Shown here one piece after another: positions 1 to 64,000 of a stretch of 64,000 bases of DNA. The notes below the pieces were generated by a model, which ran no database searches, had not been told where the DNA came from, and saw nothing but the letters and a program-made list of their open reading frames with translations. Positions within the stretch are counted from its first letter, which is position 1. Each line of letters begins with the position of its first letter. A program made the translations under genes and the position numbers. The stretch covers positions 16,674 through 80,673 of the forward strand of contig DAHWUP010000001.1 in NCBI GenBank assembly GCA_027334565.1, written 5' to 3'. This stretch comes from Candidatus Levyibacteriota bacterium (GTDB taxonomy: Bacteria > Patescibacteriota > Microgenomatia > Levybacterales > UBA12049).

Positions 1-1171
1 AATATAAAAGCCTTGTCGGTTGCGCGGTGGAGATAAACGGTAAGTTAAAAAGAAAAGGAATTTTCGCAAAAATTGTCGGAAAGGAAAAGATAAGCGAGAT
101 AAAAAATAAGCAGCCGAAAAATAAAGTTTTTCTGTCCCTACGGAAAAAAAGACCGAAAATGGCAAAAATTAAAGGTATTATTCCGACATAACCGATGAAT
201 TCGCCGTAATTCCAAACGCCATAATAATTAAGAGTTGCCGGGTTCCCGAAAAAATCGGGCACCAAAAACTGGATAAGATTCTGCCAGGGAATAAACCATC
301 CCGGATTGCTGCTCCAGCCGGGAAGATCAAGACTGCGGGCCGAAAGCTGAATGAACCTGAAACCGGGTATAAGCTGCGGTAAACTTAAAATCATAAAAAT
401 TACAAAAAGTGCTATAAAAAGACCAAGCGTTCTTAACTTTTTCCCCGTCCTAAACCACCGCGCCAAAAAGTAAACGGCGGCCACTAACCCCAAGTAAAAA
501 AAGGCCTGAAGATATCCGGCAAAAAAAGAGGATACCAAAGAAAACAGGAATACCAGCGACCAGAGGATTTTCGACTGATGATTTTTTGTTCTTGACGATC
601 CCACCAGCTTATCGATCGACAAAAGAATAAGCGGCAACCACAAAGCAGTGTTCAAAATATTGCCCCATTCAAGCCAGGCGACGAAAAAACCGCCGAATGA
701 GAATGATAAAGCTCCCAAAAAACTTGCATATTTGTTTAACTTTAGGTTATCAAGATAATAATAAAGGAAAATTCCCGCAAGAAGCGGTTCAAAAAAAATA
801 AATAGACTCCAAGCGTCGGGAAATGACAAAATAAAAAATAATATGTTAAGAGGATAAAATGCTCCGGACTGGAAATTGGCAAGAAGCGGTGTTCCGGCGA
901 ACGTATAAGGGTTCCAAACCGGCAGCTGTTGGATCTTTTCCATTGAAATTGCCAACTGCTTCCAAGGGATCTGTTGTCTTACCGGATCGGTCACCAAAAA
1001 GTTTTTATACGGAAGTCCGTTGGGGTTAGTTTTTAAATAGGCATCTCTGAAAGGATAATAAAGCCCGACGATGGTGTCCGACGGAATCGGTAAAAGTCCC
1101 CTGATAAAAAGCTGCCAGAAGAAAATAAGAACTATCCCAAAAAACATTAACGGCGGTAAAAATTTTTTCAT
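1..1171 (-). CDS. YfhO-family GT-C-type membrane protein, partial (3' end runs off the window start). Not in the ORF track because it is truncated.
   Basis: Manual translation of the minus strand from the ATG at comp(1169..1171) is open to position 1: MKKFLPPLMFFGIVLIFFWQLFIRG...IPWKQLAISMEKIQQLPVWNPYTFAGTPLLANFQSGAFYPLNILFFIL... Co-linear with the YfhO paralogs at 4651..6984 and 18377..20758 (shared WNPY.F.G...A block, polytopic). Its ATG overlaps the TGA of the upstream gene (ATGA). Confidence 0.7.
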   Translation of the reverse strand, partial: MKKFLPPLMFFGIVLIFFWQLFIRGLLPIPSDTIVGLYYPFRDAYLKTNPNGLPYKNFLVTDPVRQQIPWKQLAISMEKIQQLPVWNPYTFAGTPLLANFQSGAFYPLNILFFILSFPDAWSLFIFFEPLLAGIFLYYYLDNLKLNKYASFLGALSFSFGGFFVAWLEWGNILNTALWLPLILLSIDKLVGSSRTKNHQSKILWSLVFLFSLVSSFFAGYLQAFFYLGLVAAVYFLARWFRTGKKLRTLGLFIALFVIFMILSLPQLIPGFRFIQLSARSLDLPGWSSNPGWFIPWQNLIQFLVPDFFGNPATLNYYGVWNYGEFIGYVGIIPLIFAIFGLFFRRDRKTLFFGCLFFISLIFSFPTIFAKIPFLFNLPFISTAQPTRLLY

Positions 1172-2262
1172 GCCAAAATCAAATTATCGACCCCTTTATG
1201 AAAGTTGTCTATAGTGAATTTTTTAGCTGATATCAAAGTCTTCCCGGATAAGGATTCCAATAATTTTTCGTTTTTTATTAACTTTAACGTTTCAGCCTTA
1301 AGTTCGTCGGTCGAATTCCATAAAAATCCGTTTACGCCGTCTTCAACTATTTCCCTTTGTCCTCCGGCATTGATAACCACCGGAACCGCTCCCGCATACA
1401 TCGCCTCAACGGTTGAGATCCCAAAATGTTCGGCATATTCGGGATGTTTTTGTAAATCTTCACCAAATCCCGAAGCATGCCAATAGATTTTCGCTCTGGA
1501 ATAGATGTCCCAAAGCTCATCGTTGGTCTTGTTCACCAAAAATTCCACGGGATATCCTTCGGCCCGCTTTTTTAAGCTTAACAGTAAATCTTGCTCTTTT
1601 AGGTTTACACTGACTGCCAGCACTAGCCTCCATTCCCTTAACCCTTTGTTGACCATTTGAATAAAAGTATCAAGCAATATTCCCTGCTTTTTATAATCGC
1701 CCACCGCTCTGTTTCTACCGTCGGTATTTGTGGTAACGTCTCTTACCCTAAGCCTTCCGACATTTAAGATGATATTTTCCTTATCGACCCTTTTTGATTT
1801 ATCGTTAACCGGAGGATACAAAACATAACTGTTTATACCAAACTCCTTATCGACAAAAGATTTTGTATACTTTGAGTTACAAAAGAATGTATTGATTTTT
1901 AGCTTCTTCAGGAAATTACTTACCGTCGGTTTAAGGTTTGGGAACGGCTGCTGAAAGTGAACCAGGGTTTTTTTAGAAAGCAAAAAGGGCAGGCTTCCGT
2001 CGCTTAGAATTATTATCAGGTCGTATTTGCGTGATCGATTTAACCTTTTGGTAAATGGCGTTTCGGCGGTAAAAATGTTTCCGACCAGCTTAACCTTATC
2101 AAGTTTTAAAGGGAAACGTTCTTCAAGCATTTTAAGGTCCTTTTCGTTTCCCCAAAACACATCAACCGAGTGTTTTTGCGACAGATATTCGGCGATGGTC
2201 ATCATGTACTTTTCTCCGCCGCCTAAATCGTCAAGATACGGGTCGAATATTCCAATCTTCAT
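1168..2262 (-). CDS. GT4-family (GT-B) glycosyltransferase
   Basis: C-terminal EX7E-type motif region EHFGISTVEAMYAGAVPVVINAGGQREIVEDGVNGFLW, typical of GT1/GT4 retaining glycosyltransferases. 364 aa, no TM segments. Confidence 0.8.
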   Translation of the reverse strand: MKIGIFDPYLDDLGGGEKYMMTIAEYLSQKHSVDVFWGNEKDLKMLEERFPLKLDKVKLVGNIFTAETPFTKRLNRSRKYDLIIILSDGSLPFLLSKKTLVHFQQPFPNLKPTVSNFLKKLKINTFFCNSKYTKSFVDKEFGINSYVLYPPVNDKSKRVDKENIILNVGRLRVRDVTTNTDGRNRAVGDYKKQGILLDTFIQMVNKGLREWRLVLAVSVNLKEQDLLLSLKKRAEGYPVEFLVNKTNDELWDIYSRAKIYWHASGFGEDLQKHPEYAEHFGISTVEAMYAGAVPVVINAGGQREIVEDGVNGFLWNSTDELKAETLKLIKNEKLLESLSGKTLISAKKFTIDNFHKGVDNLILA

Positions 2263-2274
2263 ATCTTATGCCTA

Positions 2275-4353
2275 TTATAAAGACAAATGCACATTATTGC
2301 CATTCTTTACTGGTTTATCCAACACTATCCTTAGAGTTCGTCCTTTTTGGTCGGTAATTACAATAGTTCCGCCGCTTTGACCCGATAGAACATCGTCATA
2401 CTCTTTCTCCAAACCGCTTATACCATGGTAATTGGCCGGAGAATAAAGTCTTGTACAGCATTCATAATAGCCGGTATTTTTTACCGATTGGAAAGAAACC
2501 GTCCCGTAATACAGACGCGTCTGATGGCTTGAAACCAAAAGACCTTTGAAAGCTTCAAGTTTATCAAGCTCCTGCGCGGACAAAGGGTAATTGGTGGTAA
2601 AAAGGTTAATATAGGTATTCGGGATGACATTCTCCGAATATGTATCGCGAAGACGAACCCCGTCAACTCCGGAAAGCTGTTTTAAATAGCTTAACATGTT
2701 CTGTTCGTCTAACGGATCCATCTTTGCGGGATTTATCGAAATCAGATAACCGTTTCCGTCCTGCGCCAAAGCTTGATTGCCGTTAAACAAGCCGCCTCTT
2801 TTCCCAAATTCTACCATCGTCTTAACGCTGTCACCGGGTCCGAAGCCATTGAGTAAAATCCCCCAATTCCATTCTATTTTCCATTGCGAATCATTCCGGA
2901 TAAGCGTTAAAAACTTCTCCTGCGAAAATTTTCCCAGATTCCAGGTATCATAGGTCACCAAAATTTTTGCACTGCCGATTTTGGAAAAAAGCGGAACATT
3001 TTCGTTTAGTTCTTTTACCTCGATATTCTCGATTTGTGCTCCAAGCATCGCTCTTTTGGAAAGTTCAAAAAAACCTTCCCTGGTAAAACCCGAAGGCTTA
3101 TTGGCGATATCCTCCTGATATATATCCTGAAAGTACTGATTGGAAAGATTGTAATAAAAATCGTTCAATGTTTGCCGGGGATTGGGGATAAGATAAACCC
3201 AGCAATTTAATAATCCTATTATCGGAATTAGTATTAAAAGTATTGCTTGCAATTTTCCTTTGATTAAATTCTTTATGAAATACGCGGATAACAGATAGGT
3301 AAAAGGGAGAACCAATAAAAGGTATCTTGGATATGAGGGGATTAAAGAAAAAACGATCACGGAAATCATTGTCAATATACCGATATATTTAATAAATTTA
3401 TCCTTGGTACCTTTTAATAACCATTTGACCGTCAAAAAAAGCGAAATGATGAACGATAAAGGCCAAAACAGCGTCCATTCGTATACCCTGTCAATACCCG
3501 CACCCGCGATAGACGGAAAATTGCCCAAAAAAAGACTATCCAAAAATGCTCCGTAATGGGTGGTAAGCTGCGACTTTAAGTAAAAACTAACGATGTATTT
3601 ATTAAGTCTTAAGAAATCGATCAACGAATGTCCCAACGCAAAATATCTTAAATATGGCAGGATGATACCCGTACCGAAAGCGCATAAAAACCAAAAATAT
3701 TCTTTGACCAATTTATTTTTTATAAACCAGTATGTTTCAAAAATAAAAATGATCGGCAAAAGGATCGGAAATTTACTTTGAGTAAAAAATCCCAAGGCCA
3801 GACCCGAAACCATTGACCATAAAGTTCTCCGACTGTTGTTGGTTATAAGGTAAAATGCCGAAAGATTCAGAAGCAGAAAAAAAAGCTGGGTGATATCCAA
3901 CCACGATTTGAAAAATTGAGAAAAAAACATCGGATCTTCGAATAACACCAGCGAGGTGAACAAAGCAAAAAATTTGTCCTTTAAGAAATTTTTTGCGAGA
4001 AAAAAATAAACAATGATGCAGGCAAACCCTACAACAAGCGAGTAAAAAATAGGATTATCAAACAGTACTATCGAAAGACCGATCAGATATTTGGCTAAGG
4101 GCGGGGCTTCGGGATTAACAAGCGACGGATCTTTGCCATTGATAAGTCCCAAGCCCACATAAGCGTACAAACCGTCATCGCCGATGATTCTTTGGGACAT
4201 CGGCATTTCCCATTGCGAATGCTCAAATCTGTCCTTCCAGTAACCGATGTCATAACTATTGAATACCGCACCCCGGTTAAAGTAAAACATTAAAAAAGTT
4301 TGGAAGATAAGCAGCGCGGCAAAGAAAAAATAAAGGACCTTGTTGTGCCTCAC
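2275..4353 (-). CDS. GT39/PMT-ArnT-like GT-C membrane glycosyltransferase fused to a C-terminal PBP-dimerisation/MecA_N-like domain
   Basis: N-terminal polytopic domain with the first-loop motif IIGDDGLYAYVGLGLINGKDPSLVNPEAPPLAKY (DD/DE...Y...HPPLxK signature of PMT/ArnT GT-C enzymes). About 300 aa of soluble C-terminus ending ...YHGISGLEKEYDDVLSGQSGGTIVITDQKGRTLRIV, matching the GxSGLEKxYDxxLxGxxG signature of PBP2/PBP2a dimerisation domains. Confidence 0.7.
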   Translation of the reverse strand: MRHNKVLYFFFAALLIFQTFLMFYFNRGAVFNSYDIGYWKDRFEHSQWEMPMSQRIIGDDGLYAYVGLGLINGKDPSLVNPEAPPLAKYLIGLSIVLFDNPIFYSLVVGFACIIVYFFLAKNFLKDKFFALFTSLVLFEDPMFFSQFFKSWLDITQLFFLLLNLSAFYLITNNSRRTLWSMVSGLALGFFTQSKFPILLPIIFIFETYWFIKNKLVKEYFWFLCAFGTGIILPYLRYFALGHSLIDFLRLNKYIVSFYLKSQLTTHYGAFLDSLFLGNFPSIAGAGIDRVYEWTLFWPLSFIISLFLTVKWLLKGTKDKFIKYIGILTMISVIVFSLIPSYPRYLLLVLPFTYLLSAYFIKNLIKGKLQAILLILIPIIGLLNCWVYLIPNPRQTLNDFYYNLSNQYFQDIYQEDIANKPSGFTREGFFELSKRAMLGAQIENIEVKELNENVPLFSKIGSAKILVTYDTWNLGKFSQEKFLTLIRNDSQWKIEWNWGILLNGFGPGDSVKTMVEFGKRGGLFNGNQALAQDGNGYLISINPAKMDPLDEQNMLSYLKQLSGVDGVRLRDTYSENVIPNTYINLFTTNYPLSAQELDKLEAFKGLLVSSHQTRLYYGTVSFQSVKNTGYYECCTRLYSPANYHGISGLEKEYDDVLSGQSGGTIVITDQKGRTLRIVLDKPVKNGNNVHLSL

Positions 4354-4400
4354 ATCCCTATTCTAACAAGTTTTAAATAAGCTTGCATTGTTAAATAATT

Positions 4401-4667
4401 TTGAATATAATCGAAATGATGATCGGAAACGTCGATATCCAAACATTCGCATTGATTATAATACTCGTCGCCTGGACATTCGCGTGGAAAGGCGTTGCTT
4501 TATGGAGAGCGGCGAAACTCGGTCAAAAAAACTGGTTCATCGCTTTGATTATTTTAAGCATCCTCAACCTGTTGGGTCTGGTAGAAATCATTTATCTTTT
4601 CTTCTTTGCCAAGAAGAAATTAACCATCAAAGAAGTTAAATCCTGGTTTGTTAAACAAACCTCTTGA
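4401..4667 (+). CDS. small two-TM membrane protein (DUF5652-like?), the only plus-strand gene inside the minus-strand glycosylation operon
   Basis: 88-aa ORF with two hydrophobic helices and WRAAKLGQKNWF between them. Fills the 4354..4650 gap. Family name recalled from memory only. Confidence 0.45.
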   Translation: MNIIEMMIGNVDIQTFALIIILVAWTFAWKGVALWRAAKLGQKNWFIALIILSILNLLGLVEIIYLFFFAKKKLTIKEVKSWFVKQTS

Positions 4668-6984
4668 AGTTTAGCCAAATCAGAATTATAAAACCCAGAA
4701 CCGCGGCCCAAAACCCCAGCAAAAAGCTTGAAGGAAAATATACAAACTCTACAAGATGCTTACCTTTAGGGACGCTCACGGCGCGGAAGGAAAAATCGGC
4801 ACGATAAATATCCGTTTTTTTACCGTCGATATACACATTCCACCCCGGATAAAAATTATCCGAAAGAAAAAGAAGCGACCGTCCGTTCGAGTTGGTACGA
4901 ACGGATACTTTATCCGGTGTATAGCCGACAATATTAGCGCTGCCGGTTGAGGTTATTTTTTGATTTAGTTTTTGTTCCAAAACCACTTCCCTGCCCGGGT
5001 TAAAATTTTTATCAAACATCGTCGACAAAATCTTTTGCGGGCCGGTCTGTGTGATATACCTATCCACCAAAAAGACGCGAGGCAAAGCAGCGTTGTTTTG
5101 AAGGATCTGGTATACCCCGTCGTCATATAAAATCGAGAAATCACCGGGCCGATAGGCCCAAAAAGGGAATGTCCAGGAAGCATGATCGTCCGCCAGTTTA
5201 TGAATTACATATTTTACGCCCAAAAGGTCCATTCCAAGCTTAGTAAACTTGCCGTTTTTGGGGAAAGATACCACCGACCGTGCGGACTCCGTCAAAATGC
5301 CGTTTTGAAGCGATGCGATAAACTCCCCGTATCTTTGGTTATAAACAGCATCGTAACCCTCAAGCGAAGGCAAGCGATAATACGTCGTCGCTTCCTGGCC
5401 AAGATTACTGACAAAACGTACATTTGGCGTAAGTTTAGAAGTTACCGATACAACCGGCACCAACGGATAGGCAAATTTTACCGGATCTTTCGGCATCCAT
5501 TTGACCGAAAACCGGTACATGTCGAAAGCGACAATAAGCATTAGCACAAAGGACAGATATTTTATCCATGATAGTTTTTTAAAGCGGAGCAGTACCCCAT
5601 ATACAACAAGATAAGTAAGCAAAACGACAAACAATCCTGTCGGCAGGATCAGATTTTGTCTTGCGACAACAATCTCTTTTAAAGGCATGAAAAGTTTGAA
5701 AATTACCGTTAACCAAAGCATTAAGAAAAACGCCGCGAACGTTAAGATCCAGCCAAATATCAATTTAAGCTTCTTTTCCTTTAAATCCTTTGATAATTTA
5801 TCAAGCCCAAAGCCCGAAAGAACCGCGAAAGAAAAACTGAATAAAACAATTATCCTGCTCGCGGCGCTGGTTGAAAGAACGGGAATTTTTGATAAAACTA
5901 TCAGATTTATAAACGGTGTTTGAAATGCCAAAAGTATCGTGATAAGCGAAGCTACCAGAAAAAATAAAACATATTTGCTTTTTTTGACCAGAGTTAAGGC
6001 ATAAAACCCGAGCATTAAAGGTATCAACCCGAGATACGCGTTCCATTCGGCATAATGCCCGAACCAGTCGTTGCGGGTTACCGGATTGCCGAAAAAATCG
6101 GGTGCCAAAAAAGTCGCGAGGTATCCCCAAGGGATGATTTCCGTTTTCATAAAAATCGTACTGCGCAAAGACTGCATATAGCTTTCAACCGAAGGAAGGA
6201 CCTGCGGCATGGTTAAAAGTAATCCGGCTGCAAAATACGAAAGTATGAAAATCAGTTCTTTGAAATTTTTTGAAATCAGCGATTTAAAAATAAGATAGAA
6301 AAAGACATAAAGCGCAAAATATAAACTTATCTGGAAATGTCCGCTAAAAAAAGACAGGGGAAAAGTCAAAGATAATAATACAAGAAAAATCTTACGTCTG
6401 GTTTCGTAAAATTTTTCAACCGCCAAAAGGGCAAGAGGTAAAAACAATATCGCAAACCCGAGCGTTGCGTAACCCATCCAGGTAGTGATAAATCCGCAGA
6501 ACATGAATGCAAGCGAACCGACCAGGCCTGATATTTTTGATACCTTAAGCGTTCTAACATAAAAATACATGAATATACCCGCAAGAAGAGGCTGTAACAA
6601 AACCAACAGATTCCAGGCTAAGATAAAGGGCAGAATAAAGAACAGTAGATTAAAGGGACTGAGAACTGCCGACTGGTAATTGGCAAGCTGGGCCGTACCC
6701 GAAAAACTGTAAGGGTTCCATAAAGGCAGCTGTAAAGATTTGTAGGTATCAACGGTCAATTCTTTCCAAGGATAGATCTGGCTTAAGATATCGGGCATCG
6801 CCGCGTTTTTGACCGGCCCCGCAAAACCTGGATATGCATTCCAGGGAGAGAAAAAATTAACCAGATAATTGGTCGGAAGAACAGTTACATGCTCAAATAG
6901 ATACGGGAAAGCAAAAATAAACCAGAAAATCAGAATAAAGATAACCGGCCAAAAATTTAAAATTATTTTATTGATTCTTCCCAT
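4651..6984 (-). CDS. YfhO-family GT-C membrane protein
   Basis: 777 aa, polytopic. C-terminal YFPGW.VYIDGKKT...G.H.VEFVY module characteristic of YfhO. Paralogous to 18377..20758 and 1..1171. Confidence 0.8.
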   Translation of the reverse strand: MGRINKIILNFWPVIFILIFWFIFAFPYLFEHVTVLPTNYLVNFFSPWNAYPGFAGPVKNAAMPDILSQIYPWKELTVDTYKSLQLPLWNPYSFSGTAQLANYQSAVLSPFNLLFFILPFILAWNLLVLLQPLLAGIFMYFYVRTLKVSKISGLVGSLAFMFCGFITTWMGYATLGFAILFLPLALLAVEKFYETRRKIFLVLLSLTFPLSFFSGHFQISLYFALYVFFYLIFKSLISKNFKELIFILSYFAAGLLLTMPQVLPSVESYMQSLRSTIFMKTEIIPWGYLATFLAPDFFGNPVTRNDWFGHYAEWNAYLGLIPLMLGFYALTLVKKSKYVLFFLVASLITILLAFQTPFINLIVLSKIPVLSTSAASRIIVLFSFSFAVLSGFGLDKLSKDLKEKKLKLIFGWILTFAAFFLMLWLTVIFKLFMPLKEIVVARQNLILPTGLFVVLLTYLVVYGVLLRFKKLSWIKYLSFVLMLIVAFDMYRFSVKWMPKDPVKFAYPLVPVVSVTSKLTPNVRFVSNLGQEATTYYRLPSLEGYDAVYNQRYGEFIASLQNGILTESARSVVSFPKNGKFTKLGMDLLGVKYVIHKLADDHASWTFPFWAYRPGDFSILYDDGVYQILQNNAALPRVFLVDRYITQTGPQKILSTMFDKNFNPGREVVLEQKLNQKITSTGSANIVGYTPDKVSVRTNSNGRSLLFLSDNFYPGWNVYIDGKKTDIYRADFSFRAVSVPKGKHLVEFVYFPSSFLLGFWAAVLGFIILIWLNFKRFV

Positions 6985-7735
6985 GTTTTACTTTAAAACT
7001 TTTTTGCAGCTCCCAAAGCTTGGCATATGTTATAAACATGCTGAATGCTTGATAAACACTTTCAACCAGTCCCGCCGTACCGGCCCTAAATCCCCGTTGT
7101 TTAACATAGGAGTTTAAAAATGCCGTAACCATTACCCGTGGAAACCTCCACCAGGTCATCCGAGGGTGATTGGCGTTGAAGCGTAAAACCGCTTCCTTGT
7201 CCGACCAGTCGATGGTCTTATTTAGCATACTCTCAAGATCCCTGTGGGTAAAATGAAGTAAAAATCCGTTTAGCTCGCCTGTTTTCCCGTTTATATCGGG
7301 ACTTTCATGAAGCTTTCCCTTCCAGCCCTGCAATTTTTCCCTTACGAACAGCCGTTCAAGTTTTTCGATATAAGGCCATTCGTGGTTTTTGAAGTAGAAG
7401 TTTTTTCTTTTAAGTTTATAAGCGGCATAACTTATTTCACCGGCCAAAACTTTAATGATGTTTTTCTTTAATGTCTCGTCGACCCTTTCATCGGTATCAA
7501 CATATAGAATATAATCCGAAGTCGCTTTTGATAGTCCCAGATTGCGTATTTGTGAAAAGTCGGCGGAATCTATTTCAAAAACTTTGGCGTTAAACGAAAA
7601 AGCGATGTCCCTTGTCCTGTCTTTGGAATTATTATCGATCACGATGATCTCATCACAAAAAGAGATACTTCTTAAAGCATCCGGAATCATTCTCTCGTCG
7701 TTTTTGGCTATGATCACTCCGCTTACGGTTTTCAT
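6968..7735 (-). CDS. GT2-family glycosyltransferase
   Basis: N-terminal SGVIIAKNDERMIPDALRSISFCDEIIVIDNNSKDRT plus DTDERV (DxD) motif. Soluble, 255 aa. Confidence 0.8.
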   Translation of the reverse strand: MKTVSGVIIAKNDERMIPDALRSISFCDEIIVIDNNSKDRTRDIAFSFNAKVFEIDSADFSQIRNLGLSKATSDYILYVDTDERVDETLKKNIIKVLAGEISYAAYKLKRKNFYFKNHEWPYIEKLERLFVREKLQGWKGKLHESPDINGKTGELNGFLLHFTHRDLESMLNKTIDWSDKEAVLRFNANHPRMTWWRFPRVMVTAFLNSYVKQRGFRAGTAGLVESVYQAFSMFITYAKLWELQKSFKVKHGKNQ

Positions 7736-8659
7736 TTAAAAACTCCCTTTACCAAACTTGCGTAAATAAAAGTCCAATGCGCCTTTTCTTTGCGCTTTAC
7801 GACCATTCAAAATAAAACGTATGCTCTCCCTAATAAGCGCTAATTTTGTTCTAAGCGGGGCATACATAAAACCGAACAACAGCCTGTTCCTGGTGATGTA
7901 ATAATCCTGAAGTGTCGAGCCGGAGCCTCCGGCCGATCCGGCGTTAAGATGCCACATCAGCGCCTTTGGCTCAAAATAGATCTCCAAACCTTTACGCTTT
8001 GCCCGCTGCGAAAGATCGTTATCCTCGTAATACAAAAAATATCTGTCGTCAAATAACCCAACTTTAGTAAACACCTCTTTCTTAATAAGCATGCAGCACC
8101 CGCTGGCAAAAGAAGTTCTTACCTCTTTGCCAAATTGCCCCTTATCCACCTCGTCCACTCCCCTGTGATATGCGATCATGTTTCTCCAGTCAACCTGCCC
8201 GCCGGCGAACCAGATGACTTTTCCAAGCTCATGTTCTTTGTATCTATCCTTATGAAATTCGTACCCTTTGGCAAAATAGATCTTCGGGGAAACGATTCCG
8301 CAATCATCATGCTTTTGGAAGGTCTGTAAAAGCCGGGCGATCAGATTTTCGTCCAAAGTTACATCATTGTTCAAAACCAGGACATAATCCGCGTCATTTT
8401 TAAGAGCTGTCTTAATGCCTAAATTCTGCCCTCCGGAAAATCCCAGGTTCTCTTCACTGCGTACAATCTGCAATTTGAAATTTCGGTATTGTCTGTCTGT
8501 TTCGAATTTTTCTTTTGAAGCATTATCAACTACCACCACGTGTAACTCAAAATCCTTGACGACTAGTTTATCCAGCGAATCAAGACAGGATAACGTGTCG
8601 TTTTTACCGTTGAAATCGATCATCGATACAAATACTTTTAGCATAAGATCATAATCCAC
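7736..8659 (-). CDS. GT2-family glycosyltransferase (rhamnosyl/WcaA-like)
   Basis: VVVVDNASKE...VLNNDVTLDE motifs, 307 aa. Confidence 0.8.
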   Translation of the reverse strand: MDYDLMLKVFVSMIDFNGKNDTLSCLDSLDKLVVKDFELHVVVVDNASKEKFETDRQYRNFKLQIVRSEENLGFSGGQNLGIKTALKNDADYVLVLNNDVTLDENLIARLLQTFQKHDDCGIVSPKIYFAKGYEFHKDRYKEHELGKVIWFAGGQVDWRNMIAYHRGVDEVDKGQFGKEVRTSFASGCCMLIKKEVFTKVGLFDDRYFLYYEDNDLSQRAKRKGLEIYFEPKALMWHLNAGSAGGSGSTLQDYYITRNRLLFGFMYAPLRTKLALIRESIRFILNGRKAQRKGALDFYLRKFGKGSF

Positions 8660-9572
8660 GGAGTTTAACGGAAATTTTGCGCAGGTTTCGCCTTAGCGGA
8701 TTTTTTATCGACTCCAGTTTTTCTTTACCGAACCAAAACGCAACTTCCTTTCCGGCTTTTTGAAACTCTCCCTCGGTATCTTTTAAGAAATCCTCTTTAT
8801 CGTATTCTTTAAAACCTTGTCTCTCCCAGATGAAAACGAATACCAGAAAATGGTAAAAACTTTGCATCATGGATAGTATGAGTCCGTGAAAACCGTCTTT
8901 GTAGCCTTTTCTGGCAAAAAACCAGCTTAAAAAATCGGCCAGGGGAAAACGGATGACGTCGAAATAAGAGAATTGGTAGCCGTCCGAAAGTAATCCTTCC
9001 GCTTCGTTGGGCGCATAGATCAGAATTTTTTTAATGTATTGTTCCACCGAATCGTAGTTATGATGGATCAGGTGCTCTTTAAGCTTTTCTGTTTCTCCCA
9101 AGATAACAAGATCCTGATGAACTTTTTTACTCTCATACTTTCCTTTACCCTTTCGGAAAAGTCTCAGCTGATAATCCGGATACCAGCCGGTGTTGTGTTC
9201 TATCCATTTACCGAAAATATAATTTTTTCTCGGGAGCCAAAAGCCGTTGATAGCCGATAGCGCCGAAGGTTTGGCCGAAAGCACTTTTTTTATTTCTCCC
9301 GCGAGCTCTTTGGAAACTTCCTCATCAGCATCAACGCTTAAGATCCAATCACCGGTTGCCTTTTCGAAACCGAAATTTTTTTGCCTGTCAATTTCTTTGG
9401 GATTGTTTTTCTGCGTATAAATATTATCCGTATACTTTGATGCGATGGAGACGGTTTTATCGGTCGAAGAATTGTCGACCACTACAACTTCGTCCGCAAA
9501 AGCAAGTGACTTAAGGCATCTTTCGATGTTTCTCTCTTCGTTGAAAGCGGAAATTACGGCAGAAATTTTCAT
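8649..9572 (-). CDS. GT2-family glycosyltransferase
   Basis: ISAVISAFNEERNIERCLKSLAFADEVVVVDNSSTD...DADEEV. 307 aa. Confidence 0.8.
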   Translation of the reverse strand: MKISAVISAFNEERNIERCLKSLAFADEVVVVDNSSTDKTVSIASKYTDNIYTQKNNPKEIDRQKNFGFEKATGDWILSVDADEEVSKELAGEIKKVLSAKPSALSAINGFWLPRKNYIFGKWIEHNTGWYPDYQLRLFRKGKGKYESKKVHQDLVILGETEKLKEHLIHHNYDSVEQYIKKILIYAPNEAEGLLSDGYQFSYFDVIRFPLADFLSWFFARKGYKDGFHGLILSMMQSFYHFLVFVFIWERQGFKEYDKEDFLKDTEGEFQKAGKEVAFWFGKEKLESIKNPLRRNLRKISVKLRGL

Positions 9573-11023
9573 TTGCCTAAATTCTCCTTAACCAATCTAA
9601 AATCCGAGATAATCTGTTCTTTAGCAATTATAAAGCTAACGCCGAAGTATATCAAAGCACCTACTCCGCACATTAAAATGGCCAGAATCAAATTTTTTAC
9701 AAAAATGGGGCTTAAAAAATATACCGCTATTCCCATCACCGTCGACGCGGCAACGGGAACTGCGGTGGTCGAAAATATGCTGAAGTTAACGTATCTTTTA
9801 GATATCCAAACCACGGCAACGACCGACAGGGAAATGATCGCCGAGGCAACCGCTACCCCGTTAAAGCCGTAGAAAATGATCAGCGCCGGTGTTAAAACCC
9901 AGGTGGCTACGGTCCAAAAAACCATCAGATACAGGGAAATTTTTATTTTCCCGATGGCGTTTAGGGCATTGGTCAAAGGAGTGGTTATAGAAGAAAGGGC
10001 GGCGTTGACGGAGAAAAACATTAAAGACAGTACGGCGGGTTCCCATTTTAAGTATTTGGGGATGAAATGGACAAAATAAGGCGCCATTATAACTAATCCG
10101 GTAAGCGCCGGGAAGATGATGAAACAAGAGGCAAACAGTGCTTTTTCGATCGCCTTGGTGAGTACATCTTTATTGTGTTGCAGTCTTGAGAACGAAGGAA
10201 AAGTGATCCTGATAACATTATCCATAATCAGCCTCAACGGCATATAGGCCCATTTTTGGGCGAACCCGATATAACCGACCTGCGCGATAGGCAATGCTTT
10301 TCCAAGATAAGCCACGAACAGATCGTCCTTGATAAGTCCCAAGAAACTGTTTGTCTGAAACGGAATTCCGAACGAAAGAAGCTTTCGGGCGGACTCTTTG
10401 GAAAAGCCGAAACCGATTCTCCATGGTCTGATAATATAAATTGCGATAAGTCCAGCTACGCCTCTTACCAAAACTGCCAAGGTAAAACTGGTCACACCGA
10501 ATCCAAGGTATGCAAACACCACGGCGATGACGCTAAAGAAGAAAACCTCCACGATTTGTGGGATAACCAACTTTTCAAACTGCAAATCTCGTTCCAGAAT
10601 TATCGAAGGAATGGTTTTTAAGGATGAAAGGAAAAAAGATATTGCGAGCGCCTGATAAAGCATTACTTCTTCCGCTTTTAGGTTATAAAATTTAGCCACG
10701 AATGGAGAAAGCAATAGCGCGACTATGACAACCGTGACCACCAAAGCCTGCTGGATCGTGAATGTTGTACGAAGTTCCGTTTCGGTGATCTGTTCTTTTT
10801 TTTGGATCAATGCGGCAGCCAACCCGATGTCGGAGAAGTAGGACAAGAAAGCGATCGCCGCCGAAACGACAAAATATACTCCGAAAACCGCCGGCGATAA
10901 GAAAATCGTCAACAGTAAATTACTGAAGAAACTGACCAGTTGGATGACAAATGTTCTCGATGTAAGAGCAAAAATGCCTTTGATAGATCTTTTGGTCACG
11001 ACCGCGATGTCGATTTCTTCCAT
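9569..11023 (-). CDS. Wzx-like polysaccharide/oligosaccharide flippase (MOP superfamily)
   Basis: 484 aa, about 12-14 TM. N-terminal SIKGIFALTSRTFVIQLVSFFSNLLLTIFLSPAVFGVYFVVSAAIAFLSYFSDIGLAAALIQ is typical of polysaccharide-biosynthesis (Wzx) proteins. Confidence 0.7.
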   Translation of the reverse strand: MEEIDIAVVTKRSIKGIFALTSRTFVIQLVSFFSNLLLTIFLSPAVFGVYFVVSAAIAFLSYFSDIGLAAALIQKKEQITETELRTTFTIQQALVVTVVIVALLLSPFVAKFYNLKAEEVMLYQALAISFFLSSLKTIPSIILERDLQFEKLVIPQIVEVFFFSVIAVVFAYLGFGVTSFTLAVLVRGVAGLIAIYIIRPWRIGFGFSKESARKLLSFGIPFQTNSFLGLIKDDLFVAYLGKALPIAQVGYIGFAQKWAYMPLRLIMDNVIRITFPSFSRLQHNKDVLTKAIEKALFASCFIIFPALTGLVIMAPYFVHFIPKYLKWEPAVLSLMFFSVNAALSSITTPLTNALNAIGKIKISLYLMVFWTVATWVLTPALIIFYGFNGVAVASAIISLSVVAVVWISKRYVNFSIFSTTAVPVAASTVMGIAVYFLSPIFVKNLILAILMCGVGALIYFGVSFIIAKEQIISDFRLVKENLGK

Positions 11024-11024
11024 A

Positions 11025-11726
11025 TTAAAAATTCAGTTCTTTCCAAAGCAGGAGACTTTCTTTGACCGCGCGAAGAATCACCCTTAAATTCCCTCCCGTC
11101 TGGTCTCCGTAAATTCTCGGGTAGTGGTTCACTTCGACCTGGACGATTTTAAGATGTGCTTTTTTGGCTTTTGCCAAAATCTCCGTCGTGATCATCGCTC
11201 CTTCGGATTTAAGCGGCCTGATCTTATCAATGGCCTCTTTCCTGAATAATTTGAACCCGCAATCAATATCCTTATAATAAAATCCGAATAGTATAAGATC
11301 CCAGATCTTCAGTAAATTCATCAGAATATGCCTGAACGGGTTATCCCTTCTTCTCTTACGGTGTCCGATGACGATATCGGCGTGATCGATCTTATCCAAA
11401 AATTTAGTTACTTCGGAAAAATCGAACTGACCGTCGCCGTCGTTAAAAACGATGTACTTGTATTTTGCGTTATCAAAACCCTCTCTTAAGGCGGCACCAT
11501 AGCCTCGGTTGGGCCGATGCGATATCAGCTTCAGGTTGTCATTGCGGGCCTCGAGTTTTTTGGCGATTTGGGCGGTATCGTCGGAAGAGCCGTCGTCGAC
11601 CATGATTATTTCCCATCTGTCTGCCACTTTTTCGGCAACGGGGATGGCTTTCTCAACCACACGTTCGATATTTTTGCCCTCGTTCCAAAAGGGGAAAAAA
11701 ATTGTCAGTTCCGAAATTTTATTCAT
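11025..11726 (-). CDS. polyprenol-phosphate glycosyltransferase (GT2, DPM1/GtrB/ArnC-like)
   Basis: FPFWNEGKNIERVV...EIIMVDDGSSDDTAQIAKKLEARNDNLKLISHRPNRGYGAALREGF...FNDGDGQFD. Classic dolichol/undecaprenol-phosphate sugar synthase motifs. Confidence 0.8.
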   Translation of the reverse strand: MNKISELTIFFPFWNEGKNIERVVEKAIPVAEKVADRWEIIMVDDGSSDDTAQIAKKLEARNDNLKLISHRPNRGYGAALREGFDNAKYKYIVFNDGDGQFDFSEVTKFLDKIDHADIVIGHRKRRRDNPFRHILMNLLKIWDLILFGFYYKDIDCGFKLFRKEAIDKIRPLKSEGAMITTEILAKAKKAHLKIVQVEVNHYPRIYGDQTGGNLRVILRAVKESLLLWKELNF

Positions 11727-13447
11727 CTATGTCTCTTCTTATGAATTATACCAGTAACCAGTAGCAACATACCAGCAATGGAGACCAAATCCGCCGTTTT
11801 TTCGATAGGAGTTTGGTCGTAACTTAAAGTCACCGTATGATTCCCGGCGGCTAAATTGATCAAAATACCCTTTTGCACCGAAGAAAAACCGGTTTTTTGC
11901 CCGTCCACCTTGATGTTCCAGAAGGGGAAATACGCAATCGGGATAAGTATTGCTACGTTGCTGTCGGAATAAGTAGTAAAATCATAATTCTGGGGGTCTA
12001 TTTTCAGATAATCCACCAAAGCGCTGCCGTAAACCGTCTTTACTTTTCCGTCGGAAACCTGATCCGGATTTTGGGGTACGAAAAAACCGGGAGGCATATA
12101 TTCATAAGTCAGGCGGGAAACCAGCCATTTGACCGCATAATCGCTGGTATACAAGGAGGGGTTACTGCCGTATATTCCCGCATACTCTATAGAACCGTTA
12201 TGGCTGGTCGGTGAGGTAAAAAAATATTTTGTGCTCACCAATATTAGTGTTAATATCAAAAGCGAAGCGACTCCAAATTTAAAATGCTTCGGGTATTTTT
12301 TGACCGGCAGATATTCCAGCAACTTTACGAACAAACCGGCAAGGATGGCACAAAAGAACAATACCATCAACAGGAATCGCCACGGAAACTGAAAATAATT
12401 CATCAGGGGAATATTCTGCCAGATAAAATCGGAATAGCTTAGGGTTAGAAAAGCGGAAAAAGCCAGTCCGAAAAATGAGACCAAAGCAATCAGTAACCAC
12501 TTTCTCGTCTCTTTTTTCTTTTTATAAAAATAAACGGTAATAGCTAAGATCAAGGCTATGAGCGAAATCAAAATTTGGCTTTTTCCTATCATAAAAGACA
12601 TCCCGTCCACGCACCCCGGCACCGAACCGCCGAAACCCCAGGGGCTGGTCCAAAGCTGCGTCAAGCAGACAAAATTGTTTTGATAGCCTCCTACTTGTGA
12701 CAAAACATTTGAATATTTCATTTCCGACAACGCCGGAAGCCAGTAAAAACAAGAGACCAAAACCCCGAGAATTAAACCCGCGAAAAGGTACAAATAAGTT
12801 TTCTTCTCGCGCTTAAAAGGTACGAACGCAAGTATCCAGACAAAGACGAAAAGGAAGGGGAAAACCATCATCGCCGTTAGGTTATGGGAAAGAATTATGC
12901 CGGCAAAGCCCAAGGCGGCAGTAGCCACACCCTTAAAGTTTTTTTCTCTGAAAGTTTTTAAAACGCCATAAAAAGCAAGGGGAATAAAGGCATAGGCCCA
13001 AAATTCAGCCACGTCTCCCCTGACATAAATGTCAACCGCATGATACGGAGCGTAAACATAAAACAGTGCCGATACGATACCCGCCAATTTACCGAACAAC
13101 TCATCGGCGAGCAGGTACATGAACACTCCCGAAAGCAAAATTCCAAGGGCCATCATCGCTTTCGCGGAAAACAACGGGTCAAATCCCAAAAGATTAAAAA
13201 ATGAACCGGCATAATAAGCAAGCGGGGCATAAAAATTGAAAATCGGGTAACCATAGCCAAAACCCAGATCCTGTACCCATCGGACCGGGAACATCCCGCT
13301 TTTTAGCGATTTGGTCATCTCAAATACCCTTTGAACCTGGGTATCGTCATGAACCGGGAAGAACCCCGGATGCAAAAGCGGGGCAATTGCGAAAAAAGAC
13401 AAAACTATCACCAATACCAACGGTAAAAATCGCTTTATTTTTTCCAT
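11723..13447 (-). CDS. YfhO-related GT-C-like polytopic membrane protein (paralog A)
   Basis: 574 aa. N-terminal FPVHDDTQVQRV...YGYPIFNFYAPLAYY...YVYAPYHAVDIYVRGDV and C-terminal YFPFWNIKVDGQKT...GNHTVTLSYDQTP resembling the YfhO C-terminal module. Aligns end-to-end with 13435..15087. Confidence 0.55.
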   Translation of the reverse strand: MEKIKRFLPLVLVIVLSFFAIAPLLHPGFFPVHDDTQVQRVFEMTKSLKSGMFPVRWVQDLGFGYGYPIFNFYAPLAYYAGSFFNLLGFDPLFSAKAMMALGILLSGVFMYLLADELFGKLAGIVSALFYVYAPYHAVDIYVRGDVAEFWAYAFIPLAFYGVLKTFREKNFKGVATAALGFAGIILSHNLTAMMVFPFLFVFVWILAFVPFKREKKTYLYLFAGLILGVLVSCFYWLPALSEMKYSNVLSQVGGYQNNFVCLTQLWTSPWGFGGSVPGCVDGMSFMIGKSQILISLIALILAITVYFYKKKKETRKWLLIALVSFFGLAFSAFLTLSYSDFIWQNIPLMNYFQFPWRFLLMVLFFCAILAGLFVKLLEYLPVKKYPKHFKFGVASLLILTLILVSTKYFFTSPTSHNGSIEYAGIYGSNPSLYTSDYAVKWLVSRLTYEYMPPGFFVPQNPDQVSDGKVKTVYGSALVDYLKIDPQNYDFTTYSDSNVAILIPIAYFPFWNIKVDGQKTGFSSVQKGILINLAAGNHTVTLSYDQTPIEKTADLVSIAGMLLLVTGIIHKKRHR

Positions 13448-15087
13448 AATTTTTTAGCCTTCATCAAAGGAAAAGAAATAAAATAAATAACAAGTCCCAG
13501 GAAACTAATTAGCGAGATGATATCGCTGAATAATCTTAAGGGAGTCTCCGTAAAAAACCCCTTTACGTAGTGCTGACCGGACAAAACCGCGATCTCCATC
13601 ACTCCCATCGGATTATTGTACCCGATACCAACAAGCCGTCCGTCCACACTTATCTTCCAGCCGGGATAATAAATAGTATTAATGGTCACCGATTCCGCTT
13701 TGGGAAGACTTAAGGAAAATGATATTTTTTTGGAATTTTGAGTAAGATCGCTAACTGTACCCGACGAAACTTCCACCTTCTTGTTCCAGGACCGGAGAGG
13801 TTGCTGCTTTACCCATAACGGCATCAATTCGTTTGAGGAGGTGGTCGTTCCCTGGTTGGTTAGATAAAATGCATCACCCCGGTTAACGTAACCGGAAGGT
13901 TTGGCATAAGGAAGGTCGACGACGACGGCAAATAACGTTAATAATAAACCTATCATCAGATAAACCTTGCCTTTATTGACCAAATATCCTGCCATAAGGC
14001 TGACCGTGAACATGACGATTGCAAGCATCGTCCAGGGATAATTGATCTCCGAAAGAAACGGCGTATGCGACCAGACAAACGACGTAAAGGAGAAAAATAA
14101 AAGTGATAAACAAAGGGTTGAAATTATTAAAAACAAACCGAGTAGTTCATCTCTGTCTTTATGCTTAACGATATTTTTTACAACCAGAAACAGGACCAAT
14201 AAAAATACAGCCGCTTGCGCGAGTCCTATTTGGTAACCGAAACCGTTTGGGTCAGTCGGTACACCGTAACCCCATTTTGGAATAATCAGCTGGAGCGGAT
14301 TAACGAAGTAAAGATTTCTGTCTGCTATCGGAATTTTAGATAGCAAGATCATGTTCTTTTCAAAAATCGCGGGTATCCAAAAAAACGCTGCCAGACAAAG
14401 GGAAAAAATAAATGACAAGGTAAGCCTTACGAAAAATTCTATTTTTTTGGCAAATAACGCCCAAAGAAAAATAAAGCCGATAAAAAGACCGAATAAAACG
14501 GTCATGATGTTATGAGTGGCGATCAATAGACCAAAGGTTGTACCGGTAAAAAGCATGCCCACAAGGTCCTTTTCTTCGTAAATGCGTTTGACGCCCAAAA
14601 TGATCAATGGAAAAAGGACAAAAGACAAGGACTCCCCTATAGAGCCGCGGACATACAAATCGACCAGACGGTACGGAACATATATGTATAATACGGCACT
14701 GACCAAACCCGCCCATTTGTTCCGCCACAATGAATCAGATAAAAGAAACATTGAAAAAAAGGAAAAAATCACACTTAGGGCAAACAGTAACTTAATGCTT
14801 CCGACAAACCCGAATTTTAAAAATACGAAAATGAGTCCCAAGTAGTAAGGTAACGGATAGGCAAAGTTGAATAACGGATAACCGTACTGAAAATTAAGAT
14901 AACCGCTATACCTTGCCGGGAATTGCAAGTCCTTCACCTCCCGGTACATGTCGGACAGCCGAACCACGGCCCATTCCCCGTCATGCGTCGGGAAATAGCC
15001 GGTTTTAAAATAAGGCAGGATCAGCGGTATACTGACGATTAAAGAAAGCAGCAATACTTTGAAATAAAAAATGATTATCTTTTTCAT
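13435..15087 (-). CDS. YfhO-related GT-C-like polytopic membrane protein (paralog B)
   Basis: 550 aa. FPTHDGEWAVVRL...YGYPLFNFAYPLPYY...YIYVPYRLVDLYVRGSI and C-terminal YYPGWKISVDGRLV. Tandem paralog of the preceding gene. Confidence 0.55.
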   Translation of the reverse strand: MKKIIIFYFKVLLLSLIVSIPLILPYFKTGYFPTHDGEWAVVRLSDMYREVKDLQFPARYSGYLNFQYGYPLFNFAYPLPYYLGLIFVFLKFGFVGSIKLLFALSVIFSFFSMFLLSDSLWRNKWAGLVSAVLYIYVPYRLVDLYVRGSIGESLSFVLFPLIILGVKRIYEEKDLVGMLFTGTTFGLLIATHNIMTVLFGLFIGFIFLWALFAKKIEFFVRLTLSFIFSLCLAAFFWIPAIFEKNMILLSKIPIADRNLYFVNPLQLIIPKWGYGVPTDPNGFGYQIGLAQAAVFLLVLFLVVKNIVKHKDRDELLGLFLIISTLCLSLLFFSFTSFVWSHTPFLSEINYPWTMLAIVMFTVSLMAGYLVNKGKVYLMIGLLLTLFAVVVDLPYAKPSGYVNRGDAFYLTNQGTTTSSNELMPLWVKQQPLRSWNKKVEVSSGTVSDLTQNSKKISFSLSLPKAESVTINTIYYPGWKISVDGRLVGIGYNNPMGVMEIAVLSGQHYVKGFFTETPLRLFSDIISLISFLGLVIYFISFPLMKAKKLWKK

Positions 15088-16736
15088 GTTCCGACAATCC
15101 TGTAGGCAACTTGACCGTTTAGGTAGTAAATCGTGTCTATCAATCCGTTGGTGTTTGCGGGGATTTCGGAAGGGCTTCCGATCAAAAGCGTGTCTTTAAG
15201 CTGAGAATCTTTTCCCCAGTCGATGTTTCGAAAGTCATACTTCCCGATAACCCTTTCCATTCTCGGCACCTGTCCGGTACCCAAAAAATTCCAGTGCTTT
15301 TGATACCATGCGGGGTCGATCTTATCGTAAAACAGATAATAGATATATGGCTGGTCGTATTGATACGTAAAAATGACCTTTTGGTATTTATTTTCCAGGG
15401 ATTTTGCTTCTGCCACAGCCTGTTTATTGCCGTATTGCCAAAAGTAGCCGTACCAAACCGGCGTATCTATGTAATATTGATGAAGATAATAGACAAAATT
15501 TACCAAGAACAAAACCGATACTATTAATAATAAGACCTTCTTCCCGGTTTTTGCCTCGTTGAAAAAAAGATAGAAAAAGCCGCAGGCTGTAAATATCGAA
15601 AAGGCCGGAGACATGGCGATAGCCCGGACCGGATGCGGGGCGCCGGTAGAAATCGCTGCCGGCAAAGGCGCGATCAAAAATAGAACCAATAATAATAAGG
15701 TGTTTTTTGTTCGTTTTTTTAAAAGCATGAAAACGCCGATCAGGATAAACGGCAAATCCCACAGATAAAGCATACCCATATCCACAGCGTGATGCTGTAC
15801 CCCTCCGTCACCGTGAAAGAAAAGAAAATCCGGATTCCAGTGAGCAAAATATGATTTGGCGATAAGAAGCGAATAGACTATTCTTCGGTTATGCACAATG
15901 GTACCCAACCAGTCTCCATGCGACTGGTCATAGGCTAATTCGTTGACCGAGTTCCCAAGAGCGTTGGGATCGGTGAAAACCGAAACCATGTCAAGCCTGG
16001 CCGCAGAACCGCTGGTGCCGAAAAAACTTAAACCGATGGGAAGACACATGATCGCCGCCAAAACAATTGCAATCAAATAATATTTTTTGTCCGTCCAGAT
16101 CTGTTTGAAATAAAAAATCAAATAAACCAAAAGAAACAGAGGTGTAACCAACCGGAAACTGTGGTACGAATACATGCTGAAGACAAAAGAGAGAGCGGAA
16201 ATAAAAATTATCTTGGGCTTTTTTAAAGCGAGTATAAGCAGCCAAAAACCCAAAAGAAAGAAGAAAAGACCGACGTTCCCTTCAAAAGCCGCTCTTGAAA
16301 ACTGCAGTGCCCAAGGAGAAACCCCGTAAAAAAAGGCGGCGATCAATGCCAGCTTTTCCCTCCGGTCTTTTTCCAAATTATCAAAAATCTCCTTGGTCAA
16401 TAAATAGATGACGATTACCGATAAAAAACCAAGCGTGGCCGATGGTAGTCTGGTCGCAAACTCATTCAGGCCGAATACGGCAATGCTTGGAACTGCCAGA
16501 TAGACATACATCGCCGGTTTATAGTCGTCGAATGAACGGATGCTTAAGGGTAAAAAATTCCCGTATTCGTCCGCGCCGGTTTTAAGGATAGAATAAGCGT
16601 TATAGCCAAGCGATGTTTCATCCCAGTCAAGACTGGGCGGATTAACTCCCAACTGATAAAACCTTAGGATAAAAGATATGCAAAGGATGCCAATCAGAAT
16701 AATTTTAAAAAGATTAGCATAAAAGAATTTAGTCAT
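15084..16736 (-). CDS. GT39/PMT-ArnT-like GT-C glycosyltransferase
   Basis: Signature first-loop motif DWDETSLGYNAYSILKTGADEYGNFLPL. 550 aa polytopic. Confidence 0.8.
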   Translation of the reverse strand: MTKFFYANLFKIILIGILCISFILRFYQLGVNPPSLDWDETSLGYNAYSILKTGADEYGNFLPLSIRSFDDYKPAMYVYLAVPSIAVFGLNEFATRLPSATLGFLSVIVIYLLTKEIFDNLEKDRREKLALIAAFFYGVSPWALQFSRAAFEGNVGLFFFLLGFWLLILALKKPKIIFISALSFVFSMYSYHSFRLVTPLFLLVYLIFYFKQIWTDKKYYLIAIVLAAIMCLPIGLSFFGTSGSAARLDMVSVFTDPNALGNSVNELAYDQSHGDWLGTIVHNRRIVYSLLIAKSYFAHWNPDFLFFHGDGGVQHHAVDMGMLYLWDLPFILIGVFMLLKKRTKNTLLLLVLFLIAPLPAAISTGAPHPVRAIAMSPAFSIFTACGFFYLFFNEAKTGKKVLLLIVSVLFLVNFVYYLHQYYIDTPVWYGYFWQYGNKQAVAEAKSLENKYQKVIFTYQYDQPYIYYLFYDKIDPAWYQKHWNFLGTGQVPRMERVIGKYDFRNIDWGKDSQLKDTLLIGSPSEIPANTNGLIDTIYYLNGQVAYRIVGT

Positions 16737-18414
16737 ATACGATCCTGAATGCTTTTGTTCCGTCTTTTCTTAATATGAAGGAGTATTTTCTGTACCTTAA
16801 GGTCTTGTTGCTCGGGCAAGTCCCGTTATCGATGAACAACGCATTTTTTAATTTGGCAATTTTAGGAGATTTGTCTATCGAAGGACAAGCCGCAGTAGCA
16901 AATACAAATTTGCCAAAACCTCCGTCAGGCGGATCCTTAGGTGACCCTTCTGCCTGATATAGAGCCGGAGGATATTTCATGTAGAATAAGACCAAAGGAT
17001 AAATTCCACCAAATGATTTGGAAATGACGATATGATCATATTTGGAGTAATTTTCCTTGACCACATCCATCATATTCGCAAATCCTTCATACCTATACCA
17101 ATTCTGATGGATCTGGGATTGTATAAAATACTGAAAAGAAAAATAACTAAAATTACAAACAAGCAACAGAGCAAAAATACCTATGAATGCCTTATAAGTT
17201 ACGCCGGAAAATTTTTCGGCCAGTTTAATAAAACCGTATACGGCGATCATATCGATAATGGGGAACATGACTATCGCACGTTGTAAATTCGGAATATCAT
17301 CGGTCGTAAAAGCTGCGGTCACGGGTGCAAGCACAAGCCAGATCAAAGGGAGCTTGTGATAAATGTCTTTTGAAGACAAAAGGTAGTACGCCCCGAACAA
17401 AATAAAAGGCAATTCTATCAAATAGATCAACCCCATTGAAGGCACCTTGTACCAGATCGGCAATCCTCCCTGAATAAACAAAAATTGTCCCGAGAAATAA
17501 TCAAGATAATTAGAAACTAGCGCGAGGGAATAATCGATAACCTTGTTATGGACAACCCTTGTCACCAGCGCCGGAATGCCCATAACTCCGGATTCCCTTA
17601 TCTGTTCTGCCAAAACCAGCCCTACATGAGGATCGCCAAATATGTTTACCTCGTTGAATCTCCCCGTTCCTCCCGGAATAAGAAATACCAACGCAAACGA
17701 AACAAAAGAAAGAAGCACGAAAGAAACAACCAAAGACATTTTCAGCTTGGTACCGAATTTTTTCCAAACCGGATAAAGAAAACCGAGCGTCACAAGAAAA
17801 AGCAGGGGTACGAAAACCCTCGGGGTGTGATAAAAGAAAAAGCTTAAAGTGAGAAAAAATGAACCGATAAAAAAATACGAAGCTTTCTTGGTCTTTAATC
17901 CCAAAATAACGATCAGATAACCTGTGATTATCAAAAAAAGACAAACGATAGTTTCGGCACTTGCTCTGGATAAGACAACACTCCACGGCGCGACCGACAT
18001 CAGCAAAGCCGAAATAAGGCTGATTTTTTTATTTTTGAATAAAATCTGAGCCAGAAAGAAAAATGGAATTACGGAAAATGCACCGAATAATGCGCCCGGC
18101 AGGCGCGTTGCGAATACGGTTAAACCTAAAAATTTTATCGGTAAGATAGTTAAGTAATGGTATCCGGTAGGCCTCTCGTCACCGAACATATTGATATAGA
18201 GAGGAAAAGCGTGATTGCTTTCATCTTTTCCGGTCATAAGTAACGAATAACCGTTGTAACCAAGCGAAGCTTCATCAATATGAAAACCCAATGGCACGTT
18301 GCTCAGGTTATACAACCTGATAAATAATGCACCCAACAATATCAGTCCCAAAAAAACCGCCGTGAGCAACTGTTTTCTACTTATTCTTTTTAACATGCCA
18401 ACTAATGATACCAT
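16729..18414 (-). CDS. GT39/PMT-ArnT-like GT-C glycosyltransferase (tandem paralog)
   Basis: FHIDEASLGYNGYSLLMTGKDESNHAFPLYINMFGDERP. 561 aa polytopic. Confidence 0.75.
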   Translation of the reverse strand: MVSLVGMLKRISRKQLLTAVFLGLILLGALFIRLYNLSNVPLGFHIDEASLGYNGYSLLMTGKDESNHAFPLYINMFGDERPTGYHYLTILPIKFLGLTVFATRLPGALFGAFSVIPFFFLAQILFKNKKISLISALLMSVAPWSVVLSRASAETIVCLFLIITGYLIVILGLKTKKASYFFIGSFFLTLSFFFYHTPRVFVPLLFLVTLGFLYPVWKKFGTKLKMSLVVSFVLLSFVSFALVFLIPGGTGRFNEVNIFGDPHVGLVLAEQIRESGVMGIPALVTRVVHNKVIDYSLALVSNYLDYFSGQFLFIQGGLPIWYKVPSMGLIYLIELPFILFGAYYLLSSKDIYHKLPLIWLVLAPVTAAFTTDDIPNLQRAIVMFPIIDMIAVYGFIKLAEKFSGVTYKAFIGIFALLLVCNFSYFSFQYFIQSQIHQNWYRYEGFANMMDVVKENYSKYDHIVISKSFGGIYPLVLFYMKYPPALYQAEGSPKDPPDGGFGKFVFATAACPSIDKSPKIAKLKNALFIDNGTCPSNKTLRYRKYSFILRKDGTKAFRIVYD

Positions 18415-20758
18415 AGACCACCAAGATTAAAAATCCGCTGAAACTCGCGGCAAGTCCCTGATAAAAACTTATCGGATCGTAATAGAATTCGACGGTGTGG
18501 TCGCCTTTGGGAACAGGAACCGCTCTAAAAGAGTAATCGGCAATAAGAATCGGCGTATTCCCTCCGTCAACTTTTGCTTTCCATTCCGGGTAATAGTTAT
18601 CCGACAAAAACAATAATGCGTTACCGGTTGTCTTGGTTGAGATAATGACATTTTTCGGTCCATACGATATAAGCTTCGCCGTTCCGGTTGCGTTGTTATC
18701 GATGCTAATCGACGGATTCTTCTCCAAAATCAAGGTTTTATTCAATTGAATATTTTCGTTATAAATTAATGAAAGCGACTGGCGCTTGTCTTTTGCAATT
18801 TGATAACCGCCTGTCACAAAAAATCTGGGGAGGGCATTCTTGTTTTCATATATCTGCCAAGGATAAGTTACATAGACCAAAGAGTAATCGCTGCTTGGAA
18901 AAGTATCCGTATCGGGAGAATTTATAGAGGTGGCCGAATCCTGTTCGTTTAGAATGAATTTTACGCCCAATAAATCCAGTATTCTTTTTCTGTAAATATT
19001 CGTTTTTAAATCGGATGTTCCGTATCCCGGCGCAATGTTTGCATCCGGCCTTGGGACCGCAATCGGATATTTGCCGTTTGCAGATGATGCCAAAAGCTCA
19101 CCGTAACTTGCAATATGTAAAGGGTCATTCCCTTCGGGAGAAAAAGTACCATAAACCGTTTGGAAATTTGCGGGGATATACGCACTGCCATAACCCCATA
19201 TCCTGTTTATTCCTGCGATTCTACCAAGGGCCTGCATTATGGTAGTTTTCGGATAGATCAACTCGCTACCGGAAAAGGGCGTGATTTTTACAAATGAGTA
19301 AAACAGGTCAAAAATTAAAATTAGGGTTATCAACGTCATAAACATTCTCTTATCGTATTTTGAAAGCAGTATCGCCAAAATTATCCCGACCAAAAGTCCA
19401 GATGGAATAAACAGGTTATGCAGGGTGATTTTTAAGTCGGGGGGAAACGCCGGATAAAATTTTGTCAGCGATAAAACGATAATCCAAGTACCGATAAAAA
19501 TCAGCGAATAAGAAAGCAAGAACAACTTACCGATTTTGTAATTTTTTTGAAAATGCGAAATCCCTATTGCTCCCAAAACTATGGTCGAAAAAATAAACAG
19601 GCTGAATTCCCGAGTCGGGATGGTGGTCGATATCACCGGTACGGGAATCAGATAAAAATATTTTATAAACGGCAAATCGGTTGCGATTAAAAGAGTTATT
19701 GTCGAAACCGCAAGAAAGAATCTTTTCTCCAAAACGCTTACCTTATTGAAAGCAGCGAATAGTGCAAAAAAGATCATCACCGAACCCGGGTATAGCACCC
19801 TTTCGATATAGGTTCCGTTAAGCCAATAGTTTCTCGTGGCCGGGTTGCCGAAAAAATCGGGGAAAAATCCCGTTATCCAGTAATATACCGGGGCAAGGTT
19901 TTCCCGGATTTGCGAAAGCGAATAGGAACCTCTGGTCGAATCGGCAAACAGCTTAAGAGTCGGCAGTATTTGAAACGACGAAAGAAGGACAGGCACACCC
20001 AACGACAGCAAAAACAACAGATGCTTCTTGAAGTTTTTGATTTGCTTATCCCCGACCGTCAGATAGCAATAATAAAAAAACACTATCACATACGTATAAA
20101 AAATACCCTGGATATACCCGGCAATAATCGCCAAAAACAGGCTTGTAACAATTCCTAAGGAGTTTACGAATGTCGATTTTTTAAAAAAGTATTTTGTAAA
20201 AAGTAGGGTTAAGGGAAGCCAGAGGATAGTGTTACCGATGTTACCGTATTCGATCCAGACCGTCATGTAGGAGGAAAACCCGAAGGCAATTCCTCCCAAA
20301 ACAGAAGGAAAATCCTTTAAGCCGATCCCCTTTTTGAGAAAAAGGTACATGAAAACTGCGGCTAGAAACGGCTGAAGCATGATCAAAACGGTCCAGGAAA
20401 AATTAAAAGGCAGGATGAAATATAAAAAGTTCAAAGGGTAAAAAATCGCCGTCTGAAAGTCCGCAGCCTGGGGATTGCCGGAAAAATTATAAGGATTCCA
20501 AAAAGGAATTTGCCCCTGTTTTAACTGACTGACGGAAAAATATCTCCAGGGGTAAATTTCATAGATCACATCCGGTCCCTGGGCTTTGTTCGGATATCCG
20601 CCAGGCGCATATCCTAAGTAACTTTGGGACTTAAAAGGCGTCTGGCTAACCAGTAAATCTCCGGGGAAAGGAACTTGCCCTTTAAACACGGGGTAAAAGA
20701 AAATTATGACAACAGCAAAAAAAAGAAGTATCGGCCAGAAACTCTTAAGCCTTTTCAT
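18377..20758 (-). CDS. YfhO-family GT-C membrane protein
   Basis: 793 aa. IYPWRYFSVSQLKQGQIPFWNPYNFSGNP... and C-terminal YYPEWKAKVDGGNTPILIADYSFRAVPVPKGDHTVEFYYDP. Confidence 0.8.
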   Translation of the reverse strand: MKRLKSFWPILLFFAVVIIFFYPVFKGQVPFPGDLLVSQTPFKSQSYLGYAPGGYPNKAQGPDVIYEIYPWRYFSVSQLKQGQIPFWNPYNFSGNPQAADFQTAIFYPLNFLYFILPFNFSWTVLIMLQPFLAAVFMYLFLKKGIGLKDFPSVLGGIAFGFSSYMTVWIEYGNIGNTILWLPLTLLFTKYFFKKSTFVNSLGIVTSLFLAIIAGYIQGIFYTYVIVFFYYCYLTVGDKQIKNFKKHLLFLLSLGVPVLLSSFQILPTLKLFADSTRGSYSLSQIRENLAPVYYWITGFFPDFFGNPATRNYWLNGTYIERVLYPGSVMIFFALFAAFNKVSVLEKRFFLAVSTITLLIATDLPFIKYFYLIPVPVISTTIPTREFSLFIFSTIVLGAIGISHFQKNYKIGKLFLLSYSLIFIGTWIIVLSLTKFYPAFPPDLKITLHNLFIPSGLLVGIILAILLSKYDKRMFMTLITLILIFDLFYSFVKITPFSGSELIYPKTTIMQALGRIAGINRIWGYGSAYIPANFQTVYGTFSPEGNDPLHIASYGELLASSANGKYPIAVPRPDANIAPGYGTSDLKTNIYRKRILDLLGVKFILNEQDSATSINSPDTDTFPSSDYSLVYVTYPWQIYENKNALPRFFVTGGYQIAKDKRQSLSLIYNENIQLNKTLILEKNPSISIDNNATGTAKLISYGPKNVIISTKTTGNALLFLSDNYYPEWKAKVDGGNTPILIADYSFRAVPVPKGDHTVEFYYDPISFYQGLAASFSGFLILVVYGIISWHVKKNK

Positions 20759-22278
20759 TTAGTTACCTGATAAACTCTGTAATAGTCATTGGTGTTTCCC
20801 TGTTTTACTTCAAAAATTAATTTAAGTGTCGGATAACCGGCAGGTAAAATTCTATGTTGGGGCTGGTAAAAAATAAAGTAAGTCGGCATGATTTTTGCCA
20901 TAGCCGATACTTCTTTGGGGAAAACGTCGACCGGCCAATAACCTTTTATAGTAATGTTTTTGTTCTGAACAAGGTAAAGCTCCATCGACTCGGGCATGAG
21001 GCCGAAAGTGCCTTCGGTTGCAATGAATATTTTATGATTTTGCGCCTGTTGCCTGAAAAACGCCACACTTTCTTTTACCCCCCATCCTGCCGCCCAACCG
21101 TCGATATACTGACTTTTATCCCTGTCGGCAATATGTGAATGGGTGGGATCGTTGGCGTACTGCAGCGAGATAAAACCGGGATATGCTACAAAAATTAGCG
21201 TAAGAACAATAAGGTATGCCAACTTCGGAAGGCCGAGTTTCAATCTTTTTTCGACAAAAGATATCAGGTATTCAAGTCCCCAGGCCGCAAGCGGAAGAAG
21301 CATCAAGCTCATTAAAAAAATAAAACGCGGATAAATGAGCCTTCCAAAAAGCGCCAAAGCCAGAAAGGGCAAAAGGAAAAAGATGATTAAAAGAAGTTTT
21401 TCTCTGAAAAATCTACCGATAAAAAATACTGCTATCAAGATCAAAACGATGTAGGAAAATGTCAGATATTGCAAAAGCCAGCTCGTCAAACCGCTTAGGT
21501 TACTGAATAAATAGGTAAAAGGGTGCGTAATCCATTGCGATACGGGGTAAACAAAAGTGGCGTCTTTGGCATCTATCATCGAATAAAGCGGAGATAGTCT
21601 TAAAATAGAATAAAGTCCGTAGGCGATAGCCGAAGAAAACCCGGCCAAGACGATATATCTTAATAACTTATTCCACATCCCTTTTTGCTTAAAATCGAAA
21701 ATAACCAGCAAAAAAGGCAAAAGGTACAGGCTGAAAAAATTTGAACTCTTGGTCAAGACTCCTGCGCCGATTACAAACCCTAAAGTGTACGAAACGTCCA
21801 ACCTTAATTTCCTGACCAGAAGGATTGAAAAATATAACCCCCAGACATAAAAAGTTGCCACCATGCTGTCATAAATCGCCATCCTGTCCAAAACTTGGGC
21901 AAAAGGATAAAAAATATAAAGCAGGGATGCCAAAAATGCGGTTGTTTTATTCTTAAATAGCTCATAGGTTAAAACGAACAGCCCGAGCATCGTCACAAAA
22001 CCGGTCAGAACGGAAACCAGTCTTCCGGCTACCAGAGGATCGTTTATGAATTTGATAAAAATCATCGCCACCCAAACGAACATCGGCTGTTTTCCGTCGG
22101 TCAAAGAAATGAATCTCCATGAAGAATCGCGCAGCGCTATTTGTGCCCACCTTAAATAAATCGCCTCATCGGTAAAAATAGGCAGGCTGGTAAGAAAAAC
22201 TAGCCGGAGAAAAAAATAAAATAAGGATAGAATTACGAATCCGGTTATTTCCCGTTTATACTTTGAAAGGAGTTTCAT
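20755..22278 (-). CDS. GT39/ArnT-like GT-C glycosyltransferase
   Basis: PIFTDEAIYLRWAQIALRD...DGKQPMFVW first-loop motif (ArnT-like DE..Y). 507 aa polytopic. Confidence 0.7.
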   Translation of the reverse strand: MKLLSKYKREITGFVILSLFYFFLRLVFLTSLPIFTDEAIYLRWAQIALRDSSWRFISLTDGKQPMFVWVAMIFIKFINDPLVAGRLVSVLTGFVTMLGLFVLTYELFKNKTTAFLASLLYIFYPFAQVLDRMAIYDSMVATFYVWGLYFSILLVRKLRLDVSYTLGFVIGAGVLTKSSNFFSLYLLPFLLVIFDFKQKGMWNKLLRYIVLAGFSSAIAYGLYSILRLSPLYSMIDAKDATFVYPVSQWITHPFTYLFSNLSGLTSWLLQYLTFSYIVLILIAVFFIGRFFREKLLLIIFFLLPFLALALFGRLIYPRFIFLMSLMLLPLAAWGLEYLISFVEKRLKLGLPKLAYLIVLTLIFVAYPGFISLQYANDPTHSHIADRDKSQYIDGWAAGWGVKESVAFFRQQAQNHKIFIATEGTFGLMPESMELYLVQNKNITIKGYWPVDVFPKEVSAMAKIMPTYFIFYQPQHRILPAGYPTLKLIFEVKQGNTNDYYRVYQVTK

Positions 22279-22309
22279 ACACAGATTATAGTTGAACTAA
22301 AGAAGCTAA

Positions 22310-23491
22310 TCAACGCTTTTGCAGTAACCTTTTTGAATACAGTATTATTAGCGGTAAAACAAATGTAGCCGCCAAGCCGATCGATTCAAACCGGAATAGT
22401 ACCCCGGGATACCCTTTGGCGTAATCGGTCATATAAACATAAGGGATGTAGACAGCTGCGGCAAAAATCGATGCAAAAAACGAAGTCACAAAAATGTATG
22501 ACTTCTTGGAGGTGAATGCCGCCATCGACAGGGGAAATATCAGATACCATGGCTGAAATGTAGTTCTTAGAGTTGCAATCAAAACGGTTAAAAGCGAGAG
22601 GCAGACAGCGGCGGTGAAAAATTTCTCCCAGCTTATTTTTCCTCCCCTCCTTAAGAAAAACTCCAGGATAAAAAATAGGGGCAATAATATCCCTGTTGAA
22701 AATTTGATGCCGATGGAAAAAATATTGCTAATCCATGATAACGCTGTTTTCTTTTGTAAAATAAGATAAATCGATAACAAAATGAAAAAAATCATCGGAA
22801 TGTCGTTATGCGCGGAAATTAACGATTCGATTAGAACCAGGGGGTTAAAAGCAAAAAATACGGTATTGAAAATTTTATGTTCAGGAAAGATCATTTCCGA
22901 AATTTTATAAATTAAATAACAACTGCCCAAAAAAGATAGTCCCATTAATAATTTAAAAAGGAAAAAGGTCGGAAGGAATATGCCGAGGCCTAAAAAAGAC
23001 AAAGGTACCGTTAAAATGAGCCAACTCGGTCCGTAGGGATAAGTTCTGTGCGTCCAACGCATGAAATTAAGCATCGGATCATTAAAAAAATTTCCGGCCG
23101 AATGGAGATACGGATTCTGCTGGTAATGAGTGATTATCCTGGCGTCGAAAATATAATTGAACAGATCGTAAGAAAAAGCGTTATAAGAAAACACCAAGGT
23201 CACAAAGCTTAAAACCGTAAGTATTTTTAGATTTCTAAGAGAAAGCTTACCATTTTTCGCAAGATTTAGAAAAACAAAATAAAAAATGAATAAGAATGTT
23301 AACAAGACCAAAAGGATCAGGGTTGATAACGGCCGTTGGAAAAATCCGATGTATTGCAACGCTTTTTCGGCGGTTTGGTAGACCGATATTTTCGAAAGCG
23401 TAAGATTTAAGTCTACCTGGGTGAACGAATAAACAAAAAAAGTTATCAGCAATAAAACGTAAGAGGAAAAAAGCAGTTTCAACTTACTCAT
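22310..23491 (-). CDS. polytopic membrane protein, possibly DUF2029/GT87-like GT-C mannosyltransferase
   Basis: 393 aa, about 10 TM. Loop motif HYQQNPYLHSAGNFFNDPMLNFMRWTHRTYPYGPSW (NPY...YPYGP) is reminiscent of DUF2029. Family assignment from memory only. Confidence 0.45.
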   Translation of the reverse strand: MSKLKLLFSSYVLLLITFFVYSFTQVDLNLTLSKISVYQTAEKALQYIGFFQRPLSTLILLVLLTFLFIFYFVFLNLAKNGKLSLRNLKILTVLSFVTLVFSYNAFSYDLFNYIFDARIITHYQQNPYLHSAGNFFNDPMLNFMRWTHRTYPYGPSWLILTVPLSFLGLGIFLPTFFLFKLLMGLSFLGSCYLIYKISEMIFPEHKIFNTVFFAFNPLVLIESLISAHNDIPMIFFILLSIYLILQKKTALSWISNIFSIGIKFSTGILLPLFFILEFFLRRGGKISWEKFFTAAVCLSLLTVLIATLRTTFQPWYLIFPLSMAAFTSKKSYIFVTSFFASIFAAAVYIPYVYMTDYAKGYPGVLFRFESIGLAATFVLPLIILYSKRLLQKR

Positions 23492-24261
23492 AGATTTTTA
23501 TATTTCCCTGTCAAATCGTTTATCCTGATACTAAATAAATCCTCCAAGCCTTCGAGCGAATCTTTTATCGGACTTACCCTTCTTGACTCTACGTATAGCC
23601 ATTCTACCGGGACCTCCTTGATCTTATAGCCGCTTTTTTGCGCCAACAACAGCAATTCGACGTCAAACCCTGCCTTTACCGAGGAGCCGGAAATGGTTTT
23701 ATACCCGTGATGTAATTTGGATAACCTCGAAAATAAATCGTCCGAGACGTCTTTCTTAAAAAGCTTGAAACCGCATTGGGTATCGGTGATCCCCGGCAAA
23801 CCGACAACGAGCTTTCTTAGAATTATCATCCCTTTTCCCATTAATGCTCTGGTCCAAGGCGCCCCCTCGCGATGGGAGTTTCGGCTGCCGATCACGATAT
23901 CAAAATCTTTAAGGTACGGTAACAGCCTATCTATCTCCTCGATCGGTGTAGCCTGGTCCATATCTGCAAAAAGAACATTTTGTCCTTTGGCCTTAAGCAT
24001 TCCAGCCGATATCGCTCCGGCTTTACCAGTATGGGAATTTTTAAAAAGTCTGAAATCGGGATTCTCTTTTGCGAATCTCTCAACGAATTCGATGCTCCCG
24101 TCGGTTGAGCCGTCGTCGACAACAATCACTTCATAAGCGAATTTCCGCTTATTGAGAAAATGTTGGACCTTATCCAAAACTCCCTTGTGGAGGTTGGCGA
24201 TTTCATTGTAAGACGGGATTACAATTGAAAGGTATGGCGGTTTCACAAATTGATTATACAA
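23488..24261 (-). CDS. polyprenol-phosphate glycosyltransferase (GT2, DPM1/GtrB-like)
   Basis: LSIVIPSYNEIANLHKGV...EVIVVDDGSTDGSIEF...NSHTGKAGAISAGMLKAKGQNVLFADMDQATP. First gene of the long minus-strand operon. Confidence 0.8.
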   Translation of the reverse strand: MYNQFVKPPYLSIVIPSYNEIANLHKGVLDKVQHFLNKRKFAYEVIVVDDGSTDGSIEFVERFAKENPDFRLFKNSHTGKAGAISAGMLKAKGQNVLFADMDQATPIEEIDRLLPYLKDFDIVIGSRNSHREGAPWTRALMGKGMIILRKLVVGLPGITDTQCGFKLFKKDVSDDLFSRLSKLHHGYKTISGSSVKAGFDVELLLLAQKSGYKIKEVPVEWLYVESRRVSPIKDSLEGLEDLFSIRINDLTGKYKNL

Positions 24262-24725
24262 GAAATAAAACGTTCAAACAATTCAACGTTGACTTAAAAA
24301 AAAACGATATGGTATTATCTTTTTCTATTGCTATGGGGTTAAAAGAATCACTTGCTCCAAATACACCGGAAAAAACAATGATTACCGCTTTTATGGGTGA
24401 GATGTTGGTCGACACAATTATGACAAACGTTGATTTAACAGATTTCCACGGACAGGAAGTGAACATCCTCGGCGGCATGGAAATGGTTAATCATTTGGGT
24501 CTTGAAGATACTTCGATCATAAAATTGTTCATAGCTTCGGTAGTTGTCACCACTTATGCGGCTGCCGCCATGCACCCCAAGGATATAAAACTCTATAAAT
24601 CGAATATCAGGTTATATGAAGCAACCCAAAAGGCAATGGATGGTGCTTTAATTTTTATGGGTGCGGCGTTATCAGTAGATGCCAACTCTCTTGCAATGCA
24701 GATTATTTCGCACCTAAGATTTTAA
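24225..24725 (+). CDS. hypothetical protein (possibly membrane-associated)
   Basis: 166-aa ORF filling the gap between the two minus-strand operons. No recognisable motifs, so real coding status is uncertain. Confidence 0.3.
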   Translation: MKGMAVSQIDYTRNKTFKQFNVDLKKNDMVLSFSIAMGLKESLAPNTPEKTMITAFMGEMLVDTIMTNVDLTDFHGQEVNILGGMEMVNHLGLEDTSIIKLFIASVVVTTYAAAAMHPKDIKLYKSNIRLYEATQKAMDGALIFMGAALSVDANSLAMQIISHLRF

Positions 24726-24726
24726 G

Positions 24727-26253
24727 CTACATCATCCCTTCCGAAGGTATTTCTTTAGCACCAATAGCTTTGGATGTTGGACGCAGAAAAAGTGCGGAAA
24801 AGGCACCAATTAACATAATGACGGATGAAGCTAAGAAAACCGTACTAAAAGATACCAGATTGGCCTTCATCCCCATGAGAAATGCTACTTTCTGAAGAAC
24901 AGTCGGGTCAAAGGTATTGATCACCGTGTATTTTTGGACGGCAAAAATCGCCGAATTCGCACTGTCGGTAAGTATGGTTGCAAAGATGGCGATTCCGAAC
25001 GCTCCGGCAATGTTTCTAAACAACGCTAAAACCGAAGAAGCTACTCCTATCTCTTGCATCGGCACCTGCGAAATTGCGGCATTTGTAAGCGGAGCAAAAG
25101 TGAGCCCAAGTCCTATCGCCAAAGCAAAAAGCATAACCGCAAAGTGCGTGAACGACCAGGTAAAGTCGATGCCGGAAAATAGGAACAATACCAATGAAGC
25201 CCAGGCCAATCCCGTGGCCACCACATACCTTGGCTGGAACTTAATCGAAAGCCTTGCGCCGATTTGTGCCGCAGGAAGCATTCCCAATGCCATAGGAATA
25301 AAAAGGTAACCGGTCTGTGTTACCGAATACTGCAAATAATCCTGAACGAATATGGGAAGCAAAAATAAACCGCCGATAAGTCCCATAAAAGTGATGAAAG
25401 AAGCGATCATGGAAATTGTGAATTCGGGAATTTTAAAAAACTTAAGGTCGACCACCGGCTCAACCTGTCTTTGTTCGGTAAATATAAAAAGAACGAAGGA
25501 GATAACGGAAACCGCAAAAGTTCCGACGGTCTTAAGGCTTGTCCACCCCCAACTCTGGCCCTGATCCAAACCCAATACCAAAGACCCAAGCGCGATTCCC
25601 AAAATTATCGAACCCCAGACGTCGAAGTTTTTTAGACCCTTTATTTTTTGAACCGGTTCCTGAATATACTTCCAGGCCATGAAAGTAGCTATAATCCCGA
25701 AAGGTACGTTAATATAAAATACCGACCTCCAGGAAAAAACATCAATCAAAGGCCCTCCTACAAGTGGTCCGAAAACCGCCGCCACCCCGAAAACCGCCGA
25801 CCAAAGACCCATTGCCTGGGCCCTTCTGGCATTATCCCTGAATGTAAAAGCGATGATGGAAAGCGCCAACGGATAATCAATGGAAACCGTAATCGCCTGC
25901 AGGATTCTGAAAAAAATCATCTGGGAAAGATTGTTTGAAAGCCCGGCGAAAACGGATGTAATGACAAATCCGATTATTCCAAAAAGATACAAAGGTTTTC
26001 TTCCCATCAGATCTCCGAGCTTGCCGAAAACCGGTACGAAAATCGCGTTAGCTATAATATAAGCGGTTGAAATCCAGCTGGCTTGTGAAACGGTAATCCC
26101 GAAATCCGAAATCATTTTTGGCAGTGCCAGATTAACCACGGTTCCGTCCAATCGGCCCAAAAAACTTGCCATCATGACGGTAATCAGGATAATCCATTCG
26201 TGCGGATGAAAACCGCCTCGGGGCGGTTTCTTGGTGTCATGTTTTTTTTCCAT
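24727..26253 (-). CDS. MFS transporter, DHA2 (14-TMS, EmrB/QacA-like) drug efflux
   Basis: 508 aa, 14 predicted TM. Motif GKLGDLMGRKPLYLFGIIGFVITS (MFS motif A region). Confidence 0.8.
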   Translation of the reverse strand: MEKKHDTKKPPRGGFHPHEWIILITVMMASFLGRLDGTVVNLALPKMISDFGITVSQASWISTAYIIANAIFVPVFGKLGDLMGRKPLYLFGIIGFVITSVFAGLSNNLSQMIFFRILQAITVSIDYPLALSIIAFTFRDNARRAQAMGLWSAVFGVAAVFGPLVGGPLIDVFSWRSVFYINVPFGIIATFMAWKYIQEPVQKIKGLKNFDVWGSIILGIALGSLVLGLDQGQSWGWTSLKTVGTFAVSVISFVLFIFTEQRQVEPVVDLKFFKIPEFTISMIASFITFMGLIGGLFLLPIFVQDYLQYSVTQTGYLFIPMALGMLPAAQIGARLSIKFQPRYVVATGLAWASLVLFLFSGIDFTWSFTHFAVMLFALAIGLGLTFAPLTNAAISQVPMQEIGVASSVLALFRNIAGAFGIAIFATILTDSANSAIFAVQKYTVINTFDPTVLQKVAFLMGMKANLVSFSTVFLASSVIMLIGAFSALFLRPTSKAIGAKEIPSEGMM

Positions 26254-26258
26254 ATTAT

Positions 26259-26897
26259 TTAAGGAGTTTTGGTGTAGACCGTCATTTTGGCGGACATGCC
26301 GTTAAGAATCTGCGGATATTTGTAGGCGTCAAAATTTGCATATACCACAAACTGTTGGGTCGGTCTTTCGCTTGATACGGTAAACTGTAAGGCGGTAGTT
26401 TTTGCCGTAGGACTTATTTCATCGACATATCCCCAGAAGATTTGTCCAGGCAAAGCATCGACGGTAAAAGATACCGCCTGACCGACTTTAATCTCATTTA
26501 ATCCCTTATTCTCGTCAATGGTCCCGGCAACCTGCATATTAGTTAAATTGATCATTTCAACCACCGGAGTTTGTGCGGTAGCGATGCTTCCGATCTCGTT
26601 ATCCGTTGAAACGATTATGCCGTCCTGGTAAGCATTTAAGGTGCTGGTGCCGACAGTTGCCAGCGCCTGTCCCTTGGTCACCATTTCGCCGTCGTGGACG
26701 TTAATCGCCATAATCTTTCCGGCGGTGGTTGGTGAAATGGATGTTATCGGTGCCTGAATCAGCGAGTCTTCGATACTAACTCTGTTGGAAAGCAGCTGGT
26801 AACCGATGAAACCTCCAATGATCAGAATGGCCAATAGTCCGAACAAAAGGATTCTGAGTATCTTAGGTTGTCTTATCTTAGCGATAAAATTTTTCAT
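26259..26897 (-). CDS. short HlyD-family membrane fusion protein lacking the alpha-hairpin
   Basis: N-terminal TM, then lipoyl half 1 (APITSISPTTAGKIMAINVHDGEMVTKGQALATV) followed directly by lipoyl half 2 and a beta-barrel. No coiled coil. Confidence 0.6.
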   Translation of the reverse strand: MKNFIAKIRQPKILRILLFGLLAILIIGGFIGYQLLSNRVSIEDSLIQAPITSISPTTAGKIMAINVHDGEMVTKGQALATVGTSTLNAYQDGIIVSTDNEIGSIATAQTPVVEMINLTNMQVAGTIDENKGLNEIKVGQAVSFTVDALPGQIFWGYVDEISPTAKTTALQFTVSSERPTQQFVVYANFDAYKYPQILNGMSAKMTVYTKTP

Positions 26898-28009
26898 AGT
26901 ATCGAATAAAGCTTTGTTAAAATTGACTGAGAATTGGTAATTACTTTATCGTTGTCCGAAAGTCCTCCCATGATCTCCGTTTCTCCGTCAAACGTAGTAC
27001 CTACCCGAACGTTTTTTAAAACCGGTTTTCCGTCGGATAAAACCCAGACCTTAGAATCGGAAAGAACGGTCCAGGATGGAACCAAAATGACTTTTTGATT
27101 GAAATTGCTTTTAATAAGTACCGTACCTGTTTGTCCGAATTTCAGATCGGTAGGAAGTTTATTAATTTTAATATCCACCTCATAGACGCTTTCGCCGTTT
27201 GCGTCGGTTGTCTGCTGCGGATAAATCCTGTCGACTATTCCGGTTAAGATTTGCCCGTTTGCTCCGTTCAAAACCACGTTTGCGCTGTTGCCAACACTTA
27301 TAAAATTTATATCCTGTTGTCTGACATTGGCCCTAAAAACCATAGAATTCGGGTCGGCGACCACAAATGAGGTCAGGGGCGTGATGTTGACTCCGGGTGT
27401 TGTCACGTCCTCGTGCAAGATAATTCCGTTTATGGGAGAAGTTAAACCGGCAAGGCTTAGGGCATAACCGGCAAGATTGACATTTATCTGCGCAGTGTTT
27501 TGAGTTAAAAGCGCATCGTCGACGATCCTTTGCACATTATCGTAGACAACCGTGTTCTCGGTGATATTTGAATAATTATTAATCTTATTTGTCGTGTCCA
27601 AAGCGGTCCTTTGCTGACTTTCGTAGTATCCTGTGCCCAGTTGCTCCTGTGTTTGGCTTGTACTGTTCTTGGTAATTTCATAATTATTTGCGGCGATTTG
27701 TAATTGTTCCTGTAATGATGTGGTATCCAATGAAGCTATCGTTTCTCCCTGATAAACCTTGTCACCTTCTTTTAAAGGTAAGTAAGTTAGTTTTCCGCCG
27801 ATCTGAAAAGTAAGTGCCGCTTGGGTCTGCGCCGTCAACGACCCATCCGCTTGTATGACATCCCCTACTACCTTAAGATCTGCTGTTTGAGTTTTAGGCA
27901 AGGTTTGGGCATTTGCCAAAAAAGTAATTACAAAAATACCGACCACGGATACGACCACGGTCACCAGCAGGTTTTTAAGATTTCTTTTGTTAAATATTTT
28001 ATTCTTCAT
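26894..28009 (-). CDS. HlyD/EmrA-like membrane fusion protein (with coiled-coil hairpin)
   Basis: N-terminal TM, lipoyl half (VVGDVIQADGSLTAQTQAALTFQIGGKLTYLPLKEGDKVYQGETIASLD), long Q/L-rich helical region, second lipoyl half and a barrel. Confidence 0.65.
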   Translation of the reverse strand: MKNKIFNKRNLKNLLVTVVVSVVGIFVITFLANAQTLPKTQTADLKVVGDVIQADGSLTAQTQAALTFQIGGKLTYLPLKEGDKVYQGETIASLDTTSLQEQLQIAANNYEITKNSTSQTQEQLGTGYYESQQRTALDTTNKINNYSNITENTVVYDNVQRIVDDALLTQNTAQINVNLAGYALSLAGLTSPINGIILHEDVTTPGVNITPLTSFVVADPNSMVFRANVRQQDINFISVGNSANVVLNGANGQILTGIVDRIYPQQTTDANGESVYEVDIKINKLPTDLKFGQTGTVLIKSNFNQKVILVPSWTVLSDSKVWVLSDGKPVLKNVRVGTTFDGETEIMGGLSDNDKVITNSQSILTKLYSIL

Positions 28010-28436
28010 AGTTTTCGGCCTTTTGAGTTATTGTTTGCAAAATCCTCAAAAGGTCTCTCTTGTCATGCTCCGAAAGAAAAGACAATATTTTATTAATTTT
28101 GCTCTCTTTCTGTCTTGTAACGGCTTTTAACATTTGTTCTCCGTGGCCGGTAAGAGAAATCCTGACGATTCTTCTGTCTCTTCTATCATTTCGTCTTCGA
28201 ACCAGTTTTGCAAGAATCAGTTTATCAACCAGGGAAGTTGCTGTCGGCATTGTGGTTGAAAAATGCTTTGCAAGTTCATGCATGTGCGTATCCCTGCTTT
28301 TTTTGATACACCATAAAGCCTCGAGTTGATGCAACGTAACTTGTTGTTCTTTTTCAGCCAGGGGCATCGAATGTTTCATAACCCTCATCACTTTAGACAT
28401 TTCATCTATAATTTCCCGATTTAGTTCGCCATTCAT
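27999..28436 (-). CDS. MarR-family transcriptional regulator
   Basis: Winged-HTH core HQLEALWCIKKSRDTHMHELAKHFSTTMPTATSLVDKLILAKLVRRRNDRRDRRIVRISLTGHG. First gene of the efflux operon. Confidence 0.8.
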   Translation of the reverse strand: MNGELNREIIDEMSKVMRVMKHSMPLAEKEQQVTLHQLEALWCIKKSRDTHMHELAKHFSTTMPTATSLVDKLILAKLVRRRNDRRDRRIVRISLTGHGEQMLKAVTRQKESKINKILSFLSEHDKRDLLRILQTITQKAENYEE

Positions 28437-28536
28437 ATAATTTGAAGTACTAATTGTTAGATAGTATAACTAATTTTACAACGAATGTCAAGCCAAATAA
28501 ATTTTATATTGGATTCTTTGATATAATATAACCATT

Positions 28537-28610
28537 GCCGCCATCGTCTAGTGGCCTAGGACGCCAGGTTCTCATCCTGGAAATCGTGGGTTCAACTCCC
28601 ACTGGCGGTA
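28537..28610 (+). tRNA. tRNA-Glu (anticodon CTC)
   Basis: Hand-folded cloverleaf. Acceptor GCCGCCA/TGGCGGT (G1-U72), D-arm TCGTCTAGTGGCCTAGGAC (near-identical to the canonical tRNA-Glu D-arm), anticodon stem CCAGG/CCTGG with loop TTCTCAT, T-arm GTGGGTTCAACTCCCAC, discriminator A, then CC. Confidence 0.8.
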
Positions 28611-28654
28611 CCTAGATTCATATCCGGGGTAGAAACCCGGAAGAAAAACTATGA

Positions 28655-29233
28655 TCAATGATAATCGTAAGGGCCGACAATAACGTTTTTCTCCGCCCTA
28701 CCCAATTCGTCGGTATCCATTCCGTATCCCTGAACCCAGATATTGGGAATCGTAAAACCGGTATAGGTCGGATTAAAATCAACCTCTCTTCTTGCGGGCT
28801 TATCTAAAAGCGTAAGTGTTTCAACGCTTGAAGCGCCCCTTGAACGCGTGAGTTGGTCTACAACCTGAAGCGTTCTGTCGGTATCCGAGACATCGTCAAC
28901 GATAAGAACATGCCTATCCAAGGGGTTTAAATCCATATCCTGGATGATCCTTGGCTCCGAAACAGCCTGGGTTCCGGTCGGATAACTTCTGATAGTTATA
29001 AAACTTAATTCAAGATCCGTCAGTCCCTTATCGTGAAGCATCCCTGCAAGGTCTGCGGTTATTCGGAATGCTCCCTTTAATACTCCCAGAACCAACAGTT
29101 TATCCCCTTTGTATTTTTTGGCGATTTCTTCTGACATTTCTTCTAACCTTTCCTGTATTTGCTCATGGGATATCAACACTTCGCCGGGTAAATATTGTTC
29201 GGGTGATCTAAAGCGCGGGGATTCTGTTAACAT
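28655..29233 (-). CDS. hpt: hypoxanthine-guanine phosphoribosyltransferase
   Basis: PRTase motif HVLIVDDVSDTDRTL and LVLGVLKGAFRITADL. 192 aa. Confidence 0.75.
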   Translation of the reverse strand: MLTESPRFRSPEQYLPGEVLISHEQIQERLEEMSEEIAKKYKGDKLLVLGVLKGAFRITADLAGMLHDKGLTDLELSFITIRSYPTGTQAVSEPRIIQDMDLNPLDRHVLIVDDVSDTDRTLQVVDQLTRSRGASSVETLTLLDKPARREVDFNPTYTGFTIPNIWVQGYGMDTDELGRAEKNVIVGPYDYH

Positions 29234-29315
29234 TATTTAGGCATTATATTTTTATATATTTTTTCTGTCAAGACCATAAATCGAAATATGACAAAATCCG
29301 GCATGGCGTTAGTTT

Positions 29316-31049
29316 TTATCCGAATGTGAATGCGTAAACCTGCGTTCCCGGGGTTTCGAATTCAAGTTTTACAATGTGCGAACCGGTTTGACCCTTTAGA
29401 TCGATAAGATTGTAAAGCCTGTCCGAATCGACCGTGACCGTTCCGTTTTTTACGTCCGAACCGGCGTTGGCATCATTAACCACTTTATCGTCCAAAAAAA
29501 CTTTTATTTTCGCAGTGCCTTGCGTTCCGGGATTTAAAACCAAAAAAACTTTATTCGCATAAAAATCATAAGTTAGTGTCGCCCCGGGACCGGTGATTGC
29601 GTTTTGGGGCGATATATTCCAGCTTCCCCCCAAAGAGAATGAGTTCACAGGCGGGTTTTCGGACAAGGTGAAATTAGTATTTACCACACCCGTATTTCCG
29701 CTTGGATAATAATACTCCATCCTCTGGGCATTAAGATAAGTCTCGGGGGATAAATTGCCTTGTGGTGTTTGGTCGGGAAGATTGTCAAGCTTAACGGTTA
29801 CTTTTTGACCGGCTTCCTTTAAGAGCTCCCGGATCGCCATTTCGGTCCGGTCATACTCCCCTTCGCCGAAATGCGTCCGCCTGACATTTCCGTTTGCATC
29901 TATAAGGTACTCGGCCGGCCAATACTCGTTGTTATAGTTGTTCCAGGTAGCGTAATCGTTATCCTGAGCGACCGGATAACGTATATCAAACATTTTTATT
30001 GCATTCTCAATGTTTGGAGTACTGTGTTCGAACGCAAATTCCGGCGTATGAACGCCGATTACTACAAAACCTTTATCCTTATACTTGTCGTACCAGCTGG
30101 TGACATGAGAAAGGGTTCTGATGCAATTAATGCAGGTATAGGTCCAGAAATCGACCAGCACCACTTTTCCCCGTAAAGCACTGAGCGATAAAGGCTTATC
30201 CGTGTTCAACCAACCGGTAATACCAACAAAACCCGGCGCGGGATAATCCGCGTTAAAAAGCGAACTGTCGGAAAGCGAAGGTAAATTCAATAAGTTCGAA
30301 GATTTTAACGAATTCAACTGTTGAGTCACCGCGGGATTACTTTCGATAGCCGTAAGCGAGTTTGAGTATGACGGAAAATAGTCCAAAAGTTTCGTCTCCA
30401 AGACCCTGTCATAACCGGTCAGTATCAGCAAAGCGGTCAAGATCATGACCACGCCAAAAACCTGCTGAACACGTCCGGTATATTTTGACAACAGTTTCGT
30501 TTTGCCGAAAACCCTGTTTCCAAGACTTGCAAAAATGAAAAGAGGAATCCCCGCTCCGGCCAGGTAAAAGAAAGTAACAAGTACCGTTGCAAGATTTACT
30601 CTAAGAGTAGCCGACAAGGTTGCGATAGTTGCCAGAATCGGTCCGGCGCAGGGAGTCCAGACCACGCCTAAAGCCAGGCCGGTTACCAAACCCGATAAAA
30701 ATCCTGTTTCTTTGGATACATTTAAATTTCCGAATTTTCCGACCAAACGACTAAGGTAAGCTTCCAAATACCGGCCGAATTTCGGGATTATCAGCGAGAA
30801 ACCGAACAGCCCGATCACCAAAACCGCGAAAAGGCGCAGAAGGTTTGTGTCAAACGGAATTATTTTAACAAGATAAGAAATAAAGAGCGTTAAAATGCCA
30901 AACGACAGCATTATTCCGAACGTTATTCCCAAAGGCTTTCTGTGTCCACCGGTTGAAGACGATAAAACCAATGGAAGAATCGGCCAGATACAGGGGGCGA
31001 AAATAGTAATAAGACCCCCCAAAAACGCAAAGACAAATAGCACCAGCAT
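29316..31049 (-). CDS. CcdA/DsbD-like membrane domain fused to a TlpA/ResA-like thioredoxin domain plus a C-terminal beta-rich domain
   Basis: N-terminal FAPCIWPILPLV (CcdA Cys motif) with several TM. Thioredoxin-fold region VVLVDFWTYTCINCIRTL (CxxC). About 180-aa extra C-terminal domain. Confidence 0.7.
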   Translation of the reverse strand: MLVLFVFAFLGGLITIFAPCIWPILPLVLSSSTGGHRKPLGITFGIMLSFGILTLFISYLVKIIPFDTNLLRLFAVLVIGLFGFSLIIPKFGRYLEAYLSRLVGKFGNLNVSKETGFLSGLVTGLALGVVWTPCAGPILATIATLSATLRVNLATVLVTFFYLAGAGIPLFIFASLGNRVFGKTKLLSKYTGRVQQVFGVVMILTALLILTGYDRVLETKLLDYFPSYSNSLTAIESNPAVTQQLNSLKSSNLLNLPSLSDSSLFNADYPAPGFVGITGWLNTDKPLSLSALRGKVVLVDFWTYTCINCIRTLSHVTSWYDKYKDKGFVVIGVHTPEFAFEHSTPNIENAIKMFDIRYPVAQDNDYATWNNYNNEYWPAEYLIDANGNVRRTHFGEGEYDRTEMAIRELLKEAGQKVTVKLDNLPDQTPQGNLSPETYLNAQRMEYYYPSGNTGVVNTNFTLSENPPVNSFSLGGSWNISPQNAITGPGATLTYDFYANKVFLVLNPGTQGTAKIKVFLDDKVVNDANAGSDVKNGTVTVDSDRLYNLIDLKGQTGSHIVKLEFETPGTQVYAFTFG

Positions 31050-31092
31050 AAATAGCTTTCTCCGGTAAGCCCGTCGGGCTTACCGCAAAATG

Positions 31093-31617
31093 TTATTTCG
31101 CAAGGTACCAAACTCCCAGTAATCCGTTTCCGTTTATTTCTCCTGCTTTTGTATCCCCTGCATAGTAATACAAAGGCATACCATTCCACGTATATTGGGT
31201 CTGACCCTGGGCGTTTTTAAAGGTTCCCAAATGCGCCGGAAGATTTGTCGGGACACTACCGCTCACAAGAAACGGCGGCCACTTGCTAAGACATGCCCCC
31301 GTGCAATTGCTGACGTTGGTAGTATCTTTGGCATAGGTATAAAGAGCCATTCCCTTCGGATCGGTCACGTAACTTCCGACTTTGGCACTGTTTGACATCG
31401 CGATCGGCTCCGATACCGCCTGGGTCGGCTGCATAGCAGCGCTTTGTGCGCCGGCTTGTTTAGCCTGATCGAGCTGCGTTTGATAACTTTGAGCCTGGTC
31501 TGCCATCATCTTGGTCAATTTGGTTTTTTCGTAATAATAACCTCCGAACAGACCGACCAAAAGCGCAATCACTCCGACAACTACCATTGGCGCGTATTTA
31601 TTGTTCATAATTTTCAC
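31093..31617 (-). CDS. membrane-anchored secreted protein with PF03640-like (Lipoprotein_15) repeats
   Basis: N-terminal TM, then GSYVTDPKGMALYTYAKDTTNVSNCTGACLSKWPP and a second repeat, GQTQYTWNGMPLYYYAGD. Confidence 0.55.
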   Translation of the reverse strand: MKIMNNKYAPMVVVGVIALLVGLFGGYYYEKTKLTKMMADQAQSYQTQLDQAKQAGAQSAAMQPTQAVSEPIAMSNSAKVGSYVTDPKGMALYTYAKDTTNVSNCTGACLSKWPPFLVSGSVPTNLPAHLGTFKNAQGQTQYTWNGMPLYYYAGDTKAGEINGNGLLGVWYLAK

Positions 31618-31650
31618 CTCCCTTCGGGCAATATCATATCACTCAAATTA

Positions 31651-31869
31651 TTATTTATCACTTAGTTCAAAAACCTCTTCCACTTTTTTCCCGAAAAATT
31701 TTGCAATTATAAAACCAAGCAAAAGCGAAGGGGTATAGTTGCCTTTTTCTATTGCTACGACTGTCTGCCTGGAAACACCGATTCTTTCTGCCAGTTCTCC
31801 CTGGGTAATCCCGAATTTTTTTCTAAATAATGCAACCTTATTTTGGATACCTCCCATATCAACCTTCAT
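31651..31869 (-). CDS. XRE-family helix-turn-helix transcriptional regulator
   Basis: LFRKKFGITQGELAERIGVSRQTVVAIEKGNYTPS. 72 aa. Confidence 0.65.
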   Translation of the reverse strand: MKVDMGGIQNKVALFRKKFGITQGELAERIGVSRQTVVAIEKGNYTPSLLLGFIIAKFFGKKVEEVFELSDK

Positions 31870-32115
31870 TTTCCAAAACTTAATAATGTCAAGCCTGCTT
31901 TACATTATCCTTTTTCACAACCGGAGTCTGTAAACCCGATCACCAACCTTAGCTTCGGAAACCGGTTTTTTTAGACGATAAGTTAGTTCCATATCAAGAG
32001 GTGAATTTTCAAAGAATCATTTTCCCAGATCTTAACGGTTCCGGGAGGGGAAAGAGAAATGAGACGACGCAGCCTGATCGTGGAAGAGTTAATCAAGATA
32101 TTAATCCTATAGTTA

Positions 32116-32144
32116 ATTGACTTACGGCTGTTTTTCTGCTATAA
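32116..32144 (+). promoter_or_regulatory. sigma70-type promoter TTGACT-N17-TATAAT, 10 nt upstream of the ATG (leaderless or near-leaderless mRNA)
   Basis: -35 ttgact at 32116..32121, a 17-nt spacer, -10 tataat at 32139..32144, ATG at 32155. Confidence 0.55.
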
Positions 32145-32154
32145 TTCGCTTCCT

Positions 32155-32523
32155 ATGTCAGCCTTGGAACGAGAACTTACAAACTACTTATATGAGGATT
32201 CGCACACTACGTTGGGCGTTAATAGTCCCGATTTTGACGAAACGGCCTTAAAACCACCGTCCGTGGTCACATTGCTTTTGGATATTAAGCCGGACGTTCC
32301 CCTCACCCAAGCCGCACTCGAACAGCTTCATTCATTGCCGCAGATGATAAGCTTTATCCATGAATATACCGCTTTGGATGTTGAAAAAGGGCTGCCGGAA
32401 GACAAAGCACGTCAACACGTCGGCAGGATGATGTTAAGATTAGCAAAACAGGACGGAGCAGAAACACTTGCAAGATGGCAAAAAGCGGTAAGGGGTTCGG
32501 CAATACTGACAACGGGGTTTTAG
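32155..32523 (+). CDS. hypothetical protein (GC-richer than its surroundings by eye)
   Basis: 122-aa ORF behind a near-consensus promoter, divergent from the XRE regulator. No recognisable motif. Confidence 0.4.
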   Translation: MSALERELTNYLYEDSHTTLGVNSPDFDETALKPPSVVTLLLDIKPDVPLTQAALEQLHSLPQMISFIHEYTALDVEKGLPEDKARQHVGRMMLRLAKQDGAETLARWQKAVRGSAILTTGF

Positions 32524-32640
32524 GTTTTTTTATTTCCGGAAGTATCCTCGAACATTTCCTACCTTACTATCACCTAAAAAGATCCACCGGTGAATGATTG
32601 ATTTTATCAACCTACACCCGATCGGGCAATTTATTCAATT

Positions 32641-34512
32641 ATGTTATATCATGAATTAATGCCTGAGAAATTACGTTTTGTCACAAAAGATTTGGTTATA
32701 TCCGTTGCTTCACTACTAATCGCGTCTTTGTGTTTTGTACTTGATTTGATTTATCCCGGCCGTACTTTTATAGCGTATATCGCCGCTTTTCTCTCTCTTT
32801 TTCCCTACTACCTGCCGATCGCAAGAGCTCTCCTTAGGTTCCAGCTGGACCTTTCCTTACCGCCAATAATCACTATTTATATATTGCTTTTTTTACAAAA
32901 AGGCGACGTCGCTATTGTCTTCATCCTTATCATCCTGACCGGGCATCTGTTCAAAACGATTATTCTCGATAGGGTAAAAGCTTCCATCGTCGGTATCTCC
33001 GATAAGTTGCCAAAAACCGCGGTCATCAAATCCTTGGGCAAAGAAACAGAAATTAATATCTCTTCGATTGGGGTCGGAGATGAATTGGTGGTCAAAAGCG
33101 GTGAAAGAGTGGCCACCGACGCAATTCTTTTATCGGATGAGGCACTCGTGGACGAATCCGTAGTAACAGGAGAATCAAAACCGGTCATAAAGAAAAAGGG
33201 CGACAAGCTGCTTGCAGGATCTATAAATTCCGGAAATTATTTTGAATGCACGGCAAGCGCAACGGCGGAAAATTCTACGCTTTTACAGATTCAAAAACTG
33301 GTCACCAAAGCCCAAAATGAAAAGTCCCCGCTTGCCGATATTGTCAGTAAATATGCCTGGATCACCACCGGCTTGGCCCTTACGGGCGTTTGGATAATTT
33401 TTTTAATAACCCATAACGGTCTTATCGCACTTTCCTTCTGGATAGCCGTTGTTCCGGTAATTTTTGCCATTATCGTACCGGTAGCCACGACAATAGGTAT
33501 CACGATACTCGCAAAACAGGGGATTCTGGTTAAAACCAGCACTTCGCTTGAAAATTTAACCCGCTCAAACACCTTCCTTTTTGATAAAACCGGCACCATA
33601 ACCCGGGGAAAACCCGAAGTTGAATATATTTTGGAAGTTGACGCCAAAAAGAATGAAATATTGCAGATCGCCGCGAGCATAGAAACTTATTCAAATCACC
33701 CGTTGGCGGAACCGATCATAGAAAAATCCAAACAGGAACGATTGAAGCTGTTGGAACTGACAAAAGTTAATACCCTGGTTGGAAAAGGCATGACCGCCTT
33801 ATTTGATAATAAGACGGTATTTTTAGGCAACTATTCTTTGCTTAATGAATTAATGATCAAACCTCCGGTCGGAATTCTTTCCATAATTAAGGACTGGGAG
33901 GGTAAAGGCGCGACTCCCGTTTATGTGGGAGAAAATGGCAAGGTCGAAGGTGTAATATTTCTACTTGATAAATTAAGGCCTGAGGCGAAACCGCTTTTTT
34001 CCGCTCTTAAATCGAGCGGTTATGAAACGATAATTGTTACCGGAGATAAAAAAGAGGTTGCCGAAACCGTAGTTCAACAACTCGATAATGCAAATTTCAT
34101 TGCCGATGTTGCGCCGGAAGGCAAAGTCGATGAAGTCGACAAAAAGGTCAATGAAGGGAAAAACATCGTCATGGTCGGCGACGGAATAAACGACGCACCG
34201 GCCCTTGCCAAAGCACAGGTGGGAATTGCCATGGGCGGAAAAGGCGTGGACCTGACCTTAAATGCCGCAGACATAGTGTTACTAAACAACAATATCGCTT
34301 CTATTCCGGGAATGATTACGATTTCCAAAAAAACTTTCAGAATAATCAAACAGGACGTATTTTTGGCTACCCTTATTCATTCAATTACCGCGATTTTGGT
34401 GATCACGGGTTTCATCACTATCGTAGAAACCACTTTTATACACGAATTTTCATCCGCCCTGGTACTCTTAAACACCGTCCGGTTGTTCCGGATTAAAATC
34501 AACAAAACTTAA
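32641..34512 (+). CDS. P-type cation-transporting ATPase, P1B-like topology with atypical TM4 motif
   Basis: TGES (VTGESKPV), DKTGTITRGKP, VTGDKKEVAE, MVGDGINDAPALAKAQVGIAMG. Four TM before the A-domain, no N-terminal metal-binding domain, and IVPVAT where the CPC motif is expected. Confidence 0.85.
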   Translation: MLYHELMPEKLRFVTKDLVISVASLLIASLCFVLDLIYPGRTFIAYIAAFLSLFPYYLPIARALLRFQLDLSLPPIITIYILLFLQKGDVAIVFILIILTGHLFKTIILDRVKASIVGISDKLPKTAVIKSLGKETEINISSIGVGDELVVKSGERVATDAILLSDEALVDESVVTGESKPVIKKKGDKLLAGSINSGNYFECTASATAENSTLLQIQKLVTKAQNEKSPLADIVSKYAWITTGLALTGVWIIFLITHNGLIALSFWIAVVPVIFAIIVPVATTIGITILAKQGILVKTSTSLENLTRSNTFLFDKTGTITRGKPEVEYILEVDAKKNEILQIAASIETYSNHPLAEPIIEKSKQERLKLLELTKVNTLVGKGMTALFDNKTVFLGNYSLLNELMIKPPVGILSIIKDWEGKGATPVYVGENGKVEGVIFLLDKLRPEAKPLFSALKSSGYETIIVTGDKKEVAETVVQQLDNANFIADVAPEGKVDEVDKKVNEGKNIVMVGDGINDAPALAKAQVGIAMGGKGVDLTLNAADIVLLNNNIASIPGMITISKKTFRIIKQDVFLATLIHSITAILVITGFITIVETTFIHEFSSALVLLNTVRLFRIKINKT

Positions 34513-34517
34513 ATAAA

Positions 34518-35693
34518 CTAAGGGGTTCTAAGCCTTTCTTCTTTGGCGAAAAAGATCTTGTAAAGATAAATGTTTGCCCCCGTCACCAGCGCGTACAAAT
34601 AGAACGGTACGGCGATAAAAGGCGTTGAGAAAAGCGAACCGGACAGCTCGGTGGCGATCGATGAACCCGTCAACCTGACCACCTGGTTGATACCCAGAGC
34701 TCTGCCCCGCTCATTTTCTTCAACCAGCGTGGTGATCGCAGTTTGCTGGATCGGAACGGCCAAAACTCTTAGAGCCGGAGTTATAAAATAGATAAAAAGA
34801 GCCAGGGGCAAGAATTTGACCAAAGGAAGAATAACCAGCATAATTATGCTAATCGCCCTTGAATAGGTGATGCTTTTGACAAAACCGTATTTTTTATCCG
34901 CATAGGGAGCGATCAAAAGAGAACTTGCCGCAATCACCCCGCTTATAAAAGTAAAAGTGGACATACTGTTTTCCGGTAATTTATAAACGATAATAAAAAA
35001 CGGGATCATAAACGGAGTGATCAGGCCTTGGGAAACACCGTTTAATAAACCTGTCAGAGTAAATTTTCCAATCACGAATTTGCTCTCGAGTTTTCTGAAT
35101 TTGCCTTTGATGTCGGGTGTGTACATAAAAAACAAGATGACGGTTCCAAGTAACGAGATCATTCCCGCAAGCAAAAATACCTCTTTAGCGGCGATAAATT
35201 TTACAAATACCGTTCCTATCGCCGCCGCAATCCCGTTCAAAAAAGCGAAAGCAGAATAATAAAACGTCCTTTTCTCTTTGGGTGTCAGATCAGCCAGAAC
35301 GGTATTTTGTATCGGTTGGACCGTGCCTCCGATCCCTCCTCCGGCTAAAGAACCGGTAGCCGAAAAACCGCCCAAAATAGCCGAAATGAATAAAATCGGG
35401 GTTGCATTTGAAAACCAAAGCAAAAAGCTCGACAACGGAAGAAGAAAAGTTGCCAAAATCAAGGTATTCCTCCTGCCCCATAGATCCGTTATCAAACCAA
35501 AGAATAATCCCAGTATGGCTGTTGCCAGAGTCGCCAGGGCAAAAATACTGCCTAAGAACAGAGGGCTTAAATGAAGGTCGTTTAAAACAAGATACGGAAA
35601 CGCGATGGCCAACATTCCCGCCGCTAGGCTCCTGGCGATCCTGGATATTAGAAGAATCCCAAGGGACGAACGAATTTTATCTGTCAATTCCAC
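34518..35693 (-). CDS. MFS transporter
   Basis: 391 aa, about 12 TM. GLITDLWGRRNTLILATF (MFS motif A-like). Confidence 0.7.
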   Translation of the reverse strand: MELTDKIRSSLGILLISRIARSLAAGMLAIAFPYLVLNDLHLSPLFLGSIFALATLATAILGLFFGLITDLWGRRNTLILATFLLPLSSFLLWFSNATPILFISAILGGFSATGSLAGGGIGGTVQPIQNTVLADLTPKEKRTFYYSAFAFLNGIAAAIGTVFVKFIAAKEVFLLAGMISLLGTVILFFMYTPDIKGKFRKLESKFVIGKFTLTGLLNGVSQGLITPFMIPFFIIVYKLPENSMSTFTFISGVIAASSLLIAPYADKKYGFVKSITYSRAISIIMLVILPLVKFLPLALFIYFITPALRVLAVPIQQTAITTLVEENERGRALGINQVVRLTGSSIATELSGSLFSTPFIAVPFYLYALVTGANIYLYKIFFAKEERLRTP

Positions 35694-35747
35694 AATATTT
35701 TCAATTATACATAAAATACGACAGGTAAAAATAGCTTAAATCCCGGT

Positions 35748-38120
35748 TTAATCTACGGGCTCGGGAGGCGATGCATGCAAAATGGGTCTTTGACTTAGTT
35801 TCGGTTCAAGTCTTGGACGCAAAGGCCTTATCAGCGCTATATCCAAAACCTCGTCCATGTGTGAGACAAAGACAAAATCCAGATCTTTTTTAACCTCCTT
35901 GGGTACGTCTTCCAAATCTTTCTTATTATCTTTGGGCAAAATGATGGTTTTTAGGCCGGCGCGATGGGCCGCGATCACTTTTTCCTTGACACCGCCGATC
36001 TCCAGGGCCCTTCCCCTTAAAGTCACTTCACCGGTCATACCGACCGTGCGCTTGACCGGAATCTTGGTTAATGCGGAAACGATTGCCGTAGTGATGGCCA
36101 GACCTGCAGAAGGTCCGTCTTTGGGAACCGCACCTTCCGGAACATGAACATGGACGTCGATTTTCTGATAGAATTTTTCCGGCAAGCCCAAATCCCTGGC
36201 TCTTGCCCGAATGTAAGAAAGCGCGGCCTGACAACTTTCTTTCATTACGTCTCCGAGCTGTCCGGTTAAAAGCAAATTACCTTTTCCGGGCATTAAAGCT
36301 ACTTCTATAAATAGTATGTCCCCGCCGGCCTCGGTCCAGGCCAACCCGGTCGACATCCCTGCTTCGTCCTTTTTCTCGATCAAGGTAGAGCTGACTTTTA
36401 TAGGGCCTAAAAACTTAGGCACATTTTTGTCGGAAACGATAATCTTTTTCTTGCTACCTTCTGCCACCTCCCTGGCAACCTTTCGCAAAATCGAGGCGAT
36501 TTGTCTTTCCAGAGTCCTGACCCCGGCTTCCCTTGTATAATGATCGATCACAAAACGGATCGCGGAATCGGTAATATCTACATGTTTGCCGGTTAAACCG
36601 TGCGCTTCCATTTGTTTCTTCAAAAGAAAGTCTTTGACGATCCTGAATTTTTCTTCCTGCGTGTAACCGGAGAACTGGATCACTTCAAGTCTGTCCCTTA
36701 AAGCCGGTGGTATGGTATCCAAAACATTGGCTGTCGTAACGAACATTACATCCGAGAGATCAAACGGAACCTCAAGGTAGTGATCGGAAAAAAGGTTATT
36801 TTGCTCAGGGTCCAACGCCTCCAAAAGCGCCGATGAAGGATCTCCCCTAAAATCCGCGCCGACCTTATCGATCTCGTCCAGCATGAACACCGGGTTTCTG
36901 GTTCCCGCGTCTTTAATCCCCTGAATGATCCTTCCCGGCATCGCTCCGACATATGTCCTTCTGTGTCCCCTTATCTCGGCTTCATCCCTGATCCCGCCCA
37001 AGGAAATCTTGACGAATTTTCTGCCTAAGGATCTTGCGATGGATTTTCCGATGGAGGTTTTGCCAACGCCCGGCGGTCCGACAAAACAAAGGATCGGTCC
37101 TTTCATTTTTCCCGACAGCTTATGAACCGCCAGATATTCGACTATCCTCTCCTTGACTTTCTCGAGCCCGTAGTGATCTTCGTTTAGAATCTTCTCCGCC
37201 TGTTTGATGTTGACCGTATTCTTGGTTTCAACGCCCCAAGGAAGGCTCAACAGCCAGTCAAGGTAATTTCGGATGTATCCGCCCTCGGGGTTGAACTGGT
37301 TCATCTGTGCCAGCTTTCGAATTTCCTTTTCCGCTTTTTCGGCGATATCGTCGGGCATTTTTGCTTTCTTGAGTTTTTCATACAACTCCTTGATCTCGCT
37401 GTCTTCGTCCGATTCGCCCAGTTCGCTTTGAATGGTCTTAAGTCTTTCCTTAAGCATGACTTCCCTTGCTCCTTTTTCAAACCTTTCCTGTGTTTTTGAG
37501 GCGATCTTTTTCTCAAGCTCCAAAACGCTGATTTCCTTGGACAAAAGGTCGATGACCTTTTCCAAACGCTTTTTGACGTCCAATTCTTCAAGAATGGTTT
37601 GCTTATCCGAGGGCCTAAGCTCTAAAACCGAGGCCACCAGATCTGCAAGTTGCGATGGCGTATTCTCACTCATCACGTTCATGAACACCAAAAAGTCCAC
37701 GAATTTACCCAAGTTTATCGCACGTTTGAATTCGTTTACCAGATGATTGGTCAGGGCTTTGATCTGGGGAGTATCGATAAAAATATCGTCGACTTCCTGA
37801 ACCCTTGCCATCATGAACGGTGAACCTTCAATGTATTCCAGTATGGCGATTCTGGACAATCCCTTGACCTGGGCGTTGATCTCGCCGTCACTTTTAATCA
37901 TGCGTTCGATGTGAGATAATGTACCCACATTATAGAGGTCCGAGGGCGACGGCTCGTTTAGTCTTGAATTCTTCTGTAAGACAAAACCGACGATTCGTTC
38001 CCCGGCAAAGGAGGATTCCAGAGCTGCCAGGCTTTTCGGTCTGCCGAAGGTCAACACCGAATCGGTATTGGGGAAAATGATTCCATCTCTGATTGGAATT
38101 ATAGAAACTATTTTTTCCAT
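35748..38120 (-). CDS. lon: ATP-dependent Lon protease
   Basis: Lon N-domain, Walker A GPPGVGKTS, DEIDK, catalytic PKDGPSAG, 790 aa. Confidence 0.9.
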   Translation of the reverse strand: MEKIVSIIPIRDGIIFPNTDSVLTFGRPKSLAALESSFAGERIVGFVLQKNSRLNEPSPSDLYNVGTLSHIERMIKSDGEINAQVKGLSRIAILEYIEGSPFMMARVQEVDDIFIDTPQIKALTNHLVNEFKRAINLGKFVDFLVFMNVMSENTPSQLADLVASVLELRPSDKQTILEELDVKKRLEKVIDLLSKEISVLELEKKIASKTQERFEKGAREVMLKERLKTIQSELGESDEDSEIKELYEKLKKAKMPDDIAEKAEKEIRKLAQMNQFNPEGGYIRNYLDWLLSLPWGVETKNTVNIKQAEKILNEDHYGLEKVKERIVEYLAVHKLSGKMKGPILCFVGPPGVGKTSIGKSIARSLGRKFVKISLGGIRDEAEIRGHRRTYVGAMPGRIIQGIKDAGTRNPVFMLDEIDKVGADFRGDPSSALLEALDPEQNNLFSDHYLEVPFDLSDVMFVTTANVLDTIPPALRDRLEVIQFSGYTQEEKFRIVKDFLLKKQMEAHGLTGKHVDITDSAIRFVIDHYTREAGVRTLERQIASILRKVAREVAEGSKKKIIVSDKNVPKFLGPIKVSSTLIEKKDEAGMSTGLAWTEAGGDILFIEVALMPGKGNLLLTGQLGDVMKESCQAALSYIRARARDLGLPEKFYQKIDVHVHVPEGAVPKDGPSAGLAITTAIVSALTKIPVKRTVGMTGEVTLRGRALEIGGVKEKVIAAHRAGLKTIILPKDNKKDLEDVPKEVKKDLDFVFVSHMDEVLDIALIRPLRPRLEPKLSQRPILHASPPEPVD

Positions 38121-38135
38121 ATGCTGTTTTTGGTA

Positions 38136-38162
38136 TTAGCACTCTATCATACTAATTGCTAG
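38136..38162. promoter_or_regulatory. CIRCE-like inverted repeat (TTAGCACTC-N9-AATTGCTAG) 16 nt upstream of the lon start
   Basis: The left half is identical to the CIRCE consensus TTAGCACTC. The right half matches GAGTGCTAA at 6 of 9 positions, and the spacer is 9 nt. Confidence 0.4.
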
Positions 38163-38165
38163 AAT

Positions 38166-38230
38166 GTCAAGAGGCTAGCGGCCTCGCCGACCCTGAATGT
38201 GTTTCATGGGTCAAGAGGCTAGCGGCCTCG
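38166..38230. repeat. two copies of a 21-nt direct repeat GTCAAGAGGCTAGCGGCCTCG, each containing a GAGGC/GCCTC hairpin, in the lon/mgtE-N divergent region
   Basis: Exact copies at 38166..38186 and 38210..38230, spaced 44 nt apart. Confidence 0.6.
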
Positions 38231-38281
38231 TGCAGACCAAATTATAACTTGATTCTTAAAATAGGATGAGAATTTTACCGA

Positions 38282-38311
38282 TTGACACAAGATTAGCCAC
38301 AAAACTACAAT
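38282..38311 (+). promoter_or_regulatory. sigma70-type promoter TTGACA-N18-TACAAT ending 9 nt before the ATG (leaderless-type)
   Basis: ttgaca at 38282..38287, tacaat at 38306..38311, ATG at 38321. Confidence 0.5.
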
Positions 38312-38320
38312 TAAAGTGCT

Positions 38321-39517
38321 ATGGTTTACTTAAGTCAATTACTGAATAAGAAGGTGTATTACGACCGCAAGGTCTACGGCGAGATGGTCGACTTTGCCGT
38401 TTTGGAAAGTTCTCCCAAACCGCTGGTTTCGCGGGTAGTGGTAAAAAAGGGTAACAAGAAAATTACCATTTCACCTTCGTTTCTGTCCATCAAGCGAAAC
38501 GGGGCGATTTTAAACTCAAGCCAGGCGCCTTTCTTCCCTTTCGACGAAAGGGATTTTTATTTAAATGAGGACCTATTGGACAAACAGGTTATCGACATCA
38601 ACGACAAAAGGCTGGTACGCGTCAATGACGTTCTTTTGGAAAGTAACGGAGAATTAAAGGTGGTGGGCCTGGATGTGGGTGCTTCGGGAATCTTCCGAAG
38701 GCTCGGGTTGGAACAGTTATTTAAAGTAAAACCGAAAATATTGCCATGGCAGATGATCGAAGCTTTCGACTATCAGACAGGTACGGTGAAGATAAGTCTT
38801 ACCGAGAATAGTGTCAAAAACATGCATCCCTCGGAAATAGCGGAAATCCTGGAGGATCTGGGAGCCAGGGAACGAAGAGGAATAGTCGAAAGTCTTGAAG
38901 CAAAACATGCGGCAAAGGCCATCGAGGAAGCAGACTCAAGGACCCAGGAAGCGATCCTCGAAGAACTTCCTTCAAGCGTTTTAAGAAATATCGTCGGCAA
39001 AATGCACGTTGCGGACATCGCGGGTCTTTTCTACAAAATGAATCCTTTGAGGATCCGGGAGATAATCAAAATGCTAGGAGAGGAACGCGCCAAAAAGGTC
39101 GAACGATTGATCGATTTCGGAACCGACAAGGCGGGCGGTGTGATGCGCACCGGGTTTGTCAGCTTCGACGGAAACACCACCGTCAAAGAAGCCTACAACA
39201 GTCTTTACAAAGACAGGCCGAAACCCGAGGCGGTCCTCGTCACCAACGGCAATGAAAAGCTGGTCGGAACGATTTATGTCAAGGATATTCTGGATATCGA
39301 CTCCCTTGCTTTACTTAAAGATATCGTTTCCGACAGAAAATTCGTATATCCTAACGTTGACCTTAACGAGGTTATCAAACTGTTTGCCCAGTATAACCTG
39401 CGTTCGTTACCGGTTGTGGACAAAGAAAAAAAGCCGATTGGAGTAATCACCACCGGGGTCGTCCTTTCCAAGGTACAGGAAAAGATAAGGGACAATGAAA
39501 ATACTTACATTAATTAG
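38321..39517 (+). CDS. orphan MgtE cytoplasmic module: PRC-barrel-like N-terminus, MgtE N-domain and CBS pair, with no transmembrane domain
   Basis: MgtE_N-like helical region (...IAEILEDLGARERRGIVESLEAKHAAKAIEE...) followed by two CBS motifs (VVDKEKKPIGVITTGVVLSKV). No hydrophobic helices. Overlaps the downstream Nramp gene by 23 nt. Confidence 0.7.
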   Translation: MVYLSQLLNKKVYYDRKVYGEMVDFAVLESSPKPLVSRVVVKKGNKKITISPSFLSIKRNGAILNSSQAPFFPFDERDFYLNEDLLDKQVIDINDKRLVRVNDVLLESNGELKVVGLDVGASGIFRRLGLEQLFKVKPKILPWQMIEAFDYQTGTVKISLTENSVKNMHPSEIAEILEDLGARERRGIVESLEAKHAAKAIEEADSRTQEAILEELPSSVLRNIVGKMHVADIAGLFYKMNPLRIREIIKMLGEERAKKVERLIDFGTDKAGGVMRTGFVSFDGNTTVKEAYNSLYKDRPKPEAVLVTNGNEKLVGTIYVKDILDIDSLALLKDIVSDRKFVYPNVDLNEVIKLFAQYNLRSLPVVDKEKKPIGVITTGVVLSKVQEKIRDNENTYIN

Positions 39518-40751
39518 AAAAAGGTTTTTATTTTTAATTCCGGTGCTGGCGATCGTCGGACCGGGTATCATCTCGGGCTCCGTTGATAACGACGCCGGCG
39601 GAATAACCACTTATTCGGTTGCCGGAGCAAATTTTGGGCATTCTCTTTTATGGATACTTTTTCTAACCACCTTTGCCCTGGCTATAACCCAGGAAATCGG
39701 CGCCAGAATGGGTCTTGTCACCGGAAAAGGACTCGCATCTTTAATCAGGGAAAAATTCGGTATCCGTTGGACAACCTTTGTGATGGCGTGTCTGTTGGTC
39801 GCAAACCTGGGGACCATCGCGGCCGAATTTGCGGGGATCGCGGCTTCAATGGAAATTTACAACATTTCAAAATTTATTTCTGTTCCCATAGCAATAATTT
39901 TGATCTTTGCGTTGGTGGCTAAAGGAAGTTTTAGGAAACTTGAGAAATTATTCCTCCTTTTATCTTTTTTCTATATCGCCTACATCGCCTCCGCTTTCAT
40001 CGTGCACCCCAACTGGACGATGGCGATTAAAAGCCTGGTCATACCGCAGATTAAACTTTCCGGCGTGTATATTTTAACCATGATGGCAGTGATCGGAACA
40101 ACAATTACTCCCTGGGGACAATTCTTTATTCAGGATTATGTCGTCGACAAAAAACTTACCAAAGAGGATATGAATGTCGAAAGAGGTGACGTTTTCTTCG
40201 GGAGCTTCTTAACCAATTTCATCTCCTTTTTTATAATCGTTGCCTGTGCGGCGACGATTTTTACCAAAGGGATTCAGATAACTACCGCCAAAGACGCCGC
40301 CCTGGCACTGCAACCGTTGGCCGGTAATTTTGCCGAGATACTATTTTCGTTCGGGCTTTTAAATGCATCGATTTTCGGTGCGGCCCTGGTTCCGGTCGCA
40401 ACCTCTTATGTCATTACCGAAGCGTTCGGCATAGAATCGGGGCTTAACTATTCAACCAGAGAAACTCCGCAATTTTACGGGCTTTTTATCCTGCTTTTGA
40501 TAATCGGCGGTTTAATGGTCATACTTCCGTTTTTTCCTTTACTGACGATTCTGGTCGTATCCCAGGCGATCAATGCGGTTTTATTGGTACCGATATTTGT
40601 GTTTTTGTACCTTCTCTCAAACGACAAGAAAATCATGGGCGAACACACCAATAATAAAGCCGTGAACGTCATCGTCCTTTTGACCATGGCAGGGTTATCG
40701 GTCGCTTCCCTTATCTATATGGTCTCGCTTTTCTTACCCAACCTGATATAA
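39495..40751 (+). CDS. Nramp-family transporter with non-canonical metal-site motifs (candidate NRMT-like)
   Basis: GPGIISGSVDNDAGGITTYSVAGANFGHSLLWIL aligns to the Nramp TM1 region, with D-A-G-G in place of DPGN. The TM6 region AVIGTTITPWGQF replaces A..MPH. 418 aa, about 11 TM. Confidence 0.8.
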   Translation: MKILTLIRKRFLFLIPVLAIVGPGIISGSVDNDAGGITTYSVAGANFGHSLLWILFLTTFALAITQEIGARMGLVTGKGLASLIREKFGIRWTTFVMACLLVANLGTIAAEFAGIAASMEIYNISKFISVPIAIILIFALVAKGSFRKLEKLFLLLSFFYIAYIASAFIVHPNWTMAIKSLVIPQIKLSGVYILTMMAVIGTTITPWGQFFIQDYVVDKKLTKEDMNVERGDVFFGSFLTNFISFFIIVACAATIFTKGIQITTAKDAALALQPLAGNFAEILFSFGLLNASIFGAALVPVATSYVITEAFGIESGLNYSTRETPQFYGLFILLLIIGGLMVILPFFPLLTILVVSQAINAVLLVPIFVFLYLLSNDKKIMGEHTNNKAVNVIVLLTMAGLSVASLIYMVSLFLPNLI

Positions 40752-40839
40752 ATTTCAAAGCTGTCTTTAAGCATATTTTAAAAACCGAATTACTATACTA
40801 TTATATATACCGTTTTCCTCCAAAATCCCCACCAATGCG

Positions 40840-40859
40840 ATTGTGATTATAATCACAAT
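40840..40859. promoter_or_regulatory. 20-bp perfect palindrome ATTGTGATTATAATCACAAT (with an embedded TATAAT) upstream of the giant adhesin gene
   Basis: Perfect dyad symmetry. A putative promoter, TTGCAT (40866..40871)-N17-TATATG, lies immediately downstream. Candidate operator. Confidence 0.6.
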
Positions 40860-40992
40860 ATTATATTGCATAAATAGCAATAAATATGTATATGAATTGA
40901 ATTACTACGGGTTATTGCATTTTAATATATCGAATGGTACTATTCGGACAATCTTAATTTATACCCGCCCGAATACAATTAGATTAAATTTA

Positions 40993-43900
40993 ATGAAAAA
41001 ATCTTTCCTAAGAAAGATCATTAATATTTTAGGCACTCTTGCGATTATTTCCCAATCGCTTACTCCTTATGTCGTTTTGCTCCCGCAAACATCTTATGCC
41101 CAGGAAACTTCTCCTACTCCGACACCTACCCCGTCGCAAACCACCAACACCAATACCACTACTAATAACAGTACGATCCCAACCGTAACTCCGACACCTG
41201 CGGTATCCCAGACCACCGTTACGCCGACGCCGACGCCAGTAGGCACAACAACCGAAACCCCCACTCCGACACCGACAGATACGACAACGCTAACACCGAC
41301 ACCTTCGATTGATAACACCGCGACTCCATCACCGACACCAACGGGGCTTTCTCCTCCCGATAACGCGACTATATCCGCTTCACCTACTCCAGCTGTTTCA
41401 AGTACACCTACCCAAAATGATTTCCTGTCCACGCCTAGCGGAATTTCAAACACTTCAACAAGTTCAGGTAATATATCACCAAACCTAAATGAATCTTTAA
41501 ATGCCATAATTGTACATAACGTCAAGGCAAATACATTAAATCTTACAAATGTTATATCCCAAGGTAGCGCAACCCTAACAACCAATAAAACCGATTACTC
41601 ACCTACTGATACTGTGGTTATAAATGGAACAGGATTTTTACCAAAAACTACATATACTTTAGAAATCGTATCCAGCGACCCCCCGCCGGTTGACTTTACG
41701 ACTGCAGTAACATCGGATAATAAAGGTGACATTGTTTACGCATATCAATTAGACGGCAATTACCGGCCAAACTATACGGTTTATGCAAAAGATTCGTCTG
41801 GGCAAATAGTTGCGACAACAACATTTACTGACTCGGGGGTAACGGTAAGCGTATTATCATGGAATACAATAGGTGTCGACAGCAATAAGCCAGTTTCAAC
41901 AGGACCCCATCAATTTGTTATTCAAGCAAGAGTAACAAATAATACAGGGTCAAGCATCACAAATGTTTCGGCAATTTTTGCTTTAGGATCTGGAACTTCG
42001 TACATTACCACCTTAGGCCCATTGACACAAAATATAGGAACGCTTGCCAATAATTCGTCTGCCGATGTGTTTTTTCAGGTTGTTATAACTCCACCTCCTT
42101 CTCCAGACAGCCCTAGTAATGCGGTTTACGGTACTAGTAGAAACTATACCGTTACAGCAGATTACACTGATAATTCAGGGGCGCAAGTAGCATCTTATTC
42201 TAACACCCTAACTATATTAGGACTCAATTCCCAAAACAGGAATAGTATTTTATCTACTACCGTAAGCCCTTCTACAATTACCGTTGGGGGTACATTCACC
42301 GTAACTGTAACTTCAAAAACAACCGGCGGTGGAAATTTTACCAACGTATCGGTACCAATGATGTTTGATCCTAATGTTGCCCAAATGATAGGTGATGTAA
42401 CCACTTATCAAATCCCAGCGGGAACTACATTAGATTCATTTTATGACCAAAACGTTGGAGGAGATATACAATCCGTATTTACATTTAAAGCTCTGGCAGC
42501 AGGAACATCAAATTTTTACTGGCTAATTTATGATCAATCTGGAGGAAGTTACCATTATAATTCTGATTATGGACAGGCTATTATAATTACTGTAAAACCT
42601 GGTTTCGGGATAACAAAAACTCCCGCATCACAAACAGTAAACCCGGGCGGGACAGCAAGTTTTTCATCCGTTATTTCCAACAGTGGTAACGGTACGGGAA
42701 CAATTTCATCGATTATAGATACATTGCCTGTTGGTTTTTCTTATAAGACTGGCAGCACTACAGGAATAACTACAAATGATCCAGCGATTAACGGTCAACA
42801 ATTAACATGGACTGGCCCATGGACAATAACCCCTGGGAATTCAATTACCATTAATTATCAGGCAATTGCTTCAACTACTCCCGGAACTTACACCAATTCA
42901 ATTATTGCAAAAGATAGCAATAATAATACAGTAGGACCGGCAACAGCAGATATCATCATCCCTGCTCCCACGGGCTCAATAACCATAGTAAAAGATGCAC
43001 AACCTAATAGCTCCCAATCTTTTTCCTATACCACAACCGGAAACGGACTTTCCAATTTTTCCTTGGTTGATGATGGTATAAACAACACTTATTACACTAC
43101 ATTTAGTAACTTAACTTCAGGAAATTATTCAATAACAGAATCCCCGACAACAGGTTGGTCGCTGACAAACCTTAGTTGTTTGGATAATAATAGTAGTCAG
43201 TCCGTTGGAAGTATAACAAGTAGCACAGCCTCTTTATCGCTTACAGCTGGACAAAACGTAACATGTACCTATACAAACACAAGGGATACGGGAAATATAG
43301 TCATAAATAAAACAGCAATAGGAGGAGATGATATATTTGGATATGCCATAACAGGTCCTTCGGGATACAACTCTTCTCAATCAATAAAAACAAGTTCCGG
43401 AATCGGAACTACCGGAAATATTCCTGTAAATACCGGAAGCGGTTATTCTGTAATAGAAGATACACCACTACCTGCTGGATGGGTGCCGACAAGCGTAGTT
43501 TGTAATAATGGAACCCAAAACGTTTCAAACACCAATTTCAGCGTTTCTAAAGGACAAACAGTAACCTGTACCTTCACTAATACTAAACTCGCAATAATTA
43601 CTGTTGAAAAAAACATGGTTGGAGGCACAGGAACCTTTAACTTTACGGGTAACTTTTCGGGAAGCATAGATACCAATGGGGGAACGATAACAGAATCCGT
43701 TCTGCCCGGAACATATGTTGCAACAGAATCAGCTACAACAGGTTGGGATTTAACCGATATAAGCTGTACCGGAGCCGGCAGTGGTTCGGGAAACTTGGGC
43801 AATTCAACAGCAACATTTAATGTAGCTGCAGGACAAAATGAAACTTGCACATTTACCAACACGAAATATGGTTCAATAACAGTTGTTAAAACCACCACAA

Positions 43901-46900
43901 ACGGCGATGGAACGTTTGACTACACGACAACAGGCGGACTAACTCCATCAACATTCAGCATAACCACAACGGGTGGAAACGGTTCTTTCCCTTATAACAG
44001 CGTATTGCCTGGAAATTACTCGATAACCGAGCTTACTGATGCAAGCTGGCAATTTAACTCATTAAGCTGTATTTCGGGCAACACAAACATTGCAACGTAT
44101 AGCGGGACCACTGCTTTCTTCCCTTTCGCAGCCGGTGAGAATGTTACCTGTACATATGGAAACACAGGTCTTGGGACTTTAATAATAGATAAAAATACAA
44201 CCGGCGGAGACGGCAGTTTTGGCTATACGGTAAACGGCGCAAGTTCTTCCGCACAAACTATTAATACAAGCGGCGGAGCCGGTACAACGGGCCCGCTAAC
44301 CGTAATCGCGGGAAATTACACAGTAACCGAAGCTAGCCAAAGCGGATGGATGCAAAATCCCGGATCATCTTGTTATGATCCATCGACAAGAACAACATAT
44401 TCACCATTTAATGTAACTGTAGGTATTGGAAAAATTGTCACGTGTACATTTAATAATACAAAACTTTCGACTATTAAAATTGTTAAAGATACAAATGGCG
44501 GAAACGGAACTTTTCCTTTCACAACAACAGGCAGTTTAACTCCTTCAACATTTAATATTGACACTATAAAAACTAACCTACAAGAATATGATAATGTAAC
44601 TCCCGGTTCGTATTCAATTTCCGAAACCTCACAAAGCGGATGGGATTTAACAGCACTTTCATGTACATCTTTAAATGGCAATTCAACGACATCAACCAAT
44701 CAATCAACGGGCACGGCTACGATAACCAACCTTGCAGCAGGAGACACAGTCATCTGTACATTTACGAATACTGCTAAGGGTTCATTAACAGTTAATAAGA
44801 TCACTATCCCAACGGGTATTACTACGACATTTAACATTAACGCAACCGGTTCTGGTACAATAACCGGCGGAGGGGCTGGAACAGTTTCAATAACAACCCC
44901 AAAGACTTACGAGGTAACTCCCGGAACATATTATGTTTCCGAAACACCGGCAACCGGATGGACGGAAGATACCAGCAATTGTCAGGGGGTAATCGTTGCC
45001 GCAGGGAAAAACTCAAGCTGTACCATTACAAATACAGAATTATCCAACTTGACTATCGTTAAAAATACAGTTGGGGGTGACGGGACTTTCGATTTTATAG
45101 CAACGGGGTCAGGGCTTAGTAATTTTAGCTTAACAACAGTGAGCGGGATAAAGTCTAAAACTTTCTCCAATATAAATTCGGGAACATATTCTGTAGCAGA
45201 AGACTCTCAAACAGGATGGATATCAGATACTTCAAACCCGCCAACTTGTACCAATGGCGATAATCCTTCATCTATAACTCTAAACCCGGGCGATAATGTG
45301 ACTTGCACTTTTACAAATGATAAATTACCTACGTTAACGGTTACAAAAACACTGTTACCAAATAGTGATTTAGGGAAATTTAACTTATTGATCGACAGTA
45401 ATATTGACGCAACAAATGTCGGTAATGGAGGGACAACCGGTACGCAAATAGTCAGCATAGGTTCGCATACAGTTTCTGAAACTGCCGGAACTTCAACCAA
45501 TCTTTCGGATTACAATGCCATAATCGGTGGAGATTGTGCTCCTGACGGCTCTATAAATTTGGCTGCAGGAGATATCAAAACTTGCACCATAACAAATACA
45601 AGATATGGCTCAATAACTATTGTCAAAAATACTATTGGGGCGGACGGGACTTTCGGCTTTATTGCAACCGGGTCCGGAGTATCAAACTTTGATATATCAA
45701 CAATATCCAACACAGGTTCTCAAACTTTCCCCAAACTATCACCCGGTACATTCTCATTCTCTGAAAATACACCTGCAAGTTGGGTGGAAGGATCAGTTTC
45801 TTGCAAAGATAATTCAACAGGAGGAACTGTTGGTACTGTTGTATCGGGACTTGCGTCATTCAGCCTAACTGCAGGACAAAACATAATCTGTACATTTAAT
45901 AATACCGCGCAGGGAACATTGATAATAGATAAAACAGCATTAGGCGGAGACTCAACTTTTGATTATACTGTTTCGGGTCCAACCAATATGTCACCCAGTA
46001 TTACTACCACAAGCGGTTCTGGAACAACTGGCGGAAAGGTAGTTATAGCAGGAACATACGACATTGCTGAATCTTCACAGGCGGGGTGGGTACAAAAAAA
46101 AGCAACTTGTGACAATGGAGATAATCCATCAAATGTTAACGTAGGCGTTGGAGATACAGTCACCTGCACATTTACTAATACTAAACTTGCCAATCTTACA
46201 ATAGTAAAAAACACAGTCGGCGGGGATGGGACTTTTGACTTTACCACAACCGGCTCGGGACTTAGTAATTTTGACTTAACAACTTCAAACGCAACAGCTT
46301 CTGCACCATTTGCCGATCTTAATCCTGGTTCTTATTCTGTTTCAGAAACTTCACAGCCGGGTTGGACATTAACCTCATCCAGCTGCACGAATGGTGATAA
46401 CCCGTCCAATATCACTTTAAACCCAGGAGATAATGTAATTTGCTATTTTGAAAATACAAAATTAGGAAGTATTACTGTTACCAAATATACCGACCCGGGT
46501 ACAGCCCAAACTTTTAACTTTACTCTAACAGGACTAGCAACCGGTTCGGCAACTACAAATATAGGAGATGGACAATCTTATACTTTTAATCAATTACCTC
46601 CTTCTGTTTCTTATTCCTTATTGGAAAATCCAACCACAGGATGGGATTTAACAGCGCTAAAATGTATTTCCACCAACAACAACTCAACTTTTTCTACGGA
46701 TATACCGACAAGTACAGTAACAATATCTAACCTTACACCAGGAGACAACGTAACCTGCTCATTCGGCAACACCGAAAGTGGGAATGTAATTATTACAAAA
46801 TATAACGACGTTTTGGGACAAGGAGTTTTCGATCAGACTGACCCGACGCTTTCGGGATGGACGATGAATCTGGCAAGCTATTCGGGAGGAATGTCTCAAA

Positions 46901-47733
46901 TAACCGATACAAACGGCATTGCAACATTTAATAATATTGCTCCGACTTCCTATACATTAACCGAAAACCAGCAAAACGGTTGGCAATTGACTGATATGTA
47001 TTGTTCTGGACAGGAAGAAGGGCCTATATTCGGCCCAACATCAACCAGCTACCCATTATTTGTCCAGCCCGGACAAACAATCTATTGCAGAGTCTTAAAC
47101 CACAACCTAATTCCTATCCTTACAATCACAAAAACAAACGATGCGGGCGATAATGTTCTAGGTCCGGGTAGCACGGTCAACTATACAATTACCATAACTG
47201 CAACGCAATCCGCGGCGCAAAATGTAACCGTTACCGACCTTCTTCCCGACGGGTTCCACTATAATTCCGGTTCATGGCAGGCTCTTTTGAACGGAAATCC
47301 TGTTTCCGTTCCTGAACCCACTTATCATTCACCAGGCACCTGGACTCTTGGCAACATGAACGTTGGGGATACTTACACCCTTAAATACTCGGTGACAATT
47401 GACGGCTCTGAAGCAACCGGAACATATTACGATAATGCCTGGGGACAGGGATATTCGGGTTCGGGCAACGTGGTATTAGCAAACGCAACAACCGACCCGG
47501 CACAAGGCTTTATCAATGACCCGACTTTCGTGGGAACCCAGGTTGTAATTGCTGCTTCTAATAATCAGGGCATCAACTATTCTAATCAAGTTACCCAAGA
47601 GGTTCTGGGAGCATCGACTTACCTTCCGGCTACCGGAGAAAATACACTTTGGGTTGTCCTGGCAACCTTACTCGGACTTTCAGGCTTGGGTATGCTATTA
47701 TACGGATTTAAATTAAGGAGAAATAATAAATAA
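40993..47733 (+). CDS. giant (2246-aa) sortase-anchored surface protein
   Basis: Start chosen at MKKSFLRKIINILGTLAIISQSLTPYVVLLPQTSYAQE (signal peptide); the upstream 50-codon extension in the ORF track is rejected. It has a signal peptide, a mucin-like Thr/Pro linker, Ig-like domains, two DUF11 domains and 14 CnaB/SdrD-B-like repeats. The C-terminus is LPATG (47623..47637), a hydrophobic helix and a KLRRNNK tail. Confidence 0.85.
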   Translation: MKKSFLRKIINILGTLAIISQSLTPYVVLLPQTSYAQETSPTPTPTPSQTTNTNTTTNNSTIPTVTPTPAVSQTTVTPTPTPVGTTTETPTPTPTDTTTLTPTPSIDNTATPSPTPTGLSPPDNATISASPTPAVSSTPTQNDFLSTPSGISNTSTSSGNISPNLNESLNAIIVHNVKANTLNLTNVISQGSATLTTNKTDYSPTDTVVINGTGFLPKTTYTLEIVSSDPPPVDFTTAVTSDNKGDIVYAYQLDGNYRPNYTVYAKDSSGQIVATTTFTDSGVTVSVLSWNTIGVDSNKPVSTGPHQFVIQARVTNNTGSSITNVSAIFALGSGTSYITTLGPLTQNIGTLANNSSADVFFQVVITPPPSPDSPSNAVYGTSRNYTVTADYTDNSGAQVASYSNTLTILGLNSQNRNSILSTTVSPSTITVGGTFTVTVTSKTTGGGNFTNVSVPMMFDPNVAQMIGDVTTYQIPAGTTLDSFYDQNVGGDIQSVFTFKALAAGTSNFYWLIYDQSGGSYHYNSDYGQAIIITVKPGFGITKTPASQTVNPGGTASFSSVISNSGNGTGTISSIIDTLPVGFSYKTGSTTGITTNDPAINGQQLTWTGPWTITPGNSITINYQAIASTTPGTYTNSIIAKDSNNNTVGPATADIIIPAPTGSITIVKDAQPNSSQSFSYTTTGNGLSNFSLVDDGINNTYYTTFSNLTSGNYSITESPTTGWSLTNLSCLDNNSSQSVGSITSSTASLSLTAGQNVTCTYTNTRDTGNIVINKTAIGGDDIFGYAITGPSGYNSSQSIKTSSGIGTTGNIPVNTGSGYSVIEDTPLPAGWVPTSVVCNNGTQNVSNTNFSVSKGQTVTCTFTNTKLAIITVEKNMVGGTGTFNFTGNFSGSIDTNGGTITESVLPGTYVATESATTGWDLTDISCTGAGSGSGNLGNSTATFNVAAGQNETCTFTNTKYGSITVVKTTTNGDGTFDYTTTGGLTPSTFSITTTGGNGSFPYNSVLPGNYSITELTDASWQFNSLSCISGNTNIATYSGTTAFFPFAAGENVTCTYGNTGLGTLIIDKNTTGGDGSFGYTVNGASSSAQTINTSGGAGTTGPLTVIAGNYTVTEASQSGWMQNPGSSCYDPSTRTTYSPFNVTVGIGKIVTCTFNNTKLSTIKIVKDTNGGNGTFPFTTTGSLTPSTFNIDTIKTNLQEYDNVTPGSYSISETSQSGWDLTALSCTSLNGNSTTSTNQSTGTATITNLAAGDTVICTFTNTAKGSLTVNKITIPTGITTTFNINATGSGTITGGGAGTVSITTPKTYEVTPGTYYVSETPATGWTEDTSNCQGVIVAAGKNSSCTITNTELSNLTIVKNTVGGDGTFDFIATGSGLSNFSLTTVSGIKSKTFSNINSGTYSVAEDSQTGWISDTSNPPTCTNGDNPSSITLNPGDNVTCTFTNDKLPTLTVTKTLLPNSDLGKFNLLIDSNIDATNVGNGGTTGTQIVSIGSHTVSETAGTSTNLSDYNAIIGGDCAPDGSINLAAGDIKTCTITNTRYGSITIVKNTIGADGTFGFIATGSGVSNFDISTISNTGSQTFPKLSPGTFSFSENTPASWVEGSVSCKDNSTGGTVGTVVSGLASFSLTAGQNIICTFNNTAQGTLIIDKTALGGDSTFDYTVSGPTNMSPSITTTSGSGTTGGKVVIAGTYDIAESSQAGWVQKKATCDNGDNPSNVNVGVGDTVTCTFTNTKLANLTIVKNTVGGDGTFDFTTTGSGLSNFDLTTSNATASAPFADLNPGSYSVSETSQPGWTLTSSSCTNGDNPSNITLNPGDNVICYFENTKLGSITVTKYTDPGTAQTFNFTLTGLATGSATTNIGDGQSYTFNQLPPSVSYSLLENPTTGWDLTALKCISTNNNSTFSTDIPTSTVTISNLTPGDNVTCSFGNTESGNVIITKYNDVLGQGVFDQTDPTLSGWTMNLASYSGGMSQITDTNGIATFNNIAPTSYTLTENQQNGWQLTDMYCSGQEEGPIFGPTSTSYPLFVQPGQTIYCRVLNHNLIPILTITKTNDAGDNVLGPGSTVNYTITITATQSAAQNVTVTDLLPDGFHYNSGSWQALLNGNPVSVPEPTYHSPGTWTLGNMNVGDTYTLKYSVTIDGSEATGTYYDNAWGQGYSGSGNVVLANATTDPAQGFINDPTFVGTQVVIAASNNQGINYSNQVTQEVLGASTYLPATGENTLWVVLATLLGLSGLGMLLYGFKLRRNNK
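41100..41440 (+). repeat. low-complexity mucin-like Thr/Pro-rich linker within the giant protein
   Basis: ETSPTPTPTPSQTTNTNTTTNNSTIPTVTPTPAVSQTTVTPTPTPVGTTTETPTPTPTDTTTLTPTPSIDNTATPSPTPTG... Confidence 0.8.
42973..47115 (+). repeat. array of 14 tandem ~98-aa CnaB/SdrD-B-like repeats with a conserved Lys/Glu/Asn triad
   Basis: Each repeat reads roughly xxTIVK.T.GGDGTFDF...G....SYSVSE....GW.L....C.....NP..ITL..GDNVTCTFTNTK. Repeats 8, 10 and 12 share nearly identical N-terminal halves (NLTIVKNTVGGDGTFDF..TGSGLSNF.LTT). Confidence 0.75.
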
Positions 47734-47738
47734 TTATT

Positions 47739-48689
47739 ATGAATAAACTGTTTAAATCATTGTTAATGTCTTTTGCGGCACTCTTCCTTTTTTCAGGGGT
47801 AAGTTTTGCTTCAACTTCGGTAAGGCTGCAGCAGCCGCAAACACCCACCAACCAGAATGCGTTCAACATCACTTTTGTTGCTTTGGATACCAACTCGTCC
47901 CAGGTTGTAACTGTTCAGTGCCAAAAACAGGGTCCGGGTGATTCAAATCCTGTGAATTTCGGCTCACCTATCACGCTTTCTGCCGGCGGCAATACCAACG
48001 TTTGCCAGGTCGGAAACGGACTATTGAATCAAAACGGCACTTACCAGTTTGACGTAATCGCCTACGGATCAAGCACTACAACCAGCAATACCGTCAACGT
48101 AGACTTTAATACCGATGGACCGGGCACACCCGGCAATTACAATAAAACCAAACCCGACAACTGCACTTACGAGATAACCTTTAGAACGGCCGACGACAAT
48201 GGGAAAACCGTCAAGGTGGTCTTGTACCGTTCGTCCAATCAGAACTTTAGCTTAGACAACGGAACCCAGGTAAACCAGGTTAGTATCGGTTCGAACACCG
48301 ACGGCTCGATGACCGACAACATCAGCCCAAACTGCAATACCAACTATTACTACGCGATCAGGGCTTTTGATAAATACGGAAACGGCTCGGGAGCAACCGG
48401 AGACAGTTCAACATCTACAACAATCATCAGTCCGACAGTTACGCAGCAGGAAGGAGCAATAGCCGGCGGTACCGCGGGAAATGTGCTTGGAGCCGAAGCC
48501 GGTGGACAAGGACAAGTTTTGGGTACGGAAAGTGCAAAACCGACCCAAACCCCTGCAAAAGTAACGGGACAAAATCCTGTTTCAAACGCAGTAAACTGGG
48601 TACTTACCCACAAAAAGGTCAGCTTGCTGGTTCTAATAATTTTGGCAGCGATTGCATACTTTCTTTACCGCAGATACTATAAAAAGTAA
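47739..48689 (+). CDS. secreted Ig/Fn3-like protein with a C-terminal membrane anchor
   Basis: Signal peptide MNKLFKSLLMSFAALFLFSGVSFAS, two beta-rich domains (...NYYYAIRAFDKYGNGSG), then a Gly/Ala-rich stretch and a C-terminal TM with an RRYYKK tail. No canonical LPXTG (nearest is PAKVTG). Confidence 0.6.
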   Translation: MNKLFKSLLMSFAALFLFSGVSFASTSVRLQQPQTPTNQNAFNITFVALDTNSSQVVTVQCQKQGPGDSNPVNFGSPITLSAGGNTNVCQVGNGLLNQNGTYQFDVIAYGSSTTTSNTVNVDFNTDGPGTPGNYNKTKPDNCTYEITFRTADDNGKTVKVVLYRSSNQNFSLDNGTQVNQVSIGSNTDGSMTDNISPNCNTNYYYAIRAFDKYGNGSGATGDSSTSTTIISPTVTQQEGAIAGGTAGNVLGAEAGGQGQVLGTESAKPTQTPAKVTGQNPVSNAVNWVLTHKKVSLLVLIILAAIAYFLYRRYYKK

Positions 48690-48698
48690 AATAGAATC

Positions 48699-49289
48699 GT
48701 GAAACTTCTCTCAAGAATTCTAATAACAATTGGGTTACTTTTGATTTTTTCTTCGGTTGTTCTATTTGTGTACATTTTCGCACCGGTGGCAAAAGTCGAA
48801 CTAAATTATGACCTTAACCGGCCCAGGGCAAACATCAATCAGATTACGCCTGTGGACAAAAATTTCGACATCGTCATTCCCAAGATAGGCGCCAACGCCA
48901 GGATAATTCCAAACGTAGACCCATTCAATTCAAACGTTTACGAACTGGCACTTTCCAAAGGCGTCGCGCAGGCCAAAGGCTCCGCCTTCCCCAACCAAAC
49001 CGGCAATATGTTCCTGTTTTCCCATTCCTCGGCCAACCTTTTGGAAGCTACGCGTTTCAATTCGATATTTTATCTACTATCAAAGTTAAATAAAGCAGAT
49101 GTAATTTATATTTATTACAATAATACAAGATACAAATACGTTGTGTCGGGAACCAAACTTGTTGACCCTTCCGACGTTTCTTATTTAAATCCGAAATCCA
49201 GCGTTAAACAGCTGACTTTGATGACTTGCTGGCCTGCAGGTACTAATTACAAAAGACTGATTGTAATTGCAAAATCTCTAAGTAAATAA
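48699..49289 (+). CDS. sortase (GTG start)
   Basis: N-terminal TM anchor, His region FLFSHSS, catalytic TLxTC motif QLTLMTCWP (Cys codon near 49228), conserved Arg in YKRLIVIA. 196 aa. Confidence 0.7.
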   Translation: MKLLSRILITIGLLLIFSSVVLFVYIFAPVAKVELNYDLNRPRANINQITPVDKNFDIVIPKIGANARIIPNVDPFNSNVYELALSKGVAQAKGSAFPNQTGNMFLFSHSSANLLEATRFNSIFYLLSKLNKADVIYIYYNNTRYKYVVSGTKLVDPSDVSYLNPKSSVKQLTLMTCWPAGTNYKRLIVIAKSLSK

Positions 49290-49313
49290 ATTCTGTCTAT
49301 AGCTTAAAGTAAA

Positions 49314-49329
49314 TATTCCTTCGGAATAC
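49314..49329 (+). other. UUCG-tetraloop hairpin TATTCC-TTCG-GGAATA immediately after the sortase stop; no T-tract
   Basis: 6-bp stem with a tetraloop. Possibly an RNA-stabilising element. Confidence 0.4.
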
Positions 49330-49649
49330 AGACACTACGCTTCGCTAGTCCACGGGAACCTATTATAAACGCCTAATTGTTATCGCAATTTCAAAATAAA
49401 CTGCTGAAAAAGTCTTCGATCCTCCCGCAACTACAGGAATAATCTCTTATCTTTCTTAAGCCTTATTTAAGAATTGCCTGCTATCATTTTTAAATTAATG
49501 AGAAAGTATGGATTGTTAAAACATTATTCCTCTTCGCCTATTCAGCCTCAATTTATAGTAATTACAATTACTGCGCTAACCCTAAATCCGCGATATATTT
49601 ACAGCCCAACGATAGATAGTTGAGCCAGATCTTAAATAAAGGAGGAAAT

Positions 49650-49736
49650 ATGCTGCAAAGCATAAGAGGCACCCGAAAAGGGTGTCTTTTTTTATCGAAA
49701 GAGACTGTCACTGGAGCATCAAAAAAACCCACCTGA
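49650..49736 (+). CDS. candidate 28-aa small ORF with a strong Shine-Dalgarno (AAAGGAGG)
   Basis: aaggagg at 49639..49645, then ATG at 49650. Encodes MLQSIRGTRKGCLFLSKETVTGASKKPT. An intrinsic terminator lies inside it. Confidence 0.3.
   Translation: MLQSIRGTRKGCLFLSKETVTGASKKPT
49668..49693 (+). terminator. rho-independent terminator (GGCACCC-GAAAA-GGGTGTC plus T7)
   Basis: 7-bp stem with one G-U pair, GAAAA loop, TTTTTTT tract. Confidence 0.6.
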
Positions 49737-49755
49737 AAACACAGAGCCAGGTGGG
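49721..49755 (-). terminator. minus-strand rho-independent terminator (CCCACCTG/CAGGTGGG 8-bp stem followed by T7 on the minus strand)
   Basis: Perfect 8-bp stem with a 12-nt loop. The A7 run on the plus strand is the T-tract on the minus strand. It faces the plus-strand terminator about 30 nt away. Confidence 0.5.
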
Positions 49756-49819
49756 CAAGAAGGACAGTACTACCCTTAACTGAAAAGAAGCTTAAGATAA
49801 ATATCGTCTTCTTGACATA

Positions 49820-50707
49820 ATGCTTAAAAAACTGCTTAAATTAAGTATGGTCAAATTAAAGAAAAAACCGGCTTTCTTTTCAAGCGGATTCAAGTTTTTG
49901 ATAGTGGTCGTTGTTTCCACCATACTTGTCCTATCGGGTGTTACATATCAAACCAACTCCTTGCCGCGCCGCGTCTTGGGAGCATCGACGATAGCCGATA
50001 CTGCAGAAGGCCAACAAACGGATGGGCAGATCAATCAGCGCCCGGACTTTCAACCCCCTGCCGGTACGCAACAAAACCAGAATTTTCAAGAGGGGCAAAA
50101 TCCGCCTTCCCCGTTATATAGGGCAAGCTTCGAAACCCAAAATCATGAAAGATTTACATTGGGTCAGGATCATCCGGAAATCCAAATATCCAGTCAAGAC
50201 GGAAGGTTAAGTATAAAGGCCAGAAACCAGAACGGGCTTGAAACAGAACTAGACACCGGCTCGCTAGGCCTGATCAACGAAGGCCTGAGGAACGAAGGTC
50301 TGGAAATTGCGACCACCGAAGGAGGATTCTTATTAAGACAAGGTACTTATTCTGCGATGACCCATTTCCCGCTCTCGATAAATACGCTTACCAATCAGCT
50401 GACCGTCACTACTCCGACGGGTACAAAAACGGTAGCCGTTCTACCCGATCAAGCAGTTGAAAACCTGATCAGACAAAAATTCATTTCCGTGGTCGCTTCC
50501 TCATCCGCAGACACAGGTATAAATCTGGACGTTTACGCCAGTCAGTCGGCATTTATGATCAACGGAATCTTACACAAAAACTTATTCGGTTTTTTCCCGG
50601 TTAACATTGATAAGACCGCAGTAGTTTCAGCGGAAAACGGACAGCTTCTTACTACGTACGAGTCGTTTATAAACAAACTGCTCGACCTTCTCTCAGTTCC
50701 TTCCTAA
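49820..50707 (+). CDS. hypothetical membrane-anchored/secreted protein
   Basis: 295 aa, N-terminal TM (FKFLIVVVVSTILVLSG), Gln/Asn-rich. No recognisable motif. Confidence 0.45.
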   Translation: MLKKLLKLSMVKLKKKPAFFSSGFKFLIVVVVSTILVLSGVTYQTNSLPRRVLGASTIADTAEGQQTDGQINQRPDFQPPAGTQQNQNFQEGQNPPSPLYRASFETQNHERFTLGQDHPEIQISSQDGRLSIKARNQNGLETELDTGSLGLINEGLRNEGLEIATTEGGFLLRQGTYSAMTHFPLSINTLTNQLTVTTPTGTKTVAVLPDQAVENLIRQKFISVVASSSADTGINLDVYASQSAFMINGILHKNLFGFFPVNIDKTAVVSAENGQLLTTYESFINKLLDLLSVPS

Positions 50708-50713
50708 AAAAAC

Positions 50714-51106
50714 TTAAGCTTTCGCTTTAAATTCTAAAGCCAGGGAGTTGATGCAGTAGCGTTTACCGGTCGTTTTTTTAGGTCCGTCGTCAAAAACATG
50801 ACCCAGGTGTGAACCGCAATTTTTGCAGATCACCTCAATCCGGTGCATTCCCAAACTGCTATCGTCTTTAAGTATGACGTTCTCTCTGTTCACGGGGCTG
50901 TCAAAGCTTGGCCATCCGGACCCCGAATCGAATTTGGTATCGGACGAAAATAACTCCTGTCCGCAGGCGGCACAACAATACATTCCCGTTTGATGATTGT
51001 TATATAAAGCGCCGGAAAAAGCCGGTTCCGTGCCGTTTTCTCTTAGGACATGGTATTGTTCCGTGGTTAATTTTTTCTTCCAGAATGAATCCGATTTGTT
51101 TTTCAT
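50714..51106 (-). CDS. msrB: peptide-methionine (R)-S-oxide reductase MsrB
   Basis: Two CxxC pairs (CAACGQ...[12 protein letters not shown]) and GWPSF. 130 aa. Confidence 0.85.
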
Positions 51107-52228
51107 TTAGTTTACGTTAGCACCTATTGCCTGCGTGATATTGTCAAATCCGTCCTTTTTTAATAAATCTTCCAGTTCATAATTTATTTGCGAGGCAAGC
51201 TGCGGCCCCTCAAAGATAAGACCGGTGATCAGTTGAACCAGACTTGCCCCGGCTCTGATTTTATCATAGGCGTCTTTGCCGCAGAAGATTCCGCCGCAAC
51301 CGATGATCTTAATCTTTTGGCCGTATCTTTTATAAATCAGTTTTATAAGTTCGTTCGATCTTGCCCGGGTCGGTAGCCCGCTGAAACTTCCGGCGGGAAA
51401 TTTCTCCAGCTCTTCCCGAACAAAACTGCTATTATTTCTGTCTTTTTGCAAATTTCCCAAAATTACCGCTTTCACGGGATATTTAACTATTACATCCATC
51501 ATTTTAATTATTTCTTCGTTGTCTTTTGAAATCGGCATCTTGATAAAAACCGGTTTTGACGGTTTCAGGGCAAAAACCGCCTGCAAAAGTCCGCTGAGAT
51601 GTTCCGGTTCGTAAAATTCAATTTTCCCATATAAGTTCGGGCAGCTGATGTTAAGTTCGTAGAAACCGATATCCAGTTTTTCTTTTTCAACAACTTCAAA
51701 AGCGGAGACGATATCCTCTACGGCCGCACCCTGCGTTCTTAATTTCGCGGAATTGGTTTTTCCGATACTTATCCCCACCGGAAAAACAAAATTTTGTCCT
51801 TTAAGTTTTTCGACGATTTTTTTAATTCCTTCATTCTTAAATCCTTTGTTGACCATCAGCGACCTGGTTTTTACAAGTCTTCCTAGTCTTGGTTTTGGAT
51901 TGCCCTCGTAGGGCATGTTTGTGATTGTTCCTATGGTCTCAAAACCGAAATTAAGGCCGGGCAAAACCCACATCAGACTTGCTCCATAATCAAAACCCGC
52001 GGCAAGGCCGACCGGATTTCGAAAATTTATTCCGAAAAGTTGTTGTTCGAGTTCCTTTTGGGGATGACAGAAGAAAAATTTAAAAATTCCGCCAGAATAT
52101 TCATTCCCGAGCGCCTGGCCGAAACGGATAAAAAAATTATGGATGGATTCCGAGTCGGTCAAAAATAGCAGAGGCCTAAATAGATATTTATATGAATAAC
52201 CGGTTAAAAATACCAATCTTTTTTTCAT
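51107..52228 (-). CDS. pyrD: dihydroorotate dehydrogenase (quinone-type, class 2)
   Basis: FGINFRNPVGLAAGFDYGAS, GFETIGTITNMPYEGNPKPRLGRL and IIGCGGIFCGKDAYDKIRAGASLVQL. N-terminal membrane-association helix. Confidence 0.8.
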   Translation of the reverse strand: MKKRLVFLTGYSYKYLFRPLLFLTDSESIHNFFIRFGQALGNEYSGGIFKFFFCHPQKELEQQLFGINFRNPVGLAAGFDYGASLMWVLPGLNFGFETIGTITNMPYEGNPKPRLGRLVKTRSLMVNKGFKNEGIKKIVEKLKGQNFVFPVGISIGKTNSAKLRTQGAAVEDIVSAFEVVEKEKLDIGFYELNISCPNLYGKIEFYEPEHLSGLLQAVFALKPSKPVFIKMPISKDNEEIIKMMDVIVKYPVKAVILGNLQKDRNNSSFVREELEKFPAGSFSGLPTRARSNELIKLIYKRYGQKIKIIGCGGIFCGKDAYDKIRAGASLVQLITGLIFEGPQLASQINYELEDLLKKDGFDNITQAIGANVN

Positions 52229-52283
52229 AATTCCCCGCTTATTTTAACATATCATGATTTTAACCAAAACCCTCTCCATCAAA

Positions 52284-52327
52284 TTCTTAAACCCCATCCG
52301 TTGACGGCATAGGGTTTAAGAATTTTT
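52284..52327. other. 11-bp perfect inverted repeat TTCTTAAACCC/GGGTTTAAGAA (17-nt loop) plus TTTTT in the pyrD upstream region
   Basis: Seen directly in the sequence. Could be a terminator for the upstream minus-strand gene or a regulatory stem-loop. Confidence 0.4.
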
Positions 52328-52340
52328 CCAAAAAAGGAAA

Positions 52341-52811
52341 CTATTGGGTAGGAGCCGGATTTGCCGGTCTTAATTGCTGCGGATTGATCTGAATATCGTT
52401 GGCAGTAATCGAACCGTCGGAGTTGGCGCTTCCTACGACCATTACCGTATCGCCTTGTTTAATATCCGAAAGGGATGCCTTTTGCGTATTCACATAGGTC
52501 GTAGAAGACCCAAGAACGACCAGTTTGGTCGACCCATCCTGCTGTTTTACGGTTAAAGTGTTATTCCCCAGGCTGATGATTTGCCCTCTGACCGGAGTAA
52601 ATCTTTGTCCACCCGCGGCGCCATTAGCGCCTCTTCCTGTAAAGAATTGTCCTCCGTTCCCACCGGCAAAGCTTCGATTACCGAATTGACCGCCTAACGG
52701 ATTTTGTGATTTTTGGTATTGCATTCCTGCGTAAAACCCTCCACCCGCGGCGACCAAAATCAGAATTATAGCAACAATAATTACCGAGTTAATGTTTTTC
52801 ATTTTTCTCAC
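52341..52811 (-). CDS. secreted Gly-rich small protein (DUF5666-like?)
   Basis: N-terminal TM/signal, then GGQFGNRSFAGGNGGQFFTGRGANGAAGG and two short beta-repeats (GQIISLGNNTLTVKQQDGSTKLVVL...VMVVGSANSDGSITANDIQI). Sits upstream of the ABC permease. Confidence 0.45.
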   Translation of the reverse strand: MRKMKNINSVIIVAIILILVAAGGGFYAGMQYQKSQNPLGGQFGNRSFAGGNGGQFFTGRGANGAAGGQRFTPVRGQIISLGNNTLTVKQQDGSTKLVVLGSSTTYVNTQKASLSDIKQGDTVMVVGSANSDGSITANDIQINPQQLRPANPAPTQ

Positions 52812-52862
52812 CTGCCTTTCCGTTAAAATTTTGCGTATTTATTTTTATGATTTTCATATTTT

Positions 52863-54086
52863 TTACTCATAACGCAGAGCCTCAATGGGAGATAAGTCGG
52901 CAGCTTTTTTGGCCGGATACCAGCCGAAAATGATTCCGATCCCACCCGAAACTCCTATTGCCAAAGCGATTGCGTAAAATGAAATCGTGAACGGAAGGCT
53001 TATAAAACTGGAAATTATCAATGAAAGTATTATCCCCAATACCATACCCGTTAATCCGCCGCCGAAGGTCAAGATGATCGCCTCGATAAGAAACTGCTGG
53101 ACTACGGTTGAATCTTTTGCGCCCAAAGCTTTACGCAGTCCGATTTCACGCGTTCTTTCGATGACCGTGACCAGCATGATATTCATGATCCCGATACCGC
53201 CGACCAGAAGTGAAATGGCGGCAATACCCGCCAAAAGCGAGGTGAAAGTTCCGGTTACCGAAGAAATGGTCGAGATTATATCCGCCTGCGAAAACATCGA
53301 AAAATCTGCCTGAGTCGGATCGCTTATCTTATGTCTTCGTAAAAGCAGATATCCCGCGTCGTTTTCTGCTTGGGTAATGCCGTTGGCGGAGGATGCCGAT
53401 AAAGAAATATCGGATATGTTGGTCATGCCAAAAACCGTCTTTTGCGCGGTAGTTAGGGGAATGAAAACGATATCGTCCTGGTTACCGAATCCCGACCCGC
53501 CCTTTGAAACAGTGACACCGATTATAGTAAACGGAATTTTATTGATCCTTATCGTTTGTCCGGTCGGGTCGACTCCGTCTCCGAAAAGGTCGCTTACCAC
53601 TGTCGGGCCGACCACCGCAACTTCCTGGTTGCCGTTTACTTGGGCATTGGTGATAAAAGTCCCCGAATCCATGGTTATGTTATGTACCTGAAGATACGCG
53701 GGCGTGACGCCATACACTTGCGTATTGGTGTTATTTTTGCCCGCCGTGATCTGCACGCGCCTTGAAACTTCTGGCGAAACCTGACTGATGGATGAAAAAT
53801 TCGCATTCTGGATAGCCAACGCATCATCATAAGTCAAAGAGGTAGCGCTGCCGAACCCGCCCTGTACACCGCCTGTACCTTGTTGTGATCCGGGGGTGAT
53901 TGTGATTAAATTTGCTCCCAGACCCTGGATCTGATTTTGTACCGCGGCTTGGCTTGCTTGTCCCAACGAAATAAGTGCGATAACAGCTCCGATACCGATA
54001 ACGATACCAAGCCCTGCCAAAGCGGTACGGACCTTATTCAAAAGTAGCGCTTCAAACGATGATGATAATAGTTCAGAAAAATCCAT
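52863..54086 (-). CDS. ABC transporter permease, MacB/FtsX family
   Basis: N-terminal TM, large extracytoplasmic domain, then a C-terminal four-TM FtsX domain (...ERTREIGLRKALGAKDSTVV...). Confidence 0.8.
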   Translation of the reverse strand: MDFSELLSSSFEALLLNKVRTALAGLGIVIGIGAVIALISLGQASQAAVQNQIQGLGANLITITPGSQQGTGGVQGGFGSATSLTYDDALAIQNANFSSISQVSPEVSRRVQITAGKNNTNTQVYGVTPAYLQVHNITMDSGTFITNAQVNGNQEVAVVGPTVVSDLFGDGVDPTGQTIRINKIPFTIIGVTVSKGGSGFGNQDDIVFIPLTTAQKTVFGMTNISDISLSASSANGITQAENDAGYLLLRRHKISDPTQADFSMFSQADIISTISSVTGTFTSLLAGIAAISLLVGGIGIMNIMLVTVIERTREIGLRKALGAKDSTVVQQFLIEAIILTFGGGLTGMVLGIILSLIISSFISLPFTISFYAIALAIGVSGGIGIIFGWYPAKKAADLSPIEALRYE

Positions 54087-54087
54087 A

Positions 54088-54774
54088 TTAATGTTTCTTC
54101 CCGTTATGTTCCACCTTATCTATCTTTCCGTCCCTGATATGAATTGTACGCTGTGAAAATGCGGCGATGGACGGTTCGTGGGTAATCAAAACGATGGTAT
54201 GCCCCTGCTTTTGCAGACTTTGAAATATTTTCATTATTTCCTCCGCCTGAAGTGTAGAAATATTTCCGGTCGGCTCATCCGCTAAAATTATGGAGGGATT
54301 CATCGACAACGCTCTGGCAATTGCCACTCTCTGCATTTGTCCGCCGGATAATTGGCTTGAGGTATGCTCCATTCTGTCCGAAAGACCGACGTCGGTAAGC
54401 AGTTCCCTGGCCCTTTTTAACCTTTCGTCATTTGGGATACCGGCATAAACCATCGGCAACATGACATTTTTTATTGCGGTCGTCCTGGGCAATAAATTAA
54501 AAGCCTGGAACACAAATCCGATCTTTTTATTACGGATCTCCGCAAGCTGGTCTTTGGTCAATTTGCTGACATCCTCACCGTCCAAAATATAAGTACCGGA
54601 AGTTGGAGAATCCAAAGCTCCCAAAATATGCATTAACGTGGATTTTCCCGAACCGGAAGGACCCATGATCGCCACAAATTCCCCTTTTTTTATCGAGAAT
54701 GAAACATCATCCAAGGCGACCGTTTCAACCCCTTCCATTTTGTAGATTTTAGTAATATGGGAAACGTCTATCAT
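54088..54774 (-). CDS. ABC transporter ATP-binding protein (MacB/LolD-type)
   Basis: Walker [10 protein letters not shown], signature [15 protein letters not shown], Walker [10 protein letters not shown]. Confidence 0.9.
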
Positions 54775-54789
54775 AAATCATATTCCTTT

Positions 54790-56070
54790 TTAACCACCTC
54801 TAAAGAATAACGCCCTGCCCGCACCACCGCCCGCGCCACCACCTCTGGTTGCGCTAAACGGAGACGTACCGCCGGAAGAAGTGGTCGAAGTCTGACTGGT
54901 GATGACGGTTTCGCCTTCACTAAGTCCGGAGGTAATCACTGTTTGCGAACTCGATGAGTCTCCGACCTGAACCGAAACCGTTACCGGTTGGCTGTTTTGT
55001 AAGACCTTGACCGATGAGGCTGTTCCGACCGTCTGAACGGCACTTGAGGGGACCAGCAATACGTTATCGTCAACTTTGGTGATGATATTGGCGGTTGCGC
55101 TCATGTTGGGAAGGATGTCGTTTTCGGATTCGTCAAGCTGAATGATCGCGGGATATGTTACAACTCCGGACGATACCGTTCCTGTCGTATCGATACCCAA
55201 GACCTTACCGGTAAATGTTTTGTTGGGAAGTGCGTCAAAAGTAATTGTCGCTTCTTGTCCTACCTTAATCTGCGGCGCATCGACCTCGGAAACGCTGACC
55301 GATACCGTAGCCGCGTTTCCGGTTTGAATCGACGCTACGGTTTGGTTGGATATATTGGTTGAAGAACCCGCACTGGTGTTGCTTGAACCTATTTGCATCC
55401 CTTTGGTGATCAAAAGGTCACTGACCGTACCTGAGGTGGGTGCAACTATTGTCCCCGATGTTAACTGATAGGAGATTTGGGCATTGTTGACGTTGGCCTG
55501 CGCCTGGGCAATGACGTTGGTTTGATTTTCGTAAGCCGCTTCCGCCGCGAGCCAGGCTGCCTGTTCTTCTATATAAACGGGGTCCTGCATGTCCTGTTGC
55601 GTCGGATTGGTTATCCCTTTATCGTTCACGAATTTTTGGTTGGCGACAAATTCCTGGTTCTGTAACGTATAAAGCTGTGCCTGAGCGCTGCTCAAGTTAT
55701 TCTGTGCGGAGATCAAAGATGAATAAGCCTGGGCCTGTCTTTGCTGCCCGGCGGTATCTAGCGTCACATCGGCTATTTTATCGCCCTTATTGACAGATTG
55801 CCCAGATTTTACATATACGTTGGTAACTATGCCCGACGCCTGGGTCACCACGCTTACCTTATTGGAAACAGCCACAGAGCCTGTCTCACTTAACGAAACC
55901 ACCAGGGTTCCTTTGGTCACCTGGGCTGTCTGATACTGGACGCTGTTAGAGGATGAACTAAGTCTTGCGTATGTAAGATATCCTAAAATTACAATGATGA
56001 TAATTGCCGCAACTTTTTTTCTGACACTCAGGTTTTTGATAAAATTTAAAGCCTTTTTGATTAATTGCAT
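54790..56070 (-). CDS. HlyD/MacA-like periplasmic adaptor with a Gly-rich C-terminal tail
   Basis: N-terminal TM, lipoyl halves (GTLVVSLSETGSVAV...DKIADV), a coiled-coil region rich in Q, a barrel, and a C-terminal RGGGAGGGAGRALFFRGG tail. Confidence 0.7.
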   Translation of the reverse strand: MQLIKKALNFIKNLSVRKKVAAIIIIVILGYLTYARLSSSSNSVQYQTAQVTKGTLVVSLSETGSVAVSNKVSVVTQASGIVTNVYVKSGQSVNKGDKIADVTLDTAGQQRQAQAYSSLISAQNNLSSAQAQLYTLQNQEFVANQKFVNDKGITNPTQQDMQDPVYIEEQAAWLAAEAAYENQTNVIAQAQANVNNAQISYQLTSGTIVAPTSGTVSDLLITKGMQIGSSNTSAGSSTNISNQTVASIQTGNAATVSVSVSEVDAPQIKVGQEATITFDALPNKTFTGKVLGIDTTGTVSSGVVTYPAIIQLDESENDILPNMSATANIITKVDDNVLLVPSSAVQTVGTASSVKVLQNSQPVTVSVQVGDSSSSQTVITSGLSEGETVITSQTSTTSSGGTSPFSATRGGGAGGGAGRALFFRGG

Positions 56071-56115
56071 TTTGCCTATGATACCGGACTAAACTGAAAA
56101 GTTCCTTAAAATAAA

Positions 56116-57147
56116 TTAAGCCGTATTCAATAAAATCGTAAATTTGGTTCCCTTATTCGTCTCGCTTTCAACGCTTATAGTCCCATTATGCAAAGTTACG
56201 ATCCTTTTTGCAATAGAAAGCCCTAACCCGTAACCCTGGTAATCGTTTTTCGTCCTGGATTTTTCCGCTCTATAAAATCGATCGAATATAAACGGTAAAT
56301 CTTCTTTGGCGATGCCGATGCCCTGGTCCTCAACCGTGATTTGAATTTTGGAATCGTACTTTTTGGCAGATACCTTGACCGTCTTCCCTTGCTTACTGTA
56401 TTTAACCGCGTTATCCAACAGAATCACAAACAGTTCGGTCAGGCTTTTTTCATTACCGATAAGATTCACTCTCGGTAGATTTATTAATATCTTTATCTTT
56501 TTATTTTTCGCCTGCGCATTAACTTTTTCCAATGCCTGGTTCAATATTTTCTGCAGTAAAAGCTTTGATATGCTCATATTACCGTTCAGTCTCTGGTATT
56601 GATTAAGCTTGATCAGCTCGTCAGACAGAACCTGCAGACTGTTAACGTCCTCAAGATTACTTGCCATCAATTTCTTGGCTTTTTCGATTGTAAAATTCTT
56701 ATCGCGTAAATTTACTTCAATGGCGGTTTTTAACGATGTTAAGGGCGTGTTGAGCTCATGCGAAGCATCGGTGATGAAACGGTTCTGCTCATCAACCATC
56801 TCTTTGATCGGCCTTAAGGTTCTTCCCGCCAAAAAATAACCCGCAAAGGAAGAAAAAAACAAGATCATCAAGTTAATTAAAAATAACCCTTCGGCAACCC
56901 TTGTCTTGGTAGCCTGTATAAGCGCCGGGTTTGGTATTACGGGTAAAGGAATATCCTGATCCCATACCGGTAGTTGAACATTTTGTTGGATAGATTGTGG
57001 ATGCTGCAATCTGTAATCTTCAATTCGTAATACCCGGGTGAATTCTCTGGTAGAACCTACATAAATGACCACGCTAAAGGAGATGCTGACGGCCATGATG
57101 ATAAACAGGTACCAGACCGTCAATTTTAATCTTGCTTTGGTAAACAT
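56116..57147 (-). CDS. sensor histidine kinase
   Basis: Two TM flanking a ~65-aa extracytoplasmic loop, H-box SHELNTPLTSL, and G-boxes DQGIGIAKEDLPFIFDRFYRAE and GYGLGLSIAKRIV. Confidence 0.8.
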   Translation of the reverse strand: MFTKARLKLTVWYLFIIMAVSISFSVVIYVGSTREFTRVLRIEDYRLQHPQSIQQNVQLPVWDQDIPLPVIPNPALIQATKTRVAEGLFLINLMILFFSSFAGYFLAGRTLRPIKEMVDEQNRFITDASHELNTPLTSLKTAIEVNLRDKNFTIEKAKKLMASNLEDVNSLQVLSDELIKLNQYQRLNGNMSISKLLLQKILNQALEKVNAQAKNKKIKILINLPRVNLIGNEKSLTELFVILLDNAVKYSKQGKTVKVSAKKYDSKIQITVEDQGIGIAKEDLPFIFDRFYRAEKSRTKNDYQGYGLGLSIAKRIVTLHNGTISVESETNKGTKFTILLNTA

Positions 57148-57825
57148 TTACTTATCCCCCAGACGATAGCCAAAACCTCTCACCGTGTGAATCAACGGTT
57201 TTGAGCTGCTGAACGGTTTATCTATCTTATTGCGAAGATAACCGATGAAGACCTCGACCGTATTAGGCAAAATATCGGCGTCGTAATTCCAAACGTGACT
57301 GATAATCTGATCCTTGGTTAAGATTTTACCCTCGTGCCTCATCAAAAATTCAAGGATCGCAAACTCTTTCGATGACAGGTCTATCTGCTTATTTGCTCTT
57401 TTGACTTCAAAACTGGTCGAATTAAGCGACAAATTACCGACATTCAAAATATCGCTAACGGAATTTCTCGGCCTTCTTGCCAGAGCTTTAATTCTTGCCA
57501 GAAGCTCTTCGAACGCAAAAGGTTTGGTAAGATAATCGTCCGCTCCGTTGTTTAAACCCTCAACCTTATCCATTATTTGACTTTTGGCGGTTAAAATTAA
57601 AACTGGAGTGTGGTTATTCATTTCCCGCAGTTTTTTGCAAATACTTAATCCGTCCATCCCGGGGAGAAGCCTGTCTAAAATGATAAGATCGTACGATTCG
57701 CTCGAAGCAAGGTCATATCCGGTGGTGCCTTCATATGCCAAATCCACTATGATATTTTCCTGCGACAACCCCTGCTTGATGGAATTGGCAATTTTATGTT
57801 CGTCCTCAACCAGCAATACCTTCAT
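57148..57825 (-). CDS. OmpR-family response regulator
   Basis: Receiver domain (VLLVEDE...LILDRLLPGMDG...ILTAK) plus a winged-helix output (...VRGFGYRL). Confidence 0.85.
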   Translation of the reverse strand: MKVLLVEDEHKIANSIKQGLSQENIIVDLAYEGTTGYDLASSESYDLIILDRLLPGMDGLSICKKLREMNNHTPVLILTAKSQIMDKVEGLNNGADDYLTKPFAFEELLARIKALARRPRNSVSDILNVGNLSLNSTSFEVKRANKQIDLSSKEFAILEFLMRHEGKILTKDQIISHVWNYDADILPNTVEVFIGYLRNKIDKPFSSSKPLIHTVRGFGYRLGDK

Positions 57826-57870
57826 GCGATGATTATAGCAAAGAAGGCTTAAAATTACCTGAGATTTATA

Positions 57871-59739
57871 CTAAAACAACTGTTCGAATAGAGGCTGGGA
57901 TAGTTTGGCTATCTCCGAATGCATCAGTTCTTTGAGAAACTCTTCAAGGTCTGCGGTCGCGACACAAACATAAGAGTCCGCACTGCCGTAATAAACGTAA
58001 AGTGTTTTATCGATTACAACCGCTCCGCAGGGATAGACCACTCCGGCTTTAAAACCGTTGTTCTCATATGAAGCATCCGGTTCAAGGATCGCGGACTTAC
58101 TTCGATGCAACACCTTGGTCGGGTCTTTAAGATCCAAAAGCATTGCGCCGACTTTATATTTTGAGGAATCTTGTTCACCGACCGACTGGTAAATCAACAG
58201 CCATCCGTATTTTGTTTTAATCGGCGGCGCGCCGGCTCCGATCTTCCTTGAATCCCAAAAATCGGGACGCGGCTCGATCTTATATTCTCCCTTGAGCCAT
58301 TTGGTTCCGTCGAAATTAAGATCGTCCACGAAATCTATGAGGATGTTCGGATAAATTCTGTGCATGATCACGAATTTTCCGTTTATTTTCTCGGGAAAGA
58401 TCACACAGGATTTATCAACCACACCGGGCGGCGAGATCAAAATCGGTCTTTCCCAAAGCCATCGGCGGTTAAGAAAATTATCTTCGGAAATCGAGGTTAA
58501 AGCGACCCTCGGCGGATTTGTCCCGTCAAAAGCCACATAGGTTAAATAAAATTTATCGTCGAGCTTGGTGATCCTCGGGTCCTCAACGCCGCCGTATCCA
58601 CCGCCCGATACATAAATCAGGCTTAAATCTTCCGGGTGCAAATTATTATTGACCTCGAATTGAGCCGTGGGAGCATAAACCGGTTCTTCGAATCTTTCGT
58701 CGACATGCAGGCCGTCGGAACTGGTAGCATAACCTAAGACGGAAATATAATCGTTACCCTGAGCCCGATAGAAAAGATGGACCTTGCCCTGATAATAGAT
58801 TGCCGCAGGATTGAAGGTATTGAATGCTTCCCACGGGTTCTTGGTATTCGGACTGATGATCGGATTGTGGGCATGTCTTTCCAAGCGCAATGAAATGTCT
58901 TTGGACTTGTTTGCTTCCGAGGTTTTAAACAGTGCGAATACGGCGGCATAGATTCCCCCACCCTCATTCTGCCAATAGGAAATAAGCTGGCCGTTTATCA
59001 AACCCGTACCTATCAAAGAAAGCTTGGTATTTTGCGAAGGCGGAGTAACCCAAACCGGTTCTTTTGCCCTCCAAAGTAAATGCGAAGGATTGTTTAGGTC
59101 AAAAAGCGCAACTCCGGTCATGTACTGACCCGACACAAACGAATTATACAAAACCAGAATTCCTTTTCCTGTCACCAGAACGTATGAAACCTCCAAATCT
59201 CCCTGATCGAAATATTCTTTTCTTGGTGCCAAAACGCAGGTGGATTTTTCCCATTCCACCAAGTTTTTCGAATAATACAGATGGATCGACTTACTCCCCC
59301 CGTACATAAAGAATTTCTTGTCGTTGACAAAATTACCAACGATTGTCCCGTTCTCGTTGAACTTAAGCATCGACCCTTCGTAACCAAAATCCTCTTCAAG
59401 CGTTTTCGCCCAGGCTTTTTCGATCGTTTCCTCGTTACTAACGGCTTTGCGGTAGGTTAAAAGCAGTTCATCACCGAAGTTATAGAGATTAAAGTTTGAA
59501 GTTTTGGAAACATCCTCTTTTTCGCCTTTATCTTTGACGATCGAGAAAACGCGGGTTTCTTTGTTAAAGTCCAAACCGTCGTCGCTTACGGCAATCTCGA
59601 AGCTATCGCTTGCAGACTTATGAGGTTGAAATAGTAAATAAACTTTATCTTCTTGAGAATAAACACCCAACCCACGGGCAGTGGACAGTTTCCCCAATGC
59701 AATTATAGGCTGCCTTTGGGCTCCTTTTTTATCATCCAT
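57871..59739 (-). CDS. GH130-family glycosidase/mannoside phosphorylase-like protein with a duplicated beta-propeller architecture
   Basis: C-terminal half HAHNPIISPNTKNPWEAFNTFNPAAIYYQGKVHLFYRAQG...GGVEDPRITKLDDKFYLTYVAFDG is typical of GH130/DUF377. The N-terminal half is a second propeller-like domain. Confidence 0.6.
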   Translation of the reverse strand: MDDKKGAQRQPIIALGKLSTARGLGVYSQEDKVYLLFQPHKSASDSFEIAVSDDGLDFNKETRVFSIVKDKGEKEDVSKTSNFNLYNFGDELLLTYRKAVSNEETIEKAWAKTLEEDFGYEGSMLKFNENGTIVGNFVNDKKFFMYGGSKSIHLYYSKNLVEWEKSTCVLAPRKEYFDQGDLEVSYVLVTGKGILVLYNSFVSGQYMTGVALFDLNNPSHLLWRAKEPVWVTPPSQNTKLSLIGTGLINGQLISYWQNEGGGIYAAVFALFKTSEANKSKDISLRLERHAHNPIISPNTKNPWEAFNTFNPAAIYYQGKVHLFYRAQGNDYISVLGYATSSDGLHVDERFEEPVYAPTAQFEVNNNLHPEDLSLIYVSGGGYGGVEDPRITKLDDKFYLTYVAFDGTNPPRVALTSISEDNFLNRRWLWERPILISPPGVVDKSCVIFPEKINGKFVIMHRIYPNILIDFVDDLNFDGTKWLKGEYKIEPRPDFWDSRKIGAGAPPIKTKYGWLLIYQSVGEQDSSKYKVGAMLLDLKDPTKVLHRSKSAILEPDASYENNGFKAGVVYPCGAVVIDKTLYVYYGSADSYVCVATADLEEFLKELMHSEIAKLSQPLFEQLF

Positions 59740-59858
59740 AAACGGGTCAGAATTTATGTTCTGATTTTAGACTAGCAATTATTTTAAGGTTAGTCAATAC
59801 GCATAAATATTAGAGGCCATAATTTGTATTTACGTCGTAATCTTAATATAATTTATGA

Positions 59859-60575
59859 ATGATAAAACAAAACTTAGCACATGGTAAGGCGGAACGAACG
59901 AATACGACGCACAAACTTAATTGGTTAAGGGCGTCCGTACTGGGTGCCGATGACGGGATCGTTTCGGTGGCGGGCCTGGTGATGGGCGTCGCCGGCGCAA
60001 CAAATTCTACCGGGACTATTTTTGCCGCCGGTTTGGCAGGTATAATCGCCGGGTCTATTTCCATGGCGGCCGGTGAATTCGTTTCGGTCAGTAGCTCCAG
60101 GGATACCGAAAAGGCATTACTTAAAAAAGAACGGTTCGAGCTTGAAAACTTCCCGCAAGAAGAATTGTCGGAATTAACCCGCATTTATGAACAAAAAGGA
60201 CTATCGCACAATACGGCTAAAAGGGTGGCCTTGGAGCTTTCCAAGAATGATGCCTTCGCCGCCCATGCCCATGCCGAGTTAAACATTGACCCCCAAAACC
60301 TCACCAACCCCTGGCATGCTGCTTTTGCCTCAGCCATGTCTTTTCTTGCCGGTGCGATCATTCCGCTACTAACAATTCTTCTTACGCCGTTAAACCTTCG
60401 TTTACCTTTAACTTTTATCTCGGTGGCTATTGCTTTGGGAGTAACAGGCTTCTTAAGCGCTAAAATAGGAGATGCGGATTCAAAGCAAGCGATTTTAAGG
60501 GTCGTTACCGGCGGGGTATTGGCAATGCTTATAACTTATTTCATAGGAAAAATGTTCGCCGTATCAGGTCTGTAG
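59859..60575 (+). CDS. VIT1/CCC1-family iron/manganese transporter
   Basis: NWLRASVLGADDGIVSVAGLVMGVAGA (VIT family signature) and C-terminal TM helices. 238 aa. Confidence 0.7.
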   Translation: MIKQNLAHGKAERTNTTHKLNWLRASVLGADDGIVSVAGLVMGVAGATNSTGTIFAAGLAGIIAGSISMAAGEFVSVSSSRDTEKALLKKERFELENFPQEELSELTRIYEQKGLSHNTAKRVALELSKNDAFAAHAHAELNIDPQNLTNPWHAAFASAMSFLAGAIIPLLTILLTPLNLRLPLTFISVAIALGVTGFLSAKIGDADSKQAILRVVTGGVLAMLITYFIGKMFAVSGL

Positions 60576-61226
60576 AAAATTTACGACCTTCTCCGGTATG
60601 TCTTCCCAGTTTTTACACTGAATCACTTTTAACGGAGTTTGGGGAATTTCCAAATTATTGTATAAAAATATAGTTCCTTTATAACTCGCGTCCAAATAAT
60701 TTATCAAAGCCGGGTTATCGTCGATTATTCCCAAAACGTGCGGGTATAAAAACCTAAGCGTTTCAGCTTTCCAGATACTCCCCTCTTCAAGCGGCAGGTC
60801 GTCGGGCTTGGCTATCACCGGAGCTTTGGGGAAACCGTGTTTTCTCAACCATTTTTCCGTTCCGGGTATGACGCTTTGACCTCTGATTGTCAAATAACAA
60901 ACCACGGGAATTATTTTATCGATCCTCTCAACCATCTTATTTGAATTTTCTATAAGTGGCAACAATTCCTGGATTTCGTTTGATTTTCTTGCCATTTCCA
61001 TCCATTCATACGCCTCGCGTGACTGCCAATGAGGGACGTTTTGAACAAGTTGATATTTCGTTCTTATTTCGGTAAGCGATAAATCTTTAGGACCTCCGAA
61101 CTTCTCCTGAAGGCTTTGCGCCCAATAACTCCACGTAAAAGACAACGTATCATCGATGTCCAAGGCTAATCCCTTAATCTTATTTTTAACAAGACCTGTC
61201 TTTAATTTTTTGACGGACATAAGCAT
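60564..61226 (-). CDS. HAD-superfamily hydrolase-like protein
   Basis: Motif I GLALDIDDTLS (DxDxT) and a late GIIDDNP (motif IV-like). 220 aa. Confidence 0.5.
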   Translation of the reverse strand: MLMSVKKLKTGLVKNKIKGLALDIDDTLSFTWSYWAQSLQEKFGGPKDLSLTEIRTKYQLVQNVPHWQSREAYEWMEMARKSNEIQELLPLIENSNKMVERIDKIIPVVCYLTIRGQSVIPGTEKWLRKHGFPKAPVIAKPDDLPLEEGSIWKAETLRFLYPHVLGIIDDNPALINYLDASYKGTIFLYNNLEIPQTPLKVIQCKNWEDIPEKVVNFLQT

Positions 61227-61271
61227 GAACCTATTATAACAGAGGCTAAAAATCGAAATTTTGCACCTAGA

Positions 61272-63026
61272 TCAATAGCCCAATTTTGTTATCAGGATGA
61301 TATGATCGACGTTATATGCCGGATCCGCGATCGCATGGATTACATAATTTGAGAGCCTGGCATCGGTAGTTGCCACCAGCTGTTGTAAAACAGGTGTCGT
61401 TTGGTTGGTTACGTCTATCGCGGTGATATCGCTTTTTGAGATAGCACTGATGCAGTTTTCCAGCGAAACGGGTTGAAAAGTCGCAAGGTTAAGGCCGGGT
61501 TTGTCGAAAAATTGAAAACCCAGTATATCGCTGTCCCAGAGACTTTGAGAAAGCATCACCTTTGCTCCCCGGGTTTGATTGAGATAATTTATCAGCGTCT
61601 GCTGCGCCGCATTATGAAAATAATAATTCCAGTAGTAATTCTGAGGATTCACTTTAAGTTGGTTAAAATACCAGTTCCAGTTTAAAAAACAGCTAATTAA
61701 AACTATGGCACTTAAAGCTATCGTTATCTCTTTTACATGAGTTTTTTTACCTTTTACATAAATGGCAAAAAGTCCGAATGCAGCCGCAAACAATATCACT
61801 GCTATCCAGCCGGAAATTCTTAAAGCATGAGGATGTCCCAATCCGTAATAATGAAACTCGGAGATCCGTTCGATCGAAAAAATATCGCTTACAAAAGGGG
61901 GGAACATCAACAAGAATGTAACCCAAAACAAACCTCTCTTTCTAACATACAGGTAGATAAAACCGATTGCGGCCAGGACGATTGTTATAGGCCCAAAAGG
62001 CGGGATACCCGCAGGATTATGTTCCGGATTCGGATCGCCCGTGATTGGGAACGTGCCTGTTCGGTATATGTTGCCCCAAAATTCTTTGACGAATTCGGTC
62101 GGGCTATAATGCTGTGCAAAAATCGAGATGTCGGATGCCCTTGACCAAAGCTGCTGCGGATACAAGAACTGAAAACTGACCAGAGCCGTTCCGGCGACAA
62201 AAATGATTCCAAAAAACAACAGCACCCTGGACAAATACTTTTTGGGGTTATCTTTTCTGATCAGATAGATCGTGATTATCATAATCGCAATGGCAAAAGG
62301 CCGGAAGTTTAAATATGTATATAAACCGCCGACCAAAGAAAGCCCCACCGCCAAAAGATAATATAAATTTTTTGTTTTATGGTATAAAGCCAAAAATATG
62401 GCCGTTAAGACCTGGAAAAACAACGAAGGGATAGGCTCATAAGCAAGACGTGAAAGAACGATTTGCGTATATTGAAATGCCATCAACAGGGCTCCTAAAA
62501 TCGATATCGGAACAGGTAAATAAAGCCGAAGCAAAATATAAAAAATGCCGACGGTCAAAGCGCCCATCACGGCGATCGGAAGCCTTAAAGCCAAAACCGT
62601 ATGCCCCAAAAGCTCGACGCTTGTACCGATGGCGTAAGTAACCGGCATCGAGTAAGGATGATCAAGCACAAAAGGCGGTAACTGGTTTTGTTTGATAAAA
62701 CTTACGGCATAGGTTCCGACGGCGATCTCGTCGCCCCAAAGCCCCGGAGATAACTCATCTATCTTATATAATCTTATCCAAAGAGACAGAACTATTAAAA
62801 GAAAGACCAGAACGATTTCTTTGTTATGAGCTTTGATCGTGCCGAAAATATCCGTTTTGGCAAAAATAATTACCCAAAGGATAATGATAGTCGCAAAATG
62901 GATGAACATCAAATAGGTCGGGTAAGATCTTGTGTACAAAAACAAAAAGAACAAAAAGGTGTTAAAAACGGCAATCAAACCGATTATTTTAAAGGAGATT
63001 GACAAGCCAAATATTTTGGATAACAT
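61272..63026 (-). CDS. GT39/ArnT-like GT-C glycosyltransferase
   Basis: First-loop motif GLWGDEIAVGTYAVSFIKQNQLPPFVLDHPYSMPV. 584 aa polytopic. Confidence 0.7.
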   Translation of the reverse strand: MLSKIFGLSISFKIIGLIAVFNTFLFFLFLYTRSYPTYLMFIHFATIIILWVIIFAKTDIFGTIKAHNKEIVLVFLLIVLSLWIRLYKIDELSPGLWGDEIAVGTYAVSFIKQNQLPPFVLDHPYSMPVTYAIGTSVELLGHTVLALRLPIAVMGALTVGIFYILLRLYLPVPISILGALLMAFQYTQIVLSRLAYEPIPSLFFQVLTAIFLALYHKTKNLYYLLAVGLSLVGGLYTYLNFRPFAIAIMIITIYLIRKDNPKKYLSRVLLFFGIIFVAGTALVSFQFLYPQQLWSRASDISIFAQHYSPTEFVKEFWGNIYRTGTFPITGDPNPEHNPAGIPPFGPITIVLAAIGFIYLYVRKRGLFWVTFLLMFPPFVSDIFSIERISEFHYYGLGHPHALRISGWIAVILFAAAFGLFAIYVKGKKTHVKEITIALSAIVLISCFLNWNWYFNQLKVNPQNYYWNYYFHNAAQQTLINYLNQTRGAKVMLSQSLWDSDILGFQFFDKPGLNLATFQPVSLENCISAISKSDITAIDVTNQTTPVLQQLVATTDARLSNYVIHAIADPAYNVDHIILITKLGY

Positions 63027-63132
63027 TTGTCAAGCTAAATATTAAAATCATTGTAGTGAAAAGGATGGAATTAATCAATCGGGTTTAATCATTTAAAAAT
63101 TTGTGGCGATTGATGATATAATGATATAACTT

Positions 63133-63681
63133 ATGTTATGTCCAAACTGCCGGAGCCTACTATCACCGGAAAGATTTCAATCCATTAACGTCCACGAATG
63201 CAAAATTTGCCGGGGCAGGTGGTTTGAGGGCAAAGAATTGATAAGAGCGATTGAGAATAAGGATGTGGATTTAAGATGGAAAAACTTTTCCCTGTTTGAG
63301 GAAAAGGATAAAAAATATCAAAAATCCGCAGGAGATAAGCTTTGCCCCGAAGACGCAATTAAAATGTTGCATCTTAAATATTTAAACTCGGGTGTTAATA
63401 TCGACAAATGCGAGACGTGCGGGGGAATCTGGCTTGACAAGAATGAATTCGAGGCGATATTGCAATATCTTGAACAACTTCTTGTCCTAGAAACCGCCCC
63501 GGACTACGCAAGAGACGCATGGAGTAAATTTACCGAAATAGGCAGCGTGCACGATGGTATCATTTCGGAACTTAAAGACTTTTTGGTGGTGCTAAAGTTG
63601 TTCGAAATGAGAATAGTCGCGGAACATCCGACGATGCAGACGGCTATAGAAAAAACCTTGGAATACAGTCCGTTTAATTAA
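63133..63681 (+). CDS. tandem zinc-ribbon (zf-TFIIB-like, PF13453-type) protein
   Basis: CPNCRSLL...HECKICRGRWFEGKEL and CPEDAIKM...KCETCGGIWLDKNEF. Two C-x2-C...C-x2-C-G-x-W modules. Confidence 0.55.
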   Translation: MLCPNCRSLLSPERFQSINVHECKICRGRWFEGKELIRAIENKDVDLRWKNFSLFEEKDKKYQKSAGDKLCPEDAIKMLHLKYLNSGVNIDKCETCGGIWLDKNEFEAILQYLEQLLVLETAPDYARDAWSKFTEIGSVHDGIISELKDFLVVLKLFEMRIVAEHPTMQTAIEKTLEYSPFN

Positions 63682-63690
63682 AATAAAACT

Positions 63691-64000
63691 TCAAGCCTTT
63701 GAAGTCTCCAATTTTTGTTCCCTAGCGAACCTCTCGAATGCAAGTTTTATTAACCCTTCGATAAGTTTAGTGTAAGAAATTCCGCTTGCCTCCCAGAGCT
63801 TCGGATACATGCTGATTTTGGTAAACCCCGGTATCGTATTTATTTCGTTTACGACGATTTGCCCGTTATTTTTTAGAAAAAAGTCCACCCTTCCCATTCC
63901 CTCACATTGCAAAGTTTTATATGCTTTTATCGCCAGTTCTTGGACTTTTAAAGTTTCTTCGGCAGTCAGGGATGCGGGAATTTTAAGTAACGCTCCGTTC
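63691..64000 (-). CDS. ddl: D-alanine--D-alanine ligase, C-terminal part (5' end beyond the window)
   Basis: Manual translation of the minus frame from the window edge gives ...[70 protein letters not shown]..., the conserved Ddl C-terminus. The ORF-track entry 63691..63912 is the tail of this gene. Confidence 0.75.

Follow-up and report, generated by a model that had tools for sequence, protein, structure and literature searches.

A Thr/Pro-rich disordered tail on a sortase-anchored adhesin of a Microgenomates bacterium and its possible glycosylation by GT-C enzymes

Does a Thr/Pro-rich stretch at the beginning of a large surface protein carry sugars, and if so, are they attached by glycosyltransferases encoded elsewhere on the same piece of DNA? 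These questions are raised by a 64,000-nucleotide stretch (the window) from Candidatus Levyibacteriota. A preliminary description of this DNA had noted a mucin-like region at 41100-41440, directly after the signal peptide of a large exported adhesin, and had proposed it, on the model of actinobacterial protein O-mannosylation, as a candidate substrate of five GT39 enzymes using a donor from two DPM1-like synthases. The region and the exported adhesin are confirmed below. The actinobacterial framing is not; the host belongs to the Patescibacteria (Microgenomates) and has a GC content of about 42%.

The adhesin and its N-terminal tail

The adhesin gene and the two genes that follow it contain these features:

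40993..47733, forward strand: gene for an adhesin-like, sortase-anchored surface protein of 2246 aa (translation and Pfam)
40993..41100, forward strand: signal peptide, aa 1-36, with a likely signal peptidase I site SYA↓QE (sequence, AF2, relatives)
41101..41442, forward strand: Thr/Pro/Ser-rich disordered region, aa 37-150 (composition, shuffle test, AF2, relatives)
41488..41835, forward strand: conserved N-terminal Ig-like beta-sandwich domain, aa 166-281 (alignment, AF2)
47623..47733, forward strand: cell-wall sorting signal, consisting of LPATG, a hydrophobic segment, a KLRRNNK tail and the stop codon (sequence)
47739..48689, forward strand: conserved operon partner of 316 aa with a signal peptide, an Ig-like middle, a low-complexity stretch and a C-terminal membrane anchor (translation)
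48699..49289, forward strand: sortase (Pfam Sortase E 5e-23; NCBIfam sortase family above cut-off)

The program-made list of reading frames opens the adhesin at a GTG (40843). We favour the ATG at 40993 as the likely start codon, because the signal peptide that results (MKKSFLRK...LLPQTSYA↓QE) is kept in relatives, whose signal peptides have a comparable ...[VA]YA↓QE ending; in the AF2 model of the N-terminus a helix spans aa 2-22. Pfam recognizes 11 SpaA_4, two SpaA_2 and two DUF11 stretches within the protein, and LPATG at aa 2211 is followed by the hydrophobic segment and then by KLRRNNK. With a signal peptide, a sorting signal and a sortase gene (966 nt downstream) all present, the protein is, as judged from its sequence, a sortase-anchored (LPXTG) surface protein. 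In surveys of loci with flanks of up to 10 kb, 52 of 80 loci have a sortase homolog no more than 10 kb from the adhesin domain, and 49 of 80 have a homolog of the 316-aa partner at such a distance. A promoter and terminator scan of 40.6-50 kb returned background level only.

The stretch at aa 37-150 (114 aa) contains 40 Thr, 24 Pro and 13 Ser residues (35%, 21% and 11%; P+T+S 68%), together with six Asp/Glu and no Lys/Arg, and continues in a Ser/Asn-rich form to about aa 165 (nt 41487). TP dipeptides occur 18 times in aa 36-150 versus 13 times in the remaining 2096 aa. The highest T+P fraction in any 40-aa segment of the adhesin reaches 0.725; when the whole protein was shuffled 5000 times, this peak averaged 0.44 and never exceeded 0.60. 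AF2 assigns no secondary structure to aa 28-164 (pLDDT 35-50), and the Thr/Pro stretch is predicted to be disordered. When held against the definition of a mucin-like (PTS) domain, the region shows the P/T/S content and the disordered extracellular segment but lacks tandem repeats; it is mucin-like by composition.

In a six-frame scan of the window, this was the sole T/P-rich stretch within a real gene. (One weaker T/P-rich stretch lies in an out-of-frame ORF inside an MgtE-like gene.) That the stretch is of low complexity by chance, or the product of a wrongly chosen frame, is excluded by the continuity of the frame with Pfam-supported domains and by conservation of the stretch in 72 of 80 relatives. 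An origin by repeat expansion is also ruled out, since TRF found no tandem repeat in the Thr/Pro-coding DNA beyond a 17-bp ACGCCG run. The absence of a longer DNA repeat and the full codon range (the four Thr codons and the four Pro codons all occur) argue that the bias reflects protein composition rather than recent slippage. The antisense ORF at 41094-41585 is a by-product of the Thr/Pro composition.

The Ig-like domain that follows the tail is well defined, with AF2 pLDDT values of 83-93 over about aa 210-280 and the invariant motifs DYxPTD ... YQLDGxYRPxY ... TFTD in its alignment; a Foldseek search with the N-terminal model returned generic Ig-like matches only (neocarzinostatin, adhesin repeats) and no specific assignment. 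The domain has 101 relatives in species-representative genomes, and those with names are Microgenomates or other Patescibacteria. The 72 Microgenomates loci with a Thr/Pro-type tail ahead of this same domain are those in which the tail has at least 30 aa, and its median length is 110 aa. Median T+P+S is 53% in these tails and 27% in the remainder of each protein, and median K+R is 0.8% versus 4.6%. The sequence of the adhesin tail, however, is only 11-41% identical to that of its relatives, whereas the neighbouring Ig-like domain is 42-64% identical. What is kept, therefore, is the position of the tail, its length of about 110 aa, its T/P/S bias and its near-zero Lys/Arg content, but not its sequence, which points to a bristle or spacer role; most likely the tail is an extended, hydrophilic and protease-resistant structure of this kind.

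A glycan-assembly operon without linkage to the adhesin

The candidate enzymes are encoded on the opposite strand, all but one of them within a single operon whose genes are given here in transcription order:

4651..24261, reverse strand: 14-gene glycan-assembly operon (Pfam and NCBIfam scans; block kept in relatives)
23488-24261, reverse strand: gene 1, GT2
22310-23491, reverse strand: gene 2, MptA_B-type GT-C
20755-22278, reverse strand: gene 3, PMT_2
18377-20758, reverse strand: gene 4, YfhO (PF09586 E 1e-18)
16729-18414, reverse strand: gene 5, PMT_2
15084-16736, reverse strand: gene 6, PMT_2
13435-15087, reverse strand: gene 7, GT-C paralog
11723-13447, reverse strand: gene 8, PMT_2/PTPS_related/YfhO-like
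11025-11726, reverse strand: gene 9, GT2
9569-11023, reverse strand: gene 10, Wzx flippase
8649-9572, 7736-8659 and 6968-7735, reverse strand: genes 11-13, three GT2s
4651-6984, reverse strand: gene 14, YfhO (PF09586 E 5e-24)
61272..63026, reverse strand: isolated fifth PMT_2-type GT-C, 584 aa (Pfam PMT_2 E 3.5e-9)

The operon thus encodes seven to eight GT-Cs, five GT2s and a Wzx protein, and the window as a whole has nine GT-Cs: five PMT_2, two YfhO, one of the MptA_B family and one GT-C paralog without a family assignment. A 391-aa ORF by Lon (34518-35693), suspected of being another GT-C from the weak PMT_2 flag of its ortholog in locus L085, is an MFS transporter.

The GT2 (GT-A) domain PF00535 is found in the two small GT2s with E values of 2e-28 (11025-11726) and 4e-25 (23488-24261). 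Their top NCBIfam matches are AglJ, ArnC, PgfS, PpgS and dolichyl-P hexose transferase, with 45-75 bits against cut-offs of 325-529 bits. Both genes abut or overlap a GT-C gene, a pairing that is kept in relatives, and their products are likely polyprenol-P-sugar synthases. The two synthases of the preliminary description are present as small GT2s that resemble this class most closely; the DPM1-like label is a loose one.

The adhesin gene and the operon are encoded on opposite strands and separated by 16.7 kb that hold unrelated genes. Of 80 loci with the adhesin domain, only 2 have a GT-C no more than 10 kb away from it, and the domain is found in none of the 80 loci anchored on the 507-aa GT-C, in which T/P/S-rich ORFs number only five in 0.99 Mb. 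A conserved linkage between the adhesin and the operon is absent. Given the strands, the distance, the intervening genes and these two surveys, the sharing of one window, from which an enzyme-substrate link had been drawn, is no evidence for such a pair.

Routes to a glycosylated tail and their rivals

The explanation that we prefer, at a rough probability of 0.45, is that the region is the disordered tail of a SpaA-repeat adhesin, acting as a bristle or spacer, and that it is probably O-glycosylated by a GT-C. For the modification taken by itself, the balance tips somewhat towards a tail that is O-glycosylated outside the membrane by a polyprenol-P-sugar-dependent GT-C. Sec export and cleavage of the signal peptide would place the tail at the wall-distal end of the protein, directly before the Ig-like tip domain; a small GT2 synthase would make the sugar-lipid donor; and a GT-C, whether PMT_2/ArnT-like or YfhO-type, would transfer the sugar from the lipid donor to Thr/Ser residues of the tail. 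The main effect may be protection against proteolysis. In favour of this route, the window encodes suitable machinery, with nine GT-Cs, two synthase-like GT2s beside GT-C genes, and D37-E38 kept in the first external loop of all 39 orthologs of the 507-aa GT-C. Against glycosylation, Pro-rich acidic linkers can withstand proteases without sugar. A literature search on glycoproteins and O-glycosylation in Patescibacteria found nothing relevant, and it is by analogy with other bacteria that we infer the glycosylation, and with it an enzyme, a sugar and a role.

One such precedent is the (Pro-Thr)n segment of Cellulomonas fimi glycanases, which is reportedly glycosylated in the native host and thereby shielded from proteolysis. 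Pro-Thr box linkers of these glycanases are mentioned in PMC6151902 and PMC8209791; the likeness is that of a (Pro-Thr)n low-complexity segment on a secreted protein of a Gram-positive organism, but the C. fimi segment, unlike the adhesin tail, is an interdomain enzyme linker from a high-GC actinobacterium. In Caldicellulosiruptor bescii, Cbes_1864, a 556-aa CAZy GT39 protein whose best template is ArnT, is needed to glycosylate linkers in which Thr and Pro alternate, and proteolysis follows when it is lost (PMC6151902). By that description, Cbes_1864 and its substrate CelA resemble the present case in several ways: a low-GC monoderm, a GT-C of roughly 550 aa with an ArnT template, and, as acceptor, a Thr/Pro disordered segment of a large secreted multidomain protein. 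However, the Cbes_1864 gene lies near its substrate genes and its role has been shown by deletion, whereas the candidate GT-Cs of the window are unlinked to the adhesin; in addition, the CelA acceptor is an interdomain linker and that of the adhesin an N-terminal tail. Taken with the mycobacterial and streptococcal systems discussed below, such precedents make the adhesin a plausible O-glycosylation target, as had been proposed, but nothing in the sequence ties the nearby glycosyltransferases to it.

A serious contender, at somewhat less than even odds, is that the tail serves as a spacer or bristle without glycans and that the GT-C/GT2/Wzx operon makes or decorates an envelope glycopolymer (a wall polysaccharide or lipoglycan) unrelated to the adhesin. 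With its Wzx protein, three cytoplasmic GT2s, an MptA_B-type enzyme and serial GT-Cs, the operon looks like a system for wall or lipid glycopolymer assembly. Mycobacterial LM, LAM and arabinogalactan are assembled by several GT-Cs in series (MptA/MptB/Emb/Aft), and the operon has the same pattern of several GT-Cs, an MptA_B member, synthase-like GT2s and a Wzx-type flippase; if it does serve a glycopolymer, these systems are its closest match, with matches at the family level only. We know of no acceptor polymer in Patescibacteria. The operon is also a self-contained, conserved block: in the 80 metagenome loci centred on the 507-aa GT-C, where the adhesin domain is absent nearby, MptA_B is a neighbour of this GT-C in 73 loci, the two synthase-like GT2s are neighbours in 64-65, GT-Cs of the PTPS_related type in 60, a YfhO protein in 48 and a Wzx protein in 35. 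The 507-aa GT-C itself is unusually conserved (its top 120 clusters are 60-71% identical), which suggests a housekeeping role in the envelope. Pairs of a GT2 and a GT-C also decorate streptococcal rhamnopolysaccharide, but streptococcal enzymes of the same families serve polysaccharide and protein acceptors alike (PMC12041528). Moreover, the T/P or S/T disordered regions that have been examined in bacteria with GT-C O-glycosyltransferases were glycosylated, which speaks for the preferred reading of a modified tail.

If the tail is modified, which GT-C would do so? By analogy with streptococci, a YfhO-type enzyme has as strong a claim as one of the PMT_2 type. There, GtrB/PgfS acts with YfhO-type PgtC2/PgfM1 to glycosylate extracytoplasmic Ser/Thr-rich disordered regions; the targets include LPXTG adhesins, which the glycan shields from proteolysis (PMC12041528). 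These Pgf and GtrB/PgtC2 systems are the sole GT-C systems shown experimentally to act on LPXTG adhesins in monoderms (PMC12041528), and the likeness extends to a monoderm cell, sortase-anchored adhesins with Thr-rich regions, and the YfhO proteins and PgfS-like GT2s of the window. Both YfhO proteins are full-length, one matches the C-termini of PgfM1 and PgfM2 weakly, and both small GT2s have PgfS among their top matches, but every NCBIfam score is far below its cut-off and the similarity is at the family level only. In streptococci the target regions are rich in Ser/Thr, not in Thr/Pro, and the pgf operon sits in a cluster with its adhesin genes (pgf-cnm), as the operon of the window does not; in Bacillus and Listeria, the YfhO enzymes have teichoic acids as their acceptors (PMC12041528). 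That the tail is glycosylated by a YfhO-family enzyme to the exclusion of the PMT_2 type is, on balance, unlikely.

It is quite improbable that bona fide GT39 PMTs of the window mannosylate the tail with polyprenol-P-mannose from a DPM1-like synthase. The PMT of Mycobacterium tuberculosis favours proline-rich Ser/Thr sites (PMC12331936), and with Ppm1 it shares with the window an extracytoplasmic GT-C, an acidic first-loop residue and a polyprenol-P-sugar donor (PMC12331936), as well as sites in disordered regions of Sec-exported proteins and an enzyme gene unlinked to its substrates. It recognizes its acceptor through a WW-like hairpin in external loop 4 and an Rx2Y motif in loop 5 (PMC12331936). 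The pair D37-E38 of the 507-aa GT-C, which lies in this first loop, is invariant in 39 orthologs, and DE also occupies the corresponding position in four of six paralogs, but acidic residues in this loop are common to many GT-C families and do not discriminate for PMT. The five enzymes described as GT39s are indeed five ORFs with weak matches to Pfam PMT_2 (PF13231); the label does not follow them further. None of the six PMT_2-type proteins matches PMT_4TMC (PF16192) at E values up to 10, and PF02366 is marginal in one of them (20755-22278; 24.5 bits against a gathering cut-off of 22.7, over profile positions 61-199 of 245 only) and gives no match in the other five even at E up to 10. Nor are PMTs structurally the closest. 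The AF2 model of the 507-aa GT-C has a soluble alpha/beta C-terminal domain with five strands (aa 385-507), and ArnT, AglB and ALG12 are at least as close to it as PMTs; for the best GT-C candidate, ArnT and oligosaccharyltransferases score as high as PMTs or higher, consistent with a generic GT-C fold. Only this fold comparison is informative, since searches of PDB chains gave no match with two single GT-C sequences (E up to 1) or with a 39-sequence GT-C profile (E up to 10). Mannose is likewise unsupported as the sugar, and the host is not an actinobacterium.

Finally, surface proteins of Gram-positive bacteria commonly have Pro/Thr-rich segments that span the wall, and a free 115-aa N-terminal tail without a terminal domain is an odd design, but an uncleaved N-terminal hydrophobic segment that would make the region a wall-spanning tether or a transient pro-region is very improbable, given the canonical small-x-small motif after a helix-breaking Pro (LLPQTSYA↓QE), the comparable endings in relatives, and an adhesin that already has its C-terminal LPATG anchor and an adjacent sortase.

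Implications for Patescibacteria

As it stands, the argument is of a textbook kind, joining a Pro/Thr linker to GT-Cs in one genome without genomic linkage. The value of the analysis lies in three corrections: the host lineage, the recognition of the enzymes as generic GT-Cs in an autonomous glycan operon, and the place of YfhO as an equally valid candidate. Most Patescibacteria remain uncultivated, and it is probably through their surface proteins that they attach to host cells. It is conceivable, though doubtful, that Microgenomates possess a general extracytoplasmic O-glycosylation system, in which the multi-GT-C operon glycosylates adhesin tails and so gives these probably episymbiotic cells a mucin-like tip for attachment; if true, Patescibacteria would thereby gain their first described system of protein glycosylation. 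Glycosylation of the tail would, for its part, give the first sign that these bacteria O-glycosylate proteins.

The Thr/Pro-rich tail of the adhesin

The window has a GC content of about 42%. In the automatic ORF listing the adhesin ORF begins at a GTG at 40843; the ATG at 40993 yields a classical signal peptide, MKKSFLRK-IINILGTLAIISQSL-TPYVVLLPQTSYA/QE, and because relatives have a signal peptide of similar kind, the gene is taken to start there:

40993-47733, plus strand: adhesin gene (2246 aa), with the reported Thr/Pro span inside one long ORF
47739-48689, plus strand, 5 nt behind the adhesin gene: 316-aa exported protein with a membrane anchor at its C-terminus
48699-49289, plus strand, 9 nt behind the gene of this 316-aa partner: sortase

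Pfam matches in the adhesin comprise 11 stretches of SpaA_4, two of SpaA_2, and two of DUF11, and its C-terminal end has LPATG followed by a hydrophobic segment and KLRRNNK. The adhesin is a sortase-anchored surface protein; consequently, the Thr/Pro tail at its N-terminus lies at the end farthest from the wall. The 316-aa partner also contains a low-complexity stretch rich in S/T/G/A/Q (about aa 220-285), directly ahead of its C-terminal anchor, which lacks LPXTG; by analogy with streptococci, this stretch is possibly a further glycosylation target.

The Thr/Pro-rich linker that the preliminary description placed after the signal peptide is confirmed by composition, shuffles, and predicted disorder. 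This tail (aa 37-150, nt 41101-41442, 114 aa) contains 40 Thr, 24 Pro, 13 Ser, 6 Asp/Glu, and no Lys/Arg, and the reported span (aa 36-150) has 18 TP dipeptides compared with 13 in the other 2096 aa. The T+P fraction per 40-aa window peaks at 0.725 in the adhesin; when the whole protein is shuffled (n = 5000), the peak has a mean of 0.44 and a maximum of 0.60. In a six-frame scan of the window, the tail is the sole such stretch within a real gene. (The scan also gave one weaker T/P stretch, in an out-of-frame ORF within the MgtE-like gene, and an antisense ORF of 163 aa, 41094-41585 on the minus strand, runs across the Thr/Pro region and is most likely an artefact of composition bias.) No DNA tandem repeat above 17 bp was found in the tail region, and every Thr codon and every Pro codon occurs there. 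AlphaFold2 predicts aa 28-164 to be without secondary structure (pLDDT 35-50) and, behind the tail, a confident beta-sandwich (pLDDT 83-93 at about aa 210-280).

Conservation of the tail among relatives

The Ig-like domain behind the tail (aa 166-281, window 41488-41835), for which no Pfam family matched in the window protein, was aligned; DYxPTD, YQLDGxYRPxY, and TFTD are among its invariant residues. A scan of species-representative genomes with the resulting alignment yielded 101 relatives, and loci were fetched for 80, of which 72 have a tail of 30 aa or more.

Tails compared with the rest of the same proteins (medians, 72 of 80 loci)
Tail length: 110 aa
T+P+S: 53% in the tail, 27% in the rest
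K+R: 0.8% in the tail, 4.6% in the rest
D+E: 16% in the tail, 12% in the rest

Compared with five relatives, the window tail is 11-41% identical (values inflated by low complexity) and the adjacent Ig-like domain 42-64% identical, and the same head of signal peptide, tail, and Ig-like domain stands in front of C-terminal repeats whose architectures differ widely. Selection therefore keeps the position, length, and composition of the tail, not its sequence. It is a real feature of the protein, disordered and conserved.

The head recurs across Microgenomates (loci L003-L082, fetched from relatives) as a signal peptide, an acidic T/P/S tail, and an Ig-like domain of about 113 aa with the invariant order DYxPTD...YQLDGxYRPxY...TFTD. 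Behind it lie giant surface proteins with SpaA repeats, bacterial Ig, or cadherin-like parts, and its usual companions are the sortase and the 316-aa partner.

Relatives of the adhesin domain come from Daviesbacteria, Levybacteria, Gottesmanbacteria, Woesebacteria, and Roizmanbacteria. Lineage-named orthologs of a 507-aa GT-C protein of the window belong for the most part to Levybacteria or other Patescibacteria, and an identical GT-C gene is present on GCA_021832785.1. These lineages place the window in the Patescibacteria (Microgenomates) and not in the Actinobacteria. Many adhesin-domain loci carry the title 'uncultured Gammaproteobacteria' or 'Pseudomonadales', with one labelled Bathyarchaeia and one Actinomycetota, the domain being otherwise found under Microgenomates or Patescibacteria names; the odd titles probably reflect placeholder or wrong taxonomy.

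The glycosyltransferases and their genomic context

Nine GT-C proteins are encoded in the window, all on the minus strand, together with two small GT2s:

4651-6984, minus: YfhO protein
11025-11726 and 23488-24261, minus: small GT2s; best NCBIfam matches are the polyprenol-P-sugar synthases AglJ, ArnC, PgfS, and PpgS
11723-13447, minus: PMT_2 ORF, also matching YfhO and PTPS_related
13435-15087, minus: divergent GT-C paralog
15084-16736, minus: PMT_2 ORF
16729-18414, minus: PMT_2 ORF
18377-20758, minus: YfhO protein
20755-22278, minus: PMT_2 ORF (507-aa GT-C)
22310-23491, minus: MptA_B family protein
61272-63026, minus: PMT_2 ORF, the isolated fifth

The five PMT_2 (PF13231) matches score 28-47 bits. 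Fourteen abutting or overlapping minus-strand genes, from 24261 down to 4651, form a GT operon whose single gap is 18 nt (between 22310 and 22278); it encodes seven GT-Cs (two YfhO, four PMT_2/PTPS_related-type, one MptA_B-type), five GT2s, and a Wzx flippase. This gene block is kept on Levybacteria-like contigs, and orthologs of the 507-aa GT-C show 60-71% identity over more than 100 clusters. A 692-aa protein (2275-4353, minus) has a polytopic N-terminal region of about 390 aa without a Pfam match, followed by MecA_N and PBP dimerisation domains, with no transpeptidase domain detected; the gene next to it is a GT4.

The GT operon and the adhesin are separated by unrelated genes, some on each strand: two MFS transporters, two HlyD proteins, MarR, a phosphoribosyltransferase, DsbD-like, a P-type ATPase, Lon, MgtE-like, and Nramp. 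Among 80 loci anchored on the adhesin domain (1.28 Mb in all, with flanks of up to 10 kb), 52 carry a sortase and 49 the 316-aa partner; just 2 have a GT-C, and no single GT2 query found a homolog in more than 3. In the reciprocal survey, which took the 507-aa GT-C as anchor in 80 metagenome loci (0.99 Mb), the neighbours included MptA_B (73/80), the two synthase-like GT2s (64-65/80), PTPS_related-type GT-Cs (60/80), YfhO (48/80), and Wzx (35/80); the adhesin domain was near the GT-C in none of these 80 loci, and the 0.99 Mb held only five T/P/S-rich ORFs. In the close relative L085 the order adhesin-Nramp-MgtE-Lon-GT operon is kept, most simply as synteny inherited between near relatives; in L083, another relative's locus, mobile-element genes occupy the corresponding flank of the GT operon, and the adhesin is absent from the 10 kb fetched on each side. 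It follows that the shared window, once offered as support for an enzyme-substrate link, is no evidence for one. The adhesin, 316-aa partner, and sortase are the adhesin's conserved functional unit, and the GT operon forms a unit of its own.

Is the tail glycosylated?

Several precedents make glycosylation of the tail by a GT-C mechanistically reasonable. In C. bescii, the alternating Thr-Pro linkers in CelA need Cbes_1864 to become glycosylated, a 556-aa enzyme of CAZy GT39 with ArnT as its best structural template; when the enzyme is missing, CelA is cleaved (PMC6151902). In M. tuberculosis, PMT acts preferentially on Ser/Thr sites rich in proline (PMC12331936). Streptococci glycosylate disordered, Ser/Thr-rich extracytoplasmic regions with a GT2 (GtrB or PgfS) plus a YfhO-family GT-C (PgtC2 or PgfM1); Cnm, WapA, CnaB, and CbpA, all LPXTG adhesins, are among the targets, and the glycan protects them against proteolysis (PMC12041528). 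The YfhO proteins of the window are candidates on a par with the PMT_2 proteins. However, the same GT-C and GT2 families also serve non-protein acceptors, and related Glc-P-Und donors also supply wall-polysaccharide decoration (PMC12041528). That the tail is unglycosylated and the GT operon serves an envelope glycopolymer is nearly as likely as a glycosylated tail.

The 507-aa GT-C is a generic GT-C, and its fold is uninformative on whether the acceptor is lipid, glycan, or protein. It alone reaches the PF02366 cut-off (24.5 vs 22.7 bits, with partial profile coverage). PMT_4TMC was not detected in the PMT_2-type proteins even at E up to 10, nor did a profile of 39 orthologs of the 507-aa GT-C match PDB sequences at E up to 10. 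Its AlphaFold2 model (pLDDT 82, pTM 0.84) has a C-terminal soluble alpha/beta domain instead of four membrane helices, and Foldseek ranks ArnT first (E 4e-8, TM 0.6), with yeast Pmt2 at rank 23 and Pmt1 at rank 25. D37-E38 in the first external loop is invariant among orthologs, as would be expected for an active GT-C. (Orthologs are named "glycosyltransferase family 39 protein" by NCBI and "ArnT-like" by JGI.) The "five GT39s" of the preliminary description are the PMT_2 subset of the nine GT-Cs, and for the one that was modelled the closest solved structures are not PMTs. "DPM1-like" is acceptable for the small GT2s at family level, their best NCBIfam matches all scoring far under cut-offs, but nothing about them points to mannose. 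A GH130 (beta-mannoside phosphorylase family) protein of 622 aa with two matched stretches (57871-59739, minus), near the isolated fifth PMT_2 gene, is the sole hint of mannose chemistry within the window. Mannosylation by GT39 enzymes, as originally proposed, is unlikely.

The best single guess is that the tail is O-glycosylated by some GT-C (probability roughly 0.45, a figure that overlaps with those for the GT39/mannose and YfhO versions, which are sub-cases and not additive). The system does not depart from known kinds.

Follow-up and report, generated by a model that had tools for sequence, protein, structure and literature searches.

Microgenomates are uncultured, ultra-small CPR bacteria that probably live attached to hosts, an attachment for which their giant surface proteins are the best candidates. 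A sortase family has been reported as near-ubiquitous among them (Méheust et al. 2019, PMC6744442). In the literature that we searched, however, neither the substrates nor the partners of the Microgenomates sortase were described, and partners of CPR sortases were not found. The locus studied here, in a 64-kb stretch of DNA called the window below, raises the question of what such an enzyme works with. Here, a 316-aa protein is encoded between a giant adhesin bearing an LPATG signal and a sortase. Is this middle protein a second substrate of the sortase, a partner that stays in the membrane, or simply a neighbour?

Gene layout, adhesin and sortase

The three genes lie in the order giant LPATG adhesin, 316-aa FN3 protein and 196-aa sortase, with 5 nt between the adhesin and the 316-aa protein. 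ORFs and domains bear out the order given in a first-pass annotation of this DNA, namely an adhesin with LPATG, a secreted 316-aa protein and a sortase with a GTG start and a TLMTC motif. The window holds a single LPXTG protein and a single sortase. The features of the cassette are as follows.

40993..47733, + strand: adhesin, 2246 aa from the probable ATG (ORF call, Pfam)
47599..47730, + strand: adhesin sorting signal, with LPATG at 47623-47637, hydrophobic helix and KLRRNNK tail
47739..47810, + strand: signal peptide of the 316-aa protein, MNKLFKSLLMSFAALFLFSGVSFA, predicted cut before the following S (AF2 helix, invariant Ala24)
47811..48404, + strand: two FN3-type beta-sandwich domains of the 316-aa protein (residues ~25-125 and ~130-222)
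48405..48575, + strand: disordered Thr/Gly/Glu-rich stalk of the 316-aa protein (residues 223-279; pLDDT, alignments)
48576..48686, + strand: juxtamembrane helix, TM helix and RRYYKK tail of the 316-aa protein (AF2 model)
48699..49289, + strand: sortase, 196 aa, GTG start (Pfam, NCBIfam, AF2, Foldseek)

A promoter and terminator scan over 40600-49900 gave no signal exceeding shuffled expectation. The sole find of the tRNA and Rfam scans was a tRNA-Glu at 28537.

The adhesin ORF is open from a GTG at 40843, and its probable start is the ATG at 40993. It begins with a signal peptide (cut between SYA and QE) and a TP-rich region, continues with a body of about 19 SpaA-type prealbumin-fold repeats and has a DUF11 domain ahead of the sorting signal; the Pfam matches are SpaA_4 in 12 stretches (E 5e-114), SpaA_2 in 7 stretches and DUF11. 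Its C-terminus is a full LPXTG sorting signal (peptide EVLGASTYLPATGEN), in which EVLGAST-Y-LPATG is followed by ENTLWVVLATLLGLSGLGMLLYGF and then KLRRNNK, and this LPATG is the sole LPXTG-type signal found in the window. Homologous adhesin signals read LP[ASGKEQD]TG, and in 108 of the 113 homologous signals of fused relatives VLG precedes LPxTG by 2-9 residues (4 in 69). VLG, which may be a sortase-specific extension of the signal, is not confined to sorting signals, since it also stands behind the N-terminal anchor of a 295-aa family with no relation to the cassette, in which it might be no more than a V-x-G site for signal peptidase.

The 196-aa ORF, thought from the start to encode a sortase, does so by every line of evidence obtained. 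It matches PF04203 (E 4.8e-23, 81.7 bits, cut-off 26.6) and TIGR01076 (51 bits, cut-off 39.35), and its catalytic residues His109 (49023-49025), Cys177 in TLMTC (49227-49229) and Arg186 (49254-49256) are invariant across 21 aligned homologues. The AF2 model (pLDDT 77.5) is matched by Foldseek to many sortase structures with probability 1.00 and E down to 6e-11, and has the eight-stranded beta-barrel of the sortase fold by both. One N-terminal TM helix is followed by a linker of roughly 30 residues and the catalytic domain; a lid and a C-terminal TM helix are both absent, and the chain stops 10 residues past Arg186. The absence of a lid was assessed by visual inspection of the alignment and the model, the roughly 30 residues between the TM helix and strand 1 being devoid of the DP[WFY] lid motif. 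The VDPF at residues 73-76 is part of the core, and its counterpart in Ebp SrtC is a core segment too.

As to its class, the HMM comparison that had been suggested placed the enzyme in the superfamily; no class cut-off was reached, and class C came nearest. The best class model, NCBIfam class_C_sortase, gave 63.5 bits, far below its cut-off of 160, and other class profiles were also below cut-off (class D 50.5/165, SrtD 52.8/140, class E 41.2/160, GN 27.8/158), while models for classes A, B and F were not among the profile matches at E<=0.1. By sequence and fold, with no class cut-off reached, the nearest relatives are the pilin-polymerising class C enzymes, and TLMTCWP...RLIV of the window sortase aligns with TLLTCTP...RLLV of a solved class C sortase.

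The FN3 protein and the search for a sorting motif

From N- to C-terminus, the 316-aa protein has a signal peptide, then two FN3 domains and a disordered stalk of about 55 residues, and it ends with a juxtamembrane helix, a single TM helix and a basic tail, in keeping with its first description as an Ig/Fn3-like secreted protein that ends in a hydrophobic helix and RRYYKK. Signal peptidase I is predicted to cut after Ala24, with a helix at residues 2-18 in the AF2 model. Ala24 is invariant in the ortholog alignment, and across the family position -1 is Ala in 254/263 and position -3 is V, S or A. The fold is the seven-strand beta-sandwich of FN3 with its Y..A...G.S F-G signature, and both domains have an invariant Cys pair (C61/C89 and C142/C199). 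They are joined by a PGTP linker that bears an 'NYNK' segment with Lys136. No CnaA/CnaB fold, pilin-type match, LPXTG or invariant Lys was found in the protein, which does not qualify as a pilin.

In the stalk, AF2 pLDDT is below 50 across residues 229-279. The family motif here is GAI(P)(V), present in the window as GAIAG (48453-48467), and two (E/Q/N)VLG motifs follow at 48483-48491 and 48516-48524, with PAKVTG (48552-48569) in the non-conserved portion. AF2 places a juxtamembrane amphipathic helix, SNAVNWVLTHKK, at residues 280-290 and the TM helix, VSLLVLIILAAIAYFLY, at residues 292-314. The TM helix and basic tail are kept in the family, with at least two K/R among the last 12 residues in 310 of 320 tails. 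The family has no Pfam or NCBIfam model and comprises at least 502 clusters at 50% identity (E<=1e-30).

Does the sortase cut this protein as well? Cleavage of the stalk at PAKVTG, NPVSNA, GAIPVxG or VLG, leading to wall anchoring, would suit a tail that looks tripartite, with stalk motif, TM helix and basic tail. However, PAKVTG, which the first-pass annotation had put forward as a non-canonical sorting motif, lies in a linker that is hypervariable among 24 aligned orthologues, and is rejected on that ground. LPXTG-like motifs at large are at or below chance: the 320 unique family tails contain 2 copies of the strict [LIVM]P.TG (1.8 expected) and 5 of a looser form (16±4 expected). Thus, the orthologues have no conserved LPXTG-like motif at the C-terminus, an outcome that bears on the sorting-motif idea alone. 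GAIPVxG is rejected as an LPXTG-like site as well. Although IPVSG or IPVTG occurs in 32 of the 245 tails with a located GAIPV motif, position 4 may be G, S, T, A, I, E or N, the window copy lacks the Pro, and the median distance of the motif from the C-terminus is 80 residues. NPVSNA recalls the NPxTN of sortase B, and NP[VIL][STA]x[A] is kept in close relatives; yet it caps the juxtamembrane helix at its N-terminal end and is missing in distant members that keep the sortase, which itself shows no class B signal. We consider wall anchoring by such a motif very improbable. The 316-aa protein is probably not a second sortase substrate, and the conservation pattern suggests that its C-terminus, devoid of a conserved cleavage motif, is a permanent membrane anchor.

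Linkage to the sortase and fused precursors

We compared 72 genome loci spanning Levy-, Davies-, Gottesman-, Shapiro-, Roizman-, Woese- and Pacebacteria and WWE3. In these loci, picked by the FN3 module, the sortase lies immediately downstream of it in 71 of 72. Conversely, in metagenome loci picked by the sortase the module lies directly upstream in all 66 that were informative, which brings the adjacency to 137 of 138 informative sites in Microgenomates and WWE3. The linkage of module and sortase is reciprocal and near-obligate. No conserved flanking genes were found across 77 genome loci; as the flanks vary, the cassette itself is the unit, and the sortase would be a dedicated enzyme as judged by its local gene context. 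The notion that the middle protein is unrelated to the sortase and merely sits between it and the adhesin deserves next to no credence: it is refuted by synteny, this being a reciprocal adjacency (71/72 and 66/66) that persists over phylum-level distances while the flanks are not conserved, and by in-frame fusions with the adhesin, which are frequent.

Such fusions were found in 36 of 73 family ORFs (the 72 genome loci and the window, with ORFs called in this analysis), and in 89 of the 143 best-ranked representatives retrieved, for which the gene calls were independent. Their N-terminal parts are SpaA-type adhesins, as in the window, and 86 of the 89 carry an internal [LIVM]P.[TSA]G at 280-420 residues from the C-terminus. 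The order in the fusions is adhesin, (E/Q)VLGAxTxLPxTG, a first TM segment (TM1), a short basic loop, a second hydrophobic segment (TM2) ending in V/S/A-x-A, the two FN3 domains, stalk, a third TM segment (TM3) and basic tail. In 87 of 91 fused proteins the junction runs from LPXTG through TM1 and a loop (median 6 residues, net charge +4) into a TM2 that bears an A-x-A-type site. With this TM1-loop-TM2 topology, both ectodomains would be extracellular. In-frame fusion also implies that adhesin and FN3 protein come one-to-one, as would be expected of a structural partner more than of a catalytic helper. We found no description of internal LPXTG signals in single-ORF precursors in the literature searched. 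For annotation pipelines, a mid-protein LPXTG in an ORF of 2000-3000 aa need not mean an error.

Proposed role of the FN3 protein

On these patterns, the reading that we favour, and hold to be reasonably probable, is that the FN3 protein is an uncleaved, membrane-retained, one-to-one partner in an adhesin-FN3-sortase cassette of Microgenomates and WWE3. The adhesin and the FN3 protein, or the single fused precursor, would be exported by Sec, and signal peptidase I would cleave behind the N-terminal or internal signal peptide. Cys177 of the sortase would then cut solely the adhesin, between Thr and Gly of LPATG, and the adhesin would be handed to an amine, most likely that of a peptidoglycan precursor. 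The FN3 protein would stay uncut in the membrane beside the sortase, one per adhesin, and, as a stalk or docking base close to the membrane, would position the C-terminal end of the adhesin and/or the sortase. We infer the role of stalk or docking base from topology, linkage and fusion. Peptidoglycan as the acceptor is assumed, from general sortase knowledge, the CPR peptidoglycan literature and a PBP_dimer match. The PBP_dimer match is one found in the window, and CPR bacteria have been stated to have peptidoglycan pathways (PMC7143001). The suggestion of a membrane-retained accessory or basal subunit, which had been one of several made for this protein, is thus supported at the sequence level: signal peptide, TM helix and basic tail are kept, and the linkage is reciprocal. 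Against this model, the two short and strongly conserved stalk motifs, GAIPV and (E/Q)VLG, would imply recognition by a partner that lies outside it.

The kinship of the sortase with class C enzymes, and the resemblance of its TLMTCWP...RLIV to TLLTCTP...RLLV, also brings to mind a covalent base. The sortase would join the LPAT carboxyl of the adhesin to an amine of the FN3 ectodomain, which could be that of a Lys (K136, for example) or of the N-terminus made by signal peptidase, yielding a membrane-anchored two-protein fibre much as a pilus shaft is joined to a basal pilin. In the fused precursors, where donor and putative acceptor come one-to-one, sortase and signal peptidase would together excise the TM1-TM2 hairpin in a form of 'splicing'. 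K136, just past the Pro-rich interdomain linker, is indeed the best-conserved Lys (67/73 family proteins). However, it is replaced by Val in five WWE3 proteins, which have a Lys nearby, and by Arg in protein L053, which has no Lys in the segment, and all of these retain LPXTG and sortase; its standing as an invariant pilin-type Lys is thereby weakened. Similarly, the conserved signal peptidase site would in every case leave a free N-terminus, placed on a short flexible stretch with a median of 4 residues before the first strand, yet the predicted mature N-terminal residue varies (Ala 45%, then S/V/G/D/T/N), and a conserved N-terminal nucleophile is unsupported. The plain FN3 fold, which is neither CnaA nor CnaB and has no pilin-type match, and a sortase with 63.5 of the 160 bits of class C and neither its lid nor its C-terminal TM helix also speak against this scheme, and to cut and rejoin would yield no gain over direct fusion. 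We regard a covalent base as unlikely beside the retained partner.

Could the FN3 protein instead act on the sortase itself? SafA of actinobacteria, a 52-aa TM protein encoded beside srtA, uses an exoplasmic FPW motif to bind SrtA, which it thereby keeps from being cleaved by signal peptidase (PMC9282373). By this precedent, the juxtamembrane and TM segment of the FN3 protein would bind the TM helix or linker of the sortase as a cofactor or regulator, and would stabilise or position it or, as an uncleavable mimic of a sorting signal, hold it at the site of adhesin export. The juxtamembrane segment is conserved and often has W or xPW at the interface (NWVL, SPWTW, RPWYI, NPWIW), although Trp at membrane interfaces is generic. 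Likewise, (E/Q)VLG, TM helix and basic tail are common to the module tail and the adhesin signal, and the distance between VLG and the TM helix in Shapirobacteria-type tails seems to resemble the one in adhesin signals, but VLG, given its presence in the 295-aa family, is not peculiar to sorting signals. The depletion of loose LPXTG-like motifs in module tails also speaks for a role of this kind. A cofactor, however, would have no need of two conserved FN3 domains and a long stalk, or of being fused one-to-one with its enzyme's substrate, and we find such a role quite improbable beside that of a retained structural partner.

Comparison with known systems

To conclude, the unit to which the near-ubiquitous Microgenomates sortase belongs is now defined as a giant adhesin, an unnamed FN3 family and the enzyme. 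This compact three-gene cassette could be reconstituted to ask what the sortase acceptor is in the CPR envelope. A covalent base, if true, would be a sortase pathway that ends on a membrane protein rather than on peptidoglycan or a pilin, and with fused precursors it would amount to enzymatic protein splicing at the cell surface. In that case it would also give, to our knowledge, the first known bacterial polyprotein with an internal sorting signal.

The window sortase resembles class A-type housekeeping enzymes in its single N-terminal TM helix, its lack of a lid and its His-Cys-Arg triad with TLxTC, and its substrate, as theirs, has LPxTG, a hydrophobic helix and a basic tail; wall anchoring of the adhesin would be the likely outcome. 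Its sequence, in contrast, is nearer to class C, with no class cut-off reached. Whereas a class A-type enzyme serves many scattered substrates, this one is paired, judged by local context, with one adjacent giant. In the Microgenomates and WWE3 cassette the signal is nearly always preceded by (E/Q)VLG, and the obligate FN3 gene has no class A-type counterpart. Class C pilus islands (SpaA/SrtA of Corynebacterium, RrgB/SrtC, Ebp) offer the nearest sortases, adhesin domains of the SpaA-type prealbumin fold and a smaller surface protein between substrate and sortase, in the place of the minor or basal pilin. Unlike in these islands, the window sortase has no lid or C-terminal TM helix, the FN3 protein has no LPXTG, CnaA/B fold or invariant pilin-type Lys and is predicted to keep its TM anchor permanently, and the adhesin is a single 2246-aa giant rather than a polymerising pilin.

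With SafA the FN3 protein shares the character of a non-substrate membrane protein with conserved sortase linkage and a conserved exoplasmic juxtamembrane motif. However, SafA, at 52 aa, is encoded downstream of srtA, lacks an ectodomain and does not occur in fusions with substrates, while the FN3 module has about 320 aa and two FN3 domains, lies upstream of the sortase and bears no sequence relationship to SafA; it is not a member of that family. The class GN 'marine' sortase (TIGR03784) is likewise a self-contained sortase with one large adjacent substrate, being encoded beside its single target, yet the window enzyme scores 27.8 bits against the GN cut-off of 158, and lineage and substrate differ. 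GN pairs are not known to include a third, conserved membrane protein or an internal sorting signal. Finally, flavivirus-type polyproteins have internal signal peptides that are cut by host signal peptidase. As in those, the fused ORF would hold two exported proteins with a TM hairpin between them and A-x-A at the second helix; the difference is that the fused precursors are bacterial and that, in the predicted processing, it is a sortase that would make the upstream cut, between Thr and Gly of LPXTG.

Layout and conservation of the cassette

The first-pass annotation placed a 316-aa Ig/Fn3-like secreted protein (the FN3 protein, or module) between an LPATG adhesin and a sortase with a GTG start, and ORF calling confirmed this arrangement. 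The adhesin, with 12 SpaA_4 and seven SpaA_2 prealbumin-fold repeats plus DUF11 (Pfam), carries the only LPXTG-type signal in the 64 kb, in which a single sortase homologue is found.

Features of the window (window positions)
40993-47733, +, giant adhesin (ORF calling): open from 40843, likely start ATG 40993 (MKKSFLRK...)
adhesin N-terminus, +, signal peptide ending SYA/QE (sequence)
adhesin C-terminus, to 47733, +, ...QEVLGASTYLPATG-ENTLWVVLATLLGLSGLGMLLYGF-KLRRNNK (sequence)
47739-48689, +, FN3 protein, 316 aa, starting 5 nt past the adhesin stop
48453-48467, +, GAIAG in the stalk of the FN3 protein, counterpart of the family motif GAIPV
48699-49289, +, sortase, 196 aa, GTG start, starting 9 nt past the 316-aa ORF
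49820-50707, +, unrelated 295-aa ORF downstream of the sortase: N-terminal TM anchor, then ..RRVLGASTIADT.. (RRVLGAST)
4651-6984, 11723-13447, 18377-20758, 20755-22278, -, GT-C-like proteins (YfhO or PMT_2 matches)

Using the module pattern RAFDxxGNG, we fetched 77 genome loci spanning Levy-, Davies-, Gottesman-, Shapiro-, Roizman-, Woese- and Pacebacteria, WWE3 and unassigned Patescibacteria. Of the 72 loci with a module ORF, 68 have a sortase homologue as the next gene downstream in the same orientation. In three more the contig breaks off within the sortase, leaving its truncated N-terminus, which brings the linkage to 71/72; the remaining locus has assembly gaps. Flanking genes around the cassette are not conserved across the 77 loci. 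To test the linkage from the other side, we selected 80 metagenome loci using only sortase patterns. The module is directly upstream in 65, 14 have less than 300 nt of upstream sequence, and the last has a module tail (GAIPL...RVLGEE...TM...RK) beside an apparently chimeric stretch, giving 66 of 66 informative loci. A partner protein of a CPR sortase is not mentioned in the literature we searched. The three genes form a conserved sortase cassette undescribed there, whose fused relatives carry the sorting signal internally. The cassette is not strictly single-copy, since one Shapirobacteria MAG (L033 and L043) and one WWE3 MAG (L069 and L073) each hold two copies on different contigs. Two loci have a second, divergent sortase homologue besides the conserved downstream one: L048 (~3644-4260, just upstream of the giant gene; E 6e-18 to that of the window) and L006 (~5623-6190, ~1.6 kb upstream of the adhesin gene; E 2e-8).

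Fusion of adhesin and module

Of 73 family ORFs (one from the window, the others from the 72 genome loci), 36 are 560-3121 aa long and end in the module, which makes up their last ~320 residues. The module is likewise fused in 89 of the top 143 representatives retrieved, which rest on independent gene calls. The N-terminal parts of the fused proteins are SpaA-type adhesins resembling that of the window. Fused relatives at first appeared to lack LPXTG, a reading dropped once the junctions were read: the complete adhesin signal, (E/Q)VLGAxTxLPxTG, TM helix and K/R residues, is internal and runs in frame into the signal-peptide-like segment of the module. Indeed, [LIVM]P.[TSA]G occurs 280-420 residues from the C-terminus in 86/89 fused representatives, and in 87/91 fused proteins LPXTG is followed by TM1, a loop (median 6 residues, net charge +4) and TM2, in that order. 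The predicted topology is coherent, with the adhesin outside, a TM hairpin, the FN3 domains outside, a final TM helix and the tail inside. Many split loci (e.g. L004, L007, L012, L017, L021, L024-L026, L028 and L029) have an exact 7-nt overlap of the module's first start codon with the adhesin ORF end, so that split and fused forms differ only in frame or stop; the window instead has a 5-nt gap.

We infer that adhesin and FN3 protein are made together, one-to-one, beside the enzyme that cuts the adhesin signal. Such joint production favours a structural, stoichiometric partner over an enzyme-like helper. It also argues against the FN3 protein being a second substrate of the sortase, which we consider very improbable, and against its being an unrelated neighbour, an option raised in the first-pass annotation that is hardly credible given the linkage in both directions and the adhesin fusions.

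The sortase

The sortase scores 81.7 bits with the Pfam Sortase profile and exceeds the TIGR01076 cut-off. His109, Cys177 (TLMTC) and Arg186 are invariant among 21 sortase homologues, and in the AF2 model (pLDDT 77.5) a helix at the N-terminus leads into a beta-barrel. Foldseek returned sortase structures at probability 1.00, class C best (6e-11) and streptococcal class A close behind, which confirms the fold but not the class. Among solved structures, class C pilus sortases are closest in sequence (E ~1e-7). The HMM classing that had been proposed succeeded at superfamily level only, as the NCBIfam class models (C 63.5, D 50.5, E 41.2 and GN 27.8 bits) all fell below their cut-offs of ~160 bits. 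Neither a lid segment, judged by eye from alignment and model, nor a C-terminal TM helix is present. The sortase is real, class A-like in architecture and class C-like in sequence, and curated tests place it in neither class.

The FN3 protein, probably retained in the membrane

Pfam and NCBIfam gave no above-cut-off match for the FN3 protein. A word-indexed search found 205 homologues, and profile searching against 1.84 billion cluster representatives yielded 1206 matches at E<=1e-3, at least 502 of them at E<=1e-30. Its AF2 model (pLDDT 79.9) comprises a signal-peptide helix (residues 2-18), two beta-sandwiches (25-125 and 130-222, pLDDT >90), a disordered stalk (229-279) and two further helices, a short one (280-290) and one that spans the membrane (292-314). 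The conserved YYYAIRAFDxxGNGS is an ordinary FN3 F-G signature. Fused and split forms share a predicted signal-peptidase site, with Ala at -1 in 254/263 and V/S/A at -3. Each FN3 domain has an invariant Cys pair, to which a DsbD_TM-AhpC/TSA-thioredoxin fusion protein in the window (29316-31049, -), an extracytoplasmic thiol-redox module, may be relevant; MdbA- and VKOR-like families are enriched in CPR bacteria (Méheust et al. 2019, PMC6744442).

The suggestion that PAKVTG (residues 272-277) serves as a non-canonical sorting motif did not hold, as orthologues do not have it and it falls where the stalk is least conserved. A second candidate, NP[VIL][STA]x[A], is kept only among close relatives and caps the juxtamembrane helix. 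Scanning 320 unique module tails gave two matches to strict [LIVM]P.TG, where shuffled tails lead one to expect 1.8, and five to a loose LPXTG-like motif, for which 16±4 are expected. The two canonical-looking motifs, at chance level, are LPQTG in L034 (module ORF 9989-10963) and IPPTG in L049 (8785-9810); the L034 adhesin has the same rare LPQTG variant. The family retains both the TM helix and the basic tail, with at least two K/R among the last 12 residues in 310/320. With no motif above chance, these features indicate a protein built for staying in the membrane, and support the earlier proposal of a membrane-retained accessory or basal subunit.

The stalk has conserved motifs of its own. 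GAIPV directly follows a Thr-rich run (Ala 100%, Ile 89%, Pro 74%; next residue G/S/T/A/I/E/N), a median of 80 residues before the C-terminus. (E/Q)VLG is also conserved there (Gly262 in 94%), and VLG lies 3-48 residues from the TM helix in 298/320 tails. In the adhesins, (E/Q)VLGA[ST]T almost always precedes LPxTG (window 47599-47637 and homologous signals); VLG, 2-9 residues and LPxTG follow one another in 108/113 adhesin signals of fused relatives, with a spacer of 4 in 69. Conservation so far upstream of a sortase pentapeptide is unusual.

In the 295-aa family, too, 36/56 members have a motif of the VLG type ~10-15 residues past the anchor, typically (N)VLG[ATE][ST][ST]; there it may be a V-x-G signal-peptidase site or a stalk motif common with adhesin and module. 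The 295-aa gene directly follows the sortase in the three close-relative loci examined (L158, L159 and L160; 34 nt in L160) but does not occur in the broader set of 77 genome loci, placing it outside the core cassette. In the window, the 530-nt gap before it (49290-49819) gave no Rfam match at gathering thresholds; it contains a 28-codon ORF with a strong Shine-Dalgarno (aaaggaggaaatATG at 49651) that extends into a hairpin and T-run (ggcacccgaaaagggtgtcttttttt, ~49668-49695), and a second, 8-bp hairpin near 49718-49757.

Proposed role and comparison with known systems

We consider it fairly probable that, as a whole, the cassette works as follows. Both proteins would be exported by Sec, and signal peptidase would then cut behind the signal peptide, whether N-terminal or internal. 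The sortase would cleave LPAT/G of the adhesin only, and the FN3 protein would remain membrane-bound and serve as a stalk or docking partner. A peptidoglycan precursor is the most likely acceptor for the adhesin, because peptidoglycan pathways are present in CPR bacteria (PMC7143001) and the window contains a PBP_dimer ORF. Elsewhere in the window, 1168-23491 (-) is a long run of envelope glycosylation genes. Besides glycosyltransferases of the GT1, GT2 and GT4 types and a Polysacc_synt flippase, it encodes a paralogous set of at least five large GT-C-like membrane proteins; these enzymes could glycosylate Thr/Pro-rich stretches of the adhesin and FN3 stalk.

Alternatively, the sortase might ligate the adhesin covalently onto a membrane-anchored FN3 base, as its leaning to class C and the fusion of donor and putative acceptor would suggest. 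We find this doubtful: the best-conserved Lys, K136, is replaced in 6/73 (Val in five WWE3 proteins with a Lys nearby, Arg in L053), the first residue predicted for the mature protein varies, and the fold is not a pilin fold. Another alternative is a sortase cofactor, with a precedent in SafA, a 52-aa TM protein adjoining actinobacterial srtA that binds SrtA through an exoplasmic FPW motif and blocks its cleavage by LepB2 (PMC9282373). In module tails the juxtamembrane segment is conserved, and W or xPW is frequent at the interface; a SafA-like cofactor role is nonetheless unlikely, as it would leave two conserved FN3 domains and the fusion to the substrate unaccounted for.
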